Part shown: piece after piece, positions 1-64,000 of the stretch
Layout of the letters: every line of letters begins with the position of its first letter
Position numbering within the stretch: position 1 is the stretch's first letter
Sequence record: NC_048203.1
Origin: Escherichia phage vB_Eco_mar003J3
Reading direction: 5' to 3' (one strand)
DNA length: 64,000 nucleotides
Made by a program: the position numbers and the translations under genes
The notes under the pieces: model-generated
Told to the model about the DNA's origin: nothing
The model's database searches: none
Seen by the model: the letters and a program-made list of their open reading frames with translations, nothing else

Positions 1-191
1 ACCTGAGAAAATAGTATTGAGGGTTGATGTATCTGGTGTAGTAGAGCAGTGGGATGAAGAGGGATTTATCGCACTTTGCACTGAATCTCAGGATCCTATG
101 CTTAAAGCTATGCTAGCAGTGTATAACTTAGGTATTATTGCAGGTAGTAGATAATAATAAACCCCAGTGGATTATCCACTGGGGTTTTCTT

Positions 192-2417
192 TTACTTAGA
201 ACTTCTTAGTGCATTAAGTTCTCTCTGCATATATTCTAACTGTTCCTTATAGTCCACTATTTGTTTTTGTAGTTCCTGTACAACTGTGATAATATCAGCC
301 ATAACAGCCTTATCATTTACGTTTAGAATCTCAAATTCTTTTCCATTATCATCTACAGACTGACCCCCACTAAAAACATAAATAGGGTCAATAGCTTCCA
401 TCTGCTGTGCTAAATACCCACGCTGGGGAACTACATTTCCTTTATATGTGAATTCTACAATCCCTATTTGTTCAATTCGTTCCCACGCACCCGATTTCGG
501 CAATTTAAAATTGTCTTTGATACGAACATCAGAACCTTGAATAGCAACTTGCCCTAAAGGAGTATGCATTGTGCTGTCCGCTCGCATAGAATACCAGAGA
601 TTTATATTATCAGATCTTGTTAATTGCCATGTATATTGTGCGACTCCATCTACAGTATAAATGTAGTTGGCTACCGTACAGTCAGAGTTTTCAAGATGGG
701 ATAACTTGTTATGTCTAACACCGTCTAACGACTCTTGGCTTTTTAGCTTTACAATTGTAGCAGTGTATGCGTCAGAATTCCCAAAAAGTGCTCGAGCTAC
801 AAGGTTTGATTGTGTTTCTAATCCATTCTGTGGTAGTAAAGTCCCTGGTATATAAAGGTGTCCATTAGAATTAAAACGCATTACTGCTGTATTTGTTCCA
901 TGTGCTTCAACCCTTGCTTCGGTAATTCCATTTCCAATTGCTGCTTGTGCGTAGAAATCTGCACTAAAGTTATCGGTAGCTCCTACTTTATACTTTGAAC
1001 TAACTCTGCCACCACTTACTACAGTATTCACTGGGGGTAATACTGCATCGGCATTGTTAACACTCCAAGAAGTATTTGCCGCAACAAAACCACCAGATGC
1101 ACGAATAACCCAAACACCAACAAAACTACGTGGCAATATGTTGTTTTTTATTGAATATTTTCCATAGACTCCATCACTGGCCCCAGCGTTAATTGTTAAT
1201 ACTGCGTTGTTTCTTACTCTGCTAAAAGTACCATCATTAGGTAAAAATGTATCTTCAACTGCAGAATTATATCCGAAAGCTCCGCTTACAGCTTTAGGTG
1301 CTGGTTGCCAAACTTTTCCGCTTGTATCGTTTGCTGCCGTACCATAAATATTAGGTGCTGCCGCTTCATAGACACGCCCATCTTCGGAAGAATTACCACC
1401 ATCACCACGCCCAAAAAGACTTAACGTAGAATTTGGTTGCGCACCGTTCCGGTCAGGCACACGGAATGTAGTAGATCCGTTACCCGTTGAATACCTACCT
1501 CGTTTTTCTGGGTCAGCAAGCCATTCAGCATCGGAAATAGGCTATAACATTTGAGCGTATGCCCACAATTCAGGCCAGTCTGCGCGATTTAGCAATTGAC
1601 CATCTGATAAGACTTCATATGGTTGAATATACGCACGACTATCACGAAGATGGAAATCACCAACGCCATAGTTCATTACACCATTCATTGTCGGGCCGAC
1701 AGTGCCTGTATTTACAAGGTTTTGCACCCAACGTTTCGTCGCTGCATCATAATCGTTAACTGGATCACCAGACAGTGGGGTAGGACCTTGGGGCCTAACA
1801 ACAGACCATAAAGCTTCCCTATTGGTTACTCCTGTACCTCCCTGTTCAACAGATAATGATATCCACTTGTTTTCTACGTCACTATACGCACCCCAAGCAC
1901 CTGAATTCTGAATAGTTAACCTTGAGCTTTTATCTCCACTATACACTCGAGTTTCTGTTCCAAATTCCTGGCTAAATCTATCAAGTTCTAGTGCAGTTTT
2001 AGCCCCATCTACAGTAGAAGAACCAGTACCACCCTGAGCAATAGTAATAGCTTTGGTAAGTGAATTTAGTTCTGTAATATCGTTATTAGCACCCTTACCT
2101 GCTTTAGTATCTAGGCCAGTATTAATACTCTCAATGGATGTGTTAATACCACCCAAGGCAGAATTAATACCACCAATAGACTCGTTAATGCTACTAACAG
2201 ACTCATTAGTATTGTTAATAGAAGTATCAATTCCACTTAGACGAGTGTTTAATTCTTGCTGATCTATATTATACTTAGAGATTTGTAAGTATTTAGAAGT
2301 TAATACAACAGCACCAGCCTCTCCATCAACAGAGAAAACACCAGCAACAGCAGCATCTCTGTTAACTACAATATATGGCGCCATTGCGCCAGATTTAGGC
2401 ATTAAATTACGTGACAT
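192..2417 (-). CDS. L-shaped tail fibre protein, distal paralogue (LtfB-like); about 741 codons interrupted by one in-frame TAG at 1542..1544
   Basis: ORFs 1542..2417 and 192..1460 share a frame (1544-1460=84); the 27 codons between them are open; C-terminal chaperone-like segment AVMADIITVVQELQ; motif STGNGSTTFRVPD spans the stop and matches STGNGTTTFRLPD in 2816..5458. Confidence 0.7.
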
Positions 2418-2815
2418 AAGATTTCCTAATAAGATTAGAATTACTCCCTAATCTCTTGTAAACTTTTAGAGTAAAGTGCGAGTCCCTTCGCACAATAGGT
2501 TATTATGGAGTATTTTTTATTTTACTCACTTCTGTTTCAAGTGTGGACACACAGTTAACTAAAGCTAGAGCTTGATTTACTTCCGTAAGAAGTTTCTTAA
2601 GAGTAGTAATCCCTCCCTTTAAGCTATCAATTTCTTTTGCTTACTGGTCATTTTCATCCCTTAGCTGAAGAAGAGCTTCATGGTGTAGTACTCTGTCTTT
2701 TCATCGAACATGATGTTGTCCGCATATTGCCGAGTTTGATCGGACTGTATACTCACAACATCCGCGCGGATGTAAAAACCTGCAACAGCATGGTTTAGGA
2801 GGAATCCAAATGGTG

Positions 2816-5458
2816 TTACTTTTGTAACATCAGATTAACTAGTTCTTTAAGCTCTGCGACTTCTGACTTCAGCGTTTCGATTTCCGTATTCTTTCTCTGT
2901 AACTCCTGAACGACGGTTACTACATCCGCCATGACCGCGCGGTCATTTACGTTCATTATCTCAAATTCATTACCGTCATCACCAAGAGCGGTCCCCCCAA
3001 AGTAAGTATAGGTATCGTCGATATCAGCCATTTGCTGTGCAAGAAAACCGCGCTGACGGATTTTACTTCCGTTATAGTAAAATTCCATGACACCTATTTT
3101 AGCAATCCTTTCCGCTGCGCCATCCCTTGCAGGAGCAAAGCTATTCTTAATGCGGATATCAGATCCTTGGATGGCGACGCGCCCTTCAGGGGTGTACATC
3201 CCGTTATCTGCTCGGATCGAAAAATATTTAATATCAAGACCTGTTACGTCCATCCTTGTTACAAACTGTTGTTGTGAACCTCCTGGAGATACAAGATAGT
3301 GATATATTTTTGTTGTGTTATTTTCGACTTGGCTCAGATAGTTGACGTTATCCGCGTCCGTCGACGATCTATCCGCTTTTTTTATGACCGCCGGGCCGAA
3401 AGCGCCATCACGGCCCGAAAATACGCGCCCCCGGGCTTCACTCTCACATGACATATTGCCATCAGAGTCTATCGCCAAAATAGCCTGTTTAAGTACGCCA
3501 CCGATTCTGGATACTGCTGATATGCGAGTCACCACCACTGACGACCCTTTCGTCGCAGCCACGGACATCGACGCATCGGCGATATTAACGCCGTTTTCGG
3601 ATAGTCGGCTAGTCAGCCACCCGCCCGCCGTAGCCCCCGCAGGTAGAACAGTCTCCTTATGTACGACCTGCAACGTGTCCTGGATATTAGGGTTAGTCAC
3701 CTTTTCCAGAACCCAGCCACGCGTCGCGGCATCCATCTCGCTAACTGGATCTGCTGCTAATGGCGTGGCACCTACTGGGCGGACGTTAAGCCAAGCAGCG
3801 GCGCGGTCTGCGAGATCGCTCAAGTTATTTGCTTTCTTGAGTACATCTGAAGAAGCTGGAACTTCTAGGGCAGTTCTAGCCTCTTCTACTGTAGAAGCTC
3901 CGGTACCACCTTTATTTATCGGGATAATATCTTCTACAGAGGCTTCTCCAAGTCCTAAAGCTGATCTTGCAGTCTCAATAGTAGAAGCTCCGGTACCACC
4001 TTTATTTATTGGGATAATATCTTCTACAGAGGCTTCTCCAAGTCCTAAAGCTGATCTTGCAGTCTCAATAGTAGAAGCACCAGTACCTCCTTTAGCTACA
4101 GGTAAAATTCCCTCAAAACTATCTGTAGAAATGGCAATATTAACAGAACCATCTGCAGAAGGTCCAATCCCATTAACCATAGTAATATACGGAATTTGTT
4201 CCTTAATAGCACCAGCGTTTTCCTCGCCTTTTGCAGCAGCACGGAATGCTTGACCCTGCATCATATCAGGTAGACGGAAAGTAGTAGTACCATTACCAGT
4301 GGAGAAATAGAGAGTTGCACCAGCTTGCCATTGTTCCTCAGTAACCGAAGGGATTAAGCCAGCTTCAATAGCTTCCCAAGTATCTGGGTAGTCTACACGT
4401 AGAACCTCACGACCATCAGCAGGAAGAACACCAGGGTACCCAACGCCTGAATCCTTATCATAAGGGAACCAAGTAACTTCACCTAACCACAGAGAAGGAT
4501 TACCACCAGGAAGAGTAATCTGTATGTTACCTACATCATCTGCACGAACGTTATTAATAGAAACTATCTTTTGCTCTGCCTCTACTAACTCTAATTCTGG
4601 AGTCTCAGCAGTTCCAGCTACTTTGTACCACCCATATTTTGAGTCAGTTTGGTTCCATACTAGGATCTTTTCACCTAGTGCGCGACTACTAACGTCAGTA
4701 TCTGCTTCTTCTTTGGTCTTGTAGACTTTGATAAAGCCAGATATATCTTCTTTATCCAGTTTGCTATCTACAATCTGAGTAGCACGATCTGCCTCAGCTT
4801 TAGCACGATCTGCCTCAGTAGTAGCATCGATAGCTTTATCGCCAGCTTCAGTAGCAGAACCAGCAGCATTAGTTTCAGAAATCTTAGCGTTTAGTTCTGA
4901 TTGCTTAGCAGCAGCAGCATGCTCACCAGCAGTTGTTGCAGCAGCATCGGCTCCTTCTTTAGCAGTTTCTGCACCAGTTTGTGCAGTTTCAGCGGCTACT
5001 TGAGCTTGTTGAGCAGCAGTTTTAGCTTGTTCGGCTAGTTCTCTACTTCTTTCAGCATTTTGAGCAGCTAACTGAGCCGCATCTTTGTGTGTGCCGGCTT
5101 CTGTAGCAGATGCAGCGGATTCTTCAGCGCTAGCCTTAGATAATCCAGCTTGTCTCTCAGATTCCGTAGCAGAAGTAGCTGCTTGAGTAGCAGAAGCTTC
5201 AGAAGAATCAGCGTAAATAGCAGCTCTATTTTCTGAGTCTCTAGCGTTAGTTTCAGATAATTTTGCTGCAATTTCAGAATCTTTTGCAGCAGCAGCTGAA
5301 GCTGCGGATGATTCCACAGCCGCAGTCAGTTCACCCGCAGTAATAGAACTGATAGAGTTACCTAAAACTACTGTATATTTAGGATACTTACTAGCAGTAG
5401 TTGTAGTATCATCTATGTTCAGAATCTGCTGTACAATAATTTTAGTTTTAAGTGCCAT
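2816..5458 (-). CDS. L-shaped tail fibre protein, proximal paralogue (pb1/LtfA-like) with C-terminal intramolecular chaperone domain
   Basis: 880 aa; N-terminus [11 protein letters not shown]...SKYPKYTVVLGNSISSITA and Ala/Gln/Glu-rich coiled region; C-terminus AVMADVVTVVQELQ typical of autoproteolytic chaperone domain; directly downstream of p132-like gene. Confidence 0.75.
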   Translation of the reverse strand: MALKTKIIVQQILNIDDTTTTASKYPKYTVVLGNSISSITAGELTAAVESSAASAAAAKDSEIAAKLSETNARDSENRAAIYADSSEASATQAATSATESERQAGLSKASAEESAASATEAGTHKDAAQLAAQNAERSRELAEQAKTAAQQAQVAAETAQTGAETAKEGADAAATTAGEHAAAAKQSELNAKISETNAAGSATEAGDKAIDATTEADRAKAEADRATQIVDSKLDKEDISGFIKVYKTKEEADTDVSSRALGEKILVWNQTDSKYGWYKVAGTAETPELELVEAEQKIVSINNVRADDVGNIQITLPGGNPSLWLGEVTWFPYDKDSGVGYPGVLPADGREVLRVDYPDTWEAIEAGLIPSVTEEQWQAGATLYFSTGNGTTTFRLPDMMQGQAFRAAAKGEENAGAIKEQIPYITMVNGIGPSADGSVNIAISTDSFEGILPVAKGGTGASTIETARSALGLGEASVEDIIPINKGGTGASTIETARSALGLGEASVEDIIPINKGGTGASTVEEARTALEVPASSDVLKKANNLSDLADRAAAWLNVRPVGATPLAADPVSEMDAATRGWVLEKVTNPNIQDTLQVVHKETVLPAGATAGGWLTSRLSENGVNIADASMSVAATKGSSVVVTRISAVSRIGGVLKQAILAIDSDGNMSCESEARGRVFSGRDGAFGPAVIKKADRSSTDADNVNYLSQVENNTTKIYHYLVSPGGSQQQFVTRMDVTGLDIKYFSIRADNGMYTPEGRVAIQGSDIRIKNSFAPARDGAAERIAKIGVMEFYYNGSKIRQRGFLAQQMADIDDTYTYFGGTALGDDGNEFEIMNVNDRAVMADVVTVVQELQRKNTEIETLKSEVAELKELVNLMLQK
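3891..4070. repeat. tandem 90-bp repeat, 2 copies with 1 mismatch, inside tail fibre gene
   Basis: 3891..3980 and 3981..4070 identical except c/t at 3920 vs 4010; encodes repeated IETARSALGLGEASVEDIIPINKGGTGAST. Confidence 0.9.
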
Positions 5459-5880
5459 TATTGAGTTACTCCATCGCTGATGTATACTTTACCTTCCATA
5501 ATACGGAAAGAACTGACTTCAGAGCCAATTACATCACGAGTCATTAGGATATCATAATAACCAGCAAAACGTTGTCTTGGGTTATACTTATCACGTTCTT
5601 TAGATGCTTTTTCACCAATATTAGTAACGTCTGCAACGGAAAGACTAATTGCAGCAGCACCTTGAGCAGCATCAATAACACGAGTTTTAAAGTTAGCTAG
5701 AACCTCGGCGTTCTCATCTAAACTAGACTTAATAGTTCCTCGGAGTGAATATCCGGTTAAGTTAACAGGAACTTCTGTTGGTGGATATACACTGTCATCA
5801 ACATCCATAAACTGCATGATAAGACCATAAGGTACTTTCTCATCAACAACAATATCAATAACTCGGTTTTCTGTACTCAT
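5458..5880 (-). CDS. tail collar protein (T5 p132-like)
   Basis: 140 aa, same size as T5 p132, located between pb4-like and tail fibre genes. Confidence 0.6.
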
Positions 5881-5885
5881 TATAA

Positions 5886-7943
5886 TTACCTTATATGGAT
5901 ATACCCACTATTTAGGTCTATCTTCATCTTGTAGTATGCTTCAGGGTTCCCTGATAACGCAGCATTTCTATCGTAGATTATATTAACACCGATTTGTGAT
6001 AAGAAGGCATTTCCTGCCACAATCTTATCCGCAGTAACAGTTCCATTAACAATCATATTGCCATGAAGAACCATTGCAGGGTTAATCCATCCAGCTCCGT
6101 TCCACTGACGGGTAAATGCTGTTTGTGGAGCATTACTGTTAAATTGTGTTAGAACATCGTATTTAACCGGAGGTTTTCCAAAGTTATTTTGAAAGAATGC
6201 GTTAGCTTGTCCATCATCCCAACCGCCTAATCCAGGAATACCCATGGAGTACATCCCAGGACCACGCTGTCCATCATGTCCTATAGTACCTTCAGTACCA
6301 CTCCATTGAACTACATCAGACCAGCTAGTACCTTCAAGAAGTTTGTTAGTAACTGGATCAAGTGTACCTGTAGTCGCATAGATATTTTGTGTCATATCTG
6401 TACGGTTAGGTGGAGTTTTTGACCAACCAGGAGGTGGATAATCTTGTTCTAGCGGTTTGGCCGGTAAAGATGTTGCTAACTTATAAACAAATACTGTTTG
6501 CTTACCTTGTAAACCAGTTCCAATATCTACGTCACCATTTGGTGTTCCAATCACTACACCACTAGAAATACGCAGAGTAGTACCATCATAACGTATCCAT
6601 TGTGTAGCATTACCAATGTCTAACTTAGCTTTGGCAGAGGTATTATCCATACCCATCCAAATACCAGAGTTATTATCCCCCCAGGATTTACCTTGAGTGT
6701 AAATTGCTGGGTTATCTTTACCAGACAAGTTAGTCATGATAAAGTTCGCAGCATTAATATCTCTAGTAATTACTTTACCATCAACGTTAACAACACGGTT
6801 TATAGGGTCAAAAGAAATAGGTGCTTTACCTTCTTCATCTAGCAGACCAATGTTAATAGCACCAGTAGCTGCATCAATTAGGAATGTTTGTCTCCAGATT
6901 TCCCCATCTTTCATGCTGCCTTTAATAAAGGCATAGTTAACATCAATACCCGTCTCATTGACAAAACTATTATCTAGAGGAGTATCTTCATTCAGAATAA
7001 ACGTTACAGGAGCTGACTCTGTTATATCTTGTTTACTTGGTCCCCAGGCAATTGATGATACCTTAAAAGTATGTTCAACTTTCCATGGGAATGATATAAT
7101 TGTTGCAGCTCTGGCAGCACCCACGTTTATCTTTTGAGCTTTAGCCCATCCGGTTTTAGCATATTCCTCGGAGTTTATGTAAGTAACCAAGAATTCACGA
7201 ACGTTAGCACCAGCACCACGTTCCCAGTCCCACTCAATTCTAACATCATATCGTTCTTTACCATCAGCAATTCGTGCAGCTTTAAAAACAATATCGATAG
7301 GTGCAGTAGGAGGAACAAAATTATAAGCTACAGTTAGAATATTAGTGAACTCATAGTACCCAGAAGAATCAACTGTAACACCATCAGGCATAGTTACTTG
7401 ACCAGATATTCTGATCTTATAATCTCCGATAGGAACTCCACCAAATTTAATAGTAGAACCTAAAGCCCCAATATAATATTTAGTCCATGGACTGTCTTCA
7501 GTGGCTGTACTTTTTAACTCAATAGTACAGTAGCTTGCTTCACCAGTTGTTTCCACAACAACTATTGGTGCGCCCACCCCAACATCCACAGGTTCTGACT
7601 CAGATCTTGCTGCAACAATTATTGGCTTCTCTTTTGTTTTAAAGTTAGTTTCATTAGAGAGGTTAATACCAATTTTTGCATTTAAAAGTTCTGAGTCAAT
7701 AATTGAGTCATAAAAAGCTCCCTGAACCTGATAGGTAGTTGAGGGAGTTAAGTTATTGATCATAACAAAGAAAGTGTCGATTCCAGTGAAATCTCTTCTA
7801 TCCACTTCTTCGCCAAGTTTAAGCCAGAATGATCTACCGATAACATCGTAGTCGGTATAGATAGAATGCTGGATATACGCCATAGTATATCCAGTCATAA
7901 TACTATTTAAGACCATCTTGGCTGGTGCATTATTCGAAATCAT
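5886..7943 (-). CDS. baseplate / central fibre protein (T5 pb4-like)
   Basis: 685 aa (T5 pb4 about 688 aa), synteny after hub protein. Confidence 0.65.
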
Positions 7944-10793
7944 TTAAATAGATGCCCAATCCACAGATTGCTCGCCATTATCACCTTCTGCTCTTATACG
8001 GAAGCGTAACTTCCTATTAATACCTAGAGCATCCTCGTTATGAAGAGCATAGTCTGCCTTATTGTATATCAGTAGATAATCGTAGACATACTGATCTTCA
8101 ATTCGTACACTTCTTAATAAACGATCTAGGTTATCGTAGATTTCGAGAGTGTAGAAGATTCCATCAATGATATCTTCTTCTGGAATTCTATCCCAGGCCA
8201 ACTTAACGTCTGGTCCTACAAACTCCGATACATCTCCTGAAGCTGTATTAGTAACTCTGAAGTTACTAACGACGCTTAAGTTTTTAGCAGAGTTAAGTTC
8301 TACTGATAGTGTTACTGGAGAACTTCGTCTACCATTAATATCTACAGCTCTAATCTCAAATACTGCTAAACCAGCAGGTTCTCCAATAATTTCTTGGATC
8401 ATTCGTAGATTTGGATTAGTTTCTAATTGCTGTACGATATAAGGATCAGCATGTCCAGAGTGAACGATGGAGTAATAAACAACGTTATTAGTTAAGCTAG
8501 GAAGCCAAGATAGCTCACCATTCTTACCAATAGATCCTACTTGTCCACCCGGTGTTGGTGTATACATAAAGTCTCTAGGAGGCAGTACGTTATTACTAAC
8601 ATCAGGGATATCGTTACCACTATTATCAACCTGCTCGGAGTTAATGAATACATCCTCACCGTACTCTTGCAGTGTAATATTAATCTTACCTTCTCTAGAG
8701 TTTTCAACTTCATCAACTAGGAAGTATTTCTTGTCCCAACCATAACGACCGTATGTAAAAGCAATCGGATCGTTAGGCTCAATGCCTATGAAATGATATG
8801 GTAATGAGAATGTGAGAGTTCGTGAGTAACGAGACTTTTTCAGTTCTCTATCTGCAAAGCTACGCGCAGTATAGTAGTTAGTGATGTTTGCAAAAGAAAG
8901 CTGAAGTTTTTTATCTAACCCTTTATCTTGCTCCTTAAATATAGAGTTAAAGAATGTAATGGAGTTAGTTTTCCAGCTTAATGCGGGATCTAGTATAGAG
9001 GCTTGTACTGAGTTGAATTTATTTCTACCAGTAGTATCTGACAATTCCAGATCACCATAGGTATCTAAGAAGTCAATCTCCAGTGGAGTATTCGAGAACT
9101 TCTCAACAGTTATTCTATACTGACCAGATAAGTTGTTGATAGCACCTCCATAAGACTCTATTAATCCCTGCACGTTTTTAAATACTGACTCAGAGGTATC
9201 GAGAATAGTATTCATTTGAACTATTTGTCTATTCTCTCCTACAGCATCAGTCCATCCAACGTATCTCCAGTAGGGTTGCCAAGAAACCTGATAGGATTCA
9301 TCAATGATATCCAGGATAGCTGCTTCTTGAATAAGTTGCTGGAGAGGGAACTGATCAATAGTGATATTAGCACCGTAGCGGTCAGAGGTTAGGTAGTCCA
9401 GAGTTTGCCAGATACCGTTTAAGCTAGTCTTATCAGCAGTTACTCTACCATCTGAATGGTAGATTTTAGTCTTCTTACCTTGAACTTCAGCACTAACTTC
9501 TGGAATTTCTGTTCTGTTTTCGTTAATAGTAAAGCGAACAATAGCATAAGCAGTATCTAACAGTTTATAACGAGAGTCCCAGTATTCCGGTCCATTCTCA
9601 TTCATGTTCTGTAGATAGAAACCTTTCTCTTTTGCAATGTTAACTAGAACATCCGCAGCAGATTGGTCTGCTCTACCATGGTAAGTCCAGATACGGATAT
9701 CACCATTACCATCATTATACCTATATTCCTGTCCATGAACAGAAGGTTCAGAGCTTGATTGACCAGAAGCAATACGTTGCATGGTATCTCCAGCTACTTT
9801 CTTAGTACCAAAGCAAGTACGAGACTTACTATCATTAGGATCAATACAGATCATTGGTACATCACCAAAGTAGAAATCTAGAAATCCATCAATCTCACCC
9901 TCACAGAATGCATACACTATATATACGATATTAGGGTTATGCAGCTCAGTATCTGCGAATACGGGGATTCCAGGAATTTTCTGAGTTCCATACACTACCG
10001 GGAGGAACTTAGCCGCTAAGTTAAAATCGATATCAACTTCCTTAGTCACAGTCTCATAGTATTTCTTCATGCTATAGCTTCTAGAAAGACCAAATAACTT
10101 TTTCTTAGACTGTAACTTGTAGCGTTCTTCCTGAACCTGATACTTAGCTAGAATAGAGATACTCTTATTAGCGTGGAAGAATCCATAGTCCTCTTGATAT
10201 TCAGGTCGCTTAGCGCCGTTAGATGGAACTAATTGGCCAGCAACAATCTCAAGTCCCCTATGGGCAGCATCATCTGTGAAACGTCCGTTTACTCTATCAA
10301 AGTCATAGAATTGATTTGAACAGTTCCATGTGATAGTAGATGTGCTAATTCCAGAAGTACCAATGTTATCCTTAATACCTCCACCAGTAATTTTACCACG
10401 AAAGTAAAGTAAAGGACCATTAGTGTCTGAATCTACAGGAAGAATATTGCCTTCTTCATCAATAACCGCTTGATGGATTGAGATAGACCTATCTAGGAAG
10501 GATACACCATTTTGGACTAGTTTTAATACTTCATCCTCAGCAGTACCTGTGATAGTAAAAGAAAGACTACCAATGGAAAGATCTCTATTTTGTTTATGTG
10601 TTGTTATAGACTTAACCTTACCGGATGTATAAAGAATACCATTATATCTTACATCTCTAAAATAATCTGTAAGATATATGTACGCAGAACTTGATCCGGT
10701 AGAGCTTGGCAATTCAAGAGTAATAAGGCATGCAGTTTTTATTTTATTATTGGTTCTTAGATACTCTCTTGCACTGTCAAGAATTTTCTTCAT
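7944..10793 (-). CDS. baseplate hub protein (T5 pb3-like)
   Basis: 949 aa, same length as T5 pb3; follows Dit gene with 4-nt overlap. Confidence 0.7.
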   Translation of the reverse strand: MKKILDSAREYLRTNNKIKTACLITLELPSSTGSSSAYIYLTDYFRDVRYNGILYTSGKVKSITTHKQNRDLSIGSLSFTITGTAEDEVLKLVQNGVSFLDRSISIHQAVIDEEGNILPVDSDTNGPLLYFRGKITGGGIKDNIGTSGISTSTITWNCSNQFYDFDRVNGRFTDDAAHRGLEIVAGQLVPSNGAKRPEYQEDYGFFHANKSISILAKYQVQEERYKLQSKKKLFGLSRSYSMKKYYETVTKEVDIDFNLAAKFLPVVYGTQKIPGIPVFADTELHNPNIVYIVYAFCEGEIDGFLDFYFGDVPMICIDPNDSKSRTCFGTKKVAGDTMQRIASGQSSSEPSVHGQEYRYNDGNGDIRIWTYHGRADQSAADVLVNIAKEKGFYLQNMNENGPEYWDSRYKLLDTAYAIVRFTINENRTEIPEVSAEVQGKKTKIYHSDGRVTADKTSLNGIWQTLDYLTSDRYGANITIDQFPLQQLIQEAAILDIIDESYQVSWQPYWRYVGWTDAVGENRQIVQMNTILDTSESVFKNVQGLIESYGGAINNLSGQYRITVEKFSNTPLEIDFLDTYGDLELSDTTGRNKFNSVQASILDPALSWKTNSITFFNSIFKEQDKGLDKKLQLSFANITNYYTARSFADRELKKSRYSRTLTFSLPYHFIGIEPNDPIAFTYGRYGWDKKYFLVDEVENSREGKINITLQEYGEDVFINSEQVDNSGNDIPDVSNNVLPPRDFMYTPTPGGQVGSIGKNGELSWLPSLTNNVVYYSIVHSGHADPYIVQQLETNPNLRMIQEIIGEPAGLAVFEIRAVDINGRRSSPVTLSVELNSAKNLSVVSNFRVTNTASGDVSEFVGPDVKLAWDRIPEEDIIDGIFYTLEIYDNLDRLLRSVRIEDQYVYDYLLIYNKADYALHNEDALGINRKLRFRIRAEGDNGEQSVDWASI

Positions 10794-11404
10794 AGACTTT
10801 CCCTCAAGGAAAGTGAAATACCAGTATATGTACCATTACTATTTAACGTAGAGCCAAAACTGTCTCCGTTCATTAATTTAGTTCTAAACAGAATACCATT
10901 AAATACCGGTTTCTCACTACCCGTAGTAGTAATGAATAGATCAGGATAAACACTTATATTCCAAGTATTTCCTGCTGTGTTGATAGAAGTGATTTTGTAC
11001 ACTTTTGGATGGTTGGACAATTTAAATAAATCGCCTGGTTTAGGCAGTCCACGAAGTGTACCTTTAGTGTCCATAATAACTATTGAACCTTTTTGTCCGG
11101 CAGGAATATTTACAGCACTAGTATCACCACGAACTCGGAAAGCTTCATATTGTGGTAATAACACATCAATATAGCTACCTGTTCTTTTATAATCTAGAAT
11201 GAATGAGTCTAATTTAGCAAATTCATCTGGGAATAATTCTGGATAAGAGATATTAATACCCCAATATTGAGCAGACACCTTAACCTCCCTAACTTTACCA
11301 TTAGGTAATTCATCACGAATCATAGGGTCATTGTCTACTAAGTTAACGCTTTCAAAACCTAACCCTGATAGCTCTGGGTTCGTGTATGGGTCTGGTAGTC
11401 TCAT
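10790..11404 (-). CDS. distal tail protein Dit (T5 pb9-like)
   Basis: 204 aa, immediately downstream of tape measure gene. Confidence 0.65.
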   Translation of the reverse strand: MRLPDPYTNPELSGLGFESVNLVDNDPMIRDELPNGKVREVKVSAQYWGINISYPELFPDEFAKLDSFILDYKRTGSYIDVLLPQYEAFRVRGDTSAVNIPAGQKGSIVIMDTKGTLRGLPKPGDLFKLSNHPKVYKITSINTAGNTWNISVYPDLFITTTGSEKPVFNGILFRTKLMNGDSFGSTLNSNGTYTGISLSLRESL

Positions 11405-11512
11405 AGTTAATTTCTCCTCTTAATAACAATATTATAATAGGATTGGAAAATTTTATCAAGAAATTTTTATTTTTCCATAAAGAAAAGGAGGACATAAAGT
11501 CCTCCTCCAGTA

Positions 11513-14500
11513 TTAAGAATTACCAAGTGATTTCAGGGTGGTTCCATTCTCATTAAGAGCCTGTTCTACGGCATCCCTGAAAGCAGCACTGTTGCTCGAA
11601 GCAAAGTCTCGGAAGCTAGCCGCATCCATCGTACTGATGTTCAGCACAATAGGTCTACCCGATGTACCCTTTGAAGATCCTTTGAGTTCATCAGTAGGAG
11701 TAGCCTTCATCGGAACCATAGGAGTGATTACTTCGGTACCATGTTCACCCATCTGGTAACTAACTCCAGGATACATATTACCACCTTCTGCACGGGGTAC
11801 GAAAGAGTTAGCATTACCAATCCCTTGATCTCCTCGAATATAAGAAAGCTCACCTGCGTTAGCCGACATAGAAACGTCTACGTTCTTCTGGCGCTCTCCA
11901 AGAGTTAAGTAACCAGCTGTCTCAGCACCAGAGTCCCCAATAGAAGACATACCAGATGCAGAGGATGCTTGAGCAAGAGCCATAGCACCTGCTAAACCAG
12001 CCGCAACCATCAGAGGAATAGAGAATGGATACGGAACAGCTGTTGCTGCCTGCATCACCGCTACTGCCGTCTGGATAATGATTTGCTTCTTAGCCGCATC
12101 TTGCTGGATCTTGAGCTTTTCAGCCTCTAACTTCTTGATCTTAGCTTTAGATTGCTCAGATTTACCATCACGTTTCTGTTCTGCTGCAATAGCTGCATCA
12201 ATAGCACTTACCTGTTGACCAACACTATACTGAATCATTGAAGATACAGTTTGCATACCAGCCGCTACTAGAGAAGTGGTATCCAGAGATCCTTGTGAAA
12301 ACTGGATCATAGCATTAGTTAGGTTACCCATGCTTTGTGCTACAGCAGTTGCTTCGGAGTTCAGTTCAGACAGCTTAGAAATAGCCTGGTCATAGGATGC
12401 CATTCTATTCTGCATATCCATATTTGCTTTATCATCTCCTTCCAGTCCAGTTGTTGGAGTGTAAACACCACCAACAGAAGAAGTGACTTGCTGCTGCATC
12501 TGAGCATCACGTTGCATCTTAAGCTGTGCTAGAGCTGCCGAAGTTTCTTGGATTTTACGCTTATACTCTTCCTGAGCTTGTGCATTTCCTTTTGTAATTT
12601 CCAGTAAACTTTGGTACAGAGCTTGCTGTTCGGTTAGTCTCTGAGATTCCCCCGTAACGTTTCTGCTAGTCTGTGAAATATTAAGAGCTCTTTCACGTCC
12701 AGAAGCCATTTCCCTTTGCTGATCCTGACGGAATTTCCAGATTTCACGTTCAATTTGTGCCTGAGCTCGTCTTGATTGTTCAGCTTCCTTATGCTTATCA
12801 ACCTGTTTGGAGTACCATTCATACTTTTCTTTCTCGATAGTCAGTTCAAGGTTCAACTGAGCTAAACGATACTGAGTATCTGTCATAGTACGGTTATTCA
12901 GGAGAGCTATTTCACGATCAACACCAAGAATCTTATCAGTATAGTCCTTAACCTTCTTCTGAGCTTCCATACCCTGGTTAGTGATCTTGATACGTTCTAA
13001 CTGAATCTTAGCTATCTCACCTTCGATTGCTTTGTTACCCTTGTTAGTTTCTAGGACACGCTTAAGAGCTGCTTCCTGTTCTTCTAACTGTTGGATTTCC
13101 AGACGTCTACCAGCTTCCTGTGCTTTCTCTTTGTCCTTAGTCTGGTTGTATACTTCTGCAATTTTCTGCTGAACTTCTAACTGATTCTTAGTCTCATTAC
13201 CAGTTAATTTTACGTAACCAGCAAGAGCTTGTGAAGCAGTCTTCATCTCACTAAGAGTATTATACCCTAAGTTCAGGCTCTTAACATACTCATCAGCATT
13301 TTTACCAGTACCAGCAGATAAAGACTCAATAGTCTTAATCGTATCTGATAGGGATGCACTAGTTTTAGCCGCAGTGTTAGTGTTCTGAGCGATGTTCTGG
13401 ATATCGTTAGCTAAATCACTAGCAGTTTTCTTAGCCTGGTCATATGCTTTCTGCTGTTCTGTCAATCCTTTCAGAGTTGCAGAGTTAAAGTCATAAACCG
13501 CATCCGGGTCATTTGCATCTTTCTGTAGGTTAATTTGCTTCTGGAATTCTGTATTAGATTTGGCTGCTGCAGCACCAGCAGCTTGGTATGCCGATTTCCA
13601 TGCATTAAGATTGCCAGTTGAATCCTCTACTTCCTTATCAAGACGCTCTACCTGGAGAGCTAATGCAGCAGTATCTGCAATGAATTTCTGGTTTTCTTCA
13701 GAAGATCCTATGCGAACTCCTCCTACTTCAAAACCTCCTGCAGCTAATCCTACCGGTGCACCTTGAGCAACTAAACGAATAGCCCCTGCTGTAGATGCAT
13801 CTGCTTGCTGCATACGCTTATCTAGATCAGCTTTTAACTTATTACGCTTTTCTAGAGATTCTTTGTACATATCAAGAGCTTTATTATATCCTTCCTCAGA
13901 AGCGGAAAGACTTAAAGCTACAGCACCAACGTTAGTTGGGTCAATCTGACGGTTAGTTTCTTCCTGTGCTCTAGCAGCAGAGGCCGAGATAGATGCTTGA
14001 GAAGTATAGAACACTGCGTTGATAGAATCAATTACTGGCCCTAAATACTTAGCAGCAGCCTGTTGAACCTTTCTCAGGGCAGCATCAGCATTAGCAGCAA
14101 ACTGTTCCCAAGAGGTTGCACGAAGTACATCATCAAGATAGCCGAAACGTTTAGTAGATTCAGCGATTACTGCGTTAGCATATGCTTGTTGCTTCTGGAA
14201 AGTAGAGAGACTATTAACGTTATATGTAATACCTGTGTTAGCAGCATTTAACTGTTTAACGTAGTCAGCGTAAGCATCGTTAAGACGAATAGTAACACCA
14301 AGTTCGTCCAGAAGTTCGATTTCTTGTTTAGATACACCCTTGATTACACGGTTAAGTGCATCAGTCATATCAACACCAAGAACAGCAGCAGCACGACGAG
14401 CTACTAGACCAAATTTATTAAGTTGTTCAGCATCAAATCCATATGCAGAGGCAGAGGATGCCTGTCTCATTGCTTCTTCAAAGGAGATTGCATAACCAGC

Positions 14501-15220
14501 AGCCTCTTGTAGAGATCTAGCTAGAGTTTGTACAGGAGTACCTGTTTGAGTACCAACAATAGTACCAAACTTCTCAAGACGGTTTAACTGGTCACCCATC
14601 TTAAGTTGTTCGAATGCAGATTGTAGAACGAACACGTTAGACGCAATAGCAGCATACATAAGAGGTAGAGAACCACCAACTTTAGCCATTGCTGCGAAGT
14701 CACGAGTAGCACCTCGTGCAGAACCAGAGGTATTACCTAGAGCACGACTAGCACGACCTGCGGATGTGGTAGTATCATTGAAGCCTCTAGTAGTACCCGA
14801 CAAAGCACGGTTTGTATCGTATAATCTATCTTGAACTTTTTCAGTTGCAGCAGCTACATCGTTACCCATTGCCTTAACAGATTTACCAACATGTGTAAAT
14901 CCAGACTCTAGCTTATCAGATACCTCAATCATAGCAATAGCAAGGTCATCTAACTTAGCACCAATACTATCCATAGATTTGGTGATGCCCATCATACCTC
15001 TGCTAGCCTGCATTTTTGTTAGACTTTTGGCTGCCCTATCTGCTGCCCTCTCAATGGAATAAAGAGTTTTGGGCATTTTTCCTAGCTGCTCATTAGTCAG
15101 TTCGGAAGCAGCAGCAGCGTTTTCTAACGCATCAGATACGTTTTCAATAGACTTTGCAGTACGGGTTGCCCCTTTCTGCTTTACATCTATAAGTAATTCT
15201 CGTATTAGCTTATCAGTCAT
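11513..15220 (-). CDS. tail tape measure protein (T5 pb2-like)
   Basis: 1235 aa, long coiled-coil, Gly/Ala-rich membrane-like segment, C-terminal region; canonical position. Confidence 0.85.
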   Translation of the reverse strand: MTDKLIRELLIDVKQKGATRTAKSIENVSDALENAAAASELTNEQLGKMPKTLYSIERAADRAAKSLTKMQASRGMMGITKSMDSIGAKLDDLAIAMIEVSDKLESGFTHVGKSVKAMGNDVAAATEKVQDRLYDTNRALSGTTRGFNDTTTSAGRASRALGNTSGSARGATRDFAAMAKVGGSLPLMYAAIASNVFVLQSAFEQLKMGDQLNRLEKFGTIVGTQTGTPVQTLARSLQEAAGYAISFEEAMRQASSASAYGFDAEQLNKFGLVARRAAAVLGVDMTDALNRVIKGVSKQEIELLDELGVTIRLNDAYADYVKQLNAANTGITYNVNSLSTFQKQQAYANAVIAESTKRFGYLDDVLRATSWEQFAANADAALRKVQQAAAKYLGPVIDSINAVFYTSQASISASAARAQEETNRQIDPTNVGAVALSLSASEEGYNKALDMYKESLEKRNKLKADLDKRMQQADASTAGAIRLVAQGAPVGLAAGGFEVGGVRIGSSEENQKFIADTAALALQVERLDKEVEDSTGNLNAWKSAYQAAGAAAAKSNTEFQKQINLQKDANDPDAVYDFNSATLKGLTEQQKAYDQAKKTASDLANDIQNIAQNTNTAAKTSASLSDTIKTIESLSAGTGKNADEYVKSLNLGYNTLSEMKTASQALAGYVKLTGNETKNQLEVQQKIAEVYNQTKDKEKAQEAGRRLEIQQLEEQEAALKRVLETNKGNKAIEGEIAKIQLERIKITNQGMEAQKKVKDYTDKILGVDREIALLNNRTMTDTQYRLAQLNLELTIEKEKYEWYSKQVDKHKEAEQSRRAQAQIEREIWKFRQDQQREMASGRERALNISQTSRNVTGESQRLTEQQALYQSLLEITKGNAQAQEEYKRKIQETSAALAQLKMQRDAQMQQQVTSSVGGVYTPTTGLEGDDKANMDMQNRMASYDQAISKLSELNSEATAVAQSMGNLTNAMIQFSQGSLDTTSLVAAGMQTVSSMIQYSVGQQVSAIDAAIAAEQKRDGKSEQSKAKIKKLEAEKLKIQQDAAKKQIIIQTAVAVMQAATAVPYPFSIPLMVAAGLAGAMALAQASSASGMSSIGDSGAETAGYLTLGERQKNVDVSMSANAGELSYIRGDQGIGNANSFVPRAEGGNMYPGVSYQMGEHGTEVITPMVPMKATPTDELKGSSKGTSGRPIVLNISTMDAASFRDFASSNSAAFRDAVEQALNENGTTLKSLGNS

Positions 15221-15230
15221 TTATTTTTCC

Positions 15231-15265
15231 CAATAAAAAAGGCTCTGGGCAAATCACCCAGAGCC
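15231..15265 (-). terminator. rho-independent terminator (9-bp GC stem + U-tract) immediately upstream of tape measure start
   Basis: ggctctggg-caaatca-cccagagcc; rc of 15231..15240 gives TTTTTTATTG on the coding strand; shares a 25-bp element with 20238..20262. Confidence 0.6.
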
Positions 15266-15303
15266 AAGCCTCATCGTGGAACGCCCATTGGAGGAAACTT
15301 TTA

Positions 15304-15669
15304 CTAAGCTCGAGATCTAGCATGTGGTTTAATGTTCGGAGTACGACCATTAGGTTTACTATGCTTCTCGGCTCTCTTACGAGCTGCATCTACAGCTTTC
15401 GAATCAAATATATTGATAATGTGTAGAACAAACTCTTTCTCTATAGGATCAGTAATCCCATAGATATCAAATAAAACACCTAATGCACTTTTGTCTTTCC
15501 CTATAAATATAGGAAAGTCACCGGGTATGAAACAATCAATAAGACTATTATAAATATTCATACTAGTAGATACAATAGGTGGAAAATCTTCGAGCTCAAC
15601 AGGCATTGCCTTAGGATCAGGTTCAATACCTAGAGACTCACAAAGCATTAAATATTGTTGTTTTGTCAT
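15304..15669 (-). CDS. tail assembly chaperone, downstream frame (candidate frameshift extension)
   Basis: 121 aa; its frame is open upstream to 15756 and overlaps the 3' end of 15731..16135 in the -1 frame. Confidence 0.45.
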   Translation of the reverse strand: MTKQQYLMLCESLGIEPDPKAMPVELEDFPPIVSTSMNIYNSLIDCFIPGDFPIFIGKDKSALGVLFDIYGITDPIEKEFVLHIINIFDSKAVDAARKRAEKHSKPNGRTPNIKPHARSRA

Positions 15670-15730
15670 TTTAGATGCTGAGGATTTAATGCATTTATCT
15701 GCAAAATCGGCAACAGCATCTAGTAACTGC

Positions 15731-16135
15731 TTACGCTTTTGAGCTACGAAAAGTGTCTAAGTGGAACACTGTCTGGTTGATCCAAGAATCAAACGCAGCA
15801 GAGTTCTGCATAAGCATGATAGCATTATCGCGGCTAAATGGAACTTCAGTAGTAGGATCAGCTTCAGTTTCGATAAGCATCAGCTTCTCAACATCTCCAA
15901 TCGTCAAGCCAGTCCAGCCAGCAATTGCAGTATCAACGAAAGCTTCAATAAACTTATCATCGTCCTGAACCTGAATCATAGTACCGTTAACCCACTCGTC
16001 ACGCTTAGCGGAAGAGATAACACGTTTAGATGCAGCACGAGACATGTAGTTCAGTTGTAGCTTGAAGTTAGGCATACCTGGATAAGCCAGCTCAATAGTA
16101 CGAGTTTCAAGGGTAATATCTTTTAAATTGATCAT
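15731..16135 (-). CDS. tail assembly chaperone, upstream frame
   Basis: 134 aa directly upstream of tape measure gene; overlapping-frame arrangement typical of G/GT chaperones. Confidence 0.5.
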   Translation of the reverse strand: MINLKDITLETRTIELAYPGMPNFKLQLNYMSRAASKRVISSAKRDEWVNGTMIQVQDDDKFIEAFVDTAIAGWTGLTIGDVEKLMLIETEADPTTEVPFSRDNAIMLMQNSAAFDSWINQTVFHLDTFRSSKA

Positions 16136-17031
16136 TTCTTTATTTCTCCAAAGAAGTCGATTCTTACCGGATCAGAGTCTGCAGTAGGGATTACATCCCA
16201 TTCAACTCTATATATATCCGAGAATTGTAGGCGTTTTGTTATACGTGTTGAAGGAAAATCTATCGAAATATGTTCATTTCGGATGGTTAATGGTATGTCA
16301 GTTTCGGGTTCAATATTATAAAACATATCACCAGCAAATCGCTTGGTGTAGTAAAATGCAATTGTTGCCGAAGCATTCATTTCATTAACATAAGCTCTCT
16401 TATTATTATATATTTTGTTTATGTCAAATACGCTTTTATCTTCCCTCCAAGAACATTGTTGCTGGAATGACATAGAAGCGGATAAAAGAGCTGGTAAAAC
16501 GTTACTATTGGTAGATACTCTAGGAGGACTATATGATATGACTTCACCCTGAACAATAGAACCAGCAGGGGTAGAAGTGGATACCTCAGAGAACTTACCA
16601 GATTCAATTCCTACGTTTAGAATAGGAACGCTTTTATCTAGAGAAAAGTCTACAGTAGATACATAGCAATTCTCAAAGTACACACAGTTATTATCTTTAT
16701 TAACTATGTATATATTAAACATTGTTGGCTCAATATTTGTACTATAAAGTGGTAGTAAGAATGTGTTACCCTCTCGGTCAAAGCCCATCCATTCAAAGAA
16801 GTTAGCTTCAGTAAGGGTATTACTAAAATTTATAGCCAGCGATATTGAAGATGGAGTTTGTGCATTAATAATAGAGTCAGCATAGTTGGTTCTACGATGT
16901 ATAGTCCTACGAAGAGTTTTAAATTCCTCATAGGACGTATTGATATCGTAATTTGACAGGGCATCAAAATGATAAGCCCTGCCATCGTACTCAACTATAA
17001 CTTTTGACTCCCTCATTAGAGAGTAGTACAT
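16132..17031 (-). CDS. tail protein (T5 p140-like)
   Basis: 299 aa between tail tube and chaperone genes. Confidence 0.45.
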   Translation of the reverse strand: MYYSLMRESKVIVEYDGRAYHFDALSNYDINTSYEEFKTLRRTIHRRTNYADSIINAQTPSSISLAINFSNTLTEANFFEWMGFDREGNTFLLPLYSTNIEPTMFNIYIVNKDNNCVYFENCYVSTVDFSLDKSVPILNVGIESGKFSEVSTSTPAGSIVQGEVISYSPPRVSTNSNVLPALLSASMSFQQQCSWREDKSVFDINKIYNNKRAYVNEMNASATIAFYYTKRFAGDMFYNIEPETDIPLTIRNEHISIDFPSTRITKRLQFSDIYRVEWDVIPTADSDPVRIDFFGEIKK

Positions 17032-17035
17032 TTAA

Positions 17036-18445
17036 TTAGCCACCAGAAGCAGTAACTGTAATGCTCTTAGTACCTTCTACACCAGAACCATCTTTAGCTA
17101 CAGCTTTCACAGTAACTGCACCGGTCTTAGAAGCATCAGCGGTTAGTAACCCAGAAGTTGCATCAATAGTGGCAGCAGTACCAGAGGAAATAGACCAAGT
17201 TACTTCCTTATTAGTAGCTTCAGCAGGTAAAACATCTACAGTCATCTGAAGAGTTGCACTATTCTCGACGGAAGTTGCATCACCCGCAGATTTAACAGTA
17301 ATACCTGTTACTTTTACTGGAGCTGCTTTACCACCGTCACCAGTTGCAATCAGATTTGCAATAGTAGCTTTGGTGTACTTATTAGAGAAACCAAGATAAC
17401 CTTCATCACCAGTATCCAGATCAGTAGGAATTGCTTTGAACTCTACAGAAGTACCAAGTACATCGTCAGTCTCAATAGTTGGGATGTTTACGTGGGCTTG
17501 CTTAGCAACCAGAACAGCAGCAGGGCGCTCATCATCATATTCACCACCAAGTACTAGAGCGATTTCGAAACGGTTAACTACTTTCAGGGTCTTAATTAGA
17601 TCTTTGTACAGATCCATAGAACCTAGAGCTTTATCGTTAAGATAAGCAGTTAGAGAACCAGTTAGTTCGAATGCACCAGTAAATGAACCGATTGGGATGT
17701 TAACACGGGACATAACGTTCGGAGTCAGGTAGGTGATGTTGTTATTGATTGTAAAGCTACCACCAGTGATCGGAATGTCATATGCCTTACCAGTATCCAT
17801 ATCCTTAATTTTGAGGATAGTCAGTTTGTTCTTGGTATAAGAACCCTGGATAGTCATGTAAGTTTCATCATCAATACCTACAGTATCAGGATCAAATGGA
17901 GCAGCATCCAGAGGGATCAGCTGGTTACCATTACCTGACCAAGTTACACGACCGATATCTTCGATATCAACGTTTACTTCAGCCTGGTTGATCTGGCAGG
18001 AATCGATGTAGCTCCATGCTTTATCAGTAAGGATGTAAATATGTAGCATTGCCAGTTCGTGGTATGCGTTATCCTTAAAGTTAACCATGAAGTTAGTTTC
18101 GTTAGTGTGTGCACCTGTATCACCATCTAGGTTGATAGGCTTACCACTAGAAAGAGCATGCCACAGCATGTAGTCCGGAACGATCTGCTTACTCGTAGTC
18201 TTGTCTAAGTAAGGCAGGATGTAAGTAGAGAAACTCCACTCAGCTGCGTTCAGGGAGTCGTTGAAACGTTTTGAACCACGAGTTGGACGCGGACCAGCTT
18301 CGTTAACAGTAATATCGGTTGAGTTACTGTCCTGACCCCAAGAAATATCATCTTGAACTAGAATCTCTTGCGTGTTGGTCTTATCGTGACCAGTCTTAAC
18401 CGTAGACACGAAGATTCGAGTATTACGTAATAGTTGTAAAGACAT
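17036..18445 (-). CDS. major tail tube protein with C-terminal Ig-like domain (T5 pb6-like)
   Basis: 469 aa; C-terminal VKVTGITVKSAGD...VTVKAVAKDGSG resembles bacterial Ig-like (Big_2) fold; position before chaperones and tape measure. Confidence 0.75.
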   Translation of the reverse strand: MSLQLLRNTRIFVSTVKTGHDKTNTQEILVQDDISWGQDSNSTDITVNEAGPRPTRGSKRFNDSLNAAEWSFSTYILPYLDKTTSKQIVPDYMLWHALSSGKPINLDGDTGAHTNETNFMVNFKDNAYHELAMLHIYILTDKAWSYIDSCQINQAEVNVDIEDIGRVTWSGNGNQLIPLDAAPFDPDTVGIDDETYMTIQGSYTKNKLTILKIKDMDTGKAYDIPITGGSFTINNNITYLTPNVMSRVNIPIGSFTGAFELTGSLTAYLNDKALGSMDLYKDLIKTLKVVNRFEIALVLGGEYDDERPAAVLVAKQAHVNIPTIETDDVLGTSVEFKAIPTDLDTGDEGYLGFSNKYTKATIANLIATGDGGKAAPVKVTGITVKSAGDATSVENSATLQMTVDVLPAEATNKEVTWSISSGTAATIDATSGLLTADASKTGAVTVKAVAKDGSGVEGTKSITVTASGG

Positions 18446-18471
18446 TTATTTATATTCTCCTAATCTGTAAC

Positions 18472-18957
18472 TTATCTGCGAAGTGCCCTACGAGGTGGCT
18501 GATACCTCACTGTTACATTTATTTCCGCTAAACCATATGGGGCCAGTAGACCCTCATCTGTAGCTACTGAGGTAATGCTCATATCAGTTGCCTCACATGG
18601 GAAGGTCGATCCATTAGGTTTACTAACAGTATATTCTAAATTTCCACCTGTGTCAATGACGGTTTTTATGTCAGCTACGAGTTTTTCAAGTTGCTCTTGA
18701 ATATCTGTTTTCTCTTTGTCATACACGAGGATTGGAAGTTCTAAAAACATCCACTGTTGGCCTGAGGGAAGATACTGCCCAGTTTCAGTTCCGATATGGA
18801 CTGCCACATAAGGAAATTCTCGGATTTCCTCGAATTTATAAGTTTGACGAGAAACGTTTCCATAAAGGTTATTGAAATACTCGTCAGGTTGTGAACCATC
18901 CATTTGTGTGGCGATTCGGTCAACCACTGCTTGTGCAATACTTGTTCTGTGATCCAT
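18472..18957 (-). CDS. tail completion / terminator protein (putative)
   Basis: 161 aa directly upstream of tail tube gene. Confidence 0.4.
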   Translation of the reverse strand: MDHRTSIAQAVVDRIATQMDGSQPDEYFNNLYGNVSRQTYKFEEIREFPYVAVHIGTETGQYLPSGQQWMFLELPILVYDKEKTDIQEQLEKLVADIKTVIDTGGNLEYTVSKPNGSTFPCEATDMSITSVATDEGLLAPYGLAEINVTVRYQPPRRALRR

Positions 18958-18960
18958 TTA

Positions 18961-19728
18961 TTAGGTTCCTTGATTAACCTTGATTTTATATCTAGAGTGA
19001 ATCAGGTCTCTTGCAGCTTTTGCGATTGCTTCCCCAATAAGTTTTTGAGGGTTTCGAGCGCCAGGGTAAGGTCGTAGAGAAAGTCTTCGATATGTAGAAA
19101 CTGCGGGGTTGAACACAGAGTAAGGACGAACCATATAGTTATACGTCACATTCAGCTCTGGAGCACCTTTACTAGTTTCTGCATCACGTAACATAACATC
19201 TTTAATCTTTAAGGAGTTAGCAAAGCGACCAGTTCTGAACTTCAATGGTGCCCCTGCTTTTTTCATATCCTTGATTAAGTATTCCTTAGCTACTATCTCA
19301 AGAATAGCACGCATGTTACTATTTGATACGAAACGACCGGAAGCACCTGTTACTGCACCTGAATAGCCATCTTCAGTATCTCTAGGATCTCCAAAGTTTA
19401 CCTGAACTCTACCGGTAGAACGTTTTTTACCAACAGCAGAACGTTTACCTGCGGTTGCTTGAATTAAATTCTCTAGAGCGCCTAAATCACCAGAAAGATC
19501 TAAGTTAGAAGAAACAGCCTTCAGTATAGATGCTGTCCTAACATTTAATAAGTCTTGTGATACTGGTTTTGAGAATTTGAAAGATACCTGTGCAACTGTG
19601 CCATCTCTTGTAGGATCCTTCAAACCAGTCTCAACTGTATATACAACAGTATTCTTATTATTCTCAGATCGTCCTGCAGTATCTAGCTGCTCTTTAATAA
19701 TTTGTCTAGCTAGATCAGAAAGAGCCAT
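18961..19728 (-). CDS. head-tail joining protein (putative)
   Basis: 255 aa, between capsid and tail modules. Confidence 0.4.
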   Translation of the reverse strand: MALSDLARQIIKEQLDTAGRSENNKNTVVYTVETGLKDPTRDGTVAQVSFKFSKPVSQDLLNVRTASILKAVSSNLDLSGDLGALENLIQATAGKRSAVGKKRSTGRVQVNFGDPRDTEDGYSGAVTGASGRFVSNSNMRAILEIVAKEYLIKDMKKAGAPLKFRTGRFANSLKIKDVMLRDAETSKGAPELNVTYNYMVRPYSVFNPAVSTYRRLSLRPYPGARNPQKLIGEAIAKAARDLIHSRYKIKVNQGT

Positions 19729-20240
19729 TACACTCTCCTATAGACTTCGATGATTGTACGAATATGTTCTGGAATACCAGACTTAGTATTGTTAAACGTA
19801 ACTGTCTCACCACCAATAGTCTTGGCTTGACGATAATCTTGCTTATGCCAGTGATCTACTAACAGACATGCTGCCAGTTTAAGATCTTCAGGCATTGGAT
19901 TGAAACCACCTTGAGTATACTCTACATCCATATATCCTTCAGGAGGATTAAACTTAAGGAGGATAACACCATCAGGATACAGTTTAAACTGTTCCGTATC
20001 TATTTCATTCTCGTTAATAGTCATCTTTGTAATAGATGTGGCTGAAGGAGAACTCAGGAAATATTTCCTACGGCTAGGTTTTGTGGTGATTAATTGATCT
20101 ACCGCATCTGCATCATCCATACCTAGAAGGCTTGTAATCAGCGTATTGGCAGCTTTAATCATCATCTCAACCTGAGTTTCCATATCAGGACGTTTTAAAT
20201 TCCCATATAGTTTATAATCTTCAACAGTGATGATTTGCAT
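19728..20240 (-). CDS. head completion / adaptor protein (putative)
   Basis: 170 aa, first gene after major capsid terminator. Confidence 0.4.
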   Translation of the reverse strand: MQIITVEDYKLYGNLKRPDMETQVEMMIKAANTLITSLLGMDDADAVDQLITTKPSRRKYFLSSPSATSITKMTINENEIDTEQFKLYPDGVILLKFNPPEGYMDVEYTQGGFNPMPEDLKLAACLLVDHWHKQDYRQAKTIGGETVTFNNTKSGIPEHIRTIIEVYRRV

Positions 20241-20250
20241 TTATTTTTCC

Positions 20251-20278
20251 CAATAAAAAAGGAGAGCCGAAGCTCTCC
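20251..20278 (-). terminator. rho-independent terminator after major capsid gene
   Basis: ggagagc-cgaa-gctctcc followed on coding strand by TTTTTTATTG; same 25-bp flank as 15218..15242. Confidence 0.6.
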
Positions 20279-20299
20279 TTATCGGCTGAAAAGCCTGTA

Positions 20300-21676
20300 T
20301 TAAGATGCAGCGTAAGCACCAGATACAACGCCGTTTTCGAAGTAACGTTGCAGGTTAACACGCTGAGTAACGTAGTATGCGTCACGCTGTTTGCCAGCTT
20401 GGCGCTCACGTTCAACAGTAACAGCACGCTGACGCGGCATTACGAAGTTATCTTTATAAACAATAACTGCGAATTCTGCAGAAGCAGCTTTAGCTGGGAA
20501 GTACTCAGAAACTACAACCGGCAGACCGTAAATACGACCAACCTGACCCTGCAGTTTAACAGCATCGTTACCAACCTGGGCAACATCCTGCCATTCTTCA
20601 TCTTCCAGCAGATCGTAGTAAGCATCCATAGATACGATCAGTACCAGTTTGCTCAGTTTCAGACCATGACGGCCCAGTTTACGACGCAGCTTGGAGATAG
20701 TCTTAGCAGTTACCAGAACAGAACCGTCAGCTTTAGCTTCGGTAACAACCTTAGCACCATCATCAGCAGCCAGTTTCAGCAGACCCTTAGGCTGACCAGT
20801 ACCATTACCAGACATGAAAGCTTCTTCGATAGAAACAGCGTGTGCTTCGATCAGACGCTTACGCAGCAGAGGCAGCAGGGAGAAGATTGCATCTTCTTCA
20901 GTTTCATCAGTGATGAAGGACTTAGCAGCCAGCTTGTAAGTTTTGAAGCTGATTTCAGTCAGTTGACCTTTAACTTCGTCACCAACAGTTTCGTCAGTAC
21001 CGAATTTGGAAGCATCTACCCAAGTAGCACGACCAGCTTCTGGTTCAACGAGCATTGTAAGGATTTTGCTGGACATTGGCAGTTCATCGAACAGTGCACC
21101 AACTACCAGTTCCTTCTGCAGGTCACGGATAATACGGGTAGAGAAGATAGTTTCGTATGCTTCGCTAGACATGGAAACGGAAGAAGAACCGTTAACAGCT
21201 TTAACGTGAGCCTTACCATGTTCAGTTTCGAATACGTCTTTCTCCATCATATAAGACAGAAGAACCAGTTTCTCAACTTCATCTTCGAAAGCATCCTGAG
21301 TGCCATAAAGAGCTTTAGCTACGCTATCACCAACGAAGGAACGACCTTCACGAGCTGCCAACAGAGACTTGATTTCGTCCTGAAGACCAACGATGGTTTC
21401 CTGCTGCTTTTCTACAGTCTGTGCGAACAGTTCTGCGCTCTTCTTAGACTTCTCGTCCAGGTTCTTAACCAGATCCAGAGCTTCTTCCAGACGCTTACGG
21501 TCTTCACCAACAGCTTTAGATACTAGGTCATTCATACGAGACAGTTCTTTTTCTTCCTGCTCTTCACGCAGACGCTTAGCTTCCGCAGCTTTCTGAGCAG
21601 CAGTCAGACCTTCCAGAGATTTAGCCAGATCACCCAGACCAAGTTCTTCCTTCAGCTTATTAATATCAATAGTCAT
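20300..21676 (-). CDS. major capsid protein precursor with N-terminal scaffolding domain (T5 pb8-like)
   Basis: 458 aa, same as T5 pb8 precursor; N-terminal about 150 aa charged coiled-coil; follows prohead protease. Confidence 0.85.
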   Translation of the reverse strand: MTIDINKLKEELGLGDLAKSLEGLTAAQKAAEAKRLREEQEEKELSRMNDLVSKAVGEDRKRLEEALDLVKNLDEKSKKSAELFAQTVEKQQETIVGLQDEIKSLLAAREGRSFVGDSVAKALYGTQDAFEDEVEKLVLLSYMMEKDVFETEHGKAHVKAVNGSSSVSMSSEAYETIFSTRIIRDLQKELVVGALFDELPMSSKILTMLVEPEAGRATWVDASKFGTDETVGDEVKGQLTEISFKTYKLAAKSFITDETEEDAIFSLLPLLRKRLIEAHAVSIEEAFMSGNGTGQPKGLLKLAADDGAKVVTEAKADGSVLVTAKTISKLRRKLGRHGLKLSKLVLIVSMDAYYDLLEDEEWQDVAQVGNDAVKLQGQVGRIYGLPVVVSEYFPAKAASAEFAVIVYKDNFVMPRQRAVTVERERQAGKQRDAYYVTQRVNLQRYFENGVVSGAYAAS

Positions 21677-21693
21677 TTTTAAATAATTCTCCG

Positions 21694-22326
21694 TTATTCT
21701 TTAACGTAGCCTAAAGCTATCGCAAGTTTTTCTAGTTCAGAAAGATTACGTTCTTGAGCTGGGACAGCCTTAGAACTTGTTGCAGTAAAAGATTTGCGCC
21801 ATTCAGTGTAATCGTGACCATTCATACTCTTAGCGAGGTTGAACGTTGAGTCCTGATTACAAGGTACAGAGACTACCGAAACTTCGTATAGTTCTAAATC
21901 TTTAATAATAAATATGTCAGTAGCTTCATCCCATTCTGCGTCTAGGCAGCGGAATCCGATACTGAATGTTTTCAGTACACCGTTTTTAATTAGTGAGAAG
22001 ATAGCTGGATCAGAACTTTCATAAATCTCGCATTCAATTTCGAGACCCATTTCAGTAGGGTTAAGATCAATACACTTGCCGATTGGACGACGATGGTCGT
22101 GGCCGAAAAGAATAATCGGGTTTTTCATGTAGTTAACAAGTGCATTAGACGTTTTCCATGCCGAAGCAGGAATTACGTCACCAGCGCGATCTTTACTAAT
22201 TGTATTAGCGAATCCACGGATTTTTATAACACCCTCTTTGGATTCGCTATCAATAGACTTAATGTAAGCGTCTAAATGAACCGGTGCTGATTTTAACTTG
22301 TTATAGTCAATAGCAGCATTTGTCAT
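21694..22326 (-). CDS. prohead protease (T5 pb11-like)
   Basis: 210 aa, between decoration and capsid genes. Confidence 0.7.
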   Translation of the reverse strand: MTNAAIDYNKLKSAPVHLDAYIKSIDSESKEGVIKIRGFANTISKDRAGDVIPASAWKTSNALVNYMKNPIILFGHDHRRPIGKCIDLNPTEMGLEIECEIYESSDPAIFSLIKNGVLKTFSIGFRCLDAEWDEATDIFIIKDLELYEVSVVSVPCNQDSTFNLAKSMNGHDYTEWRKSFTATSSKAVPAQERNLSELEKLAIALGYVKE

Positions 22327-22329
22327 TTA

Positions 22330-22812
22330 TTAAGCCTCCGGCGCAGGGTTGATAGTTGTTACACACTCATTAGAAGTAATGGAAGTAGATTTACTATCCG
22401 TTACAACAACTTTGTAAGTACCAGCATCTTCTGCAGCAGCTGTAGCTTTGTTGAAATTAGGGCCAGTAACACCACTTAGTGGAGAACCGTCTTTAGTCCA
22501 AGCATAAGTATATGGTGCAGTACCACCAGTAACTGTTACACCCAGATTAATTGCTGCACCAGTATCAACAGCTAGAGTTTTAGCCAGATTCTTTGTGAAA
22601 GCTAGTGCCGGAACAACCGGAGCAGTAATTTCGTATGCTTCTTTGAACTTGTTCCAAACCTTGCGGTTGGTATGTGCAGTGGTCATTCCAAACTCTTTAC
22701 GTAGAGTAGCGTAGTTTGGAACGAACTTGTGTGCTGCAACCGTAGCAAAGAAGATATGAGATTCTGGCAGCTTTTCACCAAAAATGGCCTTTAGACCAGC
22801 ATAATCAATCAT
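22330..22812 (-). CDS. capsid decoration protein with Ig-like domain (T5 pb10-like)
   Basis: 160 aa; C-terminal TVTGGTAPYTYAWTKDGSPL...GTYKVVVTD Ig-like signature. Confidence 0.65.
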   Translation of the reverse strand: MIDYAGLKAIFGEKLPESHIFFATVAAHKFVPNYATLRKEFGMTTAHTNRKVWNKFKEAYEITAPVVPALAFTKNLAKTLAVDTGAAINLGVTVTGGTAPYTYAWTKDGSPLSGVTGPNFNKATAAAEDAGTYKVVVTDSKSTSITSNECVTTINPAPEA

Positions 22813-24026
22813 TCTTTATCCCCATCGGCAGTGCCTTGCGGTCTACCACCTTCTTGACCAGATACACCTGTTGCAGAACCAGCAATGTTAGCAGGAATAC
22901 GAATCTTATTCATCTGCTCATCATCTAAAGGTTCAAGGTTAAGCTCTTCACGAGCTTCGTTACCAGTCATGATACCGTTATTAACCAAAGAGGTTAAATG
23001 TTTAGCCTCAGCTTCTTTATCTGGCGTCAGTGCAGCCACTTCCTTAGTATTAGGAGTAACCTTGTAGCCAAAGAAGAAAGTAAGAGAACTAGTCAGCTTG
23101 TTCAGCATGGGAATGATAGTCATGTAATAGAACAATTCGATGTTTGGTCGAATGTTAGCATTATTACCACCATCAAGTAACACTTGCGGAACACCAAAGG
23201 CAAGACAGATGGATTTATTAAATCCTTCGATATCTTCCTTGAAGTCTAGATCTTTAAAAGAGGATATTTGGGAGTACGGTTTTGCTTTCATACCACCATC
23301 TAGAATCAGGACAGTAGACTGACCCGTACTAGGATTATAATCGAGTTGTAATTCTTCTTGTTTACGCTCACGCAATTTCTTGTTCAGGATTTCATCCGTC
23401 TCAAGAATAAGACCAATCACAGTGCCGTTATCGAGGAACTTCTCTTTAAAGTTAAGCATTTTAGAACGCTTCTCAAGAGAGTCAATAACTGTAGCAACAC
23501 GAGATTGTCCAGAAATTTGGGAGTTTGTGCCACACACGTAACTGTTATCCTTTATAAAGATAATCTCATCTACGCGATAGTCTATCTGGTTATTAAATAT
23601 GAATTTTTTGATAAACTTATTGGCATCTGCCTCTACTTGCATTAGTGCAGCAGGGACATGGTAAAGTGCTGTGCCATCCCAATAGATGTATGCACAACCC
23701 TCAAAAAGTAGATCAGTGACTACAAGTCTACGGAATGTGCTTATATCCATGAATGGATTAGGTCGTACATTTAAGAGAGTGTCTAGAGTCTTTGCCTTGA
23801 CGCCGTTAGCGTACGTGACAATATTATATTTATCTCCGACAGTATAAGAACACTCCGCCGCACTATCGATAACCATGTTAGCAGTTCGGTTGAGAATCTC
23901 AATCTTACTGTAGGCTTGTCCAGTGGTAAATGGCTTACGGTTAGTGCGATGACTAACTGGTTCCATGTCTCTTATAATACGTTGACCCGGATTTAGCTTT
24001 TCAGTAATCCAGCTTTTTAAACCCAT
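22809..24026 (-). CDS. portal protein (T5 pb7-like)
   Basis: 405 aa, upstream of protease, downstream of terminase. Confidence 0.75.
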   Translation of the reverse strand: MGLKSWITEKLNPGQRIIRDMEPVSHRTNRKPFTTGQAYSKIEILNRTANMVIDSAAECSYTVGDKYNIVTYANGVKAKTLDTLLNVRPNPFMDISTFRRLVVTDLLFEGCAYIYWDGTALYHVPAALMQVEADANKFIKKFIFNNQIDYRVDEIIFIKDNSYVCGTNSQISGQSRVATVIDSLEKRSKMLNFKEKFLDNGTVIGLILETDEILNKKLRERKQEELQLDYNPSTGQSTVLILDGGMKAKPYSQISSFKDLDFKEDIEGFNKSICLAFGVPQVLLDGGNNANIRPNIELFYYMTIIPMLNKLTSSLTFFFGYKVTPNTKEVAALTPDKEAEAKHLTSLVNNGIMTGNEAREELNLEPLDDEQMNKIRIPANIAGSATGVSGQEGGRPQGTADGDKE

Positions 24027-24550
24027 TATAAGAACCTTGCGAATCCTGATTTAGTTTCAGTCTTGACTTGTGTCTTTTCTTGAGGATTCTGTAGCTTTTC
24101 CTTTTGTTTAAGAACCCATACCTTCTGCTTATTAGCAGAGAAAAGGGGTGGTTCTTTAGTGTACACCTTATGTAATAGTTGGTGATGGTGGACACAAAGG
24201 GTAACAGTGTCATCTACTAGCTCATGCCTATATCTTTCATAGAATGCCGTCCTATTTGAGAGGACTATTTCTTCGTCAGTGAAATCCAATTGGAGTTCTT
24301 TAGCAAATTTTTTAACTAGTAGAGACACTGTATGGTAATGATGAAGTTCTAATTCTTCACCACAACCACAGATTTCGCAGCGATCGGCTTTTTTATATTG
24401 ACTTTTTATACCGTCTCGCATGAGTGATATAGCATCACGTTTATATTTTACATTTCCTGCCACAGTATTCTCCTCAACTGTATGAATATAGTATACATAA
24501 TCATGTCGAATTTGTAAAGGGGATTTTAAAATGCAGGAATGGGATACCAA
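24026..24550 (-). CDS. HNH endonuclease
   Basis: CEICGCGEELELHHYH ... CVHHHQLLH zinc-binding HNH motifs; between large terminase and portal. Confidence 0.7.
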   Translation of the reverse strand: MVSHSCILKSPLQIRHDYVYYIHTVEENTVAGNVKYKRDAISLMRDGIKSQYKKADRCEICGCGEELELHHYHTVSLLVKKFAKELQLDFTDEEIVLSNRTAFYERYRHELVDDTVTLCVHHHQLLHKVYTKEPPLFSANKQKVWVLKQKEKLQNPQEKTQVKTETKSGFARFL

Positions 24551-24577
24551 CTGAGTAGTATCCTATCCTATACTTAT

Positions 24578-25894
24578 TTATTTCCCACGGGAAATTGAGT
24601 AAATTCCATAACGCAGTGCGTCACAAAGGTGAGAGTTCGCATCATGACGTGGTTTTTCACGTGATAATTTCTCTTCACCTTCCTGGAAGTCCCACTTGTA
24701 GTTCGCTAAGGCGTGGATCAATGAGGTACATGAAGCATCTACGATGATCTTACCTTGCTGGAACAGTGCTTGCAGGCATGCCAAACCATCTAGGACGGAT
24801 TTCTTAGCAGGAGCAGAAGCGATTTCATGTTCATAAGCTAAGTCCTGACGGAACTGAGCAGCGGCGGAGTCTACAAATATACGATCAACATTATAACGAT
24901 CTATGCAGTGCTGGATATAAGCAGCGTGTTGGGCTGTAGTCTTTTCAGCCTGCTGATACTCTTCTAGTATGTAATAAACATCAGTATCATAGTGATACTT
25001 GATAGTAAGAACTGCTGTAGGGTCACGATAACCAACGTCGATACCAAGTAATGTTTCGAAAGCCTCATCATCTTTAAAGAAGTGACGCATACCTTTGAGG
25101 TCTTTAACGTGCTCGATAGCATTGAAGGTATCAAAGATCTGACCTTCGAATACGGAGAAGTCAGCCTCATATTCTTGACGGAAATAGTTTTTACTAACAG
25201 TACGACGCGCTTCTTCGATATCGTTCAGGTCAGCACGTGGGTTATCACGATATGTACCATGAATAGATACCCAATTAGGTAGCGTTTCGTTAAATCCTTT
25301 CTCATAGAACTCTTTGAACCAGTTACCCCCACGAGGAGTAGAGATAAATAGAGCTTTAGAGTTTGGCTTATCTAGGGTAGGACGTAACTGAATATCGAAA
25401 GCTGCACCACCAACGTCGGAAATCGCTGCTTCGTCAAAAATGATGAAGTCATATGAACGACCAACCGCGGAGTCAGCCTGCGCCGCGGAAGCCAGTTTAA
25501 AGAGTGAACCATTCGCTAATTCAATCTCTTTATCTTTGGCGTTCTCACGTTCAGTCTGTAATCCATACTTTTTAATAAGACCACGAATCTGTGACCAACC
25601 AATGTTAGCCAGTGAGTAGTTAGGTGCAACTACTAGCACCTTCACATTGGGTTCCAGAAGTTTTAAGAACCCAAGTGTATATGCGATGAACGACTTACCT
25701 ACACGACGTGATACACATGCAGTTACGAAACGGTGTCTAGGATCTTCCAGCGCGTTAATAATTGCAACCTGAGGGGCGTTAGGCGTAATCCCCTCTTGAG
25801 CTAGAATGCTAGAGACTGGCAGACGGAAAAATCGTTTGTCAATACCAAAGTCAATAACATCTGTGGTGTTAATATAATCTCTAGAGACCTTCAT
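24578..25894 (-). CDS. terminase large subunit
   Basis: 438 aa (T5 large terminase 438 aa); Walker A-like VSRRVGKS; C-terminal acidic nuclease-like segment. Confidence 0.8.
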   Translation of the reverse strand: MKVSRDYINTTDVIDFGIDKRFFRLPVSSILAQEGITPNAPQVAIINALEDPRHRFVTACVSRRVGKSFIAYTLGFLKLLEPNVKVLVVAPNYSLANIGWSQIRGLIKKYGLQTERENAKDKEIELANGSLFKLASAAQADSAVGRSYDFIIFDEAAISDVGGAAFDIQLRPTLDKPNSKALFISTPRGGNWFKEFYEKGFNETLPNWVSIHGTYRDNPRADLNDIEEARRTVSKNYFRQEYEADFSVFEGQIFDTFNAIEHVKDLKGMRHFFKDDEAFETLLGIDVGYRDPTAVLTIKYHYDTDVYYILEEYQQAEKTTAQHAAYIQHCIDRYNVDRIFVDSAAAQFRQDLAYEHEIASAPAKKSVLDGLACLQALFQQGKIIVDASCTSLIHALANYKWDFQEGEEKLSREKPRHDANSHLCDALRYGIYSISRGK

Positions 25895-26376
25895 TATCTC
25901 TTACCTCCTCCTGCTAGAGCGGTAATAAGATTCATATAGTTTTCGTCACCACTTCCAGCAATAATATTATTCTGAATGTTAGTCTGGTTAGCCGGAGTAC
26001 GGGCTGCTGCCTTCACTTTCTCCAGTTCTACCATCATTTTCATTTCTTCCATCTTCATCTTATGCGCCTTCCAGAGAATATCCATGATATCCTGGTCAGA
26101 ACCCATGCCAGTTTCTTCGAGTTCTTCCAACTTGCGCTTGATAACTTCATCAAGAACTCCGAATAAGCGGTCACGATTACGGAAGCCACTTTCCATAAAG
26201 ATATCGTTGAGATAGTTTTTAACTTCCCCACGATTCATTATATCACGGAATACAATCTCGGACATTCCAAGACTACGAGCGGCGGCAGGAACATCACTAC
26301 CGCACTGTAAATAGGCTTCAATAACATCCATGCCCTCAGGAGACATGAGATCGGGAACTAATACATCATTTGCCAT
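25894..26376 (-). CDS. putative terminase small subunit / DNA-binding protein
   Basis: 160 aa immediately upstream of large terminase, start overlapping. Confidence 0.4.
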
Positions 26377-26386
26377 ATATCCTCCT

Positions 26387-28168
26387 TTAGGTTAGGCGTT
26401 GAACTGTTACACGTAGTCTTGGCAAGAAAACAGCCGCCGCTTCCGCAGCGTGAATGATAACACCCAATTCAACGTTGCCATTACCAAGGTTTTTAATAGT
26501 ATAAATATATCCGTTCCTACGGAAAGCAAACTCATCAGGCCTACTAGCCCAAGTTTGTGTATAACTATAGGAAGTTGTACTGTGATAAGGTACTAGATAT
26601 CCAGGTGGCAGAGTAAGAATCTGGTGGAATACACCATCACCAGCAGTATAACTTTGTTGCCGTCTACCTTGTACCTGCCAAGCACTACCTCCGTAAGTAC
26701 GCACAGGCATTCCAGCAGTATTAAGATTACCCATAATAACTTCGGTAGTTAATATAACAGTAGAGTGAGCATTCGGTAATCCCAACCAAACTGTGGCCAA
26801 AGGTGTGTAGAAGTCACCAGCACCAGGGTAGGATGGAGTTATATCGTCCCCTACATAAGTACTTGCAACGTTGCCTGGGAATAACCTGAGTGGTACAGTA
26901 CTAGGACTCCACACAGGTCCATGTTCATTACCAATGGAGTTGGTATTAGTATCTACATACCATTGTTTACCTACACCAAATTTATATAAGCTAATTTGAG
27001 AAGCTGCACCCCCATAGTTAACTGGTGACCACAACCCACCATTACTAGAGCCGATAAATTCACATCGTGCAGTATTATCACCAAAAACTCCGGTATACGC
27101 AGCGTTATTACCAACATACTCCATATCAGGGCGATAGCCTAAGTTTCCGAAAGCATTCTGGTTAATAAATTTATAGCCTGTATTTGGTAGGCTAACACCT
27201 TTAATAGTAAAGTTAGATGGAGATATTAAGATATCTGAACTGGTAAATGGATTACCAGAAACTCCCATACTACCATTAGAATAGCGCAGATTTAGTACAT
27301 ACCAAATAACCTTAGTTGGCGTAACGTTGTACCAGTCCTGTACATATACCTTTCTAGTGGCTTGTGCAGCCATATTAGTTGTAGAACCCCTACAAACGTA
27401 TACTTTAGTAGGAAAGGAGGGGGATTGGTAGTTAATGTTTACGTTATCTGGTAGTACGCCTTTTTTACCTGCGAAGCCACGAATATTAGAACTACAAACA
27501 TAAAACCAATCATGGCCTCTACCAGCAGAACCAATAGGCGCCTGCCAGTTAGGATCCCAATAATCTGCGTTACCACCATCTAAAGGAACAGTAGAGACAC
27601 CAGTTGGAAAACCCATAAGACTCCAGGCTCTGGCAATGGCTTCACCAGCAGAAACACCACCAGGTCTAAAGATCTGGAAACCAGAGGACTGTAGTAAACT
27701 GCCTCCAGAACCTTGCCTAGCAATAGATTCCTCATGACCAAGACCACCATTATAGATATAAGTACCATGAGCTAAACTATCACCGATCGCAAAAGCAGAT
27801 GTTACAGATAATTCAGCACCAGCACGTGGTGGGTCTTCAAAGAATGATAAGAACTGGCCAACCTGAGATTGAGTACCATTCAGAAATCCACGATGAGTAC
27901 CGTTTATCTCAATAGCAGTTAATATAACTCTACCCGGATCATTGGATTTAATATTTATAATATCCCAAGGCATCTGAGTAACAAAGTATCCATTACCTGC
28001 ATTACCTAGGGCTGCTTCATAAGTCCCATCAACCAGGACGAAAGGCATATCTGAGTGGAAGATACTATTAGTATTTGGAGAATAGTGCTCACCAGTATCA
28101 CCACCATTAGCAGCGTTTAGAGATAATACAGTTTTACCATCACTAAATTTTCCTGCGAAAAAACTCAT
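26387..28168 (-). CDS. receptor-binding tail protein (T5 pb5-like)
   Basis: 593 aa starting MSFFAGK; adjacent divergent lipoprotein gene as in T5 oad/llp. Confidence 0.55.
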
Positions 28169-28251
28169 ACAATCTCCTTCTTTAAAAATGTATTTGCTTA
28201 GGTCCCTCTATTTTGCTATAATATATTTATAAATTAAACAGAGGAACGATT

Positions 28252-28518
28252 ATGAAAAAGTTACTAGCTATCGTAGTTGCAGCAGTAGTGTTGACTGGTT
28301 GTGTACCAGCTCCCGAGCCGTTCTGTAAGGCATACGTGAAGTCTTATGGTCATGTTGGTGAAGAACACTATGCTTTAGATATTCGAGAAGCACGTACTGT
28401 GGGCTACCGATTCCCTAAAACTCAGTTACGCACTAAGTTTGGGTGGTGGGATCTGTCACAGTTTGATCTCAAATATGGCGATTGCAAATTTAAACTAGAA
28501 CAATCTGGTCACTTGTAA
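28252..28518 (+). CDS. llp: lipoprotein, superinfection-exclusion Llp-like
   Basis: 88 aa with signal peptide and lipobox LTGC; divergent from receptor-binding protein gene. Confidence 0.55.
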   Translation: MKKLLAIVVAAVVLTGCVPAPEPFCKAYVKSYGHVGEEHYALDIREARTVGYRFPKTQLRTKFGWWDLSQFDLKYGDCKFKLEQSGHL

Positions 28519-29288
28519 TTAGTATAAAGTAAAAAGATCTCGAAGTAAACAAAAATTTTTATTTCTGGGATGAGGTACAGGTAGCAAACACAATGCAAGA
28601 TGAAGAAAAGCCCTTTCAGGAACCTGTTAACTTTGAAATAGATCCCAGGACTAAAGCAATACATGATGCGATTAACGAAATCATTCAAGACGTCATAGAA
28701 GATACAATATAAGACGTGATGGGAACATCCTTCTTACTAGAAGAATCCGGCTTCGACGAAGTAATGGATCTAATCGGGACAGTCGTAATGGTTCGTGCAA
28801 TTGCTAGGGTATTCCAAATACCAAGACTATAGGAGAAGCAAAGAGATGTCAGACGACAACAGAAGAAAGAACAGACGCGGGGAAGTGTACGAAAGTTGGA
28901 TAAATAGTTTCGGATTCGGAACTGTATTATTCTTTATCTTTGTACTCTTTTGGTTAGCGGCTATGGCGGGGTGGTTATAATGGAAGTAATAATTATTGCT
29001 TTACTAGTTGTGGTAATTATCGGGCAGTGCATTTTAGATAACCACTTAACTCGTATCGAACGTAAGCTGCGGGGAGACAAGTAATGTTTAGTTTTGTAGC
29101 TATCTTCATTATTGGGGTACTTGCGGGAATCTTCGGAACACTCGGGGCGATTAATAAGCATCGTGAATATATTGTGGGAGTATCGCGGGAGCTTTCGGAA
29201 AGGGAGCGGAGGTTTGCAGAAAAACGGGAGGAGTTCGAGCGAGAGTGGAGTGCTGGCTCAAGAAGCTCTCGTAGGAGATTTAAGATAG

Positions 29289-29786
29289 ATGACAAATCAT
29301 AAGCCCTTACTTCCCTTAGAGGAATACCAGAGTAAGTTCGATTATGATCCAGAAACAGGTATATTTACTTGGAACTCGGGGAGTCGTAGAGGTAAACCAG
29401 CTGGCGGCCGTAATGACTCGGGCATTTCCCTTTCTATGGGCAGCAAAGGCAAGTATAAGGCCCACCGAGTGGCGTGGTTATACATGACAGGGGAAGATCC
29501 AGGAGATCTTCTAATAGATCATAAAGATCAAGACCCCTGGAACAATAAATGGAACAACTTACGAAAAGCTACGAATAAAGAAAATAGTAATAACTCTTCC
29601 GGATGGGAAAATAAATCCACAGGTGTAAAAGGGATATATAAGAGGACAGAAGGGAAGTTCGAGGCGAGAATACGTGCTAACGGGGAAAGAATCAACGTAG
29701 GTACATTTGGTAGCCTCGAGGAAGCTGAAAGTGCGATAAGGGAAGCACGTGAGAAAGTATGTGGTGAGTTCACAAACCACGGTTAA
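29289..29786 (+). CDS. HNH homing endonuclease with AP2-like DNA-binding domain
   Basis: IDHKDQDPWNNKWNNLRKATNKEN HNH motif; GVKGIYKR...FEARIRANGERINVGTFGSLEEAE AP2-like; opposite strand to neighbours. Confidence 0.7.
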   Translation: MTNHKPLLPLEEYQSKFDYDPETGIFTWNSGSRRGKPAGGRNDSGISLSMGSKGKYKAHRVAWLYMTGEDPGDLLIDHKDQDPWNNKWNNLRKATNKENSNNSSGWENKSTGVKGIYKRTEGKFEARIRANGERINVGTFGSLEEAESAIREAREKVCGEFTNHG

Positions 29787-29959
29787 TAGCGCTAATTTGA
29801 AAATCTTGAAATTTCATAAGATTACACATGCGGATGTGCTCAGTGGGACTGGAGATAGTTAGTAGTCTAATAATCCCCCTGTGTTACTATTACCATGCTA
29901 ACTGTTTCATCCTGTAACCATTTTTTAATTACAGGATGAAACTATTTTATTTTTAATTG

Positions 29960-30694
29960 TTAGGCAACTTTTAATTTATCAATGAATTGTTGCGGAGCGG
30001 TACTATAGTCTCCCCTTTCTTCCTCAGTCATACCCTGCCAGCACATTTCTAAGCGCTGGCAAAGATATTGATAATCATTATCATCATCTAACGATTCATC
30101 AATAAAGGTTTCACCGATCAATGCTACGCCGATTGATAGGATATCGTTAACGGCTTGGGCGTCCAGTGTTTTGAATCCAGCACTTGCCGCCACCGATAAT
30201 ACGCCTTTATGATCATCAATCATCGTAAAATCAGCGTTTGGATATAGCTGTTTAAATAGTTCAAAGTAATAGCTTTTGTATACAGCGTCTTTGCTGTGGT
30301 ATATTTCGCTAACCTTATCCGCTTCAAAGTATTTGTGTAATGTATCGCGGGAGAATACGCGGATATTGCTATTTCCGCGCCCTCGCAAGCCTTGTTTACG
30401 CAAATAAAAGTAATCGCTTTTAGACATAAGGCGCGCGGTACAAATAACATTTAAAGTATTTGCATCATTCATACATTGGCGCATATATTCAACCAACGGC
30501 AATAAAGAATCCTGCATAATTAAATCATGTTTACAGGCTTCGCGGGAATACTTATTTAAATTTAAATTCCCGTTATCATCAAAGCAAGGCGCTACACGAT
30601 GGAAAGAATTAATGATTGTGCCGTCCAGATCCCAAATCATGACGCGGGAAATATGCGGGAAATTATGGGTAATATTCGTTTTAACTTGATTCAT
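29960..30694 (-). CDS. dmp: HAD-family 5'-deoxynucleotidase (T5 Dmp-like)
   Basis: 244 aa; HAD motif I WDLDGT near N-terminus. Confidence 0.55.
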   Translation of the reverse strand: MNQVKTNITHNFPHISRVMIWDLDGTIINSFHRVAPCFDDNGNLNLNKYSREACKHDLIMQDSLLPLVEYMRQCMNDANTLNVICTARLMSKSDYFYLRKQGLRGRGNSNIRVFSRDTLHKYFEADKVSEIYHSKDAVYKSYYFELFKQLYPNADFTMIDDHKGVLSVAASAGFKTLDAQAVNDILSIGVALIGETFIDESLDDDNDYQYLCQRLEMCWQGMTEEERGDYSTAPQQFIDKLKVA

Positions 30695-30774
30695 TTGTTA
30701 CATTCTCCATTTAAGGGATCTAGGTTAATTCAGCATTACCCGCTATTTATAAGCGGGTAATAATAAATTAACTA

Positions 30775-31167
30775 TTAAAGACCATACGCCAACGCATCAG
30801 CGATAAAACTAATATCCTCACCTGATACACTGGAACGAATCCCCGCGCAAGTGTAGACCTTTGCAGACATAAGAGCATTATCAAGGCAAGCGGGGCATGG
30901 CGCGACAACTGCAAACGCTAGACCTGATTTTACAGCGTCAATAATAACAGTTTGCTCTTTTACGGTATCAATATAAACGCCTTTTGCTTTTGTATGGCTT
31001 GACGCTTTACCGGTAATGTATGCAAATGTTGTTACCTGTAGCGCCTCGTTAAAGTCTAGCAGTTCATCAATAATATGACCCGATTCAACGTGATAACGCT
31101 CGCCATTAGAATAAACTAGAACGATGGAAGAAGTAGCGTGATCAAAAGGAATGTTTTGGTTTTTCAT
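30775..31167 (-). CDS. A2: pre-early protein (T5 A2-like)
   Basis: 130 aa, immediately downstream of A1-like gene. Confidence 0.4.
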   Translation of the reverse strand: MKNQNIPFDHATSSIVLVYSNGERYHVESGHIIDELLDFNEALQVTTFAYITGKASSHTKAKGVYIDTVKEQTVIIDAVKSGLAFAVVAPCPACLDNALMSAKVYTCAGIRSSVSGEDISFIADALAYGL

Positions 31168-31242
31168 GTTTAAAACTCCAGATTATTTAATTAACTTTTT
31201 CGGGAATATAAGCGGGGAATATTCCCCGCTGATTAAATTTAA

Positions 31243-32907
31243 TTAGGCAAAGAATTTGCCATTTTTGAAATCAATCAAGGTACGTTGACCGTTTGCATAT
31301 GTAATTAAATGCGTTTGCGTCCAGCTTGACGCGCCAACGTTGTAACCCATATCGAGACTACCAGCAACGCCAGCGGTATAAACGCCGCCGTATATACTAG
31401 CCGTGTGAGTGTGGCCCGTGTTGAGGCGTCCTAACTTTTTAAACTGTTTAGGATTGCCCCGACTGCCGTTAATGCCGTTGTGACCATGTACACCGCATTC
31501 AATTCCTGCAATCTTGAAAGATTGGTCAGTAGTCAGGAAAATAGCGTTAAATTCGCAACCTGCAACGTTTCTAAGCGCATAATCCAATACGTTAAAGGTA
31601 TCATCTTGTTTTGCAATAGCCGCATAAATCGCAGCGTTTAGGCTGTGATACAGTTCGGCGTTTGCGGGGTCGTCTTTAATGTTAGCGTTACGATCATCAA
31701 GCCAACGGGATAACGCCAAATCATGATTGGATTCCACGATGATTGTTTGAGAAAAATCGCGCTCCATTGACTCCAACACGCGACCGGTATCAATGAGATC
31801 GTCAATAACTTTATCACGTCCGGCGGCGTATTGTTTCGCAAGGAATACACCACTTGCGCGGTTGTGATGGTTACGCGATGTAAAATCATGCACATCATGA
31901 ATAAACTGATATTTCGGTTTAAGAATATCAAGCAAGCTATTTTCGCCCACCCATGATGCAACGGCGCATTCATCATCTAATTTTTCGGCGTGAATATCGC
32001 CATATTGCAAGCCTAGAACATGATCGGACGTTTCAAAACATCCGGTAGGCATAGCGCAAATATTCAAATCATAAAACATTCCGCTTTCATCCATTGTTTC
32101 AAGCTGGCGAACAAAAAATTCGCCGTCGTCGTCAAATTCTACCAACAAAGCGCCGTAATTATGCAGCGCCTCAGCTTTTTGACCTGCTTTCTGCTGAATA
32201 TAGTTTTTAAGTGTAGCCGTTCCGGTGGAGTACATACGGCGCACTACTTCACCTTTTAACGCTGGCACACTTTCAGCGGTAATTTTAGCGTGACCAATTG
32301 CCAGACCTTCAATATTTAAAGCCGTGGCGGTTTCTGCGAATCCTGAAAGCGGATAGTCTGCCGTTGGTAACACGTTAATTTCAGCCATGAAAGCAAAACG
32401 GCGATTATTTAAAAATACGTTTTTCTCGCAAATATATTTATTAAATGCGGGATCGTATTTAATGCCTTCGTTACCTTCTCCATTCTGGAAGCCGTTTTTA
32501 TTGTAAATGAATTTACTAACCAGCAATTCACCGCCGATATATTCAGCGAATTGCTCAAGCACTTTCAAAAAGTTTTTATGTGGGAAAGTATTATTTTGAA
32601 TCGACGTTAGAATAAAACGGCGACCGGATTTAACTTCCCACTGTTCCACGGTACTAGAAACAATCCCCGCCGCTTCTGGGCGATCATCATTTTTAATCGC
32701 CTTTTCAGCTTTTGCCGCTTTCGGTTTCGCTGGCTTATTTGCTTCCAGCCAGTCACAAATTGCGGTCGAATGTTTCGGCGTGTCATAAACAGCTTTTGAA
32801 ATATCGTCACAAACTTCCAATTTAGTAGCGCGTAAACGCTTGCCATAGAAATTAAAATCAGCGGCAAGTTTAGTGATCTGGGACTGTTTTTCTGCGGAAA
32901 TATTCAT
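31243..32907 (-). CDS. A1: pre-early metallophosphatase-fold protein (T5 A1-like)
   Basis: 554 aa (T5 A1 about 556 aa); calcineurin-like motifs GDIHAE, GHNG, GHTHTAS. Confidence 0.6.
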   Translation of the reverse strand: MNISAEKQSQITKLAADFNFYGKRLRATKLEVCDDISKAVYDTPKHSTAICDWLEANKPAKPKAAKAEKAIKNDDRPEAAGIVSSTVEQWEVKSGRRFILTSIQNNTFPHKNFLKVLEQFAEYIGGELLVSKFIYNKNGFQNGEGNEGIKYDPAFNKYICEKNVFLNNRRFAFMAEINVLPTADYPLSGFAETATALNIEGLAIGHAKITAESVPALKGEVVRRMYSTGTATLKNYIQQKAGQKAEALHNYGALLVEFDDDGEFFVRQLETMDESGMFYDLNICAMPTGCFETSDHVLGLQYGDIHAEKLDDECAVASWVGENSLLDILKPKYQFIHDVHDFTSRNHHNRASGVFLAKQYAAGRDKVIDDLIDTGRVLESMERDFSQTIIVESNHDLALSRWLDDRNANIKDDPANAELYHSLNAAIYAAIAKQDDTFNVLDYALRNVAGCEFNAIFLTTDQSFKIAGIECGVHGHNGINGSRGNPKQFKKLGRLNTGHTHTASIYGGVYTAGVAGSLDMGYNVGASSWTQTHLITYANGQRTLIDFKNGKFFA

Positions 32908-33005
32908 ATATTAATTAACTCCATTAAAGGGATTTAAAACATTTTAAAGCTGGCAATATTGCCAAATATAACGCCGTTTATTTACAGCGTTATAATTTGC
33001 AACAT

Positions 33006-33221
33006 TTAACTAATCGGCATTAGGCTAGAACTTACACCAAGAGCAACGGCGGCAATAAAACAAATAAGACCTAAACTCTTTGCGAATTTAGATTTATGCT
33101 TAAAATAATATGAATCTAAATCATTTTGAAAATAAGCGAATAATAATGAGGCCGCCATAATAAACAAGCCTAGAATGAGGGATTCACTAGGAAAGAAGAT
33201 CATTTTAATAACTCCGGTCAA
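33006..33221 (-). CDS. small membrane protein (2 TM)
   Basis: 71 aa, two hydrophobic helices. Confidence 0.45.
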   Translation of the reverse strand: MTGVIKMIFFPSESLILGLFIMAASLLFAYFQNDLDSYYFKHKSKFAKSLGLICFIAAVALGVSSSLMPIS

Positions 33222-33260
33222 AGGGAAATTATAGCGGGGAATATTCCCCGCTGATTAAAT

Positions 33261-33695
33261 TTATTCGCCTGCGGCCTGTTTTACTTCATCGACAACGCCT
33301 AACAATTGCGCCATGGCTTCCAGCGTTTCCAGTTTTGCACTTTCCAAACTTGCCAGATCGTCGGCGTCTTTGATAATGCCTGAATCAATGGCGTGTTTAG
33401 CGATAACGCGCACATAGTGAGCTTTACGGATTGAGCTACCGCCGCCAACTTTGCGCGGCTTGTCGCTTTTCTGGTAGGCTTTTGCACTGGTCAATTTAGA
33501 ACGTACAGAGACAGGGGAAGCCGCGCCAACGGCGGCGGCGATTTCTTTTAAGCCGTCACTGTTAGCAAATTCAACGCCATTTTTTTCGATCATTTCAGAA
33601 TACAAAGAGACAGCTTTCTGCGTGTTTTCTTCATTCCAAGAGAATTTTGCGGCTTTTTCGGTTTTAACGTTAGACATAGTAAATACTCCGTTCAA
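33261..33695 (-). CDS. pre-early hypothetical protein
   Basis: 144 aa ORF in A1 operon direction. Confidence 0.5.
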   Translation of the reverse strand: MNGVFTMSNVKTEKAAKFSWNEENTQKAVSLYSEMIEKNGVEFANSDGLKEIAAAVGAASPVSVRSKLTSAKAYQKSDKPRKVGGGSSIRKAHYVRVIAKHAIDSGIIKDADDLASLESAKLETLEAMAQLLGVVDEVKQAAGE

Positions 33696-33776
33696 TTATT
33701 AATTAAGGGATTATGATTAACTAATGTTAATCGTTATATTGCCCATATTTCAGGGCAATATAAAAGTAACACTAAT

Positions 33777-34028
33777 TTATGCTATGGCTTGCCATTTATC
33801 ATCTTTCTGAATGACCTTTACAACGTCGCCAGATTTAACACGGACGGTATAAATCGGCTTGCCGTGGTTACTGCGTTCCGTTTCCGCGTAGACCGCTTCA
33901 ATCTTATCAAAGGGATCAAGCGCCGCACCTTTAATACGTTCGGCTTTTCCGGTTAATTCATCCGTTTTAGTTACAAAAGGAATGAATACAGATTGACCTA
34001 CTTTCGGCGCGGTAATAACGTTTTGCAT
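33777..34028 (-). CDS. pre-early hypothetical protein
   Basis: 83 aa ORF. Confidence 0.45.
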   Translation of the reverse strand: MQNVITAPKVGQSVFIPFVTKTDELTGKAERIKGAALDPFDKIEAVYAETERSNHGKPIYTVRVKSGDVVKVIQKDDKWQAIA

Positions 34029-34192
34029 TTTTAATACTCCGGTTTATTGGGGATTATTCCACAATAGCGCCTCGATACTTTGAAACGCTATTAGATTATA
34101 ATCCGCTAGGAGTTAGCCTAAACATTACCGTTATCCAAATTGTTAAAGAGCAGTTACTACGGGGAACATCTTAAAACCTATCGGCTAGCGTG

Positions 34193-34402
34193 TCAAGCGT
34201 TTTTTAAACTTTTTTCGATTTGATGGGAGTTATATAAATCAATCATTATATTACGCCACACCATTTCCAGCCCTTGTTGCTTGCCTTTCTTGTATTGCTT
34301 GAATCTGTATTTTACAGATCGTTGCGCTACTGTCAACAAATTTTTTGTTCTGCTATCAAGCGACTTGATAGGCTTGCCAGTGATCAAAAGCGTTTGTTTC
34401 AT
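34193..34402 (-). CDS. pre-early small basic protein
   Basis: 69 aa, Lys/Arg-rich; first gene after the 1.1-kb regulatory region. Confidence 0.45.
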   Translation of the reverse strand: MKQTLLITGKPIKSLDSRTKNLLTVAQRSVKYRFKQYKKGKQQGLEMVWRNIMIDLYNSHQIEKSLKNA

Positions 34403-34808
34403 ATCGTCGATTCCTTATAATATCTAAGTTTACCGCCGATAGGCTTTAAGATGTTCCCTAATTTTTAAAGAGCATGGCAGGGTTTTGAAAGGTCAAACAG
34501 ACTGTCAATCGCTGTTATCCCCGCCGTGTAGTTCGTCATTGCCGCCCTACGTGATAAATAATAGGAGAATACCGAGAAGGGCGCAAGCGTATTTTTGTAA
34601 AGAAACGTAAAGAAAACCACTACTCGCAAACGTCCAGCGGCGCATTAAATTTAATGAAACGGGCGCGCGAATAACACCAAAACAACCATTTTAGCAAGTA
34701 ATTTTTTCATTTATATCTGCTCTAGGGTACTTGACAAAATCTAAAATCCTCGTGGTGAGGTTTTCTCGGTGTACCCCTTATGATTGCCTATCTTTTCCTT
34801 TGAGGCGC

Positions 34809-34835
34809 TTAGAATGCGTTACAGAGCGTTTTAGA
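34809..34835. repeat. 27-bp element TTAGAATGCGTTACAGAGCGTTTTAGA, copy 1
   Basis: identical to 38232..38258. Confidence 0.9.
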
Positions 34836-35165
34836 CCCTGTTAATAACTTATACAAAAAGCAAAAATGAAATTTAATGAGTTATCCACTTGATTTTTCAA
34901 AAAAGTATTTTCTGCTGTTATTTTTCATTGACAAATAAGTCTGGACGTGTATCAGATCGTTAGCAGACTAATAATCGCTAGGATGATAATCACGCTGGTG
35001 GATTGTAACGGCTGAAATCATTAGCAGACTATTAATCAAGGAAAATCCTATTAGCCAACTAACTATTTCATAATATATAATATACATATAAATTAATGAG
35101 AAATAATAAATATGAGAAACTATCGGGCTAAGTGAGAACCACTATCATTTAACTTATACCCAAAG

Positions 35166-35174
35166 TTATCCACA
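35166..35174 (+). promoter_or_regulatory. DnaA box TTATCCACA
   Basis: perfect 9-mer consensus. Confidence 0.6.
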
Positions 35175-35214
35175 GCACAAAATAACTTGACGCAATAGGC
35201 GACGTTTTGGCGAC

Positions 35215-35223
35215 TTATCCACA
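35215..35223 (+). promoter_or_regulatory. DnaA box TTATCCACA
   Basis: perfect 9-mer consensus, 49 bp from first box. Confidence 0.6.
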
Positions 35224-35243
35224 GACTTATATACAGGTTATCC

Positions 35244-35263
35244 TACTGTATAAATATACAGGG
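35244..35263. promoter_or_regulatory. LexA (SOS) box-like palindrome followed by TAGAAT -10-like hexamer
   Basis: TACTGTATAAATATACAGGG: CTGT-N8-ACAG core, 18/20 to TACTGTATATATATACAGTA. Confidence 0.5.
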
Positions 35264-35510
35264 TAGAATGGTAGCAGTAACAACCGCAATCAAATTTAAG
35301 CGGCCTAGAACGCGCTACACGGCGTTTTCTCACTGCTGCCCTTATTATAATAAAGCCTTGTGTACACTTACAGAGTGCTAGAAATAGAAAACGCGCGGAT
35401 ATCATAAAAACAGGCAGTAAGCAAGGAATAAAAAACCTTTTCTTTTTCCTTGCCCCTAGCGAACAAATATCTATATCATTCACTCACCGATTAACGAGGG
35501 AGACAAAGAA

Positions 35511-36536
35511 ATGTCTACTGTAAGAATTGCAGTACCAGCAAACGCCACTATTATTAAGGGTAGTTTGCGCAACCTGCTAGACGGATCAAGTCTAGCAAGC
35601 CTACAGCTAGACGGATCAAGTCTAGCAAGCCTACAACATACGGCGGCAATGGTTGAAAAGATTCACGATGAAATTTTAGATAATAATGATACTCATTATT
35701 GTTTAAGTGATTTCACACAATTACTAGACCCTACCCGCGTTCTAGTGCTTTACAACCGTGACTATCACATCATGCGAAATCAGCGGGGAAGAGATATTGA
35801 TTTTATCATTGTAGGTCACGACGAAAAAAGCTATATTGCCCGTGGTTACAATGTACAAGAAAAAGAAATGGTTTTCGCTACTCGCGTAAATGGTATTAAT
35901 TCCAGCGATGTAGAAGATTTACTATCTAGTATTTGTGGCGAATTGACAAGCGCCATTAAACGTGCTGATAGTTACGCAATCGAAACAACTGGCGTATTGT
36001 GTTTTGGACGCGCTAGAGGTAACATGTTGATCCCTAACGATTATTTAGAGTATGGGAATGAATCAAACGTTGCAAACGCTGGATTTACACTTTTACCGCT
36101 TGACAATGTAACAAAACAGGCTGTACAATCTCAAACTTCAAGCGCAAATGCGCAAACTACTGAAAATAAAGGAAATATTATGTCTAAAGTATCTTCTATC
36201 GTTGCTGCTAATAAATCCGCCGTTGTAAACGCTGCTAAACTGGAAGTGGGTAAAATTGCACTGACTCAAGTCACAAAAGTAGCGGCGAAAAAAGCACCGT
36301 TTATGATTAAAGGGTATATTGATACGCCGATTGGTCGTGTAGTGATCGCTAACCTGCTGAGTGTAGCGGTTGACCAGTACGCCCCGACTAATGCGAAAGC
36401 TAAAGCGGTAGCAGGCGCGGCAATGGAAGCGGCAATGTTGGAAATGGTACAAAGTTTCAATATTGCTGAAATGATCGATGAAATGGTAAAAGGTATTGAC
36501 ATTTCAACCTTTACCCAAAATGCTGAAAGCGAGTAA
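35511..36536 (+). CDS. hypothetical protein with internal tandem duplication and Ala/Val-rich C-terminal region
   Basis: 341 aa; RBS GAGGGAG; rho-independent terminator downstream. Confidence 0.6.
   Translation: MSTVRIAVPANATIIKGSLRNLLDGSSLASLQLDGSSLASLQHTAAMVEKIHDEILDNNDTHYCLSDFTQLLDPTRVLVLYNRDYHIMRNQRGRDIDFIIVGHDEKSYIARGYNVQEKEMVFATRVNGINSSDVEDLLSSICGELTSAIKRADSYAIETTGVLCFGRARGNMLIPNDYLEYGNESNVANAGFTLLPLDNVTKQAVQSQTSSANAQTTENKGNIMSKVSSIVAANKSAVVNAAKLEVGKIALTQVTKVAAKKAPFMIKGYIDTPIGRVVIANLLSVAVDQYAPTNAKAKAVAGAAMEAAMLEMVQSFNIAEMIDEMVKGIDISTFTQNAESE
35577..35636 (+). repeat. tandem 30-bp duplication (29/30 identical) inside CDS
   Basis: ctagacggatcaagtctagcaagcctaca[g/a] twice; encodes LDGSSLASLQ x2. 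Confidence 0.9.
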
Positions 36537-36564
36537 TAATTAGTCTAATGTAAAGTTTTGTAAA

Positions 36565-36590
36565 GGTCGCCCTAATCGGCGGCCTTTTTT
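36565..36590 (+). terminator. rho-independent terminator
   Basis: ggtcgcc-ctaatc-ggcggcc followed by TTTTTT. Confidence 0.65.
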
Positions 36591-36654
36591 GTTATAATGC
36601 CTTTACACCGAAACGGTGGATTGAAAATTTTCCCCGATTTCTAGGAGGCGTTAA

Positions 36655-36882
36655 ATGGTACATTCATCATCTTCTGCAATTTTTAATGGTATGGAATGGG
36701 TATCCGTTCCCACTATTGTAAGCGTTATGGTTTCGGAGTTTGGGATTGGTAAAACTTATGTTACCATTCAGGAGCTTTACGACAATGACAAGATTGATCA
36801 GCAAACAGCCGGATTTTTGCTGGATGAATTGAAAGCTAACCACTGCACCAAAAAGCAAGCGGCAAAAATTGTTTTAATGTAA
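36655..36882 (+). CDS. hypothetical small protein
   Basis: 75 aa; strong RBS CTAGGAGG 7 nt upstream. Confidence 0.55.
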   Translation: MVHSSSSAIFNGMEWVSVPTIVSVMVSEFGIGKTYVTIQELYDNDKIDQQTAGFLLDELKANHCTKKQAAKIVLM

Positions 36883-36930
36883 TTAATAACGGGGCGTTAC
36901 TTTCGCCCCTAATTTCTAGGAGCTAATAAA

Positions 36931-37080
36931 ATGGTTATTTTTCGATCAGTTCTAGCAGGTATCTTGGGCGCTATTTTATCGTTGTTTGCAATAGCTTTCG
37001 GTGTTCATGCCGTTATTATCGGCGCGGGTATCGCGGGGTTTTCTTACCTGTTAGGCTGTATGACTGGTAAAGGGGGATAA
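36931..37080 (+). CDS. 49-aa hydrophobic glycine-zipper membrane peptide (not in ORF track)
   Basis: ATG at 36931 preceded by TCTAGGAGC; MVIFRSVLAGILGAILSLFAIAFGVHAVIIGAGIAGFSYLLGCMTGKGG; stop 37078..37080. Confidence 0.5.
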   Translation: MVIFRSVLAGILGAILSLFAIAFGVHAVIIGAGIAGFSYLLGCMTGKGG

Positions 37081-37082
37081 AA

Positions 37083-37295
37083 ATGTTAAAAAATGTAAGC
37101 CTTGCCCGTTCTAAAGGTTTTAAGCTGGTGGATGTTAACACGTTCGAGCGTCCAGATTGTAAAATCGAATATGTAGCACGCAACAAAAACGCGTTTCGTG
37201 TTACAGAAAAGAAATTTGACAAGCGCGGCAATTTGGTAGCCGAAACGGTTAAACACTTTGCCACCTTTTACGCTGCGTTTCGGGGAGTGTTATAA
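37083..37295 (+). CDS. hypothetical small protein
   Basis: 70 aa, starts 2 nt after the membrane peptide stop. Confidence 0.5.
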   Translation: MLKNVSLARSKGFKLVDVNTFERPDCKIEYVARNKNAFRVTEKKFDKRGNLVAETVKHFATFYAAFRGVL

Positions 37296-37296
37296 A

Positions 37297-37641
37297 ATGG
37301 TAATTTACGAGGGCAACCGATTTGTAACTAATTGCCGTCCGGCATTATTAGCAAACTATTTAAATCAGCTTTCACCAGTTTATAAAGGCGTGGTTAATAT
37401 CTATGAGGGCAAAGCACATTATAAAATTTCTGCCGTTGTCGCCCGTGAACTAGCGTTTCAATTTTTAACTTTTGGGTCTTGTGACGTTCAGGTTATGGGG
37501 GAAGCGTTAATAGCGGAAAATGAAAATGAATTTATTGACATTTTCCGCAAAGTATGTACAGAGCGCCTGATTATGAAAGGCGCGTATATTCAATCAACCG
37601 CTGAAAGTATCGAAACAGCGTTTCGAAAGGTGGCGCAATGA
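37297..37641 (+). CDS. hypothetical protein (likely start at internal ATG 37297 rather than 37258)
   Basis: RBS GGGGAG upstream of 37297; stop of upstream gene at 37293..37295. Confidence 0.5.
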   Translation: MVIYEGNRFVTNCRPALLANYLNQLSPVYKGVVNIYEGKAHYKISAVVARELAFQFLTFGSCDVQVMGEALIAENENEFIDIFRKVCTERLIMKGAYIQSTAESIETAFRKVAQ

Positions 37642-37823
37642 CTAGAAATGAAGCTGTTAAAGCTATGTTAGAAGGTAAAAAAGTAACTCATCGTTATTTT
37701 TCCATGCATGAATATTTATTCATGAAATATGAAGTGATCACCACGGAGGATGGTTATAAATTTAATCATGAATTTTATAGCCGTGAAATGTTTAATGATG
37801 GCTGGCAGCTTTATTATGAATAG
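37638..37823 (+). CDS. hypothetical small protein
   Basis: 61 aa; ATGA start/stop overlap with upstream gene. Confidence 0.5.
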   Translation: MTRNEAVKAMLEGKKVTHRYFSMHEYLFMKYEVITTEDGYKFNHEFYSREMFNDGWQLYYE

Positions 37824-37949
37824 CTGGTGGCGAAAAACACAAAGCCATAAATCTAATAATACCGCTGGGAAACATTCCCAGCGTTTACGATTTGGTAATG
37901 GCTTCACAATGATATTGATAATCATTCTCATTCTAGGAGCAATGGCGTT

Positions 37950-38144
37950 ATGAGTGATAAAATTGTTGTAACTAAAACTACTGTTACCGTTGATACTTTC
38001 TTTGTGCCTGATACGCTGGAAAATCGGCAAGCGGTGGAGCGTGGCGATTATGATAAAGTGATTTATGATAACGATGGTTACTATCAACATTTGGTAGACT
38101 CCTACGGCGAAAGCGAAAAGATCACACATCGACTACCAGACTAA
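37950..38144 (+). CDS. hypothetical small protein
   Basis: 64 aa; RBS TAGGAGC upstream; terminator downstream. Confidence 0.5.
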   Translation: MSDKIVVTKTTVTVDTFFVPDTLENRQAVERGDYDKVIYDNDGYYQHLVDSYGESEKITHRLPD

Positions 38145-38150
38145 TAATAA

Positions 38151-38180
38151 CGGGGCGCAACTATCGGCCCCGTCTTTTCT
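38151..38180 (+). terminator. rho-independent terminator ending the plus-strand cassette
   Basis: cggggc-gcaactatcg-gccccg then TCTTTTCT. Confidence 0.65.
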
Positions 38181-38231
38181 GGCCTTCCTCAAATTTCCCC
38201 TTATTAAAATACCTCCGCCAAAAATAAACGC

Positions 38232-38258
38232 GTTAGAATGCGTTACAGAGCGTTTTAG
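38232..38258. repeat. 27-bp element TTAGAATGCGTTACAGAGCGTTTTAGA, copy 2
   Basis: identical to 34809..34835. Confidence 0.9.
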
Positions 38259-38289
38259 AGCTATATTAGAGTTATTCACTACGCAGGAA

Positions 38290-38309
38290 TACTGTATAAA
38301 TATACAGTA
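38290..38309. promoter_or_regulatory. LexA (SOS) box-like palindrome followed by TAGAAT
   Basis: TACTGTATAAATATACAGTA: 19/20 to E. coli LexA consensus. Confidence 0.5.
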
Positions 38310-38390
38310 GAATAACCTGTTGATAAGTCTGTTGATAACGCCCCAAAATCGCTAGGATTTTGTCAAGTCAAATCGTGCTGTTAATAAACC

Positions 38391-38399
38391 TGTGGATAA
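38391..38399 (-). promoter_or_regulatory. DnaA box TTATCCACA (reverse orientation)
   Basis: plus strand tgtggataa. Confidence 0.55.
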
Positions 38400-38430
38400 C
38401 TTAAATAACAGTGTTTCTCACTTCGCTTTG

Positions 38431-38575
38431 TAAATGCGAGTCATTCTCATTATCATTAGCGTTTCCCTTCCTAAATGCAAATCATTCTCATTCGTATTCC
38501 GGTAGTCAAATGATAACTGTTCTCATTCGCATTCAACTTCTCAAATGCGAATCATTCTCATTATCATTCGCATTT
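38431..38575. repeat. three copies of AAATGC(G/A)A(G/A)TCATTCTCATT motif; third copy is a hairpin AAATGCGAAT...ATTCGCATTT
   Basis: copies at 38431..38459, 38471..38498, 38541..38575. Confidence 0.8.
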
Positions 38576-38606
38576 CGGCAGGCAGGGCAATTTGCCCTGC
38601 GCTTTT

Positions 38607-39207
38607 GTGCAAATCCGACATTTGCCCCCACGGATTACGTGCCAGTGTGCATGTGCGAATCCGACAATTTTTGGTAGTGTGCAAATCCGATGGGAAATAT
38701 TTTTTATATGTGCGAATCCGACAATGAATTTTCCTAAAAACTCCAGCAATCCGCAACTGCGATGCAATCCAGCTGGATTTACTAGAATATGTGCAAAACC
38801 GACAAGTGTTAAGGTGTGCGAATCCGACAAGATTTTTGTGACTTCGATTGGAGGGTGTGTGATTGTGTGGGTTTGGGGAGAAGTGCGAATCCGATGAGAT
38901 TTTGGGAGGAACTACGGAAGGAGCAGCGGTGATGGTGCTTTAGCACCGATTTGCTGCATTTTTGGGGATAATGCGGGATGTTTTGGCTAGAATTGAGATT
39001 AGTGGAGATAAAGCGAAATTTTATTAGCAAAATGGGGCAAAATCGCTTGACAAGTGAAAATTCCTGTGGCTCTAAAAACTCAGGCAATCATGGGCCTTCG
39101 GCCCGAAATAATGCTGCTATTTTCAGTGTTCCTAAAAACTTTGGAGACTCCTATCAATGTGCAAATCCGACCATAAATTTCTAGAAACATAATGTGCAAA
39201 TCCGATA
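38607..39207. repeat. array of 9 direct copies of 14-bp motif GTGCRAATCCGAYN with irregular spacing (injection-stop-like region)
   Basis: copies at 38607, 38653, 38679, 38710, 38791 (variant), 38816, 38883, 39159, 39194; no ORF with RBS; also CCTAAAAACT x3 and AACCGCCCT x3 nearby (39071..39300). Confidence 0.8.
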
Positions 39208-39739
39208 GCAATTTCCAGAAATGTGTTTTGGAAAAATGTCTCCTAGAAATAACCGCCCTCCCTATAACCGCCCTGTATAGGAAACCGCCCTAGGATATGT
39301 AACGTTGGAGAGAAACTGCCCTAGAATGCGTGAGAAACAGATTTAAAGTTTAGTGTAAACTCTAGAGTTAATGCTCAACTATTCCTAGAAACTTAGGAGT
39401 CTACTAGAAAGTGTTGTGCCATCCTAGCAGATGAGCGGCAACCGGTGTATCATCTTGAACACAAATATTGCCTTTAAATATTATAAGGTAAATAAAAGTT
39501 AATATACCCCCATTTCATGAGAGTTAGCCCCTCTAGGCGCGTGCGATTTGATACATCCTCCTGAGTCTCGGGGAGGAAGAACAATTGACGAGAACCTGCA
39601 AGCAGAACCGTCATCAAGTATTTTCCTACGAGGAATGATGTAAATCTACGGCCTAGAGGTAAAAACAAGTTGATGTTTTTAATCTATGAGATTATTATAA
39701 CATGCAGCTCAAATAATGTCAAGAAGATTTTGCTAACGT

Positions 39740-40465
39740 TTATAGATCGTGATTGACTTTGAGTATGACTCCCTTCGATGCCATGAAAAGGAATGTTGCT
39801 AGGTAAGATGACTCGGAATTTAGCGCAGAATAATCTACACTTCCTCTAGGTCTAGTTTCTTGTTTAGTGTCAAGAATTGTTTCGATATCAAACTTAACAG
39901 ATCTTGCAACTTTTCTAGCTTGTTCAGGATCACGTAAGATTTCAAAGTGAGCAGCATCTAGAATATGGTTAGATGATGTTGATTCGTCAACTATACTTAG
40001 ATGAACCTGCGCAAGTGTAGATACGATTCCTAGCTTTAATTCAGATAGAGAAGAATATGGTGGTTCTACTTTCTTTGTAAGTCTAGGGAGATGATCGTAT
40101 TTACATTGCTTTTGAGGAATCATCAGAATATTAGGATAACATTCTAAACATGACTTTGCATTTCCTTCTTTAAAATGCGGGAGTTCTTTATCTGCAAAGA
40201 CGTGGAATGAATCTGCTGAAAATCCTTTAATAGTAGGATCAACAGTTTGAATCAGACGACGTAAACTAATATATGAAGGAGCTAATGTGACTTCTTCTGC
40301 ATCTTTATTATATTTAGGTTGCCCACTAGCATTAATATATGCTGGATAAAACTCTGCACAAAATGCTACTGCATGAGCTTCTAACTCATTAAGTTCGGAA
40401 ACATTCTTTCCATTACAAGCTCTAGCTAACTTAATAATCTCTGCTAAATTCTTTTTTATACTCAT
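39740..40465 (-). CDS. early hypothetical protein
   Basis: 241 aa; first minus-strand gene after repeat array. Confidence 0.5.
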   Translation of the reverse strand: MSIKKNLAEIIKLARACNGKNVSELNELEAHAVAFCAEFYPAYINASGQPKYNKDAEEVTLAPSYISLRRLIQTVDPTIKGFSADSFHVFADKELPHFKEGNAKSCLECYPNILMIPQKQCKYDHLPRLTKKVEPPYSSLSELKLGIVSTLAQVHLSIVDESTSSNHILDAAHFEILRDPEQARKVARSVKFDIETILDTKQETRPRGSVDYSALNSESSYLATFLFMASKGVILKVNHDL

Positions 40466-40770
40466 ATATAATCATCCGGTTTTGTTTTAGTTTTTGTTAC
40501 TGATTTCACTGAAGGATCTAACTTAATCCACGTAAACCCTAGCTGCTCAGATAAGTGAGATATATTTCTAGGTGTTATTTTTATATTTGGAGGTAACTTA
40601 AATACTAGGTCTTTAAGTAACTTCATATCATCTGAACCAATGAAGAGAATATACTGCATATCTTCTTTTTGTTCATATTCGTTTTCAGATAATGTACTAA
40701 CTCCGACTGTATGTTTATTGAGTGTGGCCACCTTACAGCGGCCTACAGTAAACTGAGTAATTATATCCAT
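40462..40770 (-). CDS. early hypothetical protein
   Basis: 102 aa, 4-nt overlap with neighbour. Confidence 0.5.
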   Translation of the reverse strand: MDIITQFTVGRCKVATLNKHTVGVSTLSENEYEQKEDMQYILFIGSDDMKLLKDLVFKLPPNIKITPRNISHLSEQLGFTWIKLDPSVKSVTKTKTKPDDYI

Positions 40771-41381
40771 TAACGACCTCTAGCCTTATCTGCATCAATA
40801 GCTTCGAATACTTTCGTTAACATTTCTTCAAGCTCACCTTCTTTGCTAGGATTGCTCAAACGAATAGTATATGAGTTCCTAGAAACTCCTGAGTCTTCTT
40901 GTGCTCCGCGATCTTTTGCAAAGCCCATCATTGCAACGCCAGCTTTATTCCACTCGTCTACGCTAGATGCTTCCCCAAATTTATATGATTGCGTATTGCT
41001 TACCACGCCACCACAAGGAACATTGTGCATATCCGACATTAATCTTTTATCAGAATTATTCAGCATTGCGATTGGCCCTGACTGCCACGGATCCCGAATA
41101 GTCACTGGAGTACTAGGGCGATTCACCTCAGTCTTCACGAGTTTGTATCCAGCATCGATTAGTGCATTAATCAGATTATCAGCCGGGATACGAGCCGTGC
41201 CAAAGATAGCACGAGCATTCATAAGCTTAGCCTGAAATTCCTTGCAACCTTGAAGATCAGTGTGCAAAAACGACAGTTGCATAGATTTAAACTGTACTGT
41301 AGCAGTCAGATCTTTAAAGCTGTAATCCCATGTGTCGAGTTCATGATCTGCAACTACTTTAATGGTTTGTTGTGTAAACAT
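40770..41381 (-). CDS. early hypothetical protein
   Basis: 203 aa. Confidence 0.5.
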   Translation of the reverse strand: MFTQQTIKVVADHELDTWDYSFKDLTATVQFKSMQLSFLHTDLQGCKEFQAKLMNARAIFGTARIPADNLINALIDAGYKLVKTEVNRPSTPVTIRDPWQSGPIAMLNNSDKRLMSDMHNVPCGGVVSNTQSYKFGEASSVDEWNKAGVAMMGFAKDRGAQEDSGVSRNSYTIRLSNPSKEGELEEMLTKVFEAIDADKARGR

Positions 41382-41566
41382 TATCTATTCTCCAGTTTAT
41401 CTAACAGCTTACGAGCTGCGATATTATGTTGTTTAATTTCTCGGTTAAGAATTTCATTTTCACTATTTAATTCTAGATTCTTGGTATTAAGACTACTACA
41501 GCAAACCACTAACCCTAGAACTGCCACTAGAGACGCTACTAATATAACGAGAAATAATATTTCCAT
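41381..41566 (-). CDS. small membrane protein
   Basis: 61 aa, N-terminal TM helix. Confidence 0.4.
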   Translation of the reverse strand: MEILFLVILVASLVAVLGLVVCCSSLNTKNLELNSENEILNREIKQHNIAARKLLDKLENR

Positions 41567-41799
41567 TATTTAATTCCCATGTATCTTTTTAGGTATTCGA
41601 TGAAGTCTTCAGCTTTATGCTCTTGACTGCCCTGAGCCACGAATAACTTTAGAACCTCACGCTGTTGTTTAAGAACAGAGACTTCTCTCCGCAATTTCAC
41701 AGTATCGTCAATGATCTGGTTAGCATAACGAGTCTTGCGCACAGCGGTATTGATAGCGAAGACTAGTGCGATTAGTAAAATAATTAATACATATTCCAT
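41566..41799 (-). CDS. small membrane protein
   Basis: 77 aa, N-terminal TM helix. Confidence 0.4.
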   Translation of the reverse strand: MEYVLIILLIALVFAINTAVRKTRYANQIIDDTVKLRREVSVLKQQREVLKLFVAQGSQEHKAEDFIEYLKRYMGIK

Positions 41800-42086
41800 C
41801 AGTTACTCCAGATTAGCATCCAGCTCTTGTCGAACGTGGCTGCTCTGTTAATTAATTCGCCCATAGAAACGTTATTGTTGTCTATGGCTTCTTGTACAAA
41901 CTCTTTACCGAAATCATCTACTAGGTATTCTGTACCATTTATAATAATCTTGTAGAGAGTTGGGACTAAAGGATGTTGATGATTAAGAGGACTCTCGTTA
42001 ACAATTATCTCATTCCTTCCCCACGTCGTTTTGAACATTTTATGGGATAGTAGAGCTAATGGATTTGACCAGACTACGTACTCCAT
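41799..42086 (-). CDS. hypothetical protein
   Basis: 95 aa. Confidence 0.4.
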   Translation of the reverse strand: MEYVVWSNPLALLSHKMFKTTWGRNEIIVNESPLNHQHPLVPTLYKIIINGTEYLVDDFGKEFVQEAIDNNNVSMGELINRAATFDKSWMLIWSN

Positions 42087-42552
42087 CTTTCTTTAACTCC
42101 TGTTTTAACTTTTGATCTTTATTATACCAAATTATGTGCTCACCGTCAACTACAAATTTGTGGAAAGGTGCTGGTACGGTATACACTCCATATTCTGTTA
42201 AGCGTGTTACAACTTTATGAGCACATAATCGGCAACCATGTCCTTCTAAGTGAGACCGTGCAGTTTGTAAGAAGTAACCATCGTGATCTGGGCAATAGAT
42301 CTCAACCTGCTGTTGCATAGTTCTATACTTAACTCTTTCATATCCAAAGAACTTACCATGTGCTTCTACAGCTCTCCTGATAAAGATTAGATTAAGTGCA
42401 TCTTGCTGGAAGTCTATATGAAGTTGTTTGAGTTTAATTCTATTAATAGATCCATCTGATTTAGTGAATCTATTTATGGGAAACTGTAATGCTTCCTCAT
42501 AAAGTAATTCGTTTATTTTATCTCTCATAGTATACACGAAAGGCCAGAACAA
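42040..42552 (-). CDS. hypothetical protein with Cys/His cluster
   Basis: 170 aa; CPDHDG...HLEGHGCRLCAH. Confidence 0.45.
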   Translation of the reverse strand: MFWPFVYTMRDKINELLYEEALQFPINRFTKSDGSINRIKLKQLHIDFQQDALNLIFIRRAVEAHGKFFGYERVKYRTMQQQVEIYCPDHDGYFLQTARSHLEGHGCRLCAHKVVTRLTEYGVYTVPAPFHKFVVDGEHIIWYNKDQKLKQELKKDGVRSLVKSISSTIP

Positions 42553-42572
42553 TTAAGTCCTGGCCTCTAGGA

Positions 42573-43022
42573 TTAGTGAAGTTGCTTGCCGTTTAAGGCC
42601 ATATCAGCAGTTTCCAGAAGAGATTCAGTAATCTCACGAGAAACTAGATATTCATCAATTGAGTGGCGGCGTTTATAAGCGTAAGCATTAACAATCAGAT
42701 CTAGAGCACCGAGAACATCATGAACAGTTACTTCTTCATTATTGTCTAGCTCTTCTTGGGTAATCTCAATTAACTGGCCAACTGCCATTAAAAGCCCAAG
42801 AATATCTGCTGTTTCACCTGCCACCAGCGGATTAGCACATCCTACTGTAAGATCGAAAGCATGATTGACAATTGACTGTCCATCAACGCTTCCTTCCTCA
42901 ATCTGCTTCTCCAACTGCTTCATCTGCTCTAGCACTGGATTTTTCTTTTGTGTCATGGTAAAGATTTCCTGTATCAGTTGGAAGGAATGCCGATTGTGCC
43001 TTCGGCGGATGTTGTTTAGCAA
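42573..43022 (-). CDS. hypothetical acidic protein (true start probably at internal Met near 42956)
   Basis: 149 aa in track; overlaps next ORF in another frame. Confidence 0.4.
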   Translation of the reverse strand: MLNNIRRRHNRHSFQLIQEIFTMTQKKNPVLEQMKQLEKQIEEGSVDGQSIVNHAFDLTVGCANPLVAGETADILGLLMAVGQLIEITQEELDNNEEVTVHDVLGALDLIVNAYAYKRRHSIDEYLVSREITESLLETADMALNGKQLH

Positions 43023-43365
43023 TCCAGTTGAGGATCAGTACACGGCTAGGAACGATATCGGTATTATACCAGAAGTCATGAACCCAATGTCGTGCATCTT
43101 CGAACTTACCGAACTTATATGCTTTCTTGAACAGTTCAAAACCAAAGCAGTCAGGTGCAAAATCTACGTCACGATAAAGAATTACCTTAGAACCGGTGAG
43201 ATCTTGAATCGCTGCGTTAATCTCTGTATGTGAGAACTTCGTCTCATGGAAAGTATTAAAGAAGCGGTAATTAAAACGTCCGTTCGTTTCGACAAACAAC
43301 TGGATGAATAAATCATTAAATTGGCCATCAAACCAGTAATTCTGTAATCTTTGCAGTGCTGTCAT
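42898..43365 (-). CDS. hypothetical protein
   Basis: 155 aa. Confidence 0.45.
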   Translation of the reverse strand: MTALQRLQNYWFDGQFNDLFIQLFVETNGRFNYRFFNTFHETKFSHTEINAAIQDLTGSKVILYRDVDFAPDCFGFELFKKAYKFGKFEDARHWVHDFWYNTDIVPSRVLILNWIAKQHPPKAQSAFLPTDTGNLYHDTKEKSSARADEAVGEAD

Positions 43366-43562
43366 TTACGAACTCCATTTATTGCTGCTATAACGCCTTC
43401 ATACATGAAAGGAAGAACTTGTGAAATGTGGAAATCTTGAACTGTCCAACCAGCCTCTTGATACATAATGTTAATGATTGCACAACTTAACATAAAAGCT
43501 GGTAGAATTATAAAGTAATCCCACGTTGCTTTCTGCAAGTTAGGGTTATAAAAATTAATCAT
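43362..43562 (-). CDS. small membrane protein
   Basis: 66 aa hydrophobic. Confidence 0.4.
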   Translation of the reverse strand: MINFYNPNLQKATWDYFIILPAFMLSCAIINIMYQEAGWTVQDFHISQVLPFMYEGVIAAINGVRK

Positions 43563-43662
43563 CTATTTTTAAGTCTCCGTATTACTTTGGCCTGCTCAAC
43601 GATTATGAAAACGGCAACCACTAAACCGAAGATTAGGATTGCCGTAACAGTTGTTAAATCAA

Positions 43663-43995
43663 TCAAGGCAGACGCCAAACGTAATGGGCTGTCCAAAGTG
43701 TTTCTGGTTCATCGTCATTATGCATCACTAGGGACTCTGGAGAATAACTATTAGCTAGTTCTTTACGAACCATTTCACGTTCTTCACCAGTTTCAATATT
43801 TTTAACAATCACTTTCATATTAAGAGGAGTTAGCTCAGAAAGCGGTCGCCATAAGTCTTCCAGATCTGTTTTAGTTTTATTCTGGATGGATTGCAAGACT
43901 TCTAGTGTCTGAGGATTTACATTAATAAACCCACGTTCAGTAACAAAACCTAGAAACTCGTCCAGCAGGATTAATTCACTAAAATTAAGCTTCAT
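43663..43995 (-). CDS. hypothetical protein
   Basis: 110 aa. Confidence 0.45.
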   Translation of the reverse strand: MKLNFSELILLDEFLGFVTERGFINVNPQTLEVLQSIQNKTKTDLEDLWRPLSELTPLNMKVIVKNIETGEEREMVRKELANSYSPESLVMHNDDEPETLWTAHYVWRLP

Positions 43996-44230
43996 CTTTC
44001 AGAATATCCTCGATCATGTCAGAAGATTGCTGTAGTTCGTCTACAATGCGTTTAACGTCAGTTTTTGTCACTTTACCTGCCAACATCGTGAACAACATAG
44101 CAACAATGATGATAGGGACTGGCAGAACAAACAGTGCTACTTTACCAACGTTCTTTGGAGTCCAGGTGTGATACTTAGTAACCAGAATACCAACAATAAC
44201 CAGATAAAAAGCTAAGATAATTAACATCAT
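43985..44230 (-). CDS. small membrane protein (2 TM)
   Basis: 81 aa. Confidence 0.45.
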   Translation of the reverse strand: MMLIILAFYLVIVGILVTKYHTWTPKNVGKVALFVLPVPIIIVAMLFTMLAGKVTKTDVKRIVDELQQSSDMIEDILKDEA

Positions 44231-44508
44231 TTCTTAATCTCCGTGATTACCTGAGCGCGCAGGACTTTAATAGGAAGTTTAGTGTTACCAACAAGAGCTT
44301 CAATATTCTTTAGCTTTTCTTTGAGAAGATCTGAACGTCTTTGTGTGTCCTCGATATCTTTTTCAGCAGCTATATATTTTTCCCAGAGCGCATTATTGGT
44401 GGCCTTCATTGCTTCCATATTTTTATTAGCATTAAGAATGCCAATGATTCCACCAATTGCTGCTAAAGTAGTGAGAACCAGCAATCCAATTAAAATTTCT
44501 GTAATCAT
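44227..44508 (-). CDS. membrane-anchored coiled-coil protein
   Basis: 93 aa, N-terminal TM. Confidence 0.45.
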   Translation of the reverse strand: MITEILIGLLVLTTLAAIGGIIGILNANKNMEAMKATNNALWEKYIAAEKDIEDTQRRSDLLKEKLKNIEALVGNTKLPIKVLRAQVITEIKK

Positions 44509-44912
44509 TTAAATACTCCATTAGCACACCACATCGAGGGTGGTACTTCTTCTACATTTCCATAAAATTTGATCTTAAATAAGACACTACCACTATTTTG
44601 GCAGAAAATCTTTCCTTCCTCTACCATAATTTTTGCTTGATTTGTGTCTCCAGATCTTAAAACATCTATTACTGTAACCCCTGTAAATCTGGAGAATTGC
44701 TCATCAGCATATTCACCTTGTTGACGGTGTCTCTGCTCCATTTCCATGGCTGCTTTCTTTGCCTCTTCCCATTTATCCTTATGTTGGGTTGGGGTTTCCT
44801 GAATTTCTACTTTATCACGCTGGTTAAGCATGAAGTCGCTAACACCGAGGGTGATAGCTAAGGAAACTAGGGCATTTAGCCCTAGTACAAGTAAGAATTT
44901 TCCGTTAGTCAT
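44505..44912 (-). CDS. secreted / membrane-anchored protein
   Basis: 135 aa with N-terminal signal-like helix. Confidence 0.45.
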   Translation of the reverse strand: MTNGKFLLVLGLNALVSLAITLGVSDFMLNQRDKVEIQETPTQHKDKWEEAKKAAMEMEQRHRQQGEYADEQFSRFTGVTVIDVLRSGDTNQAKIMVEEGKIFCQNSGSVLFKIKFYGNVEEVPPSMWCANGVFK

Positions 44913-45181
44913 TATTTCTTACCTTTCAGTTGCTTAACTTCACGCTCAAAAGATGCTGCACGACGTTCGGCAGTTGCCTGATGCTCTTTCGCAAAACGTG
45001 CTTCTTGTTTCGCAAGGTTGAATGCCATAGCATTCTTGTTCAGAGAATCATACATCTTTTTCATTGCCGGAATAGACATCTTCATGAGCTGACCTTCAAA
45101 ACCCTGCATATCGAGGAGAATTGCCAGAACGTTAGCCATTTCAGTTTTAGTCATGTTTTCCATTAGAATTTCCTCTCTCAT
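44912..45181 (-). CDS. hypothetical protein
   Basis: 89 aa. Confidence 0.4.
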   Translation of the reverse strand: MREEILMENMTKTEMANVLAILLDMQGFEGQLMKMSIPAMKKMYDSLNKNAMAFNLAKQEARFAKEHQATAERRAASFEREVKQLKGKK

Positions 45182-45241
45182 TAATTTATGAACTTATTAT
45201 ACAGAATTTTAAAGCTAGAAGCAACTGAATTTTTTATTTAC

Positions 45242-45673
45242 TTACCAATCGTTAACGAAACCTGAGAATTCAGAAGCAAATACTAGCTCAAATTTCTCAG
45301 CAATTTCAGTGTGATCCTTACAGATCAGTTCTATGCACTTCTCAGGTTCCATACCATCTTCTTCAGGATCACCGTAATACTTGTCCCAAAGATCATCAGG
45401 AATAACTTGCTCAGCTAGATCTTGGAAGTTCACTAACTGATAGCGTGGAGTATCCTCATTAATAAAGATCTCATGCAATTCCTCAGATACTTCTCCCTTA
45501 TAATCGGAAATTAGCAGAGCATTGCAAGCAAAACATTCCCACATCATCAAACGCTCAGAAATAGGGTTAGATTTGTCTCGAACATAGGACTGAAAGACTG
45601 CCTTAAAAGTAGCCTTAACTTGCTCAAACTTATCTGCTGTTGCGATTAAAAGTGCTTTATCAATCTTTTGCAT
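45242..45673 (-). CDS. hypothetical protein
   Basis: 143 aa. Confidence 0.45.
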   Translation of the reverse strand: MQKIDKALLIATADKFEQVKATFKAVFQSYVRDKSNPISERLMMWECFACNALLISDYKGEVSEELHEIFINEDTPRYQLVNFQDLAEQVIPDDLWDKYYGDPEEDGMEPEKCIELICKDHTEIAEKFELVFASEFSGFVNDW

Positions 45674-45834
45674 TTTGATTCCTTCTCATCAATTTATAAA
45701 GTAATTATACAGAAAACTAAGCATTTTAGCAAATGAAGTTTTAAAATAAAAGGCCTAAGCCTAGGCCCGTAAAGAAAGAGATAAGAACTACTATACCTAT
45801 TGCTATAAATATCTCACGAGCCATGCCATCAAAA

Positions 45835-46425
45835 TCAAACATTGATATCTCCTCTCAATACCGCCGCCACATCTTCATCGATTTGGAGTATTTCACCAGT
45901 AGTGCAGTTAACCACTTTATCATAGCTTGTGAACTTGCCAGACACAATATCCTCTAGAGGAATAGGAGTCTTGCTCATCTCAAAAGAGACGTTGATATAA
46001 CGTGGATCACGCACAGAATTGGTGTGCACATGTCCGTGAATGTTTAGCTTACCACGAAGTTCTGCTTCGTGCAATGGACAGTGTGACAGCCAAAACTTCT
46101 TGCCACCACCTGTTTGCTTACCTAGAGCCTGAATATCATCATAAACGTCTACAAGATCTTTAATACGCAGACCCTGACGTTCAGCATCGTGGTTGCCCAT
46201 GATTAACTGGTTAGGCACATTGTGGATAACCGACTTTAATTTAGCCAACCCTTCACGCCCCACGGCAATATCCCCTAGCAAGACGAGCTTAGTACGCTTG
46301 CCAATGTGCTTGGACAAAGTATCTAGGATATATTCATCATGTTCTTTCATATTCTTAAACCACGGACGGAAGCGAAGAGTTCCAGGGTGGTCTAAGTGCA
46401 AATCCGACCAGAATTTAACTTTCAT
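45835..46425 (-). CDS. calcineurin-like metallophosphoesterase
   Basis: DLHLDHP ... GDIAVG ... GNHD ... HGHVH motifs. Confidence 0.65.
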   Translation of the reverse strand: MKVKFWSDLHLDHPGTLRFRPWFKNMKEHDEYILDTLSKHIGKRTKLVLLGDIAVGREGLAKLKSVIHNVPNQLIMGNHDAERQGLRIKDLVDVYDDIQALGKQTGGGKKFWLSHCPLHEAELRGKLNIHGHVHTNSVRDPRYINVSFEMSKTPIPLEDIVSGKFTSYDKVVNCTTGEILQIDEDVAAVLRGDINV

Positions 46426-46631
46426 TATTTATCCCTTACACATGTGGATGTAATAGTATAACTATCGTAGAATATACCTTTTGTGAGTCCAATTTGAATA
46501 CTGGAATAATCTAGCTCACCTCCAGCTACATCACATAAGTGTTTTGTATCTTCTGCAGTAAATCTCATATTATCATCGTAGGAATCACATCCAGCTAGTA
46601 TTAGTACTGATAATAGTAGTAATCTCTTCAT
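46425..46631 (-). CDS. small lipoprotein
   Basis: 68 aa, lipobox LAGC. Confidence 0.5.
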   Translation of the reverse strand: MKRLLLLSVLILAGCDSYDDNMRFTAEDTKHLCDVAGGELDYSSIQIGLTKGIFYDSYTITSTCVRDK

Positions 46632-46999
46632 TACAGAACTTCCTCCGCATATTTATTCCAACCCTGACAATAACTACTAATACCACGAAGTTTGAATATT
46701 TCATCATGAATCTCATTATGTTCTTTTGCTTCTTGATATCCTTTGTCAAGTTCTTCTTGTCGTGCTTGCTCAAAATCAACACGATTCTCTAGCATTTTCC
46801 AGACTTCTTCATACTCTGGCCAGTCATGCTCTACCACAACGGTTTTGAGATCCTCTTTTCCACGTTGTGCTCGACTATACCACAGTTTGGATAAGATATG
46901 TTCCAAAGTGGTAAAGTTGCTTTGAGTGATATGCCCTAATTCTAGGGCTTTCTCAATATCAGACAACTTTATAACTACATAACGTTCTTCACGTTCCAT
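46631..46999 (-). CDS. hypothetical protein
   Basis: 122 aa. Confidence 0.45.
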   Translation of the reverse strand: MEREERYVVIKLSDIEKALELGHITQSNFTTLEHILSKLWYSRAQRGKEDLKTVVVEHDWPEYEEVWKMLENRVDFEQARQEELDKGYQEAKEHNEIHDEIFKLRGISSYCQGWNKYAEEVL

Positions 47000-47862
47000 T
47001 ATAGAATCCTCTGTACACCACAGCTATCATTTTTATCTGTGGTAAATGTCAAGATCTTACCAGCTTCATCATTAACTTGCGCAACCGTCAACTGCCCGTT
47101 GAAAACACCGCCAGTATCGAGATAAACACGGTTCTTGTACAGAATTGGGTAAGGAACACCAGTGTGGCCATGGAATACGAAATCTACACTTTCAACTTCT
47201 GGCACTTCCACAGTCAGTTCATCTTTAAATCCTGCATAACGCTGGAAATAGGGGTGCTCTGCACCTTGCTTAGACAGATGAAAACCAATTTCCTGAATTA
47301 CATCACGATCCCATAGATATGGCTCAATGTAATAACTAGGATGATCATTAGGATCATTTTCACTTGCAGCGATATGATCAATAATATCATCCCAATTAGG
47401 TGTATGTACATCGAATCCCGCATCTTTATATTGGAATGGTATTCCACCATGAACAACACCATATTTCTTGCCACGATGGAGTACAGTCATGAATACTGGC
47501 ATTTTAACTGCCATATCTTCTGCGATACCTTTAATTGTATCGGTATCTAGATCATTCATTGCCCACATTCCACCATTATACATCCAGTTGGCGTAGTCAC
47601 CAGCAATCATAAACTGATCATGGTTGCCACGAACGCTGCGGAAGCGTGGGTTATATAAGAATTTGGCTAGAACCTGTAAGTTCTGCGGGCCACGGTCAAT
47701 TAAGTCGCCAACACAGACAACATAGTCACGCTTCTCTTTATATCCTGCTAGTTTAAGAGCATCTTCCAGCATATCATTACAGCCGTGAATATCTCCTACG
47801 AAGAACAGGTTAACATCGTCTGGTACTACTAACATTTCATGCAGGTTAAATTCTTTTTTCAT
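46999..47862 (-). CDS. Ser/Thr protein phosphatase (PPP family)
   Basis: GDIHGC, GDLIDRGP, GNHD motifs. Confidence 0.75.
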   Translation of the reverse strand: MKKEFNLHEMLVVPDDVNLFFVGDIHGCNDMLEDALKLAGYKEKRDYVVCVGDLIDRGPQNLQVLAKFLYNPRFRSVRGNHDQFMIAGDYANWMYNGGMWAMNDLDTDTIKGIAEDMAVKMPVFMTVLHRGKKYGVVHGGIPFQYKDAGFDVHTPNWDDIIDHIAASENDPNDHPSYYIEPYLWDRDVIQEIGFHLSKQGAEHPYFQRYAGFKDELTVEVPEVESVDFVFHGHTGVPYPILYKNRVYLDTGGVFNGQLTVAQVNDEAGKILTFTTDKNDSCGVQRIL

Positions 47863-47964
47863 TATCTGGTTCCTTTCTCAAGTTTATAGGTATATTATAT
47901 CAAAATTTTAAGCGTTTAGCAAATAAAGAAAAACCCAGATCAGCTAAGATCTGGGTTAGATTTA

Positions 47965-48255
47965 TTAATCTTCTGGATTATCTTCCAGGAAGTTTTTGAT
48001 TGCGTCATGCATAGTTTCTTTACGAAGTTGACGACCAATCAGAATGTGGTTGGCTTCCACACGACCATTAGGGAGACGATCTGCTAGAACTACTACAGGA
48101 ACCTGACGAACGCCAAATTTCTGCATAAGTTCTGTGTTATCAGTCTCTTTATGAACTTCTAGACTGTAGTCCTGTACTACTTTATCGAATACAGGCTCGA
48201 ACATTTTGCACGGATTGCAGGTAGATCCCTTTAATAGGTATACTAATTTACTCAT
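47965..48255 (-). CDS. glutaredoxin/thioredoxin-like protein
   Basis: 96 aa with CNPC active-site-like motif near N-terminus. Confidence 0.5.
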   Translation of the reverse strand: MSKLVYLLKGSTCNPCKMFEPVFDKVVQDYSLEVHKETDNTELMQKFGVRQVPVVVLADRLPNGRVEANHILIGRQLRKETMHDAIKNFLEDNPED

Positions 48256-48658
48256 GTTTATTAATGGCCTCCAAAAATGCCTTCATCACTTTAACAGTTG
48301 CAGTGCTAAGATCTAAGGTAGCACCTAAGCACTCAGATACAGCAGCCTGATAAGGGGCTTTTAGCCTGCCTTCCGGTACTTGTACTTTCTTATAGGTTTT
48401 CTTTTTGACTTTATCCAGCATCGTTTCAAGAACATTGAGAGGCAACTTCTGACCTTCAATATTCACGCCAAGCTCTTCCATTAGCATGGTATTTAAGTCA
48501 ATACGAGTAAGTTTCTTGCCTTTGCTAGACATACGAATTCCCGCCTTTTTCTCAAGTTTTGCACGCTCTGGTGAATCGAGGTCACGTAATGCGATGTTCA
48601 ATTCATACGGAGCCATATTGTAATGGTTAGCCATCTGAGTATAGTAACGATCTGACAT
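48248..48658 (-). CDS. hypothetical protein
   Basis: 136 aa. Confidence 0.45.
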   Translation of the reverse strand: MSDRYYTQMANHYNMAPYELNIALRDLDSPERAKLEKKAGIRMSSKGKKLTRIDLNTMLMEELGVNIEGQKLPLNVLETMLDKVKKKTYKKVQVPEGRLKAPYQAAVSECLGATLDLSTATVKVMKAFLEAINKHE

Positions 48659-48733
48659 TTGTGAAACTCCTCTGATTCAATTTATATAAATATTATATAA
48701 AAATTTCAGCGGAAAGTCAACTACTTTTTTATA

Positions 48734-49150
48734 TTAGTGTGCTTGATGTGGGAATCTCTTCCTAACTAAGTACATAGTTATTGGATATATTGAATACATA
48801 AGTATAGGGGAGAAAAGGGTGAAATAAGCCGTGACTCCCCCAGCTAACATTAGTGGTATCAATGCTAGAGTAAGGGCCATAAGAATCATACCGAATGAGA
48901 CAGCCAGGGCTACTGTGATGCAGTTCTCTAACTCCATCCAAAGCCAACAATATTTCGTATTCCTCTGGCAGTTGCATTTGCAAACGCCGAATGTGCCCAT
49001 AATTATATACTCTAGCCCATGAACGACTTTCTTTAATGTATCATTTTGGGTAACTAGTGCGACAACAGTGAGAATTATCATTAAGATGAAAATTACTAGG
49101 CTTATTTTCCATATTCCTAGTAATATCATGGTGAATAGTTCTGCAAACAT
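48734..49150 (-). CDS. multi-pass membrane protein
   Basis: 138 aa, at least 4 hydrophobic helices. Confidence 0.5.
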   Translation of the reverse strand: MFAELFTMILLGIWKISLVIFILMIILTVVALVTQNDTLKKVVHGLEYIIMGTFGVCKCNCQRNTKYCWLWMELENCITVALAVSFGMILMALTLALIPLMLAGGVTAYFTLFSPILMYSIYPITMYLVRKRFPHQAH

Positions 49151-49225
49151 GGCTTTCTCCTATCATTAAGTTTTTAAAGCCCCCTTTGCTTTAAAAGGCG
49201 GGAATTACCCCGCCTTGATTTATTA

Positions 49226-49639
49226 TCAGACTAATTCTACGTGACCACCGTCGTAAGTACCACGATCGATCTCATCATGATAATCACCAGAACTATTCCA
49301 GTCGGCACCAAAACGAAGTTTGACACCAAGTTCCTTACCGGCTTGTTCAAAAGCCTTCTTAACAGCCCAAAATGCTTCCAGATCTTTCCAATCAATCTTT
49401 CCATTAATATATGGTGCAAAATCGATAGCGTCTCCAGTTACATGCTTACTCTTGCTAGGGTCTTTCAAAAATGAAGTACCATTAGCAATGTTTTGGGCAC
49501 TTTGTGCTACTGTACGAATACCCTGTACGATTGTGAAATCATATGGAGATAATTCTAAAGCCCTACGAGCTACCTTTTGTAGCTCGGGCTTAACAGTTGC
49601 TAATTGTTTTTCGCTATTTTTACCAAATTTAAAACTCAT
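49226..49639 (-). CDS. endolysin, L-alanyl-D-glutamate peptidase (T5 EndoT5-like)
   Basis: 137 aa (T5 endolysin 137 aa); HVTGDAIDFAPY and WNSSGDYHDEID metallopeptidase-like motifs; directly downstream of holin. Confidence 0.7.
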   Translation of the reverse strand: MSFKFGKNSEKQLATVKPELQKVARRALELSPYDFTIVQGIRTVAQSAQNIANGTSFLKDPSKSKHVTGDAIDFAPYINGKIDWKDLEAFWAVKKAFEQAGKELGVKLRFGADWNSSGDYHDEIDRGTYDGGHVELV

Positions 49640-50292
49640 ATAGATCTACCTAATGATCTCCGTTGTGGGGAACAGAGCTTTGCTAAGTACTCATTAAATT
49701 GTTCCGAATCAGCTGTATCTACGGGTTTATCCTTCCATGCAATACCTATGTATCCAGCATAGATATTATTTAGGTTGAAATATGGACAAGTGTAGACGTA
49801 ATTAAAAGTAATGTTCTTAAATGCTGGTATATTTGACCCAGTATATTTATTTACTTTTACACTTAAATCCGCAGCGTAGTTAAAGCCTTCCAGGTGACGT
49901 CTATAAAGTTCAGACGTCTTATTTACTGCTTTATCGGCCAAGTCAGCCCTATCCAATTGCGCATTGCTTTCCCATGCAATAATGTTTGAATAATCATTTA
50001 TAGCATCTGGTTTATACTTTACTACAAAAACGGCATCCGCACCAGTCTGGGAGAAAAGAACCATACTCTTTTCTCGTGCTACATTAGGAAAGTTATCTAT
50101 CCTTTGGGTTTGAACATCCTGTAAAACCGAAGACGTGGAGAAAGTCTTTAAAAATGACATCACCTCGCTAGTGTTACTTACAAACAAGAAAATAATGACA
50201 GCAACTAAGATAGTTAGCAGACGTTTTAGTAGCGAAGCTGGATCTTTCGCTTCTTGTAGCAGTATCGTTAATAGTTGTATAAACTTTTCCAC
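49636..50292 (-). CDS. holin (T5-type, single N-terminal TM)
   Basis: 218 aa; TM LLTILVAVIIFLFV; overlaps endolysin start. Confidence 0.55.
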   Translation of the reverse strand: MEKFIQLLTILLQEAKDPASLLKRLLTILVAVIIFLFVSNTSEVMSFLKTFSTSSVLQDVQTQRIDNFPNVAREKSMVLFSQTGADAVFVVKYKPDAINDYSNIIAWESNAQLDRADLADKAVNKTSELYRRHLEGFNYAADLSVKVNKYTGSNIPAFKNITFNYVYTCPYFNLNNIYAGYIGIAWKDKPVDTADSEQFNEYLAKLCSPQRRSLGRSI

Positions 50293-50448
50293 TTGTAACC
50301 TCCTCTAACCACTACCATTATACTAATTCTAGAGTAAAATTACAATGTGTTTTTTAAGATCACTTCTGGAGCACAATTTTTTGTCGTTGTCAAGAAGAAT
50401 TTTAGGCAAAAGAAAAGCCAGAGTCGTTAAACTCTGGCTTAAAACTAC

Positions 50449-51048
50449 TTACACTTCTCCATGTTCTTCTGGATGCGGGGCTTGAGCTTTACTACACTGC
50501 TCTTTACGATAATTCGCCAAAATTTCAATACGCTTATTGATTTCTTTGCTGTTGAGATAGATATTCTTATTCTCTTTTACCATGTCCTCGATTTCGTCGA
50601 CAGAGAAGAACGGAAAGTAAATATCTAGCATCATATCTTCTACAAACTGGTTGTAGGATTCATATGCTTTCTTGATTTCTTGACCTTTCTCGCAGAATCC
50701 GCCAGAGAACGTATGTCCCATAAGCGTAGCATGTGGATGTACAACCCAACCGTGGCAAGATAGGAAGATTGTGCAGTAAGCAGAAGCACTAGGACCGAGT
50801 AGGTGTCCAATAACAGTTCCACGACAGTTAGCGATTAGGTTAGATAGTTGTGCAGCAGTATCAACGTAACCACCCGGCCCATTAATCATCAGATTAATTT
50901 CATCATCTTCACCAGCCTGCATCAGTATCATGGATAGGTCACGATACTCCTCCGGTGAGCCTAATTCTTCATCAAAGAAAAAGGTATATTCGTTAGATTG
51001 GCGAACAGTGTGAAACAGGTTAGTCTTTTCTTCTTTCTTATTAGTCAT
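50449..51048 (-). CDS. ClpP-like serine protease (putative)
   Basis: 199 aa; NGPGGYV...GHLLGPSASAYCTIF resembles ClpP/S14 core. Confidence 0.45.
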   Translation of the reverse strand: MTNKKEEKTNLFHTVRQSNEYTFFFDEELGSPEEYRDLSMILMQAGEDDEINLMINGPGGYVDTAAQLSNLIANCRGTVIGHLLGPSASAYCTIFLSCHGWVVHPHATLMGHTFSGGFCEKGQEIKKAYESYNQFVEDMMLDIYFPFFSVDEIEDMVKENKNIYLNSKEINKRIEILANYRKEQCSKAQAPHPEEHGEV

Positions 51049-51060
51049 AGTGATCCTTAA

Positions 51061-51813
51061 TTATCCAACTAGTGGTTCTAGCTCTAAGTCACAGAAGTGG
51101 TATACATCAGTACGAAGTGCATCAAGTCCGTTGAAGGTATTCTCAAATTTATGAGAAATGTATTTTTCAGGAATACCGCTTTCAGACGGATGATCTGTCT
51201 CGATGCGATACTTATTAGTAATACCAGATTCAACCTTAATAAGTATGGAATCCATATCTAGAGTATTGGATTCCATGATTAGCTCTCCCTCATTTGGAAA
51301 ACGCACATCGGTAACGATTGCGACGTCTGGGTCGTCTTTATCGATGGATTGCTCCAGAATTATGAGCCAAATGCGTTCATGCACCAGCTGCCTTCCTAAC
51401 TCAGTACCTACAAGCTGTAGCATTTTTCTTGGGGAGATAAATACGCTATACAGCGCATCATCAGCTTGCCCAATTAACTGCTGAGGATCAAGGTATTTTC
51501 CTTCAAAAATAGGCCAAACGTACGAGAAGTCCTCAAACTTATCGATACCATACTTAAACCATACGTCTCTAGCTCGCTCCAGCTGAGATTGTGTGACCGT
51601 AAACCATTGGTCAATCTCCTTTCCCCTGCGCTCTCCCAGAAACTCTGGAGTTACCCCGAGGATTACGGATGCAAGTTCGTAAACGGGTTTAGCAAAACTG
51701 TAACGACGGGATAAACACGTTGGGAACGTGTCATTACACCAGTCAATCATTAATTCTGCAACGGTATCTTTTCCCGCACCAGCCTCACCATGTAAACCGA
51801 CTAATACTGACAT
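51061..51813 (-). CDS. deoxynucleoside monophosphate kinase (P-loop)
   Basis: 250 aa; Walker A GLHGEAGAGKDT. Confidence 0.6.
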   Translation of the reverse strand: MSVLVGLHGEAGAGKDTVAELMIDWCNDTFPTCLSRRYSFAKPVYELASVILGVTPEFLGERRGKEIDQWFTVTQSQLERARDVWFKYGIDKFEDFSYVWPIFEGKYLDPQQLIGQADDALYSVFISPRKMLQLVGTELGRQLVHERIWLIILEQSIDKDDPDVAIVTDVRFPNEGELIMESNTLDMDSILIKVESGITNKYRIETDHPSESGIPEKYISHKFENTFNGLDALRTDVYHFCDLELEPLVG

Positions 51814-52166
51814 TAATCTTTCCTATTTGTAATGGGTGGATAGTAAACTAAGCAACGTTTTTCTTGTAAATCTTGACGATAGAAGCAAACCATACCAGTC
51901 AGTCGTGAAATGTAAGAGTAAACTGCTTCCTCACATTTTGCTTTTGCATTCCAATCTTTGTAAGGTACAACAACTACTACGCCATCTTCACCATTTGTAG
52001 CTAATTTCTTTTCGAATTTGAAATCAAAACTACACGGCTGAAGTCCTTTAGGCCAATCTACATGAGCTTGCTTTAACTCATGGGATGGCTCCGGTTTTAT
52101 TTCTTCTGCACAGCCTGTGATTGTGATTGCGGCTGCAAGCAGTACTCCAAGTTTCCAGTTAAACAC
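51813..52166 (-). CDS. outer-membrane spanin (lipoprotein) candidate
   Basis: 117 aa; lipobox ITGC; overlaps 3' end of preceding coiled-coil gene. Confidence 0.45.
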   Translation of the reverse strand: MFNWKLGVLLAAAITITGCAEEIKPEPSHELKQAHVDWPKGLQPCSFDFKFEKKLATNGEDGVVVVVPYKDWNAKAKCEEAVYSYISRLTGMVCFYRQDLQEKRCLVYYPPITNRKD

Positions 52167-52540
52167 GCTAATCTTTCCTCGAACTCTTTATTCTGCTTTT
52201 TAGCAATTAATGTTACCAATCCAGGCTTTGCAGCGATAATATCTTGACGACTAAGAGCTTTATCTAACTGCTTAATCTTTTTGTCTAGATCTGCTTGCGA
52301 AATATTATTCATTGTGAAATACTGATTCATTCGAGTCTCACGAAGTTCACTCTCAGCTTTCACCTTATTAAGGGAGGTTTCTAGAGAAGAGATTTTTTTA
52401 GTAGCTACCGCAAGATCTCCCGCTAAAGTCTCCACTTTATCTACTAAGTGATAAGCACCGAATCCGATACCTATCGCAAGACCAGCTCCCAGGATATACC
52501 ACTTACCTTGCCATAGAGAACTAATAAAGTTTTTTATCAT
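52097..52540 (-). CDS. inner-membrane spanin candidate
   Basis: 147 aa; N-terminal TM then coiled coil. Confidence 0.45.
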   Translation of the reverse strand: MIKNFISSLWQGKWYILGAGLAIGIGFGAYHLVDKVETLAGDLAVATKKISSLETSLNKVKAESELRETRMNQYFTMNNISQADLDKKIKQLDKALSRQDIIAAKPGLVTLIAKKQNKEFEERLACLTGNLEYCLQPQSQSQAVQKK

Positions 52541-53217
52541 CTTTTCATATTCCTGAATGACGTAACCGTATCAAATCCATGTGCTGCTAGGCGGTCTTTA
52601 TCAGAAATGGTAATAATATCTGGTTCTCCTGTTCCAAGCACGCCCCAGATATATTGTTCAATTCTCTGGTGTAATCGATATAGGTTGCTTTCAATTTCCT
52701 GCCACGGAATACCTGATAGGTGTAGACGCGGATTAGTTATAACCTTGAAGTATTTATTGTTATCTTTATCATTTGGAACTAATGAATCTAGAACTGCTAA
52801 CGGTACTCTTAGCTCAGATAAGGCTTCTTTAGCTTTCGGGGTAACTTCATCTTGCCATGATAAGATAGACTCTTTTGGCTTCCCTCTATTTATATCTAGT
52901 AGAGAAAATCCCGTTGACCATCCATTCTCTTTCAAAACTTCTAATGCTTTGTCTAGGTTGAAAGTTTTTACTTGAGTATCCAATACATCAATATGGTACA
53001 TCCAGTAAATCTCTCCTGCTAGGAAAAACGGTAGAATTTTAAAGTAGCCTTTCTTTTCACCAACACGAGCAATCATACGTTCTTGCATAATCATGTAGTT
53101 GCCATCATCTGGAGCCTTTATTATTAGCTCTTCAGTTTTACGCTCCCAAGCACGATCGGGGTCAAACAAGCTGTTCTGCAAATCATATACATCTGCCCAT
53201 TTACTAATAATTCTCAT
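52537..53217 (-). CDS. hypothetical protein
   Basis: 226 aa. Confidence 0.5.
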   Translation of the reverse strand: MRIISKWADVYDLQNSLFDPDRAWERKTEELIIKAPDDGNYMIMQERMIARVGEKKGYFKILPFFLAGEIYWMYHIDVLDTQVKTFNLDKALEVLKENGWSTGFSLLDINRGKPKESILSWQDEVTPKAKEALSELRVPLAVLDSLVPNDKDNNKYFKVITNPRLHLSGIPWQEIESNLYRLHQRIEQYIWGVLGTGEPDIITISDKDRLAAHGFDTVTSFRNMKR

Positions 53218-53362
53218 ATTTAATCCTCTTGCCTCAATCTATAAACATATTATACAATACTTGTGGCATCTGAGCAACTGAAATTTTATTACAAAAATAG
53301 CCCAGTCGCAAAATTGCAGGCTGGGCTTTGTCATTATTATTCTTGCTAGGAGGTGATTATCA

Positions 53363-53710
53363 TCACTCTTGTTTACTTAATTCTCTAGCACGACGTAGCG
53401 ATCCCGCGGTTCTCCATAGTTTAATGTCGTCAACAACTTCTTTGTAGGGAGCAATAGTAAGACCTAGCGCCCCCGCTACCAACAGTCCAAAGAAACCAAT
53501 TACACGCATGTAAAGCAAGCATTCTTTGGGAGTCATTGACTGGACAGCCTGTCTTTCCTCAGCACTGTCGAACTCGTGTTCTTGATCGTCTAAACGTAGG
53601 TACTTAATAAACCATTCAGCAGAATATTCATCCAGATGACGAATAACTGCAATAGCATAGCCTAAACCAATAATAAACCATGCTGCTACAATGAATAAAA
53701 TAAAGCTCAT
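53363..53710 (-). CDS. membrane protein (2 TM)
   Basis: 115 aa. Confidence 0.45.
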   Translation of the reverse strand: MSFILFIVAAWFIIGLGYAIAVIRHLDEYSAEWFIKYLRLDDQEHEFDSAEERQAVQSMTPKECLLYMRVIGFFGLLVAGALGLTIAPYKEVVDDIKLWRTAGSLRRARELSKQE

Positions 53711-53826
53711 GATATCTCCAGTTAAAGTTGAGGTCAGCTACCAACTCACCACTTACCGCACTAAGGGGCACGACTCCCTTATCCGTAACAGTTGCAGGTG
53801 ACGCAACTCGGTCCTACGCGAGTTCT

Positions 53827-54111
53827 TTACTTGCTCTGCATTTCAGCGCGAAACTTTTTCATCTTACGAGTTTTACGGAAGAAGAAGTAAGTAGCTACTG
53901 GCCCGAACAAGGTGTCCATGATAAGCATACCTGACATAATGAATTTGAACATCTTTTCATCGTCAAATTCTGCTAATTCTGGTGTACGATATTTGTTTAT
54001 AACATAAAGAATAACATCTTTATTTTTAGAGATATACAGATCATCAATCAGGCTGTAAATCGCGACAACTGCACCAATAACAAACCACAAAGCAAATGGA
54101 GAGATAATCAT
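53827..54111 (-). CDS. membrane protein (2 TM)
   Basis: 94 aa. Confidence 0.45.
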   Translation of the reverse strand: MIISPFALWFVIGAVVAIYSLIDDLYISKNKDVILYVINKYRTPELAEFDDEKMFKFIMSGMLIMDTLFGPVATYFFFRKTRKMKKFRAEMQSK

Positions 54112-54401
54112 TTAAGATCCTTTTCATCAATTAGAATAGTAACAAACAATGGTACACAACCTGGGCACAAATCTTTACCAAACTTTTCCATCACATCCCA
54201 AAGTGGTAAAGTAATCACACCATTCTTAACTCTAGGATCTGTATACTCAGCTATTCGTTTATTTGCAAAATCAGTAGCTAAATCTGAGTTATGCTCGTAG
54301 CTATAATCAGTCCAGAATTTAACATGATCCTTTATAAGATATTCTAGTACAGCATCAGTTGCTGGAATCTGTACTAGACTGTTGAGATTTAGCTCTTTCA
54401 C
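54108..54401 (-). CDS. hypothetical protein
   Basis: 97 aa. Confidence 0.45.
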   Translation of the reverse strand: MKELNLNSLVQIPATDAVLEYLIKDHVKFWTDYSYEHNSDLATDFANKRIAEYTDPRVKNGVITLPLWDVMEKFGKDLCPGCVPLFVTILIDEKDLK

Positions 54402-54852
54402 GTTCTGCTCTCCGACGTTTGCGTTCTTTCATCATGTAAGCTGCTACAACTTCATGGTAGTAGTCGTTAATGTTACCTTCAGGCAAGAAATGCTTAATCG
54501 TTTCTAGCTGGCAGACAACACGGTAAAGATGTTTATTTGGTAAACATAATTTCATGCCCATAACAAATCCAGAGAAGCCTGGAACACTGAACATGGGTTG
54601 GGCTTCTACGTTGCCCTCTGGATTGATACTAAGTTCAATCGAGATGCCCATTTTCATGCTATAAAGCTGACAGCCTTCACCATTGCCAAATCTTGACCAA
54701 ACAGTGAAGTCCTCATCTATCTGATCTTGGATTTCTTCGACTGCATGTTTAATTCTAGGGTCTAAATTACTCATCTTCACCTTCAAAGCCGCAGTCATAA
54801 CGGCAAGTAAAAGAATCAGAACTATTAGTACGTTGAGTAGTGATTTCACCAC
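54355..54852 (-). CDS. hypothetical protein with N-terminal TM
   Basis: 165 aa. Confidence 0.45.
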   Translation of the reverse strand: MVKSLLNVLIVLILLLAVMTAALKVKMSNLDPRIKHAVEEIQDQIDEDFTVWSRFGNGEGCQLYSMKMGISIELSINPEGNVEAQPMFSVPGFSGFVMGMKLCLPNKHLYRVVCQLETIKHFLPEGNINDYYHEVVAAYMMKERKRRRAERERAKSQQSSTDSSN

Positions 54853-55132
54853 GTTTACTAACAGTAATAGCCGGAGTAGAGAAGTTTTTATTAGTATAGA
54901 TTTCTACTTTGCCATTACGTTCTTTAACATCACGTACTTTACCATATTCGGTGGTAATGCCGTTCTGCTGAACTTTAACATTACCATTTTTCATAGAAAC
55001 TTTGGTAGATGCCAGAGAACCGAAACTAACTGCTGAGATTACTAGAGCAATAATAAACTTATTCATCTTCATCGTCCTCTTTACAGTCACGGCATACATC
55101 ATAATCATTGAAAGAATGTTCGTGAGCTTCAC
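54767..55132 (-). CDS. secreted small protein
   Basis: 121 aa with signal peptide. Confidence 0.4.
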   Translation of the reverse strand: MKLTNILSMIMMYAVTVKRTMKMNKFIIALVISAVSFGSLASTKVSMKNGNVKVQQNGITTEYGKVRDVKERNGKVEIYTNKNFSTPAITVSKRGEITTQRTNSSDSFTCRYDCGFEGEDE

Positions 55133-55340
55133 ACCACCAAGAACAAGAATCGCACAAGAAAATTTCTGTTTTCTCTATTGCCTGTCCAAGCAGTTCGTCT
55201 GCTTCATCTTCTGTAATTTTCAAACTACAAACATCAGCAACACGTTTAACAATCATTTTACCTGCTTCATGATAAGACATACAAGTCCCAACAACATCAT
55301 GCTCAAGTACGTGAACAGCACAGTCTAGTCGAGTTTTCAT
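55059..55340 (-). CDS. Cys-rich acidic protein
   Basis: 93 aa; CDSCSWWCEAHEH...CRDC. Confidence 0.4.
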   Translation of the reverse strand: MKTRLDCAVHVLEHDVVGTCMSYHEAGKMIVKRVADVCSLKITEDEADELLGQAIEKTEIFLCDSCSWWCEAHEHSFNDYDVCRDCKEDDEDE

Positions 55341-55416
55341 TTCAAAGCCCTCTCATCAATTTATATAAATATTATATCAAAAGGAGAGGGTTTTAGCAAA
55401 TGAATTATTTACGAAA

Positions 55417-55812
55417 TTAGTCGTAGCACCACCATAACCCACGCTTACGCAGATCATGATCGCGATTATAGTCGTAATTTTCTGGATCTTTCATCACACG
55501 ATGAAGTTCGCGACGGTTTCCCTGACGAACCATTTTGTTAGAATGCCACTTAACATTCCTACTAACAGAATCCCACCAGTGCCCATCTTTCTTCTCGTTA
55601 CGGATGATATTTTCCTGAATCTCCTTCTCAATTTCATCCCAAGTTTTAGCCCATGCTTCATTGGATCGAACTTGATAATACTTCCACTGCTTACCATCCC
55701 TATCCGTGTAGGTATACGGAATACGGATATTAGTGCTATGAAAATTATAAGTAGAACGATGTGCATCACGCCAGTGACGATCACCAGATTGTTTACGATA
55801 TGTACGGCTCAT
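55417..55812 (-). CDS. basic Trp-rich protein
   Basis: 131 aa. Confidence 0.45.
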   Translation of the reverse strand: MSRTYRKQSGDRHWRDAHRSTYNFHSTNIRIPYTYTDRDGKQWKYYQVRSNEAWAKTWDEIEKEIQENIIRNEKKDGHWWDSVSRNVKWHSNKMVRQGNRRELHRVMKDPENYDYNRDHDLRKRGLWWCYD

Positions 55813-55870
55813 ATTACCTCCATTAAGTCTTTTAAATTAACTTAATGTGGGCGAACTTCAAAATATAACA

Positions 55871-56056
55871 TCAGTAATCTCCGTTGTTGTTGTATACTAC
55901 CCCACTGCTCGGGAGTTCTTCTACTGTCACATCCTCGAATTCTATAGAACTTCTATGGTTTCTAGTCAGTTCGATTGCTTCTTCTGCAGTTTCTGCAACG
56001 ACAATAGCTGTACCACCTAACCACAGGCCGCTATAGTTCACTTTAAAAATTTTCAT
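55871..56056 (-). CDS. hypothetical small protein
   Basis: 61 aa. Confidence 0.35.
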   Translation of the reverse strand: MKIFKVNYSGLWLGGTAIVVAETAEEAIELTRNHRSSIEFEDVTVEELPSSGVVYNNNGDY

Positions 56057-56120
56057 TTCGAAAATCCTACATACAAGAAAACCCCAGACTACTTATTCAA
56101 TAGCTGGGGTTTATTATTAA

Positions 56121-56420
56121 TTAGATAATTTCGACAATATCCTGAGTTACAAAACCGTCGAATTCATCAGAGATACCACCTGTAAAGGTGATGCCCATAA
56201 TCATTGCATCCATCTTTTTAATCTCCGAGATTTTAATACCTGCTTTACTATTCTTATAGTATTTGCGAGGATTCCCACACATCCAACAAGAACAGATGCA
56301 AGGAGTGGTAGTGATAATGCCTAGCCGCTTAGGACTTTCTTCGTGTGGGAAGACTGTCCAATACTTTTTGCGATTGTTTTTCACACGTTGCCGGTGATGG
56401 CGTCTTAATGCTCGATCCAC
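56121..56420 (-). CDS. zinc-finger-like small protein
   Basis: 99 aa; CICSCWMCGNPRKY. Confidence 0.4.
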   Translation of the reverse strand: MDRALRRHHRQRVKNNRKKYWTVFPHEESPKRLGIITTTPCICSCWMCGNPRKYYKNSKAGIKISEIKKMDAMIMGITFTGGISDEFDGFVTQDIVEII

Positions 56421-56501
56421 ACATTTCTCCTAAAACTTGGGAGATAAATGGAGTTTGCTCGACTACCTTGCGTAGCTGGGAGAAATCGTATCCAAACCCC
56501 A

Positions 56502-56870
56502 TTATATCGCCTGAGTAAATGTACGACTAATAACGTCGTTCTGTTGTTCACGCGTCAATGCGTTAAATCGAACAGCATAGCCAGAGACACGGATGGTCAA
56601 CTGAGGATATTTTTCAGGATGTTTCTGCGCATCCAAAAGCTGATCACGGCTTAACACATTGACATTTAGGTGCTGACCACCCTCGACTTGAGGAACCACT
56701 TCCACATCTACAATGCGAAAGGCCTCAGGGTCAAAGTGAGGTGTGATACCTTCTAGATCTTCGACTAGAACTTTCTGTTTAAGTTCACCATCTTTAGAAT
56801 ATAGTTGAATGATCTGATTGTTATGAACAATGTTAATTACGCCAGACTTAAGACTTTGATATGCTTTCAT
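56502..56870 (-). CDS. autonomous glycyl-radical cofactor (GrcA/YfiD-like)
   Basis: C-terminal [12 protein letters not shown]...[23 protein letters not shown] matches the pyruvate formate-lyase glycyl-radical motif RVSGY. Confidence 0.7.
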
Positions 56871-57242
56871 TAGATCTCCCTGATGTTAGAATTTGGCTCA
56901 GCTTTTTGTTAACCCAGAAGCAAGATAAAAACTGGAAGGCAGGCTTGCTTATTATCTAATCACTAGCTACGGTTGGGGTGCTAGCATTCCGGTGAGATTG
57001 ATGGTCTCGATTAGATAAATAAGCACTGGAACTTTGATTTTAACGTTGCGATCTTCCAGGTCTGTTGCAACTACGTGATTGCTCACGCTAAGACAATGGC
57101 TATCTAAAGTCCTAGCTTCTACATTTATACTCCTGGATAGCATGGAGTTACAGTCTACTTCCTGCTGTCACGCCCGGCCATTTATAGAATGTGGACTCTC
57201 TTCTCAGAAGGATCTGGTACAATGACCTGATCCTCTGTTTAG

Positions 57243-57315
57243 TAGTTAGTAGTGGATTTGAACCACTGTAGTCGCTCCGTATGAAGGAGGTGCATAACCG
57301 CTCTGCCAACTAACT
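57243..57315 (-). tRNA. tRNA, anticodon CAU (Met or Ile-lysidine)
   Basis: hand-folded cloverleaf; T-arm AGTGG-TTCAAAT-CCACT; acceptor AGTTAGT/ACTAACT. Confidence 0.6.
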
Positions 57316-57321
57316 ATAATT

Positions 57322-57397
57322 TGGTACTCCGACTTGGGATCGAACCAAGATTTGACGATTATCGGTCGCCTGTTCTAACCTGTTGAACTATCAGAGC
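57322..57397 (-). tRNA. tRNA-Ile, anticodon GAU (CCA encoded)
   Basis: acceptor GCTCTGA/TCGGAGT; anticodon loop CCGATAA; T-loop TTCGATC. Confidence 0.55.
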
Positions 57398-57398
57398 A

Positions 57399-57692
57399 TT
57401 ACATCATTTCATCTAAGTAAGAAGTATACTGGTATTTAGCTTCACCAGTCTTATCTACTTCTACCTCAGTTCGTGGTACTTTACGAACTAGACCATGAAT
57501 CATCTTGTACTGAATAGACTTAGATGGTTCGTGATCTTTTGGAAATACTTGTTTAACCGTTACTACTTTGAAGCCTTCACGAGGTGTTAATACAACAACT
57601 TGATCACCTTCTTTAATTTTCCAGGACTCAGGAAATTCATAAGTGTAGCGTTGACCACCAGTTTGGAACACGACAGAAAGATAACGTTTCAT
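57399..57692 (-). CDS. hypothetical protein
   Basis: 97 aa between tRNA genes. Confidence 0.45.
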   Translation of the reverse strand: MKRYLSVVFQTGGQRYTYEFPESWKIKEGDQVVVLTPREGFKVVTVKQVFPKDHEPSKSIQYKMIHGLVRKVPRTEVEVDKTGEAKYQYTSYLDEMM

Positions 57693-57767
57693 TTGGTTTC
57701 CCTCTCATTAATTTATATAAATATTATAACAAGAAATAAGAGAGAAGGCAAATGAATTTTTTAAATT

Positions 57768-57842
57768 TGGTGCTCCTACCAGGAATCGAACCCGGTTCAG
57801 ATGCTTACAAGGCAACTGCATCGCCAGCAATGCTTTAGGAGC
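57768..57842 (-). tRNA. tRNA-Thr, anticodon UGU (CCA encoded)
   Basis: acceptor GCTCCTA/TAGGAGC; loop CTTGTAA. Confidence 0.6.
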
Positions 57843-58009
57843 AATAAACCCATTATTTCAACGGGATTTCTTTTTCAAATATAGGGGACTTATCAGACAT
57901 TACTGTCATAGCCAACTGCTGTAGAAATTCGAATGAGAGTTTTAAACGTTCTTCTCCTAACTCAACCTCAACTCACTTCATTCGTTTATCTACTTTTAGC
58001 TTTAGATTA

Positions 58010-58231
58010 TCAGACATCTTCGGATTCTCGTTGCTCGGCTACTGCTAGCCAGTCTGGTAAAAGAAACTTAGTACGAAACTCTTCATAAGGTTCTTCTGGA
58101 TAAAAGCTAAAATTTGCTTTCTCATCATTCAAGATAACAGAGCCGTCAGTTTGTTCGTATGCTAGGTATGTTTCTCCAATAACAATAACTCGTTTATTGT
58201 TACTTTTATCACGAAACTCAAAAACGTGCAT
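58010..58231 (-). CDS. hypothetical protein
   Basis: 73 aa. Confidence 0.4.
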   Translation of the reverse strand: MHVFEFRDKSNNKRVIVIGETYLAYEQTDGSVILNDEKANFSFYPEEPYEEFRTKFLLPDWLAVAEQRESEDV

Positions 58232-58248
58232 AAATGTTTCCTTAAAGT

Positions 58249-58324
58249 TGGAGCGGCTAGAGGGAATCGAACCCTACTCAGCGGGGCTTGGAAGGCCTGC
58301 GGCACAACCCGTGTGCTTAACCGC
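58249..58324 (-). tRNA. tRNA, anticodon unresolved (possibly UCC or CCA); weak anticodon stem
   Basis: good acceptor and T-arm (TTCGATT), CCA encoded; anticodon arm has mismatches. Confidence 0.45.
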
Positions 58325-58332
58325 TTATTGGC

Positions 58333-58410
58333 TGGCAGGGGATATTGGATTTGAACCAATGATCTCGACTTCAAAGGCCGAAGCTTTAGACCAAGCTAAG
58401 CTAATCCCCA
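58333..58410 (-). tRNA. tRNA-Gln, anticodon UUG
   Basis: anticodon arm TCGGC-CTTTGAA-GTCGA; T-arm ATTGG-TTCAAAT-CCAAT. Confidence 0.55.
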
Positions 58411-58416
58411 ATTGTT

Positions 58417-58492
58417 TGGCTGGGATGCCACGGATCGAACGTAGAACCTTCGGAGTCAGAGGCCGACGATCTACCAATTGATCTACATCCCA
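58417..58492 (-). tRNA. tRNA-Gln, anticodon CUG
   Basis: standard numbering fits; D-stem GATC/GATC, G18G19, loop CTCTGAC, T-loop TTCGATC. Confidence 0.6.
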
Positions 58493-58499
58493 ATAATTT

Positions 58500-58700
58500 T
58501 TATTCTACAGGAACCGTGGCAATTGGATCTGGTTCTTCTAGACGTTTACCATTATGATCAACACGAATAATACCACAACCTTCACAGATTACAACAGCAC
58601 CATAGCCTTCTTTAACTTCGGCTTCTATAATCAGACCAGAAAGATCACCAGTATCTTTGCCCCACATATCGATAGAGCATTCTTTGCAGAAATCAGCCAT
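58500..58700 (-). CDS. small Cys-cluster protein
   Basis: 66 aa; FCKEC...CEGCG. Confidence 0.4.
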   Translation of the reverse strand: MADFCKECSIDMWGKDTGDLSGLIIEAEVKEGYGAVVICEGCGIIRVDHNGKRLEEPDPIATVPVE

Positions 58701-58724
58701 ATTTTAGTTCCTATATAAGTTAAT

Positions 58725-58799
58725 TGGTGCATCCTCAGGGAATCGAACCCCGATCGTAAAGTTCGTAGCTTTACATTCTTTCCATTGAAATAAGGACGC
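58725..58799 (-). tRNA. tRNA-Arg, anticodon ACG
   Basis: anticodon arm GTAAAG-CTACGAA-CTTTAC; acceptor GCGTCCT/AGGATGC; CCA encoded. Confidence 0.7.
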
Positions 58800-58805
58800 A
58801 ATATT

Positions 58806-58882
58806 TGGGGTGGCTAGTGGAATTCGAATCCACATAGGCCTGATTCACAATCAGGATCATTAACCAATTATGATATAGCCAC
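58806..58882 (-). tRNA. tRNA-His, anticodon GUG
   Basis: acceptor GTGGCTA/TAGCCAC; anticodon arm CCTGA-TTGTGAA-TCAGG; T-arm GTGGA-TTCGAAT-TCCAC. Confidence 0.7.
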
Positions 58883-59216
58883 AATTGAAAACTCGCAGGG
58901 TTAGCGAAACCATCCTCAAATAGCATTTTCTAGAATACTAATCAAGTTATCCCCTATTGCACGAAGCTCAAGACGAGTACGAATTTTCAATTGTGGCGGC
59001 TCTCCGAAACTCTTCCCACTTACAACTAGTTGATTACTCCTAGATTGTCGCCCAGGAAATTCTCTAGAAAGGAGCACCGTTACTCTTTGAGCCATTGAGG
59101 TGGGATAGTCTCTTATCTCTACTAACTACTTGATCCTTACAATCAGTCGGTTAGCACGAGCAGCGACTCTTCATATATAATTTATAGTGCTCAGAAGGTC
59201 ATTAGAAGCACTTATC

Positions 59217-59300
59217 AAGAAGCAGAAGGACTCGAACCTTCACGAGATAGACCATTTATCTCAGCCTCGTTTTCGGGTATCTTATGAGGAGTGGATGTTC
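59217..59300 (-). ncRNA. tRNA-like element (T-arm GAAGG-TTCGAGT-CCTTC plus 6-bp hairpin), cloverleaf not resolved
   Basis: no complementary 5' acceptor strand found by eye. Confidence 0.3.
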
Positions 59301-59379
59301 CCCTTACGCCCTTTAGGAAGCCCCGTCTACCGATTCCGGCATACTTCAAGATTCTGCTAGTCCGAGTCATGCTATAGCA

Positions 59380-59721
59380 TCAAATGCTCGGTGTTAGTGG
59401 TTTCCAAAGTTTAGCAAACTTTAAAACATTTGGTATATCGTTAGAACTTACTGGCATAACTACTAAACAGCTGGGTTCTGCGTTACAAATAGTACGCTCA
59501 AATCCTTTACTACACTCTAGCGTAGACAGAATCTTCTTAAATTCTTTCTTGTTAACCTTAATAACTACCTTAAAGAAGCAGTTGTCAAACCAATCCTTAT
59601 ATCTAGGATCATCCTGAAATTTAACATGAGCATTTAAAACAGAGTGTGCCACTAGAGTCGGCACCATATAATCAGGGGCTTCATCTAATACTGCAATATA
59701 CATCTTACTATAAGTACTCAT
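59380..59721 (-). CDS. hypothetical protein
   Basis: 113 aa. Confidence 0.45.
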   Translation of the reverse strand: MSTYSKMYIAVLDEAPDYMVPTLVAHSVLNAHVKFQDDPRYKDWFDNCFFKVVIKVNKKEFKKILSTLECSKGFERTICNAEPSCLVVMPVSSNDIPNVLKFAKLWKPLTPSI

Positions 59722-59737
59722 ACTGTTCCTTATAATT

Positions 59738-59827
59738 TGGAGGAAGGTAATGGAGTCGAACCATCACCATATCGCTACAGCGGGCAGGTTTTCAAGACCT
59801 GTTACATACCACTATGTCCTACCTTCC
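59738..59827 (-). tRNA. tRNA-Ser, anticodon UGA (type II, long variable arm)
   Basis: acceptor GGAAGGT/ACCTTCC; anticodon arm CAGGT-CTTGAAA-ACCTG; 90 nt. Confidence 0.7.
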
Positions 59828-59834
59828 AGTTGTT

Positions 59835-59924
59835 TGGCGGAAGAAGAGAGATTCGAACTCTCAAGCCGTTTTACCAGTCAGCCACTTTCCAAGCGGTTTT
59901 CGTCACCTATCGATTTGCTCTTCC
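59835..59924 (-). tRNA. tRNA-Ser, anticodon GGA (type II)
   Basis: acceptor GGAAGAG/TTCTTCC; loop TTGGAAA; T-arm GAGAG-TTCGAAT-CTCTC; 90 nt. Confidence 0.65.
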
Positions 59925-60098
59925 GTAGATCTCAGGATTAAATCATAAACTTCATTAGCGGATACTGGAAGTATGAGATTATACATCTTTTGGTCATACC
60001 TCTGACCATACTCTATAAACACATACTCTTTAGTTAATGTATTAACAGCTAACCAGATATCAGTTATAGGAGTTTTCATCATGAGTTAATCCAATGTT

Positions 60099-60179
60099 TG
60101 GTAGGGATGGAGGGACTCGAACCCACACCCGAAGACTAGAACCTAAATCTAGCGCGTCTGCCAATTTCGCCACATCCCC
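60099..60179 (-). tRNA. tRNA-Leu-like, anticodon UAG, 9-nt variable region
   Basis: anticodon arm CTAGA-TTTAGGT-TCTAG; acceptor GGGGATG/CATCCCT. Confidence 0.55.
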
Positions 60180-60186
60180 ATTTTAT

Positions 60187-60405
60187 TTAGTTAGAAATAA
60201 ATAGTAACCCTGCAACAATGGAACCTATGCCACTGAATACCATTATCAGCATAGCTTCTAAGCTGATAAAGCGGACGTTATATGGAGCGCCCCAAGAATA
60301 ATCAGTAAAGAAAGTTTTCTTTTCTTTAGCTAAATCTTTAATAGTTCTAAAATAGATAGCTAGTGCTAAAGCTGCAAGAACTACAGAGGCTGCTAAGAAT
60401 ATCAT
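60187..60405 (-). CDS. small membrane protein (2 TM)
   Basis: 72 aa. Confidence 0.45.
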   Translation of the reverse strand: MIFLAASVVLAALALAIYFRTIKDLAKEKKTFFTDYSWGAPYNVRFISLEAMLIMVFSGIGSIVAGLLFISN

Positions 60406-60424
60406 ATTATTTCCTTAATTTGTT

Positions 60425-60500
60425 TGGTGGAGTCACTCAGAATTGAACTGAGTTCCACTGCTTGCAAGGCAGTAAGTTTAACCAAATAACCTATGACCCC
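60425..60500 (-). tRNA. tRNA-Ala, anticodon UGC (G3-U70 present)
   Basis: acceptor GGGGTCA/TGACTCC; anticodon arm ACTGC-CTTGCAA-GCAGT. Confidence 0.7.
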
Positions 60501-60505
60501 GAATT

Positions 60506-60584
60506 TGGTGGAGAATAAGAGATTCGAACTCTTCTGATATCCTCGGTGCAAGCGAGGTGTCCACTCCAAGCAGACCCATTCCCC
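60506..60584 (-). tRNA. tRNA with anticodon UGC and G3-U70 (second Ala-like tRNA)
   Basis: acceptor GGGGAAT/ATTCTCC; anticodon arm CCTCG-CTTGCAC-CGAGG. Confidence 0.55.
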
Positions 60585-60867
60585 AAAATCTTTAAGTTTA
60601 CTAAGGCTATTAGCTCGGTGTGCGTATTACCCTCAGACATTAGCCAGTAGAGGATAACCGCTCTTCACAAACCCGATACACTATTCAGTTGCCGCTGAAT
60701 CTAGTGGACTAATCTAGAACTTATTGCAAAGTATCCCCCGCCATTAAGGGTCTAATTGCAATTGTGCTTTTTGGCAGCCAGTCCTAGGTCGAGCTAATAC
60801 CTTAGTGAACTTTGATGAGGATTTCTCCTCATCAATTTATATAAATATTATAACAAGAAATTAAGCA

Positions 60868-61227
60868 TCAAGCAAGTACATTTTTAGCGATTTCTTGTAT
60901 TTCCTTAACGTCACTAACGAAAAGGTAATCAGAGCTTCCAGAGTGCATACTCTGCATAACCACACCATCCTCTGGTGCATCTTCTTTCAGTGTGATACCT
61001 AACCAGAACTCGGCAAAACTAGGTGTTACCTCACCTTGACTTGCCTTGAATACATCGGCTTCTGTAATCTCTTGACCAGTGGAGAGTCCCATGTATGGTA
61101 CGTTCAGATCAATATCTTTGTAGAATTCAGCTAGATCTTGTTCGAAGTCCCAACCTTTAGAGATAGCGAACTCACTTGTTACATGACCGAAATAGCCTTG
61201 AACCTTGCTTGATAATTGCATTTGCAA
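60868..61227 (-). CDS. hypothetical acidic protein
   Basis: 119 aa. Confidence 0.45.
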   Translation of the reverse strand: MQMQLSSKVQGYFGHVTSEFAISKGWDFEQDLAEFYKDIDLNVPYMGLSTGQEITEADVFKASQGEVTPSFAEFWLGITLKEDAPEDGVVMQSMHSGSSDYLFVSDVKEIQEIAKNVLA

Positions 61228-61246
61228 TTCCTTATTTTGAGTTAAT

Positions 61247-61320
61247 TGGTACTCGGTGATAGAATCGAACTATCGCAACCGCCGTGTAAAGACGGGGTTC
61301 TCCCATTAAACTAACCGAGC
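61247..61320 (-). tRNA. tRNA-Val, anticodon UAC
   Basis: acceptor GCTCGGT/ACCGAGT; loop TTTACAC; T-arm GATAG-TTCGATT-CTATC. Confidence 0.65.
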
Positions 61321-61329
61321 AAAGTAATT

Positions 61330-61407
61330 TGGTGGGTCGTGAAGGACTCGAACCTTCAACCTATTGCTTAAAAGGCAAGTGCTACTAACCAATTGAGCTA
61401 ACGACCC
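61330..61407 (-). tRNA. tRNA-Lys, anticodon UUU
   Basis: acceptor GGGTCGT/ACGACCC; loop CTTTTAA; T-arm GAAGG-TTCGAGT-CCTTC. Confidence 0.6.
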
Positions 61408-61591
61408 TTAATACGGATAAACTTCCTTAATAGAGTAAGCTTCTAAGTAGCGATGATTAATACCAAATTCAGCCATTACTTCATTTTCATCTTTACCATA
61501 GTGGGCTAAGGTATACTTCGAACGATCTTTGCTAGAACGTCGATCACTTACTACTAATCGAAATAATTTCATTTCGTATCCTCTACTAAAT

Positions 61592-61669
61592 TGGAAGCGG
61601 GTGTAGGAATCGAACCTACCTCTTACTAGCTTATGAGACTAGTGATCTCTACCAGAGATCTAACCCGCA
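61592..61669 (-). tRNA. tRNA, anticodon CAU (Met or Ile-lysidine), second copy
   Basis: anticodon arm CTAGT-CTCATAA-GCTAG; D-stem GATC/GATC. Confidence 0.55.
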
Positions 61670-61675
61670 ATTGTT

Positions 61676-61752
61676 TGGTCTCCAATGAAGGACTCGAACC
61701 TTCAACCCCACCGCCCCAAACGGTGTACTCTAGCCAATTGAGCTAATCGGAG
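61676..61752 (-). tRNA. tRNA-Pro, anticodon UGG
   Basis: acceptor CTCCGAT/ATTGGAG; anticodon arm CACCG-TTTGGGG-CGGTG. Confidence 0.65.
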
Positions 61753-62139
61753 AATATTATTTCTTTAGCCACAACATACTTAATCCTAGCATTGTGAAGC
61801 CTGTACTTAGTCCTACTACTTTCCACATCGTAGAAAGTACATCTATATTAAAGCCAACAATTATTACTGGAATTACCCAAGTACACATAAATACGGATGC
61901 AATTTTTACCTTCATTTCGCTTTCCTTTCATCACTTTATAAAATATATTATACAGAGAATTAAGCAGAATAGCAAATGAATTTTTAATAAATTTACTTAT
62001 TGTGTAGGCCACCTGGAGGCTATGAACCCCACGGCTGACAAAGAAGTTTGCGAGACCTCTCTTAAATGCCAGAATAGACCCGCCGATCTATCGGAACCTA
62101 CATAATAAGTAAACTTTCGCTTACTTATAAGTCAATCTA

Positions 62140-62260
62140 GGCAGGACTTGAACCTGCTATCACTTGTGCGGATTTACGAGAACCATTCTTTCACTCGAAT
62201 CGAACGAGCTTCTACCCTCGGCAAGCTGGTGACCCCTCTCCACCACGCTAGAATGTTTAA
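62140..62260 (-). ncRNA. two tRNA-like T-arm motifs without resolvable cloverleaves (possible degenerate tRNAs)
   Basis: GCAGG-TTCAAGT-CCTGC and GCTCG-TTCGATT-CGAGT present; acceptor pairing not found. Confidence 0.25.
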
Positions 62261-62261
62261 T

Positions 62262-62339
62262 TGGTACACCTGCTGAGATTCAAACTCAGTATCTTCCGAT
62301 TAAGAGTCGGTTGCTTTAAGTCAACTAAGCTACAGATGC
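62262..62339 (-). tRNA. tRNA, anticodon CUU (Lys-like)
   Basis: acceptor GCATCTG/CAGGTGT; loop CTCTTAA; T-arm CTGAG-TTTGAAT-CTCAG. Confidence 0.5.
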
Positions 62340-62345
62340 ATTGTT

Positions 62346-62420
62346 TGGCGGTACTAAGGGTAATCGAAACCCTACCTCTCCCGTGACAGGGGAGTATCCT
62401 AACCATTAGACTATAGTACC
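62346..62420 (-). tRNA. tRNA-Asp, anticodon GUC
   Basis: acceptor GGTACTA/TAGTACC; anticodon arm CTCCC-CTGTCAC-GGGAG. Confidence 0.7.
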
Positions 62421-62992
62421 TTTAACTTTTTAAGTTCTTTAGGATTGCCTCCTAAAGAAGTGTATCTTTTACGCAACCCATTGTCTGAATAACTTAACTT
62501 TCTCCCTGCACCTGACCAGCCTAGCTCTCTTACTGTAACCTCGATTATTTCTTTAGTTATAGAGATATCTTTTGGTTTATGTGAAGAGCACTCCTGACAT
62601 TTTTCAGCTTTTAAAGAAATAGCTTTACCACAATCCTTACAATAATTATCATGGTTTAGTTTACTAAATCCTTTGTCTTTTAAAGTCTTTTCTAGATGCT
62701 GCTCTTTTGTGAGCACTTGTAAGTTATTAAGACCCCAATAAGTAATGTCTGTGTTAATATGGTCAACTTCTAGTTCAGAGTCTAGACTTGGTAATTTCTT
62801 AAATGCACATGCTAAAATCCTATGTACACCGGTATTTCTCGGTTGACCATTTTTATGGAGACGTATAGATAAGTATCCGTAATTACTGGTTATTGGGGTT
62901 AGTATTTTGTTTGATTTGATACTAAATACTAACCCATCCAAACTTACTAAGTACTCCTCAAACCCTGGAATGGGTAAGGATATTCCGTGCAT
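62411..62992 (-). CDS. HNH homing endonuclease
   Basis: EVDHINTDITYWGLNNLQVLTKEQH HNH motif; embedded in tRNA array. Confidence 0.65.
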   Translation of the reverse strand: MHGISLPIPGFEEYLVSLDGLVFSIKSNKILTPITSNYGYLSIRLHKNGQPRNTGVHRILACAFKKLPSLDSELEVDHINTDITYWGLNNLQVLTKEQHLEKTLKDKGFSKLNHDNYCKDCGKAISLKAEKCQECSSHKPKDISITKEIIEVTVRELGWSGAGRKLSYSDNGLRKRYTSLGGNPKELKKLKVL

Positions 62993-62995
62993 AAT

Positions 62996-63181
62996 TTATT
63001 CAGCCCGAAGTTTTTCGATAGCTTCCTCAACCTCTTTTAGAGCTTCACGACGTGCATTCTGTTGCTGCATATCTTGAATTAATGTCAGTTTTTGGTTTTC
63101 AATTTCTTGATCACGAACCTTAATATTATTAATCAGATTATCACGATCAGCTTCTAGTCGAGCAATTGCACGAGTTGTCAT
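62996..63181 (-). CDS. small coiled-coil protein
   Basis: 61 aa. Confidence 0.4.
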   Translation of the reverse strand: MTTRAIARLEADRDNLINNIKVRDQEIENQKLTLIQDMQQQNARREALKEVEEAIEKLRAE

Positions 63182-63208
63182 ATCTATTTCCTCAGTTGTT
63201 AATGAAAT

Positions 63209-63291
63209 TGGCGGGCCGTGTAGGATTCGAACCTACGTTGTCTTTCGACATGGATTAACAGTCCACCGCCAAACCGCTTGGCTAACGACCC
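63209..63291 (-). tRNA. tRNA, anticodon GUU (Asn-like) with unusually long 13-nt variable region
   Basis: acceptor GGGTCGT/ACGGCCC; anticodon arm GTGGA-CTGTTAA-TCCAT. Confidence 0.5.
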
Positions 63292-63298
63292 TAAAATT

Positions 63299-63374
63299 TG
63301 GACGACCGCATGAGATTCGAACTCACATAAGGAGGTTTTGCAGGCCTCCGCCTAAGCCATTCAGCCAACGGTCG
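63299..63374 (-). tRNA. tRNA-Cys, anticodon GCA
   Basis: acceptor CGACCGT/GCGGTCG; loop CTGCAAA; T-arm GTGAG-TTCGAAT-CTCAT. Confidence 0.6.
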
Positions 63375-63552
63375 ATTTATCTTGCTTTTCGAGATTAGTA
63401 AACTCTAGATCTATAGAATGTCCTATAGATCTAGCATAATAGCCATCTCCAGCATCATAGCCTGACTTACCACACTCACACATCTTAAACTCTCTATAAC
63501 GAGTGAAAATATGTTCAGAACCACAACACTTAAATTTAACTAACATTTTCAT
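63361..63552 (-). CDS. small Cys-rich protein
   Basis: 63 aa; CCGSEH...CECGKSG. Confidence 0.4.
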   Translation of the reverse strand: MKMLVKFKCCGSEHIFTRYREFKMCECGKSGYDAGDGYYARSIGHSIDLEFTNLEKQDKSTVG

Positions 63553-63791
63553 TTAACACGCTCCGGTAAATCTTCGAGTTTATATTGAGTAGCCACATTA
63601 GCAGCATCTAGTAACAAACCCATATGTTTAAGAATCCTAGTGATAGCCTCGCCTTCTGCTTCTTCTACAAAAGTGCGTAGTTGAATGAAGTCAATACCAC
63701 CATCCATACCAGAGAAAATGTTAAGTAAGCGAAGCATTACCAGCTTACGTTCTTTCAGTTCTTGTTCTATCATGTTGCTTCTCCAGTTCAA
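63549..63791 (-). CDS. hypothetical protein
   Basis: 80 aa. Confidence 0.4.
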   Translation of the reverse strand: MNWRSNMIEQELKERKLVMLRLLNIFSGMDGGIDFIQLRTFVEEAEGEAITRILKHMGLLLDAANVATQYKLEDLPERVK

Positions 63792-64000
63792 TTTATGTAA
63801 TAATTATACAGAACTTTAAGGATTTAAGCAACTACATTTTTCAGAAATTTGATGCCTTTCTTACGCTTCTTATACCACCACGTCTTAGAGTTTTGTCGAT
63901 TATGAACGCTTGAGATCTTCGCCTCATTAAAGTGCTTCAAAAGCATATAATCAGCCCCTAATTGCTCAAGTGGAATGTGATCTCCACTAGAATCATAAAC

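What the first reader, a model, noticed from the sequence alone, without database searches (positions are those of the whole stretch)
35511..38144. Seven-gene plus-strand cassette of unknown function, a candidate for undescribed host-takeover or anti-defence activity
This is a compact operon on the opposite strand to every neighbouring pre-early gene, with strong Shine-Dalgarno sites of the form CTAGGAG, translational coupling (ATGA overlaps) and rho-independent terminators at 36565..36590 and 38151..38180. It encodes a 341-aa protein with an Ala/Val-rich C-terminal region, a 49-aa glycine-zipper membrane peptide missing from the ORF track, and five proteins of 60-115 aa. None has a motif I recognise. 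In T5 the first-step-transfer DNA carries the still-unassigned functions that shut off host processes and protect incoming DNA from restriction, so small pre-early proteins are plausible inhibitors of host defence or repair. The specific function is inference only.
Basis: inference. Interest (0 to 1): 0.6.

Follow-up and report, generated by a model that had tools for sequence, protein, structure and literature searches.

The report
T5-type pre-early genes 011–017
This is the already-studied right-hand block of "first-step-transfer" genes of a T5-like phage. One gene is a known host-DNA nickase and two are known host poisons. The gene in its one variable slot has the fold of a phage protein that soaks up bacterial immune signals.

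Summary
They are not undescribed: they are orthologues of phage T5 pre-early genes T5.011–T5.017, lying between the two DnaA-box inverted repeats of the first-step-transfer DNA.

Published work on T5 shows:
- 015 is an Ung-dependent nickase of abasic sites. The copy here is 89% identical, and K85, K94 and K111 are kept.
- 011 and 013 are toxic to E. coli.
- The hegG–017 block can be deleted.

It is not one operon. There are at least two transcription units: 011 alone, then 012–016/017.

Side findings:
- RefSeq and PHROGs place the "Ung nickase" name on the 70-aa 014 family, one gene off.
- A conserved promoter plus start codon inside 011 may yield a separate 118-aa product.
- Near-consensus LexA boxes and same-strand Chi sites flank or dot the block.

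Nothing here tests the anti-restriction idea.

The parts
35127..35263 (.). Left arm of the inverted repeat that brackets the block (Davison's IRC-spacer-IRD, Repeat Region 2). It holds DnaA boxes TTATCCACA at 35166 and 35215 and a LexA-box-like palindrome TACTGTATAAATATACAG at 35244-35261.
   Evidence: 135 nt, 75% complementary to 38292-38426; literature.
35450..35479 (+). Promoter-like site for 011 (TTGCCC-18-TATCAT). It is conserved with the promoter annotated upstream of T5.011.
35511..36536 (+). w011, 341 aa, orthologue of T5.011 (DUF7566). It has a variable N-terminal alpha/beta domain (30% identical to T5), a disordered Q/S/T/N linker and a conserved helical C-terminal module (92% identical). 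It contains an in-frame 30-nt perfect tandem duplication at 35576-35635.
   Evidence: T5.011 is toxic and disorganises the nucleoid.
36100..36536 (+). Candidate internal unit inside 011: TTGACA(36100)-18-TACAAT(36129), an AAGGA Shine-Dalgarno, and in-frame ATG 36180 (M224). It would give a 118-aa C-terminal product. This is a hypothesis.
   Evidence: 11/12 match to consensus; TTGACA and spacing invariant in 11 alleles; M224 and TENKGN invariant; linker disordered; wild-type 011 unclonable, recoded gene clonable.
36562..36598 (+). Intrinsic terminator after 011, immediately followed by the extended -10 TGTTATAAT for the 012-016/017 unit.
   Evidence: invariant in T5, SP76 and the window; terminator annotated in T5.
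36655..36882 (+). w012, 75 aa, orthologue of T5.012 (74% identical). Function unknown; not toxic in T5 screens.
36931..37080 (+). w013, 49 aa, a two-TM hydrophobic peptide and orthologue of T5.013 (63% identical, with a 10-11-aa loop deletion relative to T5).
   Evidence: T5.013 causes lysis-like cell damage.
37083..37295 (+). w014, 70 aa, basic (pI 10.1), orthologue of T5.014 (93% identical). Function unknown. It carries a misplaced 'Ung-dependent endonuclease' label in RefSeq and PHROGs. It contains a Chi site at 37124.
37297..37641 (+). w015, 114 aa, orthologue of T5.015 (89% identical; K85, K94 and K111 conserved), the Ung-dependent AP-site nickase.
   Evidence: experiments on T5.015.
37638..37823 (+). 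w016, 61 aa, not homologous to T5.016. It is a minimal Tad2/DUF2829-fold protein occupying a variable slot between 015 and 017.
37823..37949 (+). Conserved 126-nt spacer. It holds a Chi site (37823-37830), a 9-bp hairpin (37863-37883), a copy of an iss-type repeat (37916-37933) and the Shine-Dalgarno of 017.
   Evidence: D2, D7; z -3.26.
37950..38144 (+). w017, 64 aa, acidic (pI 4.6), orthologue of T5.017 (76% identical). Function unknown; not toxic in T5 screens. Davison's T5p016, which I take to be this gene, is retained in T5-like phages that lack the rest of the block.
38150..38180 (+). Distal hairpin plus CTTTTCT, a weak terminator-like site.
   Evidence: the equivalent site is annotated as a putative terminator in T5.
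38290..38426 (.). Right arm of the inverted repeat (IRD'-spacer-IRC', the start of the injection-stop region). It holds the LexA-box-like palindrome at 38290-38309 (TACTGTATAAATATACAGTA) and a DnaA box at 38391-38399 (-).
   Evidence: literature.

Best explanation
The region is the right-hand block of pre-early (first-step-transfer) genes of a T5-like phage (Markadamsvirinae, Epseptimavirus-like). It is orthologous to T5 genes 011-017 and lies between the two DnaA-box inverted repeats next to the injection-stop region.

It is not one machine. It is a string of small, independently acting accessory effectors. Host RNA polymerase transcribes them from sigma-70 promoters as soon as the first 8% of the genome enters.

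- 015 binds host uracil-DNA glycosylase and nicks the abasic sites it makes, which stalls host replication. This is shown for T5.015 and inferred here from 89% identity and the conserved lysines.
- 011 is a two-domain protein that perturbs the nucleoid. Toxicity is shown for T5.011; the mechanism is unknown.
- 013 is a two-helix membrane peptide that damages the envelope. This is shown for T5.013.
- The gene in the variable 016 slot is a minimal Tad2-fold protein. It most likely binds and sequesters a nucleotide immune signal before the rest of the genome enters. This is inferred from fold and profile similarity only.
- 012, 014 and 017 are conserved, non-toxic and of unknown role.

The block is dispensable in laboratory hosts, so it presumably pays off only in particular hosts or conditions.
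For: Synteny and orthology to T5.011-017:
- T5 annotation.
- Pairwise identities of 55, 74, 63, 93, 89 and 76% for six of the seven genes.
- The same order in phages SP76 and 1-19.
- 438 phage records carry the DNA.
- Hits fall inside annotated left terminal repeats.
- The flanking inverted repeats match Davison's Repeat Regions 2 and 3.

Published function:
- T5.015 binds Ung and nicks AP sites. K85, K94 and K111 are present here.
- 011, 013 and 015 are toxic with distinct phenotypes, and the mutant lacking hegG-017 together with the left-arm genes is viable.
- Pre-early gene products were detected by proteomics in the related phage Bas33.

w016:
- The AF2 model has pLDDT 97.4.
- BFVD hits are named DUF2829 or Tad2-like.
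- hhalign gives 90.8% probability, E 1.2e-6.
- 34 of 74 family members hit PF11195 weakly.

Transcription units.
Against: - No experiment exists for this phage. All functions are transferred from T5.
- w011's N-terminal domain is only 30% identical to that of T5.011, so its target may differ.
- w013 lacks the 10-11-aa loop of T5.013. One of the two screens found T5.013 non-toxic.
- w016 scores below the Pfam cut-off (14.4 against 25 bits).
- Its family profile does not find Tad2 chains by sequence.
- It lacks the central insert with helix alpha2 that forms the Tad2 dimer interface.
- It keeps only 4 of the 10 SPO1 Tad2 ligand-contact residues identically.
- The Tad2 side of the hhalign comparison was built from fragments of only four PDB sequences.
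Confidence: 0.85

Rival explanations
1. One reading: an undescribed cassette whose small proteins protect incoming DNA from restriction (the classic T5 'restriction insensitivity' function) or carry out other unassigned host shut-off functions.
For: The restriction-insensitivity function is still unassigned and is attributed to pre-early products. w017 is small and acidic (pI 4.6), as DNA mimics are. The dLdR mutant was characterised on E. coli strain F only, and the authors say other hosts and defence systems remain to be tested.
Against: The block is described, and one gene has a different, proven function. T5-like phages of Davison's types 2 and 3 lack ORFs 011-015. Epseptimaviruses carry the block yet are more R-M-sensitive than tequintaviruses. 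Davison's candidate is 007, outside the block. No similarity to Ocr, ArdA or other known anti-restriction proteins appeared in the Pfam or PDB searches.
Confidence: 0.1
2. w016 has the Tad2 fold but is not a signal sponge. It acts by binding a host or phage protein, or has lost ligand binding.
For: It lacks the alpha2 insert. 4 of the 10 ligand-contact positions are non-conservatively changed, including W73->E and N26->F. The family has its own invariant signature, H18, F21, E25, E37, G39 and W56, which differs from the Tad2 R-GWNG motif. A DUF2829 protein was first reported as an inhibitor of type II CRISPR-Cas. No fusions to other sponge domains were found in 10 long family members.
Against: All characterised DUF2829 proteins in the papers read are sponges, with varied ligands. 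The family is small, phage-borne, spread across unrelated virulent phages and placed first in early gene arrays. The I-x-T-x-D strand and the terminal W are kept.
Confidence: 0.35
3. The block is a mobile or invertible cargo segment defined by the 135-nt inverted repeats. Its gene content is incidental 'moron' load rather than an adapted takeover module.
For: Inverted repeats bracket it exactly. The distance between the arms and the gene content vary. In type 2 and 3 phages the segment is replaced by other ORFs read in the opposite direction. The 016 slot holds four different inserts between conserved flanks.
Against: Six of the seven genes are conserved in order and sequence across hundreds of Markadamsvirinae. 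No recombinase or transposase lies within or beside it. The repeats have a proposed separate role in injection stop.
Confidence: 0.15

Closest known systems
Phage T5 pre-early genes T5.011-T5.017 (right-hand FST transcription units; NC_005859 6495-9157)
   Same: Position between Repeat Regions 2 and 3, strand, and gene order. The promoter, the terminator after 011 and the extended -10 are conserved. Six of the seven proteins are orthologous at 55-93% identity.
   Different: T5.016 is replaced by an unrelated 61-aa gene plus a 126-nt spacer. No hegG homing endonuclease lies upstream. The N-domain of 011 is only 30% identical and carries a 10-aa duplication. 013 is 10 aa shorter.
T5.015, Ung-dependent AP-site endonuclease (Mahata et al. 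2021, PMC8201957)
   Same: 114 aa, 89% identical over the full length. K85, K94 and K111, whose triple substitution abolishes toxicity, are conserved.
   Different: Not tested in this phage or with Salmonella Ung. There is no solved structure or recognisable nuclease motif.
Tad2 / DUF2829 (PF11195) immune-signal sponges: SPO1 gp34.65, HgmTad2 = AcrIIA7 (8kbi), ModTad2 (9eib)
   Different: 61 aa against 86-104 aa. It lacks the beta2-beta3 insert with helix alpha2 (the dimer interface). It falls below the Pfam threshold. Only 4 of 10 ligand residues are identical. It has a different invariant signature. Oligomeric state and ligand are unknown.
T5 Hdi (T5.008), with promoter P_H22 embedded in its coding sequence
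   Same: A precedent in the same FST DNA for a strong sigma-70 promoter inside a small toxic pre-early gene, which makes the DNA hard to clone.
   Different: P_H22 is experimentally defined. The promoter inside 011 is only predicted and conserved.

Membership tests
T5 FST right-hand pre-early block (T5.011-017) | Lies in the terminal-repeat/FST DNA between the IRC-spacer-IRD and IRD'-spacer-IRC' repeats, beside dmp-A1-A2-hdi and on the opposite strand. | tested here: met
   Homologous hits lie under 'left terminal repeat' features.
T5 FST right-hand pre-early block (T5.011-017) | Each gene is orthologous to its T5 counterpart. | tested here: met
   Six of seven are orthologous at 55-93% identity. 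The 016 position is occupied by a non-homologous gene (15% identity). Annor et al. report 016 in fewer than 15% of Demerecviridae.
T5 FST right-hand pre-early block (T5.011-017) | Expressed in the pre-early phase from host sigma-70 promoters. | not testable with these tools
   Only promoter-like sequences conserved with T5, and proteomics on the related phage Bas33.
T5.015 Ung-dependent AP endonuclease | Full-length sequence orthology with K85, K94 and K111 present. | tested here: met
   89% identity over 114 aa, and all three lysines are present. The mutant is described.
T5.015 Ung-dependent AP endonuclease | Binds Ung, nicks AP sites leaving 3'-OH and 5'-dRP ends, and its toxicity is abolished in delta-ung. 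| not testable with these tools
   Shown only for T5.015.
Tad2 / DUF2829 (PF11195) | Scores above the Pfam gathering threshold. | tested here: not met
   14.4 bits against 25. 34 of 74 relatives hit weakly (best E 1e-3). One long relative scored 18.8 bits, below the 25-bit cut-off.
Tad2 / DUF2829 (PF11195) | Tad2 fold: N-terminal helix plus antiparallel beta-sheet. | tested here: met
Tad2 / DUF2829 (PF11195) | Detectable profile-level homology. | tested here: met
   hhalign 90.8%, E 1.2e-6, 59 columns. Caveat: the Tad2 profile comes from fragments of four PDB sequences. hmmsearch of the family profile against the PDB found no Tad2 chain.
Tad2 / DUF2829 (PF11195) | Ligand-contact residues of SPO1 Tad2 (W25, N26, I63, T65, D67, H71, W73, S76, T78, D79). 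| tested here: inconclusive
   In the hhalign register, I, T, D and S are identical, W25->Y and D79->E are conservative, and N26->F, H71->N, W73->E and T78->R are not.
Tad2 / DUF2829 (PF11195) | beta2-beta3 insert with helix alpha2, which forms the V-shaped dimer; homotetramer with inter-protomer pockets. | tested here: not met
   The insert is absent (a gap; secondary structure; Tad2 architecture). Oligomeric state could not be modelled.
Tad2 / DUF2829 (PF11195) | Sequesters an immune signalling nucleotide and rescues phage from the cognate system. | not testable with these tools
   No experiment exists. No paper in the library links Tad2 with T5-like phages.
DNA N6-adenine methyltransferase (UniRef name on many 011 homologues) | AdoMet motif I (FxGxG) and catalytic motif IV ([DNS]PP[YFW]), or a Pfam methyltransferase domain. 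| tested here: not met
   No such motifs. Only DUF7566 in Pfam. No PDB relative. The name is carried by the GenBank record of one phage, STG2, and appears on many UniRef entries.
LexA (SOS) operator | CTGT-N8-ACAG palindrome close to the consensus TACTG(TA)5CAGTA. | tested here: met
   Two identical 18-mers. The right one, TACTGTATAAATATACAGTA, matches 19 of 20 consensus positions. The consensus is from my own knowledge. LexA binding was not tested.

The most novel reading that the evidence does not exclude
The 61-aa product of the variable 015/017 slot founds a 'mini-Tad2' family: at least 262 cluster representatives, present in T5-like, T4-like, rV5-like and other virulent phages. These would be stripped-down sponges with their own invariant signature (H18, F21, E25, E37, G39, W56). 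They would capture an immune signal different from those of canonical Tad2, and would be made from first-step-transfer DNA before the rest of the genome is exposed. In that reading, the repeat-bracketed right-hand FST block is a swappable counter-defence bay. 011 would encode two products through an internal promoter and start codon.
Probability: 0.3. Interest if true: 0.65.

Novelty: new member of a known kind. Interest (0 to 1): 0.4.

Why it matters
For the cassette as a whole, little changes. It should be annotated as the T5.011–017 orthologues, with 015 (not 014) named as the Ung-dependent nickase.

Three testable leads come out of the analysis:
- **A candidate counter-defence protein.** T5-like phages are known for resisting nuclease-based defences, but no counter-measure against signalling-based immunity appeared for them in the papers I searched. 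A Tad2-fold protein in a variable pre-early slot is a concrete candidate. It is only 61 residues long, so it would also help define the minimal sponge fold.
- **A possible second product of 011.** An internal promoter and start codon would explain why wild-type 011 could not be cloned. It would also change how toxicity experiments on 011 should be read.
- **Host-protein sites in the first DNA to enter.** Perfectly conserved LexA-type operators at the inner ends of the DnaA-box repeats, and same-strand Chi sites, suggest that LexA and RecBCD act on this DNA as well as DnaA. That bears on the unsolved questions of injection stop and end protection.

Tried and rejected
**Searches that gave nothing**
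- Pfam, NCBIfam and PDB sequence searches of 012, 013, 014, 015 and 017 gave nothing above noise.
- The word-index search with w016 found only two near-identical proteins. The profile version found 49 proteins, none with a Pfam label.
- hmmsearch of the w016 family profiles against the PDB did not reach Tad2. The link rests on fold and on profile–profile comparison.
- Ten long family members were scanned for fused sponge domains (Acb4, Sequestin). None was found.
- Gene neighbourhoods of w016 relatives in a T4-like phage and a Phapecoctavirus phage showed only arrays of hypothetical early genes.

**Labels and ideas rejected**
- The "DNA N-6-adenine methyltransferase" label on 011 homologues is rejected. 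There are no methyltransferase motifs or domains.
- A single seven-gene operon is rejected, because of the strong terminator after 011 followed by its own promoter.
- The 67-aa ORF at 37750–37953 is treated as non-coding. Its 5' part lies in the variable slot, and its 3' part lies in a spacer that is conserved whichever gene fills the slot.

**Tools or sources unavailable**
- The afdb50 fold library was not available.
- The supplement of Mahata et al. and Davison's 2015 review were not held.

**Literature searches**
- LexA plus T5, and Chi plus T5, found nothing relevant.


Full report
**Origin and observation.** The window is from a T5-like phage. The query region is 97% identical to Salmonella phages SP76 and GRNsp8 (Epseptimavirus) and matches 438 phage records. 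A block of 20 tRNA genes lies downstream.

Each belongs to a well-populated phage protein family (PHROG E-values 1e-20 to 1e-150). The neighbours on both sides are on the - strand: A2, 007 and hdi upstream, early genes downstream.

Some details need trimming:
- TTCTAGGAG precedes three genes only.
- There is one true ATGA overlap, at 015/016.
- The block is not a single operon.

A strong intrinsic terminator follows 011: a 10-bp stem plus a T-run, -16 kcal/mol, z -2.9. It abuts an extended -10, TGTTATAAT. Both are invariant between this phage, SP76 and T5 over about 60 nt, more conserved than the flanking coding sequence. Weaker hairpins follow 012 and 016, and the distal "terminator" is marginal.

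**Identity.** The RefSeq T5 record places T5.011–T5.017 in the left terminal repeat, which is the first-step-transfer DNA. They have the same order, strand, promoter and terminator. Pairwise identities to the T5 products are below.

| Gene | Identity to T5 |
|---|---|
| 011 | 55% |
| 012 | 74% |
| 013 | 63% |
| 014 | 93% |
| 015 | 89% |
| 016 position | 15% (not homologous) |
| 017 | 76% |

tblastn hits to 014 and to the 016-slot gene fall under "left terminal repeat" features in several records.

The block is bracketed by a 135-nt imperfect inverted repeat, 35127–35261 against 38292–38426. These are Davison's IRC-spacer-IRD and IRD'-spacer-IRC' with their DnaA boxes. He proposes them as part of the injection-stop signal, and he notes that the coding region between them is the most variable part of the FST DNA.

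**What is already known.**
- Mahata et al. cloned 13 T5 genes, including 011–017, and found 008, 011 and 015 toxic.
- 015 toxicity needs a functional Ung. 015 binds Ung, and the purified protein nicks Ung-generated abasic sites leaving Ape1-like ends. Expression arrests replication.
- Annor et al. (2026 preprint) found 011, 013 and 015 toxic. 011 gave uneven nucleoids, 013 gave lysis-like ghosts, and 015 gave elongated cells.
- In the same study, mutant dLdR adds deletion of hegG–017 to the left-arm deletions. It is viable and was the only mutant with smaller plaques. 016 occurs in fewer than 15% of Demerecviridae.
- Pre-early products are detected by proteomics in Bas33.

So "unknown function" is out of date for 015 and partly for 011 and 013. 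The copy of 015 here keeps K85, K94 and K111, the residues whose triple substitution abolishes toxicity.

**An annotation error.** RefSeq (T5, 1-19, EPS7 and others) and PHROGs (phrog_4227) attach [quoted passage not shown] to the 70-aa T5.014 family. The 114-aa T5.015 family (phrog_4379) is left "hypothetical". A 70-aa protein cannot carry K85, K94 and K111. T5.015 has lysines at exactly those positions. The label is one gene off.

**011.** Pfam gives only DUF7566. The AF2 model (mean pLDDT 65) has three parts:
- an alpha/beta N-domain, residues 1–195, pLDDT 80–90;
- a disordered Q/S/T/N-rich linker, residues 198–243;
- a helical C-terminal bundle.

**A possible second product of 011.** The best sigma-70 match in the cassette lies inside 011: TTGACA-18-TACAAT at 36100–36129, an 11/12 match to consensus. 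About 50 nt downstream come AAGGA and the in-frame ATG of M224.

Evidence from conservation:
- In 11 distinct alleles, TTGACA is invariant, including two synonymous positions.
- The 18-nt spacing is invariant.
- The TA...T of the -10 is invariant, while the flanks vary.
- M224 and the TENKGN that encodes the Shine-Dalgarno are invariant in 25 proteins.

Evidence from context:
- Only seven matches of 11/12 or better occur in the 64-kb window. One corresponds to P_H22 inside hdi.
- Annor et al. could not clone wild-type 011 but could clone a synonymously recoded version. An internal constitutive promoter driving a toxic 118-aa product would predict exactly that.

On its own the match is not significant: a chance hit is expected in about 14% of 3.6-kb sequences. 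The conservation is what makes it worth testing. This is an inference.

**The 016 slot.** Alignment of four phages shows a conserved left flank (the end of 015) and a conserved 126-nt right flank. Four different inserts lie between them:
- the 61-aa gene here;
- a 66-aa paralogue, 44% identical, in 1-19 and EPS7;
- an unrelated 70-aa ORF in SP76;
- T5.016 in T5.

The 61-aa family is large. There are 262 representatives at E ≤ 1e-3 in the 50%-clustered library. It occurs in 234 phage records, including T4-like, rV5-like, Felix-O1-like, Aeromonas and Pectobacterium phages. In the two neighbourhoods checked it is the first gene of an array of small hypothetical early genes.

Pfam gives a sub-threshold hit to Tad2-like PF11195 (14.4 bits), and 34 of 74 relatives do the same.

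Structure and profile evidence:
- The AF2 model is very confident (pLDDT 97.4).
- Foldseek against BFVD independently returns phage proteins named DUF2829 or Tad2-like.
- hhalign gives 90.8% probability, E 1.2e-6, over 59 columns, with a single central gap. The Tad2 side was a small profile built from PDB fragments.

Comparison with SPO1 Tad2, in that register:

| SPO1 Tad2 contact residue | In w016 |
|---|---|
| I63, T65, D67, S76 | identical |
| W25 | Y (conservative) |
| D79 | E (conservative) |
| N26, H71, W73, T78 | changed |

The missing segment is the beta2–beta3 insert with helix alpha2, which forms the Tad2 dimer. The family's own invariant residues are H18, F21, E25, E37, G39 and W56. 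They differ from the Tad2 R-GWNG motif.

I conclude that w016 is a minimal member of the Tad2 fold superfamily. That it is a signal sponge is the most likely function, but it is unproven. No paper in the library mentions Tad2 together with T5-like phages.

**The rest.** 012, 014 (basic, pI 10.1) and 017 (acidic, pI 4.6) have no detectable relatives of known function. They were not toxic in either screen. 017 is set apart from 016 by the spacer, a hairpin and an iss-type repeat. Davison reports that T5p016 is retained in phages that lack T5p011–T5p015. I take T5p016 to be 017, because his numbering runs one lower than the RefSeq locus tags from the homing endonuclease gene onward. 017 is therefore best seen as a separate unit.

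**Verdict.** The cassette is a new member of a known kind. Its value lies in three leads: the mini-Tad2 slot gene, the possible internal product of 011, and the host-factor sites (LexA boxes and Chi) around it. A correctable database error is a fourth outcome.

Noticed in passing
window 35244-35263 and 38290-38309: The identical 18-mer TACTGTATAAATATACAG sits at the inner end of each inverted-repeat arm. It is a near-consensus LexA/SOS box (CTGT-N8-ACAG). The right copy matches 19 of 20 positions of TACTG(TA)5CAGTA. These are the only two CTGT-N8-ACAG matches in the 64-kb window. The same 16-mer is at both equivalent places in T5 and phage 1-19. Davison lists palindromes in this repeat region but does not mention LexA, and a literature search found nothing. 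The exact 18-mer also occurs in 120 or more other viral contigs, many of them 30-50 kb long. On the right arm it overlaps a - strand promoter-like site, TTATCA-16-TATATT.
   Followed up: partly
window 34994, 37124, 37823 (+ strand); 42821 (-): There are four Chi sites (GCTGGTGG) against 0.97 expected. Three are on the + strand within 2.9 kb of FST DNA. One lies inside 014 and one overlaps the stop codon of w016. Same-strand Chi sites are found in T5 at 8127 (inside T5.014, as here) and 8689, and in phage 1-19 at three + strand positions. In this orientation they would be read by RecBCD coming from the right (orientation rule from my own knowledge).
   Followed up: partly
RefSeq/PHROG annotation of the 70-aa gene (window 37083-37295; T5.014): The product name 'endonuclease nicking abasic sites generated by host uracil glycosylase Ung' is attached to the T5.014 family (phrog_4227 and many RefSeq records). 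The published protein is the 114-aa T5.015: the K85A/K94A/K111A mutant needs more than 111 residues, and T5.015 has K at those positions.
   Followed up: yes
window 36100-36182 (inside w011): A conserved internal sigma-70 promoter-like site, Shine-Dalgarno and in-frame ATG (M224) could yield a separate 118-aa C-terminal product. It might explain why wild-type T5 011 could not be cloned while a recoded gene could.
   Followed up: partly
window 35576-35635: A perfect 30-nt tandem duplication inside w011 adds LDGSSLASLQ. It is absent from all 24 homologues aligned.
   Followed up: partly
homologues of w011 in UniRef: Many are named 'DNA N-6-adenine methyltransferase'. The GenBank record of phage STG2 carries the same name. 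No methyltransferase motif or domain is present.
   Followed up: yes
L001 8177-8671 (phage 1-19) and L002 4863-5003 (SP76): Extra ORFs are inserted in relatives: 164 aa between 011 and 012, and 46 aa between 014 and 015. Both are absent from this window, which shows further indel sites inside the block.
   Followed up: no
window 39722 (- strand): A perfect 12/12 sigma-70 consensus (TTGACA-17-TATAAT) points leftwards into the non-coding repeat (injection-stop) region.
   Followed up: no
window 37916-37933 vs 38435-38575: The spacer upstream of 017 carries a copy of the short direct repeat (..AATCATTCTCATT..) that is reiterated in the injection-stop region downstream of 017 (families D2 and D7).
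   Followed up: no

What the first reader, a model, noticed from the sequence alone, without database searches (positions are those of the whole stretch)
38431..39300. Dense non-coding repeat array at the junction of pre-early and early regions (injection-stop-like)
About 0.9 kb with no credible ORF contains 9 direct copies of GTGCRAATCCGAYN at irregular spacing, 3 copies of an AAATGCGAATCATTCTCATT-type element (one forming a 10-bp hairpin), and shorter repeated CCTAAAAACT, AACCGCCCT and CTAGAAA motifs. The position, immediately after the A1/A2/dmp-like genes and before the early genes, matches where T5 pauses DNA injection. The repeats could be binding sites for a protein that arrests or resumes transfer. 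They are not CRISPR-like.
Basis: partly seen in the sequence, partly recalled or inferred. Interest (0 to 1): 0.55.

Follow-up and report, generated by a model that had tools for sequence, protein, structure and literature searches.

The report
T5 injection-stop repeat region, rediscovered
The repeat cluster is real, but it is this phage's copy of the long-known non-coding "injection stop signal" region at the right edge of the T5-type terminal repeat, so it is a correct rediscovery whose mechanism nobody has yet shown.

Summary
Observation confirmed. Window 38145-39739 is a 1.6 kb non-coding gap between convergent pre-early (+) and early (-) genes of a T5-like phage (Epseptimavirus-type). It aligns almost base for base with T5 "Repeat Region 3". 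T5 GenBank records already annotate this stretch as the injection stop signal, and one names each repeat.

The AAATGCGAATCATTCTCATT elements are "direct repeat C" (DRC).

What I add:
- The 13-bp DRD core is invariant in five Demerecviridae lineages, including Vibrio phages, while spacers drift. That is the signature of protein-binding sites.
- The array starts 4 nt after the conserved 7.9 % nick site.
- The array straddles the terminal-repeat cut site. Eight annotated termini (T5 twice, BF23, Sw2, Sepoy, KpGranit, MM-1, phiR2-01) place that cut at window 39072|39073. DRD1-7 lie inside the repeat and DRD8-9 outside.

Function remains untested anywhere. I rate a role in halting or restarting DNA transfer at about 0.4 and a role in terminal-repeat cutting or packaging at about 0.3. 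Neither A2 nor the small terminase co-varies with the motif.

Novelty: already known. Interest: low to moderate.

The parts
29838..39072 (.). Inferred long direct terminal repeat, 9235 bp (dmp, A1, A2, small pre-early ORFs, repeat regions). In this assembly only one copy is present.
   Evidence: The left end aligns with position 1 of Sw2, BF23 and T5. The right end aligns with the annotated ends of eight records. No read data were available for this phage itself.
38149..38173 (+). Hairpin after the last + strand pre-early ORF (T5 'palindrome C', annotated there as a terminator).
   Evidence: Mapping to T5 9194-9213.
38290..38309 (.). T5 'palindrome D', TACTGTATAAATATACAGTA. It matches the ideal LexA/SOS box at 19 of 20 positions (consensus recalled from memory).
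   Evidence: 0 expected by chance. Identical in T5. Present in KpGranit, BBMuffin and PM135.
38318..38338 (-). DnaA-box-like pair 1 (TGTTGATAA gtc TGTTGATAA), two boxes 3 bp apart. Part of T5 IRD'/DRB1.
   Evidence: Davison 2020 describes these pairs. E. coli DnaA prefers box pairs spaced 2-3 bp apart (PMC11317965).
38379..38399 (-). DnaA-box pair 2 (TGTTAATAA acc TGTGGATAA); the second box is the consensus TTATCCACA. Part of T5 IRC'/DRB2.
38428..38575 (+). DRC zone: the AAATGCGAATCATTCTCATT-type elements at 38432, 38473, 38508 (degenerate) and 38543, with hairpin 38543-38575. These are T5 direct repeat C copies 1-4 and palindromes E-I.
   Evidence: Each copy sits 3 mismatches from the Fur-box 7-1-7 consensus.
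38582..38602 (+). Palindrome J hairpin (38582-38600) overlapping CCCTGCGC (38595-38602), the homologue of the T5 'major single-stranded nick 1, 7.9 %'.
   Evidence: The PhageTerm 'repeat end' of phage Seafire falls exactly here, after window 38601.
38607..38619 (+). DRD1, GTGCAAATCCGAC, 4 nt after the nick motif.
   Evidence: Conservation 0.99 across 25 genomes.
38653..38665 (+). DRD2
38679..38691 (+). DRD3
38710..38722 (+). DRD4
38791..38803 (+). DRD5 (one mismatch, GTGCAAAACCGAC).
38816..38828 (+). DRD6
38883..38895 (+). DRD7, an extra copy present in this phage and some relatives and degenerate in T5.
39006..39072 (+). Conserved block ending at the terminal-repeat cut: ...TTGACAAGTGAAAATTCCTGTGGCTC | TAAAAAC. 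It is the only part of the array region still detectable by blastn in Klebsiella Sugarlandviruses.
   Evidence: (0.89).
39092..39104 (.). GGGCCTTCGGCCC hairpin 20 nt right of the cut. A different sequence also forms a hairpin at this position in KpGranit and PM135.
   Evidence: Conservation of 39073-39110 is 0.93.
39159..39171 (+). DRD8 (T5 copy 7), outside the terminal repeat.
39194..39206 (+). DRD9 (T5 copy 8), outside the terminal repeat.
39251..39291 (+). Three AACCGCCCT motifs, also present in KpGranit, the My1 type and PM135.
39694..39722 (-). Consensus sigma-70 promoter (TTGACA-17-TGtTATAAT) pointing left into the non-coding region.
   Evidence: The hexamers are conserved and the spacer is free in more than 20 genomes.

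Best explanation
Identity (near certain, about 0.97): this is the window phage's copy of the T5-family 'Repeat Region 3', the non-coding control region at the right edge of the long terminal repeat that T5 records label the injection stop signal. The nine GTGCRAATCCGAY copies are the T5 DRD repeats. The AAATGCGAATCATTCTCATT elements are the DRC repeats.

Mechanism (about 0.4): the region is a landing pad for DNA-binding proteins that controls the pause and restart of genome transfer.

Shown:
- The DRD 13-mers are islands of strict conservation in drifting spacers, all in one orientation, with spacing kept between genera. That is how protein-binding sites behave, not RNA or DNA structure.
- The array begins 4 nt after the conserved nick motif and runs across the terminal-repeat boundary.
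- Immediately to its left lie two DnaA-box pairs with the 3-bp spacing that DnaA prefers in vivo, a near-perfect LexA-type palindrome, and the DRC palindromes.

Inferred:
- As the left end enters the cell, host proteins load on the left-hand sites, which are the last DNA to enter in the first step.
- The DRD stretch is the DNA held in the envelope or tail during the pause.
- An unidentified sequence-specific protein recognises DRD to hold the DNA or to let transfer resume once A1/A2 are made.

Which protein binds DRD is unknown.
For: Homology and element-by-element mapping to T5. The iss annotation in AY543070. 524 T5-like records carry the region. The motif is far above chance.

Conservation is 0.86-0.99 in most DRDs against 0.5-0.7 in most spacers. 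The core is invariant in five lineages, 218 instances. Spacing 46-26-31-81/71-25/35 is kept across Markadamsvirinae. The order nick motif, 3 nt, T/G, DRD1 is kept in T5, Klebsiella KpGranit, Vibrio BBMuffin and even PM135.

The published first-step end (T5 about 9618, about window 38550) lies just left of the array. DnaA-box pairs spaced 3 bp match the in vivo DnaA preference. There is no coding signal, no Rfam family, and no paired DRD sites in enterobacterial or Vibrio chromosomes.
Against: - No experiment anywhere links DRD, or any single element, to the stop.
- Davison 2020 assigns DRD no role and favours the DnaA-box inverted repeats.
- By the published estimate every DRD lies beyond the first-step DNA, so cytoplasmic A1/A2 could not reach the left-repeat copy during the pause.
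- T5 ejects all its DNA in vitro with FhuA alone, which argues against a stop built into the virion DNA.
- PM135 has T5-like A2 (44 %) but no DRD array, while the Vibrio phage with 40 % A2 keeps it.
- The embedding of the repeat cut site inside the array in several lineages is not predicted by a pure injection role.
Confidence: 0.4

Rival explanations
1. The DRD array is the recognition platform for making the terminal repeat's right end. A phage protein (terminase small subunit or an accessory factor) binds the repeats on both sides of the cut at 39072|39073, as in lambda cosQ-cosN-cosB, SPP1 pacL-pacC-pacR or the P1 pac hexamers. Because the left end is injected first, the right end should be packaged first. 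That puts DRD1-7 within the first 470 bp packaged.
For: The cut site maps to the same nucleotide in T5 (two records), BF23, Sw2, Sepoy, KpGranit (the last four by PhageTerm), MM-1 and phiR2-01, and at eight IMG/VR contig ends.

DRDs flank the cut in four lineages:
- window 7+2 and T5 6+3
- KpGranit 5+4
- My1 6+4
- Vibrio BBMuffin about 5+3

The 67 bp left of the cut and a hairpin right of it are the best conserved non-DRD parts. Terminase genes sit just outside the repeat's left end.
Against: The candidate small terminase diverges in its N-terminal helix-turn-helix region between T5-type and Vibrio phages (47 % identity overall) while DRD stays invariant. PM135 has a 53 %-identical small terminase but no DRD array. 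No DRD occurs near the left repeat boundary at 29838. The nearest DRDs are 87 and 177 bp from the cut. The packaging direction is inferred from the general last-in-first-out rule, not shown for T5. The flanking arrangement could be inherited from one ancestor, so the lineages are not independent trials.
Confidence: 0.3
2. The region is an iteron-type replication origin. DnaA-box pairs, nine direct 13-bp iterons for a phage initiator, a nick that offers a 3'-OH, and a strong promoter firing into the region would activate or prime replication.
For: DnaA-box pairs. A same-orientation direct repeat array. A conserved consensus promoter at 39722-39694 aimed at the region. The nick site adjoins DRD1.
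Against: Electron-microscopy studies cited by Davison place T5 origins near the middle of the genome. No initiator-like gene adjoins the array, and its neighbours have no Pfam match and are poorly conserved. GC content is 0.408 against 0.401 for the window, so there is no AT-rich unwinding element.
Confidence: 0.08
3. The motifs act in RNA. The conserved leftward promoter makes a non-coding transcript that carries the reverse complement of DRD9 and DRD8 (and more if it reads through) as repeated protein- or RNA-binding motifs.
For: The promoter hexamers are conserved with a free spacer. The hairpin at 39092-39104 could end such a transcript near the repeat boundary (where Sw2 annotates a - strand terminator there).
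Against: Seven of the nine DRDs lie beyond that hairpin. There is no Rfam match. The first 230 nt of the putative transcript are poorly conserved (0.50). DRD has no stem potential and its conservation is sequence-strict rather than compensatory.
Confidence: 0.05
4. The repeats are neutral leftovers of slippage or duplication in a gene-free gap and have no function.
For: None beyond the absence of experiments.
Against: The core is invariant over lineages whose A1 proteins are only 33 % identical, while the spacers diverge beyond blastn detection.
Confidence: 0.02

Closest known systems
Bacteriophage T5 Repeat Region 3 / injection stop signal region (Heusterspreute et al. 1987; Wang et al. 2005, GenBank AY587007 9194-10409; AY543070 misc_feature iss 9140..10149; Davison 2015 and bioRxiv 10.1101/866236)
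   Same: Same position (right edge of the terminal repeat, between convergent pre-early and early genes). Same order of elements: palC, palD, DnaA-box pairs 52 bp apart, DRC repeats, palJ, nick motif, DRD repeats, repeat end, two more DRDs, AACCGCCCT motifs. DRD spacing is identical for copies 1-6. Column identity is 84 %.
   Different: Minor only. This phage has an extra intact DRD at 38883 where T5 is degenerate. It lacks T5 DRD copy 9 (window 39329 reads CGTGAGAAACAGA). Its DRC zone is 28 bp shorter. The repeat is about 9.2 kb against 10.1 kb in T5.
Terminase recognition sites with repeated elements flanking the cut (lambda cosQ-cosN-cosB, SPP1 pacL-pacC-pacR, P1 pac hexamers). Recalled from established knowledge, not tested here.
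   Same: Short protein-binding repeats sit on both sides of a precise cleavage site, with a conserved core at the cut.
   Different: No binding data exist. The array spans 600 bp. The product is a 9 kb direct terminal repeat, not cohesive or headful ends. The motif does not co-vary with the small terminase.
T7 concatemer junction: arrays of short direct repeats next to the 160-bp terminal repeat and a hairpin intermediate in repeat duplication (Dunn and Studier 1983; Chung, Nardone and Hinkle 1990). From memory.
   Same: Direct-terminal-repeat phage with arrays of short same-orientation repeats at the repeat boundary and a hairpin beside it.
   Different: The T7 repeats are about 7 bp and unrelated in sequence. 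The T7 repeat is about 60 times shorter. T7 has no two-step transfer of the T5 kind.
Iteron-type origins (P1 oriR, pSC101, lambda ori)
   Same: DnaA boxes sit next to a set of direct repeats.
   Different: There is no adjacent initiator gene and no AT-rich element. Published mapping places T5 origins elsewhere.

Membership tests
T5-type Repeat Region 3 / iss region | Non-coding gap at the right end of the long terminal repeat, between + strand pre-early ORFs and - strand early ORFs, downstream of dmp-A1-A2. | tested here: met
   ORF layout. A1 is 90-98 % identical to annotated A1 proteins. There is no codon signal in the gap.
T5-type Repeat Region 3 / iss region | Sequence homology to T5 9194-10409. 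| tested here: met
   84 % mean column identity over 1.6 kb. 524 T5-like records match.
T5-type Repeat Region 3 / iss region | Same ordered set of named elements (palC, palD, IRD'/IRC' with DnaA-box pairs, DRC x4, palJ, nick motif, DRD x9). | tested here: met
   Every T5 feature maps to a conserved window counterpart except DRD copy 9.
T5-type Repeat Region 3 / iss region | Inverted partner (IRC-spacer-IRD) about 2-4 kb to the left, in Repeat Region 2. | tested here: met
   TTATCCACA at 35166 and 35215 on the opposite strand, and a palD-like copy at 35244.
T5-type Repeat Region 3 / iss region | The terminal-repeat boundary lies inside the region. | tested here: met
   Met by homology only. The cut-site sequence is identical to Sw2 and matches eight annotated termini. 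No reads or virion DNA of this phage were available.
T5-type Repeat Region 3 / iss region | DNA transfer pauses here until A1 and A2 are made. | not testable with these tools
   This needs infection experiments. It is also not mapped to the nucleotide in T5 itself.
Terminase recognition site (pac/cos type) | Repeated elements flank a precise cleavage site. | tested here: met
   DRD counts either side of the cut are 7+2 (window), 6+3 (T5), 5+4 (KpGranit) and 6+4 (My1).
Terminase recognition site (pac/cos type) | The motif co-evolves with, or is bound by, the small terminase. | tested here: not met
   The motif is invariant while the small terminase's helix-turn-helix region diverges. PM135 has a 53 % identical TerS but no array. 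Binding itself is not testable here.
Iteron-type replication origin | Direct repeats plus DnaA boxes plus an AT-rich unwinding element plus an adjacent initiator gene. | tested here: not met
   The repeats and DnaA boxes are present. GC content equals the genome average, and the neighbouring genes have no recognisable domains and are not conserved.
CRISPR array | Repeats of 23-50 bp at regular spacing with unique spacers of similar length. | tested here: not met
   The core is 13 bp, the spacing runs from 25 to 276 bp, and the spacers are conserved between phages.
Known RNA families (Rfam 15) | A match reaching a family's gathering score. | tested here: not met
   The best hit is 26.9 bits against a threshold of 90.

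The most novel reading that the evidence does not exclude
What textbooks call the T5 injection stop signal may be two adjoining modules.

- Left module (38290-38602): a host-factor trap holding a near-consensus LexA box, DnaA-box pairs with the 3-bp spacing DnaA needs in vivo, and Fur-box-like DRC palindromes. This module halts the entering DNA.
- Right module (38607-39206): the DRD iterons. Under this reading they are not part of the stop at all. They are the long-missing cis signal that tells the maturation machinery where to cut and duplicate the 9-10 kb terminal repeat.

Neither the LexA-type box nor the Fur-like character of DRC is mentioned in the T5 papers I could read.
Probability: 0.25. 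Interest if true: 0.6.

Novelty: already known. Interest (0 to 1): 0.3.

Why it matters
Two-step DNA transfer in T5 has lacked a mechanism since the 1960s. It is again topical because pre-early genes and the first-step DNA decide how these phages meet restriction, CRISPR and chemical defences.

The finding itself adds nothing to the annotated T5 record. The comparative picture built here narrows where to look:
- a 13-bp core that has not changed across subfamilies and hosts;
- an array that always straddles the repeat cut site;
- a first copy locked to the 7.9 % nick;
- host-factor-like sites directly to the left.

It also gives a practical warning. PhageTerm can report the nick as the repeat end, as in Seafire, so annotated repeat lengths in this family are not all comparable.

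Tried and rejected
- **DRD as part of nick recognition: rejected.** The T5 18.3 % nick and its window homologue (51625) have CCCTGCGC but no DRD.
- **Extra DRD copy at 46396 as a distant functional site: rejected.** It encodes W-S-D-L-H-L-D-H at the N-terminus of a - strand phosphoesterase-like gene, and it is conserved for that reason in a distant relative. The copy at 41025 has no notable context.
- **Host transcription-factor site: no support.** A scan of 185,579 genomes for DRD pairs gave 9 hits. None was in enterobacterial or Vibrio chromosomes. Two were mis-binned T5-like fragments and the rest were unrelated tandem repeats. I compared DRD by eye with consensus sites recalled from memory (CRP, LexA, FadR, marbox, NtrC, XerC arm, DnaA box and others) and found no convincing match.
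- **A2 or small terminase as the binder, by co-variation: inconclusive to negative**.
- **The first early gene next to the array as a dedicated binder: rejected.** It has no Pfam domain and only 15-31 % identity between lineages.
- **Rfam families: none**.
- **Literal motif strings in the paper library:** no relevant paper.
- **Davison 2015 (Bacteriophage 5:e1086500):** not held in the library, so its treatment of DRD is known to me only through the 2020 preprint.
- **PM135 as a clean DRD-negative control:** only partly usable. It keeps one degenerate DRD at the nick and an inverted cluster of TGCAAAT(CC) cores.

Full report
**What is in the sequence.** Window 38145-39739 is a gap between the last + strand small ORF (stop at 38144) and the first - strand ORF (39740-40465).

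- GTGCRAATCCGAY occurs nine times on the + strand between 38607 and 39206. Eight copies are exact and one has a single mismatch. The whole window holds 11 matches at <=1 mismatch against 0.11 expected from shuffles.
- AAATGCRARTCATTCTCATT occurs at 38432, 38473 and 38543 against 0.02 expected, with a degenerate fourth copy at 38508. A 13-nt-arm hairpin lies at 38543-38575.
- Mechanical ORFs of up to 101 aa cross the stretch. Across 22 related genomes none is more variable at codon position 3. Nothing reaches any Rfam threshold.

**What it is.** The region matches 524 phage records, all T5-like (Epseptimavirus, Tequintavirus, Klebsiella Sugarlandvirus), at up to 96-97 % identity. Upstream lie dmp (29960-30694), A1 (31243-32907, up to 98 % identical to annotated A1 proteins) and A2 (33261-33695).

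Aligned to T5 AY587007 the gap shows 84 % column identity. Every feature that record annotates maps onto a conserved counterpart:

| T5 feature | Window coordinates |
|---|---|
| palindrome C (terminator) | 38149-38173 |
| palindrome D | 38290-38309 |
| IRD'/IRC' with their DnaA-box pairs | 38318-38338 and 38379-38399 |
| direct repeat C copies 1-4 | 38428-38569 |
| palindrome J | 38582-38600 |
| major single-stranded nick 1, 7.9 % | 38595-38602 |

The second T5 record, AY543070, labels the stretch 'injection stop signal (iss)'. Davison's preprint describes it as Repeat Region 3 with 'nine DRD repeats' and traces the description back to 1987.

**The terminal-repeat boundary.** Annotated repeat ends in relatives at first looked inconsistent. 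Seafire's end maps to window 38601, chee130_1's to 38863 and T5's to 39072.

The Seafire value falls inside CCCTGCG|C, the nick motif, so PhageTerm there most probably reported the nick rather than the end.

T5 (two records), BF23, Sw2, Sepoy and Klebsiella KpGranit (the last four by PhageTerm), MM-1 and phiR2-01 all end at the same nucleotide...TTGACA-N17-TGTGG[C/A]TC | TAAAAAC. Eight IMG/VR contigs that carry both repeats also end there. In the window this is 39072|39073. The left ends of Sw2, BF23 and T5 align at 29838, which gives an inferred repeat of 9235 bp.

DRD1-7 are therefore inside the repeat, 177-466 bp from its end. DRD8-9 are 87 and 122 bp outside it. The 67 bp left of the cut are the only part of the array region that blastn still detects in Klebsiella Sugarlandviruses.

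**Comparative anatomy.**

- *Conservation.* In a 25-genome alignment DRD1 scores 0.99, DRD2 0.93 and DRD8/9 0.92. The cut-site block scores 0.89 and the 38 bp after it 0.93. Most spacers score 0.5-0.7.
- *Spacing.* The DRD spacing 46-26-31-81/71-25/35 is fixed across Markadamsvirinae.
- *Klebsiella KpGranit.* It has the same architecture, with five DRDs inside the repeat and four outside at regular 27-bp intervals.
- *My1-type phages.* They have six inside and four outside.
- *Vibrio phage BBMuffin.* Its A1 is only 33 % identical. It still has the palindrome, DnaA boxes, CCTCCTGCGC, then GGTGCAAATCCGACA and further copies on both sides of its repeat end.
- *Motif core.* Over 218 instances in five lineages the core G-T-G-C-R-A-A-T-C-C-G-A-Y is essentially invariant, while position 5 toggles A/G freely. 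This is the signature of sequence-specific protein recognition.
- *Distribution.* A scan of IMG/VR for DRD pairs returned only contigs of T5-like size or fragments of them. A scan of 185,579 bacterial genomes returned no enterobacterial or Vibrio chromosomal site.
- *The partial exception.* Proteus phage PM135 keeps the LexA-like palindrome, DnaA pairs, nick motif, one degenerate DRD and the TTGACA end block. It has no DRD array, only an inverted cluster of TGCAAAT(CC) cores.

**What it probably does.** No experiment links any element here to a function. [quoted passage not shown] Davison 2020 favours membrane-bound DnaA on the DnaA-box inverted repeats and gives DRD no role.

My best reading (about 0.4) keeps the accepted frame. 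The region is a protein landing pad that governs the pause and restart of transfer. Host factors would load on the left-hand sites, which are the last DNA to enter in the first step. The DRD stretch is the DNA held at the envelope or in the tail.

- In support: the array begins where first-step DNA is estimated to end (T5 about 9618, about window 38550). DRD1 is locked to the 7.9 % nick in every lineage examined.
- Against: by that same estimate cytoplasmic A1/A2 cannot reach the array during the pause. In vitro ejection is complete. A2 similarity does not track DRD presence.

The main rival (about 0.3) is that DRD marks the repeat's right end for the maturation or packaging machinery. Repeats flanking a precise cut recall lambda cos, SPP1 pac and P1 pac. 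The left end is injected first, which by the last-in-first-out rule puts DRD1-7 in the first DNA packaged. Both points rest on established knowledge and were not tested here. Against this rival, the candidate small terminase (window 25894-26376) diverges in its N-terminal DNA-binding region while the motif does not. PM135 has a 53 %-identical small terminase without the array.

An iteron-type origin (0.08), an RNA-level role (0.05) and neutrality (0.02) fit worse, for the reasons given with each rival.

**Leads noticed on the way.**

- Palindrome D matches the ideal LexA box at 19 of 20 positions and is kept in all lineages.
- The DnaA boxes come in pairs 3 bp apart, the configuration that E. 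coli DnaA needs in vivo.
- The DRC elements resemble Fur boxes, and such matches are concentrated in the terminal repeat of enterobacterial T5-like phages but not the Vibrio phage.
- A consensus sigma-70 promoter at 39722-39694 on the - strand fires into the gap. Its hexamers are conserved and its spacer varies freely.

The LexA and Fur consensus sequences are from my memory, so these are leads and not tests. The T5 papers I could read do not mention them.

**Verdict.** Its mechanism is still open. The new value here is the conserved embedding of the repeat cut site inside an invariant-motif array, together with the host-factor-like sites beside it. These give concrete experiments.

Noticed in passing
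window 38595-38602 (Seafire MK050846.2 position 9592): The PhageTerm-predicted terminal repeat of phage Seafire ends exactly inside CCCTGCG|C, the homologue of the T5 7.9 % nick. This is 471 bp short of the end found in eight other records. PhageTerm probably reported the nick. Annotated repeat lengths in this family are therefore not all comparable.
   Followed up: yes
window 38290-38309 and 35244-35263: T5 'palindrome D' is TACTGTATAAATATACAGTA, 19 of 20 to the ideal LexA/SOS box (consensus from memory; 0 matches expected). A second CTGT-N8-ACAG copy sits in Repeat Region 2. The palindrome is conserved in T5, Klebsiella, Vibrio and Proteus phages. The T5 papers I could read do not mention it.
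   Followed up: partly
window 38432-38566, 30069-30083, 37916-37930; T5 L002 233, 9579: The DRC elements resemble the Fur-box 7-1-7 consensus TGATAATnATTATCA. A perfect copy lies inside dmp. 13 of 21 matches at <=3 mismatches in the 64 kb window fall in the 9.2 kb terminal repeat. The first 12 kb of T5 hold 12 matches against 2.0 expected. The Vibrio phage shows no enrichment.
   Followed up: partly
window 39694-39722, - strand: A perfect sigma-70 promoter (TTGACA-17-TGtTATAAT) sits just after the stop of the first early gene and points left into the 'non-coding' gap. In more than 20 genomes the hexamers are conserved while the 17-bp spacer is free to vary, so it is very likely functional. Its transcript and purpose are unknown.
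   Followed up: partly
window 39092-39104; KpGranit L008 about 1887-1903; PM135 L058 about 1870-1897: A hairpin lies about 20 nt right of the terminal-repeat cut (GGGCCTTCGGCCC). In Klebsiella and Proteus phages a different sequence at the same place also forms a hairpin. This recalls the hairpin intermediate proposed for T7 repeat duplication (from memory).
   Followed up: no
window 38734-38751 vs 39072-39089: The 18 nt that start at the repeat cut (CTAAAAACTCAGGCAATC) have a 16/18 copy 338 bp upstream, inside the array between DRD4 and DRD5.
   Followed up: no
window 38863-38865 and 38913: A few deposited genomes (chee130_1/saus132 group, IMG/VR contigs behind L054 and L021) end their repeats inside the DRD array rather than at 39072. 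They may be mis-called or genuinely different. Which it is was not resolved.
   Followed up: partly
window 46396-46408: The only exact DRD match outside the array is coding. Its reverse complement encodes S-D-L-H within M-K-V-K-F-W-S-D-L-H-L-D-H, a phosphoesterase-type motif at the start of a - strand gene. It is conserved for that reason in a distant relative (L047). It is a coincidence, not a tenth site.
   Followed up: yes
window 29289-29786: An HNH homing endonuclease gene lies directly left of the terminal repeat's left end (29838). Most relatives lack it, and their similarity to the window resumes at about 29712.
   Followed up: no
L020 and L055 (IMG/VR metagenome contigs), L067 (MAG contig CAZMBF010000179.1): Two metagenomic T5-like contigs carry six DRDs in tight 15-bp tandem after the same LexA-like and DnaA-box module. 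An unrelated 2.3 kb 'Alphaproteobacteria' contig has a 22-bp tandem array, GGTGCAATCGAGACTATAAAAT, with a DRD-like core.
   Followed up: no
window 29838 and 39072 (virion termini by homology): Read toward each terminus, both ends finish with a similar short motif: T5 GTGGACA| and GTGGATC|, window CTGAGC| and GTGGCTC|. This is a weak hint of a symmetric cleavage motif.
   Followed up: no
window 39385-39460: A 76-nt block (…GTGTTGTGCCATCCTAGCAGATGAGCGGCAACCGGTGTATCATCTTGAAC) is nearly identical to T5 and scores 0.78 over 25 genomes. It is flanked by poorly conserved DNA (0.46-0.50) and lies downstream of the leftward promoter. Its function is unknown.
   Followed up: no

What the first reader, a model, noticed from the sequence alone, without database searches (positions are those of the whole stretch)
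39740..41381. First three early genes after the injection-stop-like array have no recognisable motifs
They are the first genes to enter the cell in the second DNA-transfer step and form a tightly overlapping operon (241, 102 and 203 aa). That position is typical for inhibitors of host nucleases or defence systems, but nothing in the sequence identifies a function.
Basis: inference. Interest (0 to 1): 0.4.

Follow-up and report, generated by a model that had tools for sequence, protein, structure and literature searches.

The report
Orphan early genes of T5-like phage
These are three real but uncharacterised early genes of a T5-like phage: a counterpart of T5 gene 019 followed by two genes from a frequently swapped cassette at the end of an early operon, and no homology search or structure prediction reveals their function.

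Summary
The window is an Epseptimavirus-like T5 relative assembled with its terminal repeat collapsed. The three ORFs exist exactly as described (minus strand, 1-nt and 4-nt overlaps) and evolve under purifying selection (dN/dS 0.06-0.17). The 203-aa protein is the orthologue of T5.019. The 241-aa protein belongs to a small, phage-only family that is always the last gene before the non-coding injection-stop region, and T5.018 is a distant relative. The 102-aa gene is present in some relatives and absent in others.

They are transcribed 203 -> 102 -> 241 as the distal half of a six-gene unit. Its promoter, conserved with an annotated T5 promoter, lies 2.4 kb further in, so entering first does not mean being expressed first.

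Pfam, NCBIfam, PADLOC, PDB profile searches, a 1.84-billion-protein profile search, AlphaFold2 and Foldseek all gave nothing. T5.018 and T5.019 are dispensable in a published knock-down screen. The slot varies between relatives, carries homing-endonuclease insertions, and is degraded in two of them. This fits accessory host-interaction proteins. An anti-defence role is neither shown nor excluded. Interest is low.

Side finding: a consensus promoter and a ~200-nt rod-like structured RNA candidate lie directly downstream and are conserved across Demerecviridae.

The parts
40770..41381 (-). 203-aa protein, orthologue of T5.019 (phrog_5271). The N-terminal ~137 aa are conserved, residues ~138-175 are hypervariable, and a C-terminal helix is conserved.
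   Evidence: ORF. 72% identity to T5.019 over residues 1-137. PHROG E=2.8e-113. Alignment A1. dN/dS 0.11-0.12. AlphaFold2 mean pLDDT 54, with only residues 17-88 (beta-beta-beta-alpha-alpha-beta) at 64-74.
40462..40770 (-). 102-aa accessory protein (phrog_13456), present in some T5-like phages and absent in others.
   Evidence: ORF. PHROG E=4.6e-51. Found in 120 phage records, in allele groups at >=77%, ~44% and 29% identity. Absent from T5 and from L006-L009. dN/dS 0.17 against GSW6.
39740..40465 (-). 241-aa 'boundary' protein (phrog_8993). It is the last gene of the leftward early unit, next to the non-coding iss/terminal-repeat region.
   Evidence: ORF. PHROG E=3e-115. Only 28 clusters among 1.84 billion representatives, all 219-266 aa. 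No invariant residue across the family (A4). Same position in T5_ev219, Klebsiella phage Sealy and Erwinia phage KEY. Distant N-terminal homology to T5.018 (hhalign 77%, E=2e-5). dN/dS 0.06-0.14.
41381..42086 (-). Three upstream cistrons of the same unit: 95 aa (T5.022-like, 41799-42086), 77 aa (T5.021-like, 41566-41799) and 61 aa (T5.020-like, 41381-41566). The T5.020 and T5.021 counterparts are annotated in T5 as single-pass membrane proteins.
   Evidence: ORFs and overlaps. Same gene order as T5.022-T5.019. The 61-aa protein has a weak FtsL-like match (E=0.0068, below cutoff).
42121..42149 (-). Predicted early promoter TTGACG-17-TATAAT with an extended -10 (TG), inside the 170-aa (T5.023-like) gene. 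It would drive the six-gene unit.
   Evidence: 11/12 match to consensus. Aligns with the promoter annotated in T5.023 of NC_005859.
39694..39722 (-). Perfect sigma-70 consensus promoter TTGACA-17-TATAAT with an extended -10. It starts 18 nt after the stop codon of the 241-aa gene and reads toward the terminal repeat.
   Evidence: 12/12 match plus TG. Conserved in sequence and position in T5, T5_ev219, Seafire, Sealy and KEY and in 26 T5-like loci.
39480..39693 (-). Candidate ~200-nt structured RNA, which could equally be the 3' leader or terminator region of the early unit. Elements: A/U hairpin 39681-39660, long rod-like hairpin 39659-39531, 3' hairpin 39525-39507, then a U/A-rich tail. The palindrome AATCT-CAT-AGATT (39693-39681) overlaps the expected transcription start.
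   Evidence: Minus strand -64.6 kcal/mol, z=-4.87, 0 of 200 shuffles as stable; plus strand -54.2, z=-2.95. Eight sequence types give the same architecture with z=-2.6 to -8.1. In the T5-type subgroup, 71 pairs, 3 compensatory pairs, and 99.8% of cells paired against 31-44% when slid. No Rfam match.
38391..39205 (.). Injection-stop-like non-coding array that includes the terminal-repeat end: a DnaA box, 35-nt tandem repeats and eight TGTGCRAAWCCGA repeats.
   Evidence: Colinear with T5 9287-10608 and Seafire 9119-10746. Repeat and DnaA-box architecture as described for T5 relatives in bioRxiv 10.1101/866236.

Best explanation
The three ORFs are the promoter-distal cistrons of a six-gene, translationally coupled early transcription unit in a T5-like phage. 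The unit would run from the promoter at 42149-42121 through the T5.022-, T5.021- and T5.020-like genes, then the 203-, 102- and 241-aa genes.

I think they most likely encode soluble accessory proteins that act by binding rather than by catalysis. Their target would be a host (or phage) macromolecule, during takeover or counter-defence. They would be useful only on some hosts.

The 203-aa protein (the T5.019 orthologue) is the conserved member. It has a fixed N-terminal domain and a hypervariable segment. The 102-aa and 241-aa genes occupy an exchangeable slot between T5.019 and a conserved downstream promoter.

Shown here: gene reality, coupling, promoter conservation, family distribution, lack of conserved catalytic residues in the 241-aa family, slot variability, and dispensability of the T5 counterparts.

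Inferred only: the binding mode, the existence of a host target, and any counter-defence role.
For: - Real, constrained genes: dN/dS 0.06-0.17.
- Operon layout: overlaps TAATG and ATGA. The upstream promoter aligns with an annotated T5 promoter.
- Families confined to T5-like phages, with no fusions to known domains: 28 clusters of 219-266 aa among 1.84 billion representatives for the 241-aa family. All hits are phage or phage-like contigs of about 110 kb.
- No invariant residue across the 241-aa family, which argues against an enzyme.
- Near-neutral pI and negative hydropathy, so soluble proteins that are not DNA mimics.
- Dispensable: T5.018 and T5.019 are 'Not Fit' in CRISPRi-ART (PMC11879866, supplementary file 16).
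- Natural loss: a frameshift in GSW6 and a C-terminal fragment only in SSP1.
- The slot content differs between relatives. The window has 102+241. T5 has T5.018 alone. Phage bastian has a 103-aa gene plus a T5.018-type gene that is 92% identical to T5's despite the different genus. L006 and T5_ev219 carry a T5orf172 homing-endonuclease gene inserted right after the gene.
- Mosaicism: Seafire is 99.7-99.9% identical in the 102/241 genes but only 80-94% in the adjacent genes.
- Authors of the BF23 genome paper hold the same general view of unassigned T5-group early genes (PMC10644984).
Against: - There is no positive evidence for any target or activity.
- Both AlphaFold2 models are poor (mean pLDDT 52 and 54), so fold-level similarity to known inhibitors or enzymes was not really tested. 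The Foldseek results on these models are uninformative.
- The N-terminal 137 aa of T5.019 keep many invariant polar residues. The family is too shallow (>=55% identity) to say whether these are catalytic.
- Strict positional conservation of the 241-aa family next to the downstream promoter and RNA element could instead mean a cis-linked function.
- 'Not Fit' in one laboratory host does not show conditional benefit elsewhere.
- No library of known anti-defence proteins was available to search.
Confidence: 0.45

Rival explanations
1. Cis-linked function. The 241-aa/T5.018 family works with the element next to it. It could regulate the consensus promoter through the palindrome at its start site, bind or chaperone the ~200-nt structured RNA, or act on DNA at the boundary between first-step and second-step transfer DNA.
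For: The family member is always the last gene before the non-coding region in E. coli, Salmonella, Klebsiella and Erwinia phages, although the protein is only 24-32% identical between them. The promoter follows the stop codon by 18 nt in the window and is conserved in all of these phages. Gene type and RNA type travel together: bastian carries the T5.018-type gene together with the T5-type promoter and RNA.
Against: Linkage by descent explains the co-variation equally well. The promoter and RNA persist where the gene is truncated (SSP1 = L068). They also persist where a homing-endonuclease gene is inserted between gene and promoter (L006). No DNA- or RNA-binding domain was detected. T5.018 knock-down has no fitness effect.
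Confidence: 0.15
2. Membrane-associated module. The three proteins act with the two small single-pass membrane proteins encoded just upstream (T5.020- and T5.021-like), for example in modifying the envelope or excluding superinfecting phages.
For: They share one translationally coupled unit with the 61-aa and 77-aa genes. The T5 counterparts of those genes are annotated as single-pass membrane proteins. The 61-aa protein has a weak FtsL-like match (E=0.0068).
Against: The three proteins are hydrophilic (hydropathy -0.25 to -0.44). The FtsL match is far below the curated cutoff. Sharing an operon is the only link.
Confidence: 0.1
3. Little or no present function. The 102-aa and 241-aa genes are drifting cargo carried along by recombination and homing-endonuclease activity at this junction.
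For: Presence/absence polymorphism, a frameshifted copy and a truncated copy occur in relatives. T5orf172 endonuclease genes are inserted at the junction. The T5 counterparts are dispensable.
Against: Purifying selection is strong (dN/dS 0.06-0.17 at dS up to 1.07). Length and position are retained down to 24% identity across host genera.
Confidence: 0.07
4. Core replication, recombination or nucleotide-metabolism enzymes too diverged to recognise.
For: The genes lie in the early region, where such enzymes are encoded in T5 (PMC10644984). The T5.019 N-terminal domain has many invariant polar residues.
Against: No hit in Pfam, NCBIfam or the PDB, even with profiles. The 241-aa family has no invariant residue. 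The T5 counterparts are dispensable, whereas essential functions score as fit in the same screen. The genes are lost or degraded in some relatives.
Confidence: 0.03

Closest known systems
Bacteriophage T5 gene T5.019 product (YP_006847, phrog_5271), hypothetical protein
   Same: 72% identity over the N-terminal 137 residues, the same length (202 vs 203 aa), and the same position directly after T5.020.
   Different: The C-terminal third is not alignable by BLASTP. Neither protein has a known function.
Bacteriophage T5 gene T5.018 product (YP_006846, phrog_8583), hypothetical protein
   Same: It occupies the same slot as the 241-aa gene: the last early gene before the iss/terminal-repeat region. 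The N-terminal ~110 residues are distantly related (hhalign 77% probability, E=2e-5).
   Different: 294 aa against 241 aa. It falls in a different PHROG, and the C-terminal half is unrelated. It comes with a different type of downstream promoter and RNA.
   Same: Encoded on DNA that enters the cell early, and dispensable on defence-free hosts.
   Different: Ocr is promoter-proximal on the leading end and is a highly acidic DNA mimic (established knowledge). These genes are promoter-distal, have pI 6.0-7.8, and show no sequence similarity to any Pfam family.
T5 pre-early (first-step transfer) host-takeover genes (A1, A2, dmp, hdi, T5.015)
   Same: Small, mostly orphan, largely dispensable phage-specific genes acting on the host (bioRxiv 10.64898/2026.04.02.716235).
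   Different: Those genes lie inside the terminal repeat and are expressed before the rest of the genome enters. Published work places protection against RecBCD and restriction there (PMC10644984), not in the genes studied here.
Rad (T5 ORF071), a retron inhibitor in the T5 early region
   Same: It shows that an anti-defence gene can sit among T5 early genes and be lost in close relatives such as BF23 (PMC10644984).
   Different: It lies elsewhere in the early region. It was recognisable through a TOPRIM domain, whereas the present proteins have no recognisable domain. Direct similarity was not tested here.

Membership tests
phrog_5271 / T5.019 family (203-aa protein) | Significant full-length match to the family profile | tested here: met
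   E=2.8e-113, residues 1-201 against profile positions 1-199 of 203.
phrog_5271 / T5.019 family (203-aa protein) | Same genomic position as T5.019 (directly after the T5.020-like gene in the leftward early unit) | tested here: met
   Gene order 95-77-61-203 aa matches T5.022-T5.019. 72% identity to T5.019 over residues 1-137.
phrog_8993 (241-aa 'boundary' protein family) | Significant full-length match to the family profile | tested here: met
   E=3e-115, residues 1-240 against profile positions 1-241 of 242. 28 clusters found in the exhaustive profile search.
phrog_8993 (241-aa 'boundary' protein family) | Last gene of the early unit, abutting the non-coding iss/terminal-repeat region | tested here: met
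   True in the window and in Seafire, T5_ev219, Sealy and KEY.
phrog_13456 (102-aa protein) | Significant full-length match to the family profile | tested here: met
   E=4.6e-51, residues 1-102.
DNA-mimic anti-restriction proteins (Ocr/ArdA type) | Strongly acidic protein (large net negative charge) | tested here: not met
   pI 5.95, 7.82 and 6.71. Net charge at pH 7 is -2.2, +0.7 and -0.8.
DNA-mimic anti-restriction proteins (Ocr/ArdA type) | Sequence match to the corresponding Pfam families | tested here: not met
   No Pfam family reaches E<0.04, and none is related to these families.
Known anti-defence protein families in general (anti-CRISPR, anti-CBASS, anti-Thoeris, anti-retron and others) | Sequence or fold match to a curated anti-defence family | not testable with these tools
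   No anti-defence library was available. PADLOC (defence proteins) gave no hit. The AlphaFold2 models are too poor for fold comparison.
   Pfam, NCBIfam and PDB profile searches were all negative.
Homing endonucleases (common at this junction in relatives) | HNH, GIY-YIG or T5orf172 domain | tested here: not met
   None in the three window proteins. The domain is present in extra ORFs of L006 and T5_ev219 at the same junction.

The most novel reading that the evidence does not exclude
The boundary gene (241-aa/T5.018 family), the perfect consensus promoter directly after it, and the ~200-nt rod-like RNA that this promoter would produce may form one conserved, undescribed module of Demerecviridae. 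It would sit at the junction between first-step and second-step transfer DNA. It could be an RNA-protein regulator or decoy that controls events at the terminal-repeat boundary or counters a host system, with the variable protein alleles tracking the variable RNA types.
Probability: 0.1. Interest if true: 0.65.

Novelty: already known. Interest (0 to 1): 0.25.

Why it matters
For the three genes themselves, little changes. They are already catalogued as hypothetical proteins in hundreds of T5-like genomes and remain without a function.

The useful outcomes are these:
- They are now tied to named T5 genes (T5.019 and, distantly, T5.018), for which knock-down data exist.
- Their transcriptional context is corrected.
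- The segment between T5.019 and a conserved downstream promoter is identified as a hot spot of gene exchange. That makes it a sensible, small target for host-range and counter-defence screens in the BASEL and Salmonella T5-like collections.
- The conserved promoter and structured-RNA candidate next to them may be the more interesting object. If real, it would be a family-wide non-coding element at the boundary of the two-step DNA transfer.

Tried and rejected
Domain and family searches
- Pfam, NCBIfam and PADLOC on single proteins gave only sub-threshold noise (ORC5_C E=0.045, BphC_D1 0.098, cobJ 0.21).
- Pfam on every member of alignments A4 and A1 gave no consistent family. NELF-A_N appeared in 12 of 45 members at best E=0.029, which I treat as noise.
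- PDB sequence searches with profiles A1, A2 and A4 and with the 102-aa protein: best E=0.63.
- Exhaustive profile search of 1.84 billion representatives with A2 found only family members.

Structure
- AlphaFold2 on A2 and A1 gave mean pLDDT 52.4 and 53.9.
- Foldseek against the PDB gave best E=0.95 and 3.6. Foldseek against BFVD returned only the family itself.

Other checks
- Acidic DNA-mimic idea rejected on pI.
- No paralogues in the window.
- Literature: no paper text mentions T5.018 or T5.019. HIDEN-SEQ and transposon-mutagenesis papers did not cover T5-like phages. The retron Eco2 paper was irrelevant to a T5 small RNA.

Technical dead ends
- The search for related loci with A4 failed for lack of a conserved stretch.
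- One viral-contig scan was wasted on a wrong promoter spacer length.
- The corrected pattern is degenerate and mostly hits unrelated contigs, so hits were filtered by downstream sequence.

RNA
- Rfam gave only a spurious PrrF match (26.9 bits against a gathering score of 90).
- RNAalifold on a MAFFT alignment across sequence types recovered only the 5' palindrome and the 3' hairpin, because the long stem is unalignable between types.
- A test of the closing helix alone was not significant against shuffles. The claim therefore rests on whole-structure z-scores and within-type covariation.
- The small ORF 39474-39668 (= Seafire_020) was rejected as a gene because its reading frame is not conserved in T5 or Sealy.
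Full report
**What the window is.** Megablast of 39500-41600 finds 367 phage records, all T5-like (Demerecviridae). The best are Salmonella phages 9-29 and 1-19 and Escherichia phage SuperGirl at about 97% identity. Epseptimavirus seafire matches at 96%. The wider stretch 26000-40000 covers the receptor-binding protein, A1 and A2. The assembly therefore has the terminal repeat collapsed. Late genes run into the pre-early (first-step transfer) region, followed by the non-coding injection-stop region and then the early genes. Eight copies of TGTGCRAAWCCGA lie at 38606-39205 (0.02 expected by chance). Window 38168-39459 is colinear with T5 9287-10608, which contains the annotated iss and the LTR end, and with Seafire 9119-10746.

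**The observation.** The three ORFs sit exactly where stated, on the minus strand, with junctions TAATG and ATGA. They are real genes:
- dN/dS is 0.06-0.14 for the 241-aa gene (dS 0.24-0.41).
- dN/dS is 0.11-0.12 for the first 137 codons of the 203-aa gene.
- dN/dS is 0.17 for the 102-aa gene (dS 1.07) (own Nei-Gojobori script).
- tblastn finds them in 289, 438 and 120 phage records respectively.
- Identical or near-identical proteins are already in public databases as 'hypothetical protein'.

**Identity relative to T5.** In NC_005859 the leftward early genes next to the LTR are T5.018 (294 aa), T5.019 (202 aa), T5.020, T5.021 and T5.022.
- The 203-aa protein is the T5.019 orthologue: 72% identity over residues 1-137, with the C-terminal third not alignable.
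- The upstream 61-, 77- and 95-aa ORFs correspond to T5.020-T5.022.
- T5 has no 102-aa gene.
- The 241-aa protein occupies the place of T5.018. Pairwise similarity is marginal. A profile of the 241-aa family matches T5.018 residues 39-162 with 77% probability, E=2e-5. T5.018 is therefore probably a divergent relative sharing only the N-terminal domain.

**Transcription context.** The strongest promoter-like sites on the minus strand are at 42149-42121 (11/12, extended -10) and at 39722-39694 (12/12, extended -10).
- The first aligns with the promoter annotated inside T5.023. It is followed by a GGAG ribosome-binding site and the T5.022-like gene.
- All six genes from 42086 to 39740 abut or overlap.
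- The three genes are therefore the distal half of a six-gene unit, read 203 -> 102 -> 241. They enter the cell first but cannot be transcribed until DNA 2.4 kb further in has entered.
- Published work attributes protection against RecBCD and restriction in this phage group to pre-early genes, which act before the second transfer step (PMC10644984).
- The positional argument for 'first-in inhibitors' is therefore weak.

**Search for function.** Everything came back negative:
- Pfam, NCBIfam and PADLOC gave nothing above noise.
- The PHROG families (5271, 13456, 8993) are all of unknown function.
- Profile searches against PDB sequences found nothing.
- A profile search of the 241-aa family against 1.84 billion representatives found only 28 clusters, all 219-266 aa with no extra domains.
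- The 30-sequence alignment of that family has no invariant column. Only S23, L25, A32, D92 and P111 are nearly invariant. This argues against an enzyme.
- Scanning every member of both large families against Pfam gave no consistent hit.
- The AlphaFold2 models were poor (mean pLDDT 52 and 54). Only a small beta-beta-beta-alpha-alpha-beta unit in T5.019 residues 17-88 reaches moderate confidence.
- Foldseek found nothing in the PDB and only the family itself in BFVD.
- The proteins are hydrophilic and near-neutral (pI 6.0-7.8), so they are not Ocr-like DNA mimics.
- There are no paralogues in the window.

**Evidence on the kind of role.**
- Dispensability: in the CRISPRi-ART transcriptome-wide knock-down of T5, T5.018, T5.019 and T5.020-T5.023 are all classed 'Not Fit', whereas A1 and A2 are highly fit (PMC11879866).
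- Natural degradation: phage GSW6 has a frameshift in the 241-aa gene. SSP1 keeps only a fragment equal to residues 150-241 (hhalign 98.9%).
- A variable slot: the stretch between T5.019 and the downstream promoter holds different genes in different relatives.
  - The window and Seafire have 102+241.
  - L006 has the 241-aa gene without the 102-aa gene, plus a 242-aa T5orf172 endonuclease gene.
  - T5_ev219 has a 32%-identical 243-aa allele plus a T5orf172 gene.
  - Bastian (an Epseptimavirus) has a 44%-identical 103-aa gene plus a T5.018-type gene that is 92% identical to T5's.
  - Klebsiella phage Sealy and Erwinia phage KEY have other small genes plus 29-31%-identical family members.
- Mosaicism: Seafire is 99.7-99.9% identical to the window in the 102/241 genes but only 80-94% in the neighbouring genes.
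- T5.019 itself has a fixed N-terminal domain, a hypervariable and indel-rich segment (about residues 138-175), and a conserved C-terminal helix.

This pattern (narrow orphan families, strong constraint within alleles, rapid replacement between alleles, dispensability in the laboratory) is what is usually seen for accessory host-interaction genes. I commit to that reading at about 0.45. The mechanism is most likely binding rather than catalysis. Nothing here identifies a target. A dedicated anti-defence role remains a possibility within that explanation, not a result.

**Rivals.**
- The strict placement of the 241-aa/T5.018 family next to a conserved promoter and RNA element, and the joint inheritance of gene type and RNA type (bastian), allow a cis-linked function (0.15). 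Against this, the element persists where the gene is truncated or separated from it, and T5.018 is dispensable.
- A joint role with the two small membrane proteins upstream rests on operon membership only (0.10).
- 'Decaying cargo' conflicts with the low dN/dS (0.07).
- A hidden replication or nucleotide-metabolism enzyme is not supported by any search and conflicts with dispensability (0.03).

**Side finding: promoter and RNA candidate.** A perfect TTGACA-17-TATAAT promoter with an extended -10 begins 18 nt after the 241-aa stop codon.
- It is conserved in place and sequence in T5, T5_ev219, Seafire, Sealy and KEY, although the flanking protein is only 24-32% identical. It is also present in 26 T5-like loci recovered from IMG/VR.
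- The ~200 nt downstream differ almost completely between eight sequence types. Each still folds into the same layout: an A/U hairpin, a 95-130-nt rod-like hairpin, and a 3' hairpin followed by a U/A-rich tail. The z-scores run from -2.6 to -8.1.
- In the window, the minus strand folds at -64.6 kcal/mol (z=-4.87, 0 of 200 shuffles as stable) against -54.2 (z=-2.95) for the plus strand. The 3' hairpin, which uses G-U pairs, exists only on the minus strand.
- Within the T5-type subgroup, 71 predicted pairs include 3 with compensatory double changes (all from one lineage). 99.8% of cells are paired, against 31-44% when the partners are slid.

Caveats:
- A test of the closing helix alone was not significant.
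- A cross-type alignment could not be made structure-aware.
- The 5' palindrome overlaps the expected start site and may be a protein-binding site rather than an RNA hairpin.
- The element might simply be the terminator or 3' end of the early unit, since there is no other terminator after the 241-aa gene.
- There is no Rfam match, and no mention was found in the papers searched. That library is incomplete for the older T5 literature.

**Verdict.** The genes are already catalogued hypothetical proteins, so novelty is low and interest is 0.25. The adjacent promoter and RNA element deserves its own follow-up.

Noticed in passing
window 39480-39722, minus strand: A perfect sigma-70 consensus promoter (39722-39694) is followed by a ~200-nt region that folds into a long rod-like hairpin plus a 3' hairpin and a U/A-rich tail. 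Promoter and architecture are conserved in T5 and in Salmonella, Klebsiella and Erwinia T5-like phages, although the interior sequence is unalignable between types. It is not in Rfam. It is a candidate family-wide non-coding RNA, or alternatively the 3' end of the early unit.
   Followed up: partly
window 39681-39693: The 13-bp palindrome AATCT-CAT-AGATT lies directly after the -10 box, over the expected transcription start. T5-type phages have AACTC-TAT-GAGTT, with both half-sites changed symmetrically. It could be an operator for a dimeric regulator or a 5' RNA hairpin.
   Followed up: no
window 39406-39459: A ~55-bp block (minus strand TTCAAGATGATACACCGGTTGCCGCTCATCTGCTAGGATGGCACAACACTTTCT) is almost identical in T5, Epseptimavirus and other E. 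coli/Salmonella T5-like loci, while its flanks diverge. In T5 it lies about 330-400 bp to the right of the annotated LTR end. Its function is unknown.
   Followed up: no
window 38564-39668, minus strand; Seafire (L001) CDS 018-020: The DNA is colinear with Seafire at 89% identity, but the CDSs annotated there are not kept as ORFs. Seafire_018 (176 aa) is split into 88- and 92-aa ORFs over the repeat array. The Seafire_020 frame is absent in T5 and Sealy. These annotations are probably spurious.
   Followed up: partly
L006 3719-4447; L003 3189-3545: In some relatives a T5orf172/MUG113-domain gene (a GIY-YIG-like homing endonuclease) is inserted between the 241-aa homologue and the conserved promoter. 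This marks the junction as a site of mobile-gene insertion and exchange.
   Followed up: yes
L135 (phage GSW6) 1806-2532; L134 (phage SSP1) 3268-3576: The 241-aa gene is frameshifted near codon 131 in GSW6. In SSP1 it survives only as a 102-aa C-terminal fragment. Either these are natural pseudogenes or the records carry sequencing errors.
   Followed up: partly
window 41381-41566, minus strand: The 61-aa T5.020-like product (annotated in T5 as a single-pass membrane protein) has a weak, sub-threshold resemblance to the cell-division protein FtsL (TIGR02209, E=0.0068, 16 bits against a cutoff of 42).
   Followed up: no
window 35166-35223 and 38391-38399: Consensus DnaA boxes (TTATCCACA) occur twice at 35166-35223 and once at 38391-38399, next to TTATCAACA-type variants at 38318-38340. 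This matches the paired-box arrangement Davison described for iss regions. The genome-wide count of the loose consensus is not above chance (8 found, 7.6 expected).
   Followed up: partly
window 57242-63374, minus strand: A cluster of 20 tRNA genes, as expected for the T5-type early region.
   Followed up: no
L133 (phage bastian) 2929-4100: An Epseptimavirus carries a T5.018-type gene that is 92% identical to that of T5 (a Tequintavirus), together with the T5-type promoter and RNA. The whole gene-promoter-RNA segment has therefore been exchanged between genera.
   Followed up: partly
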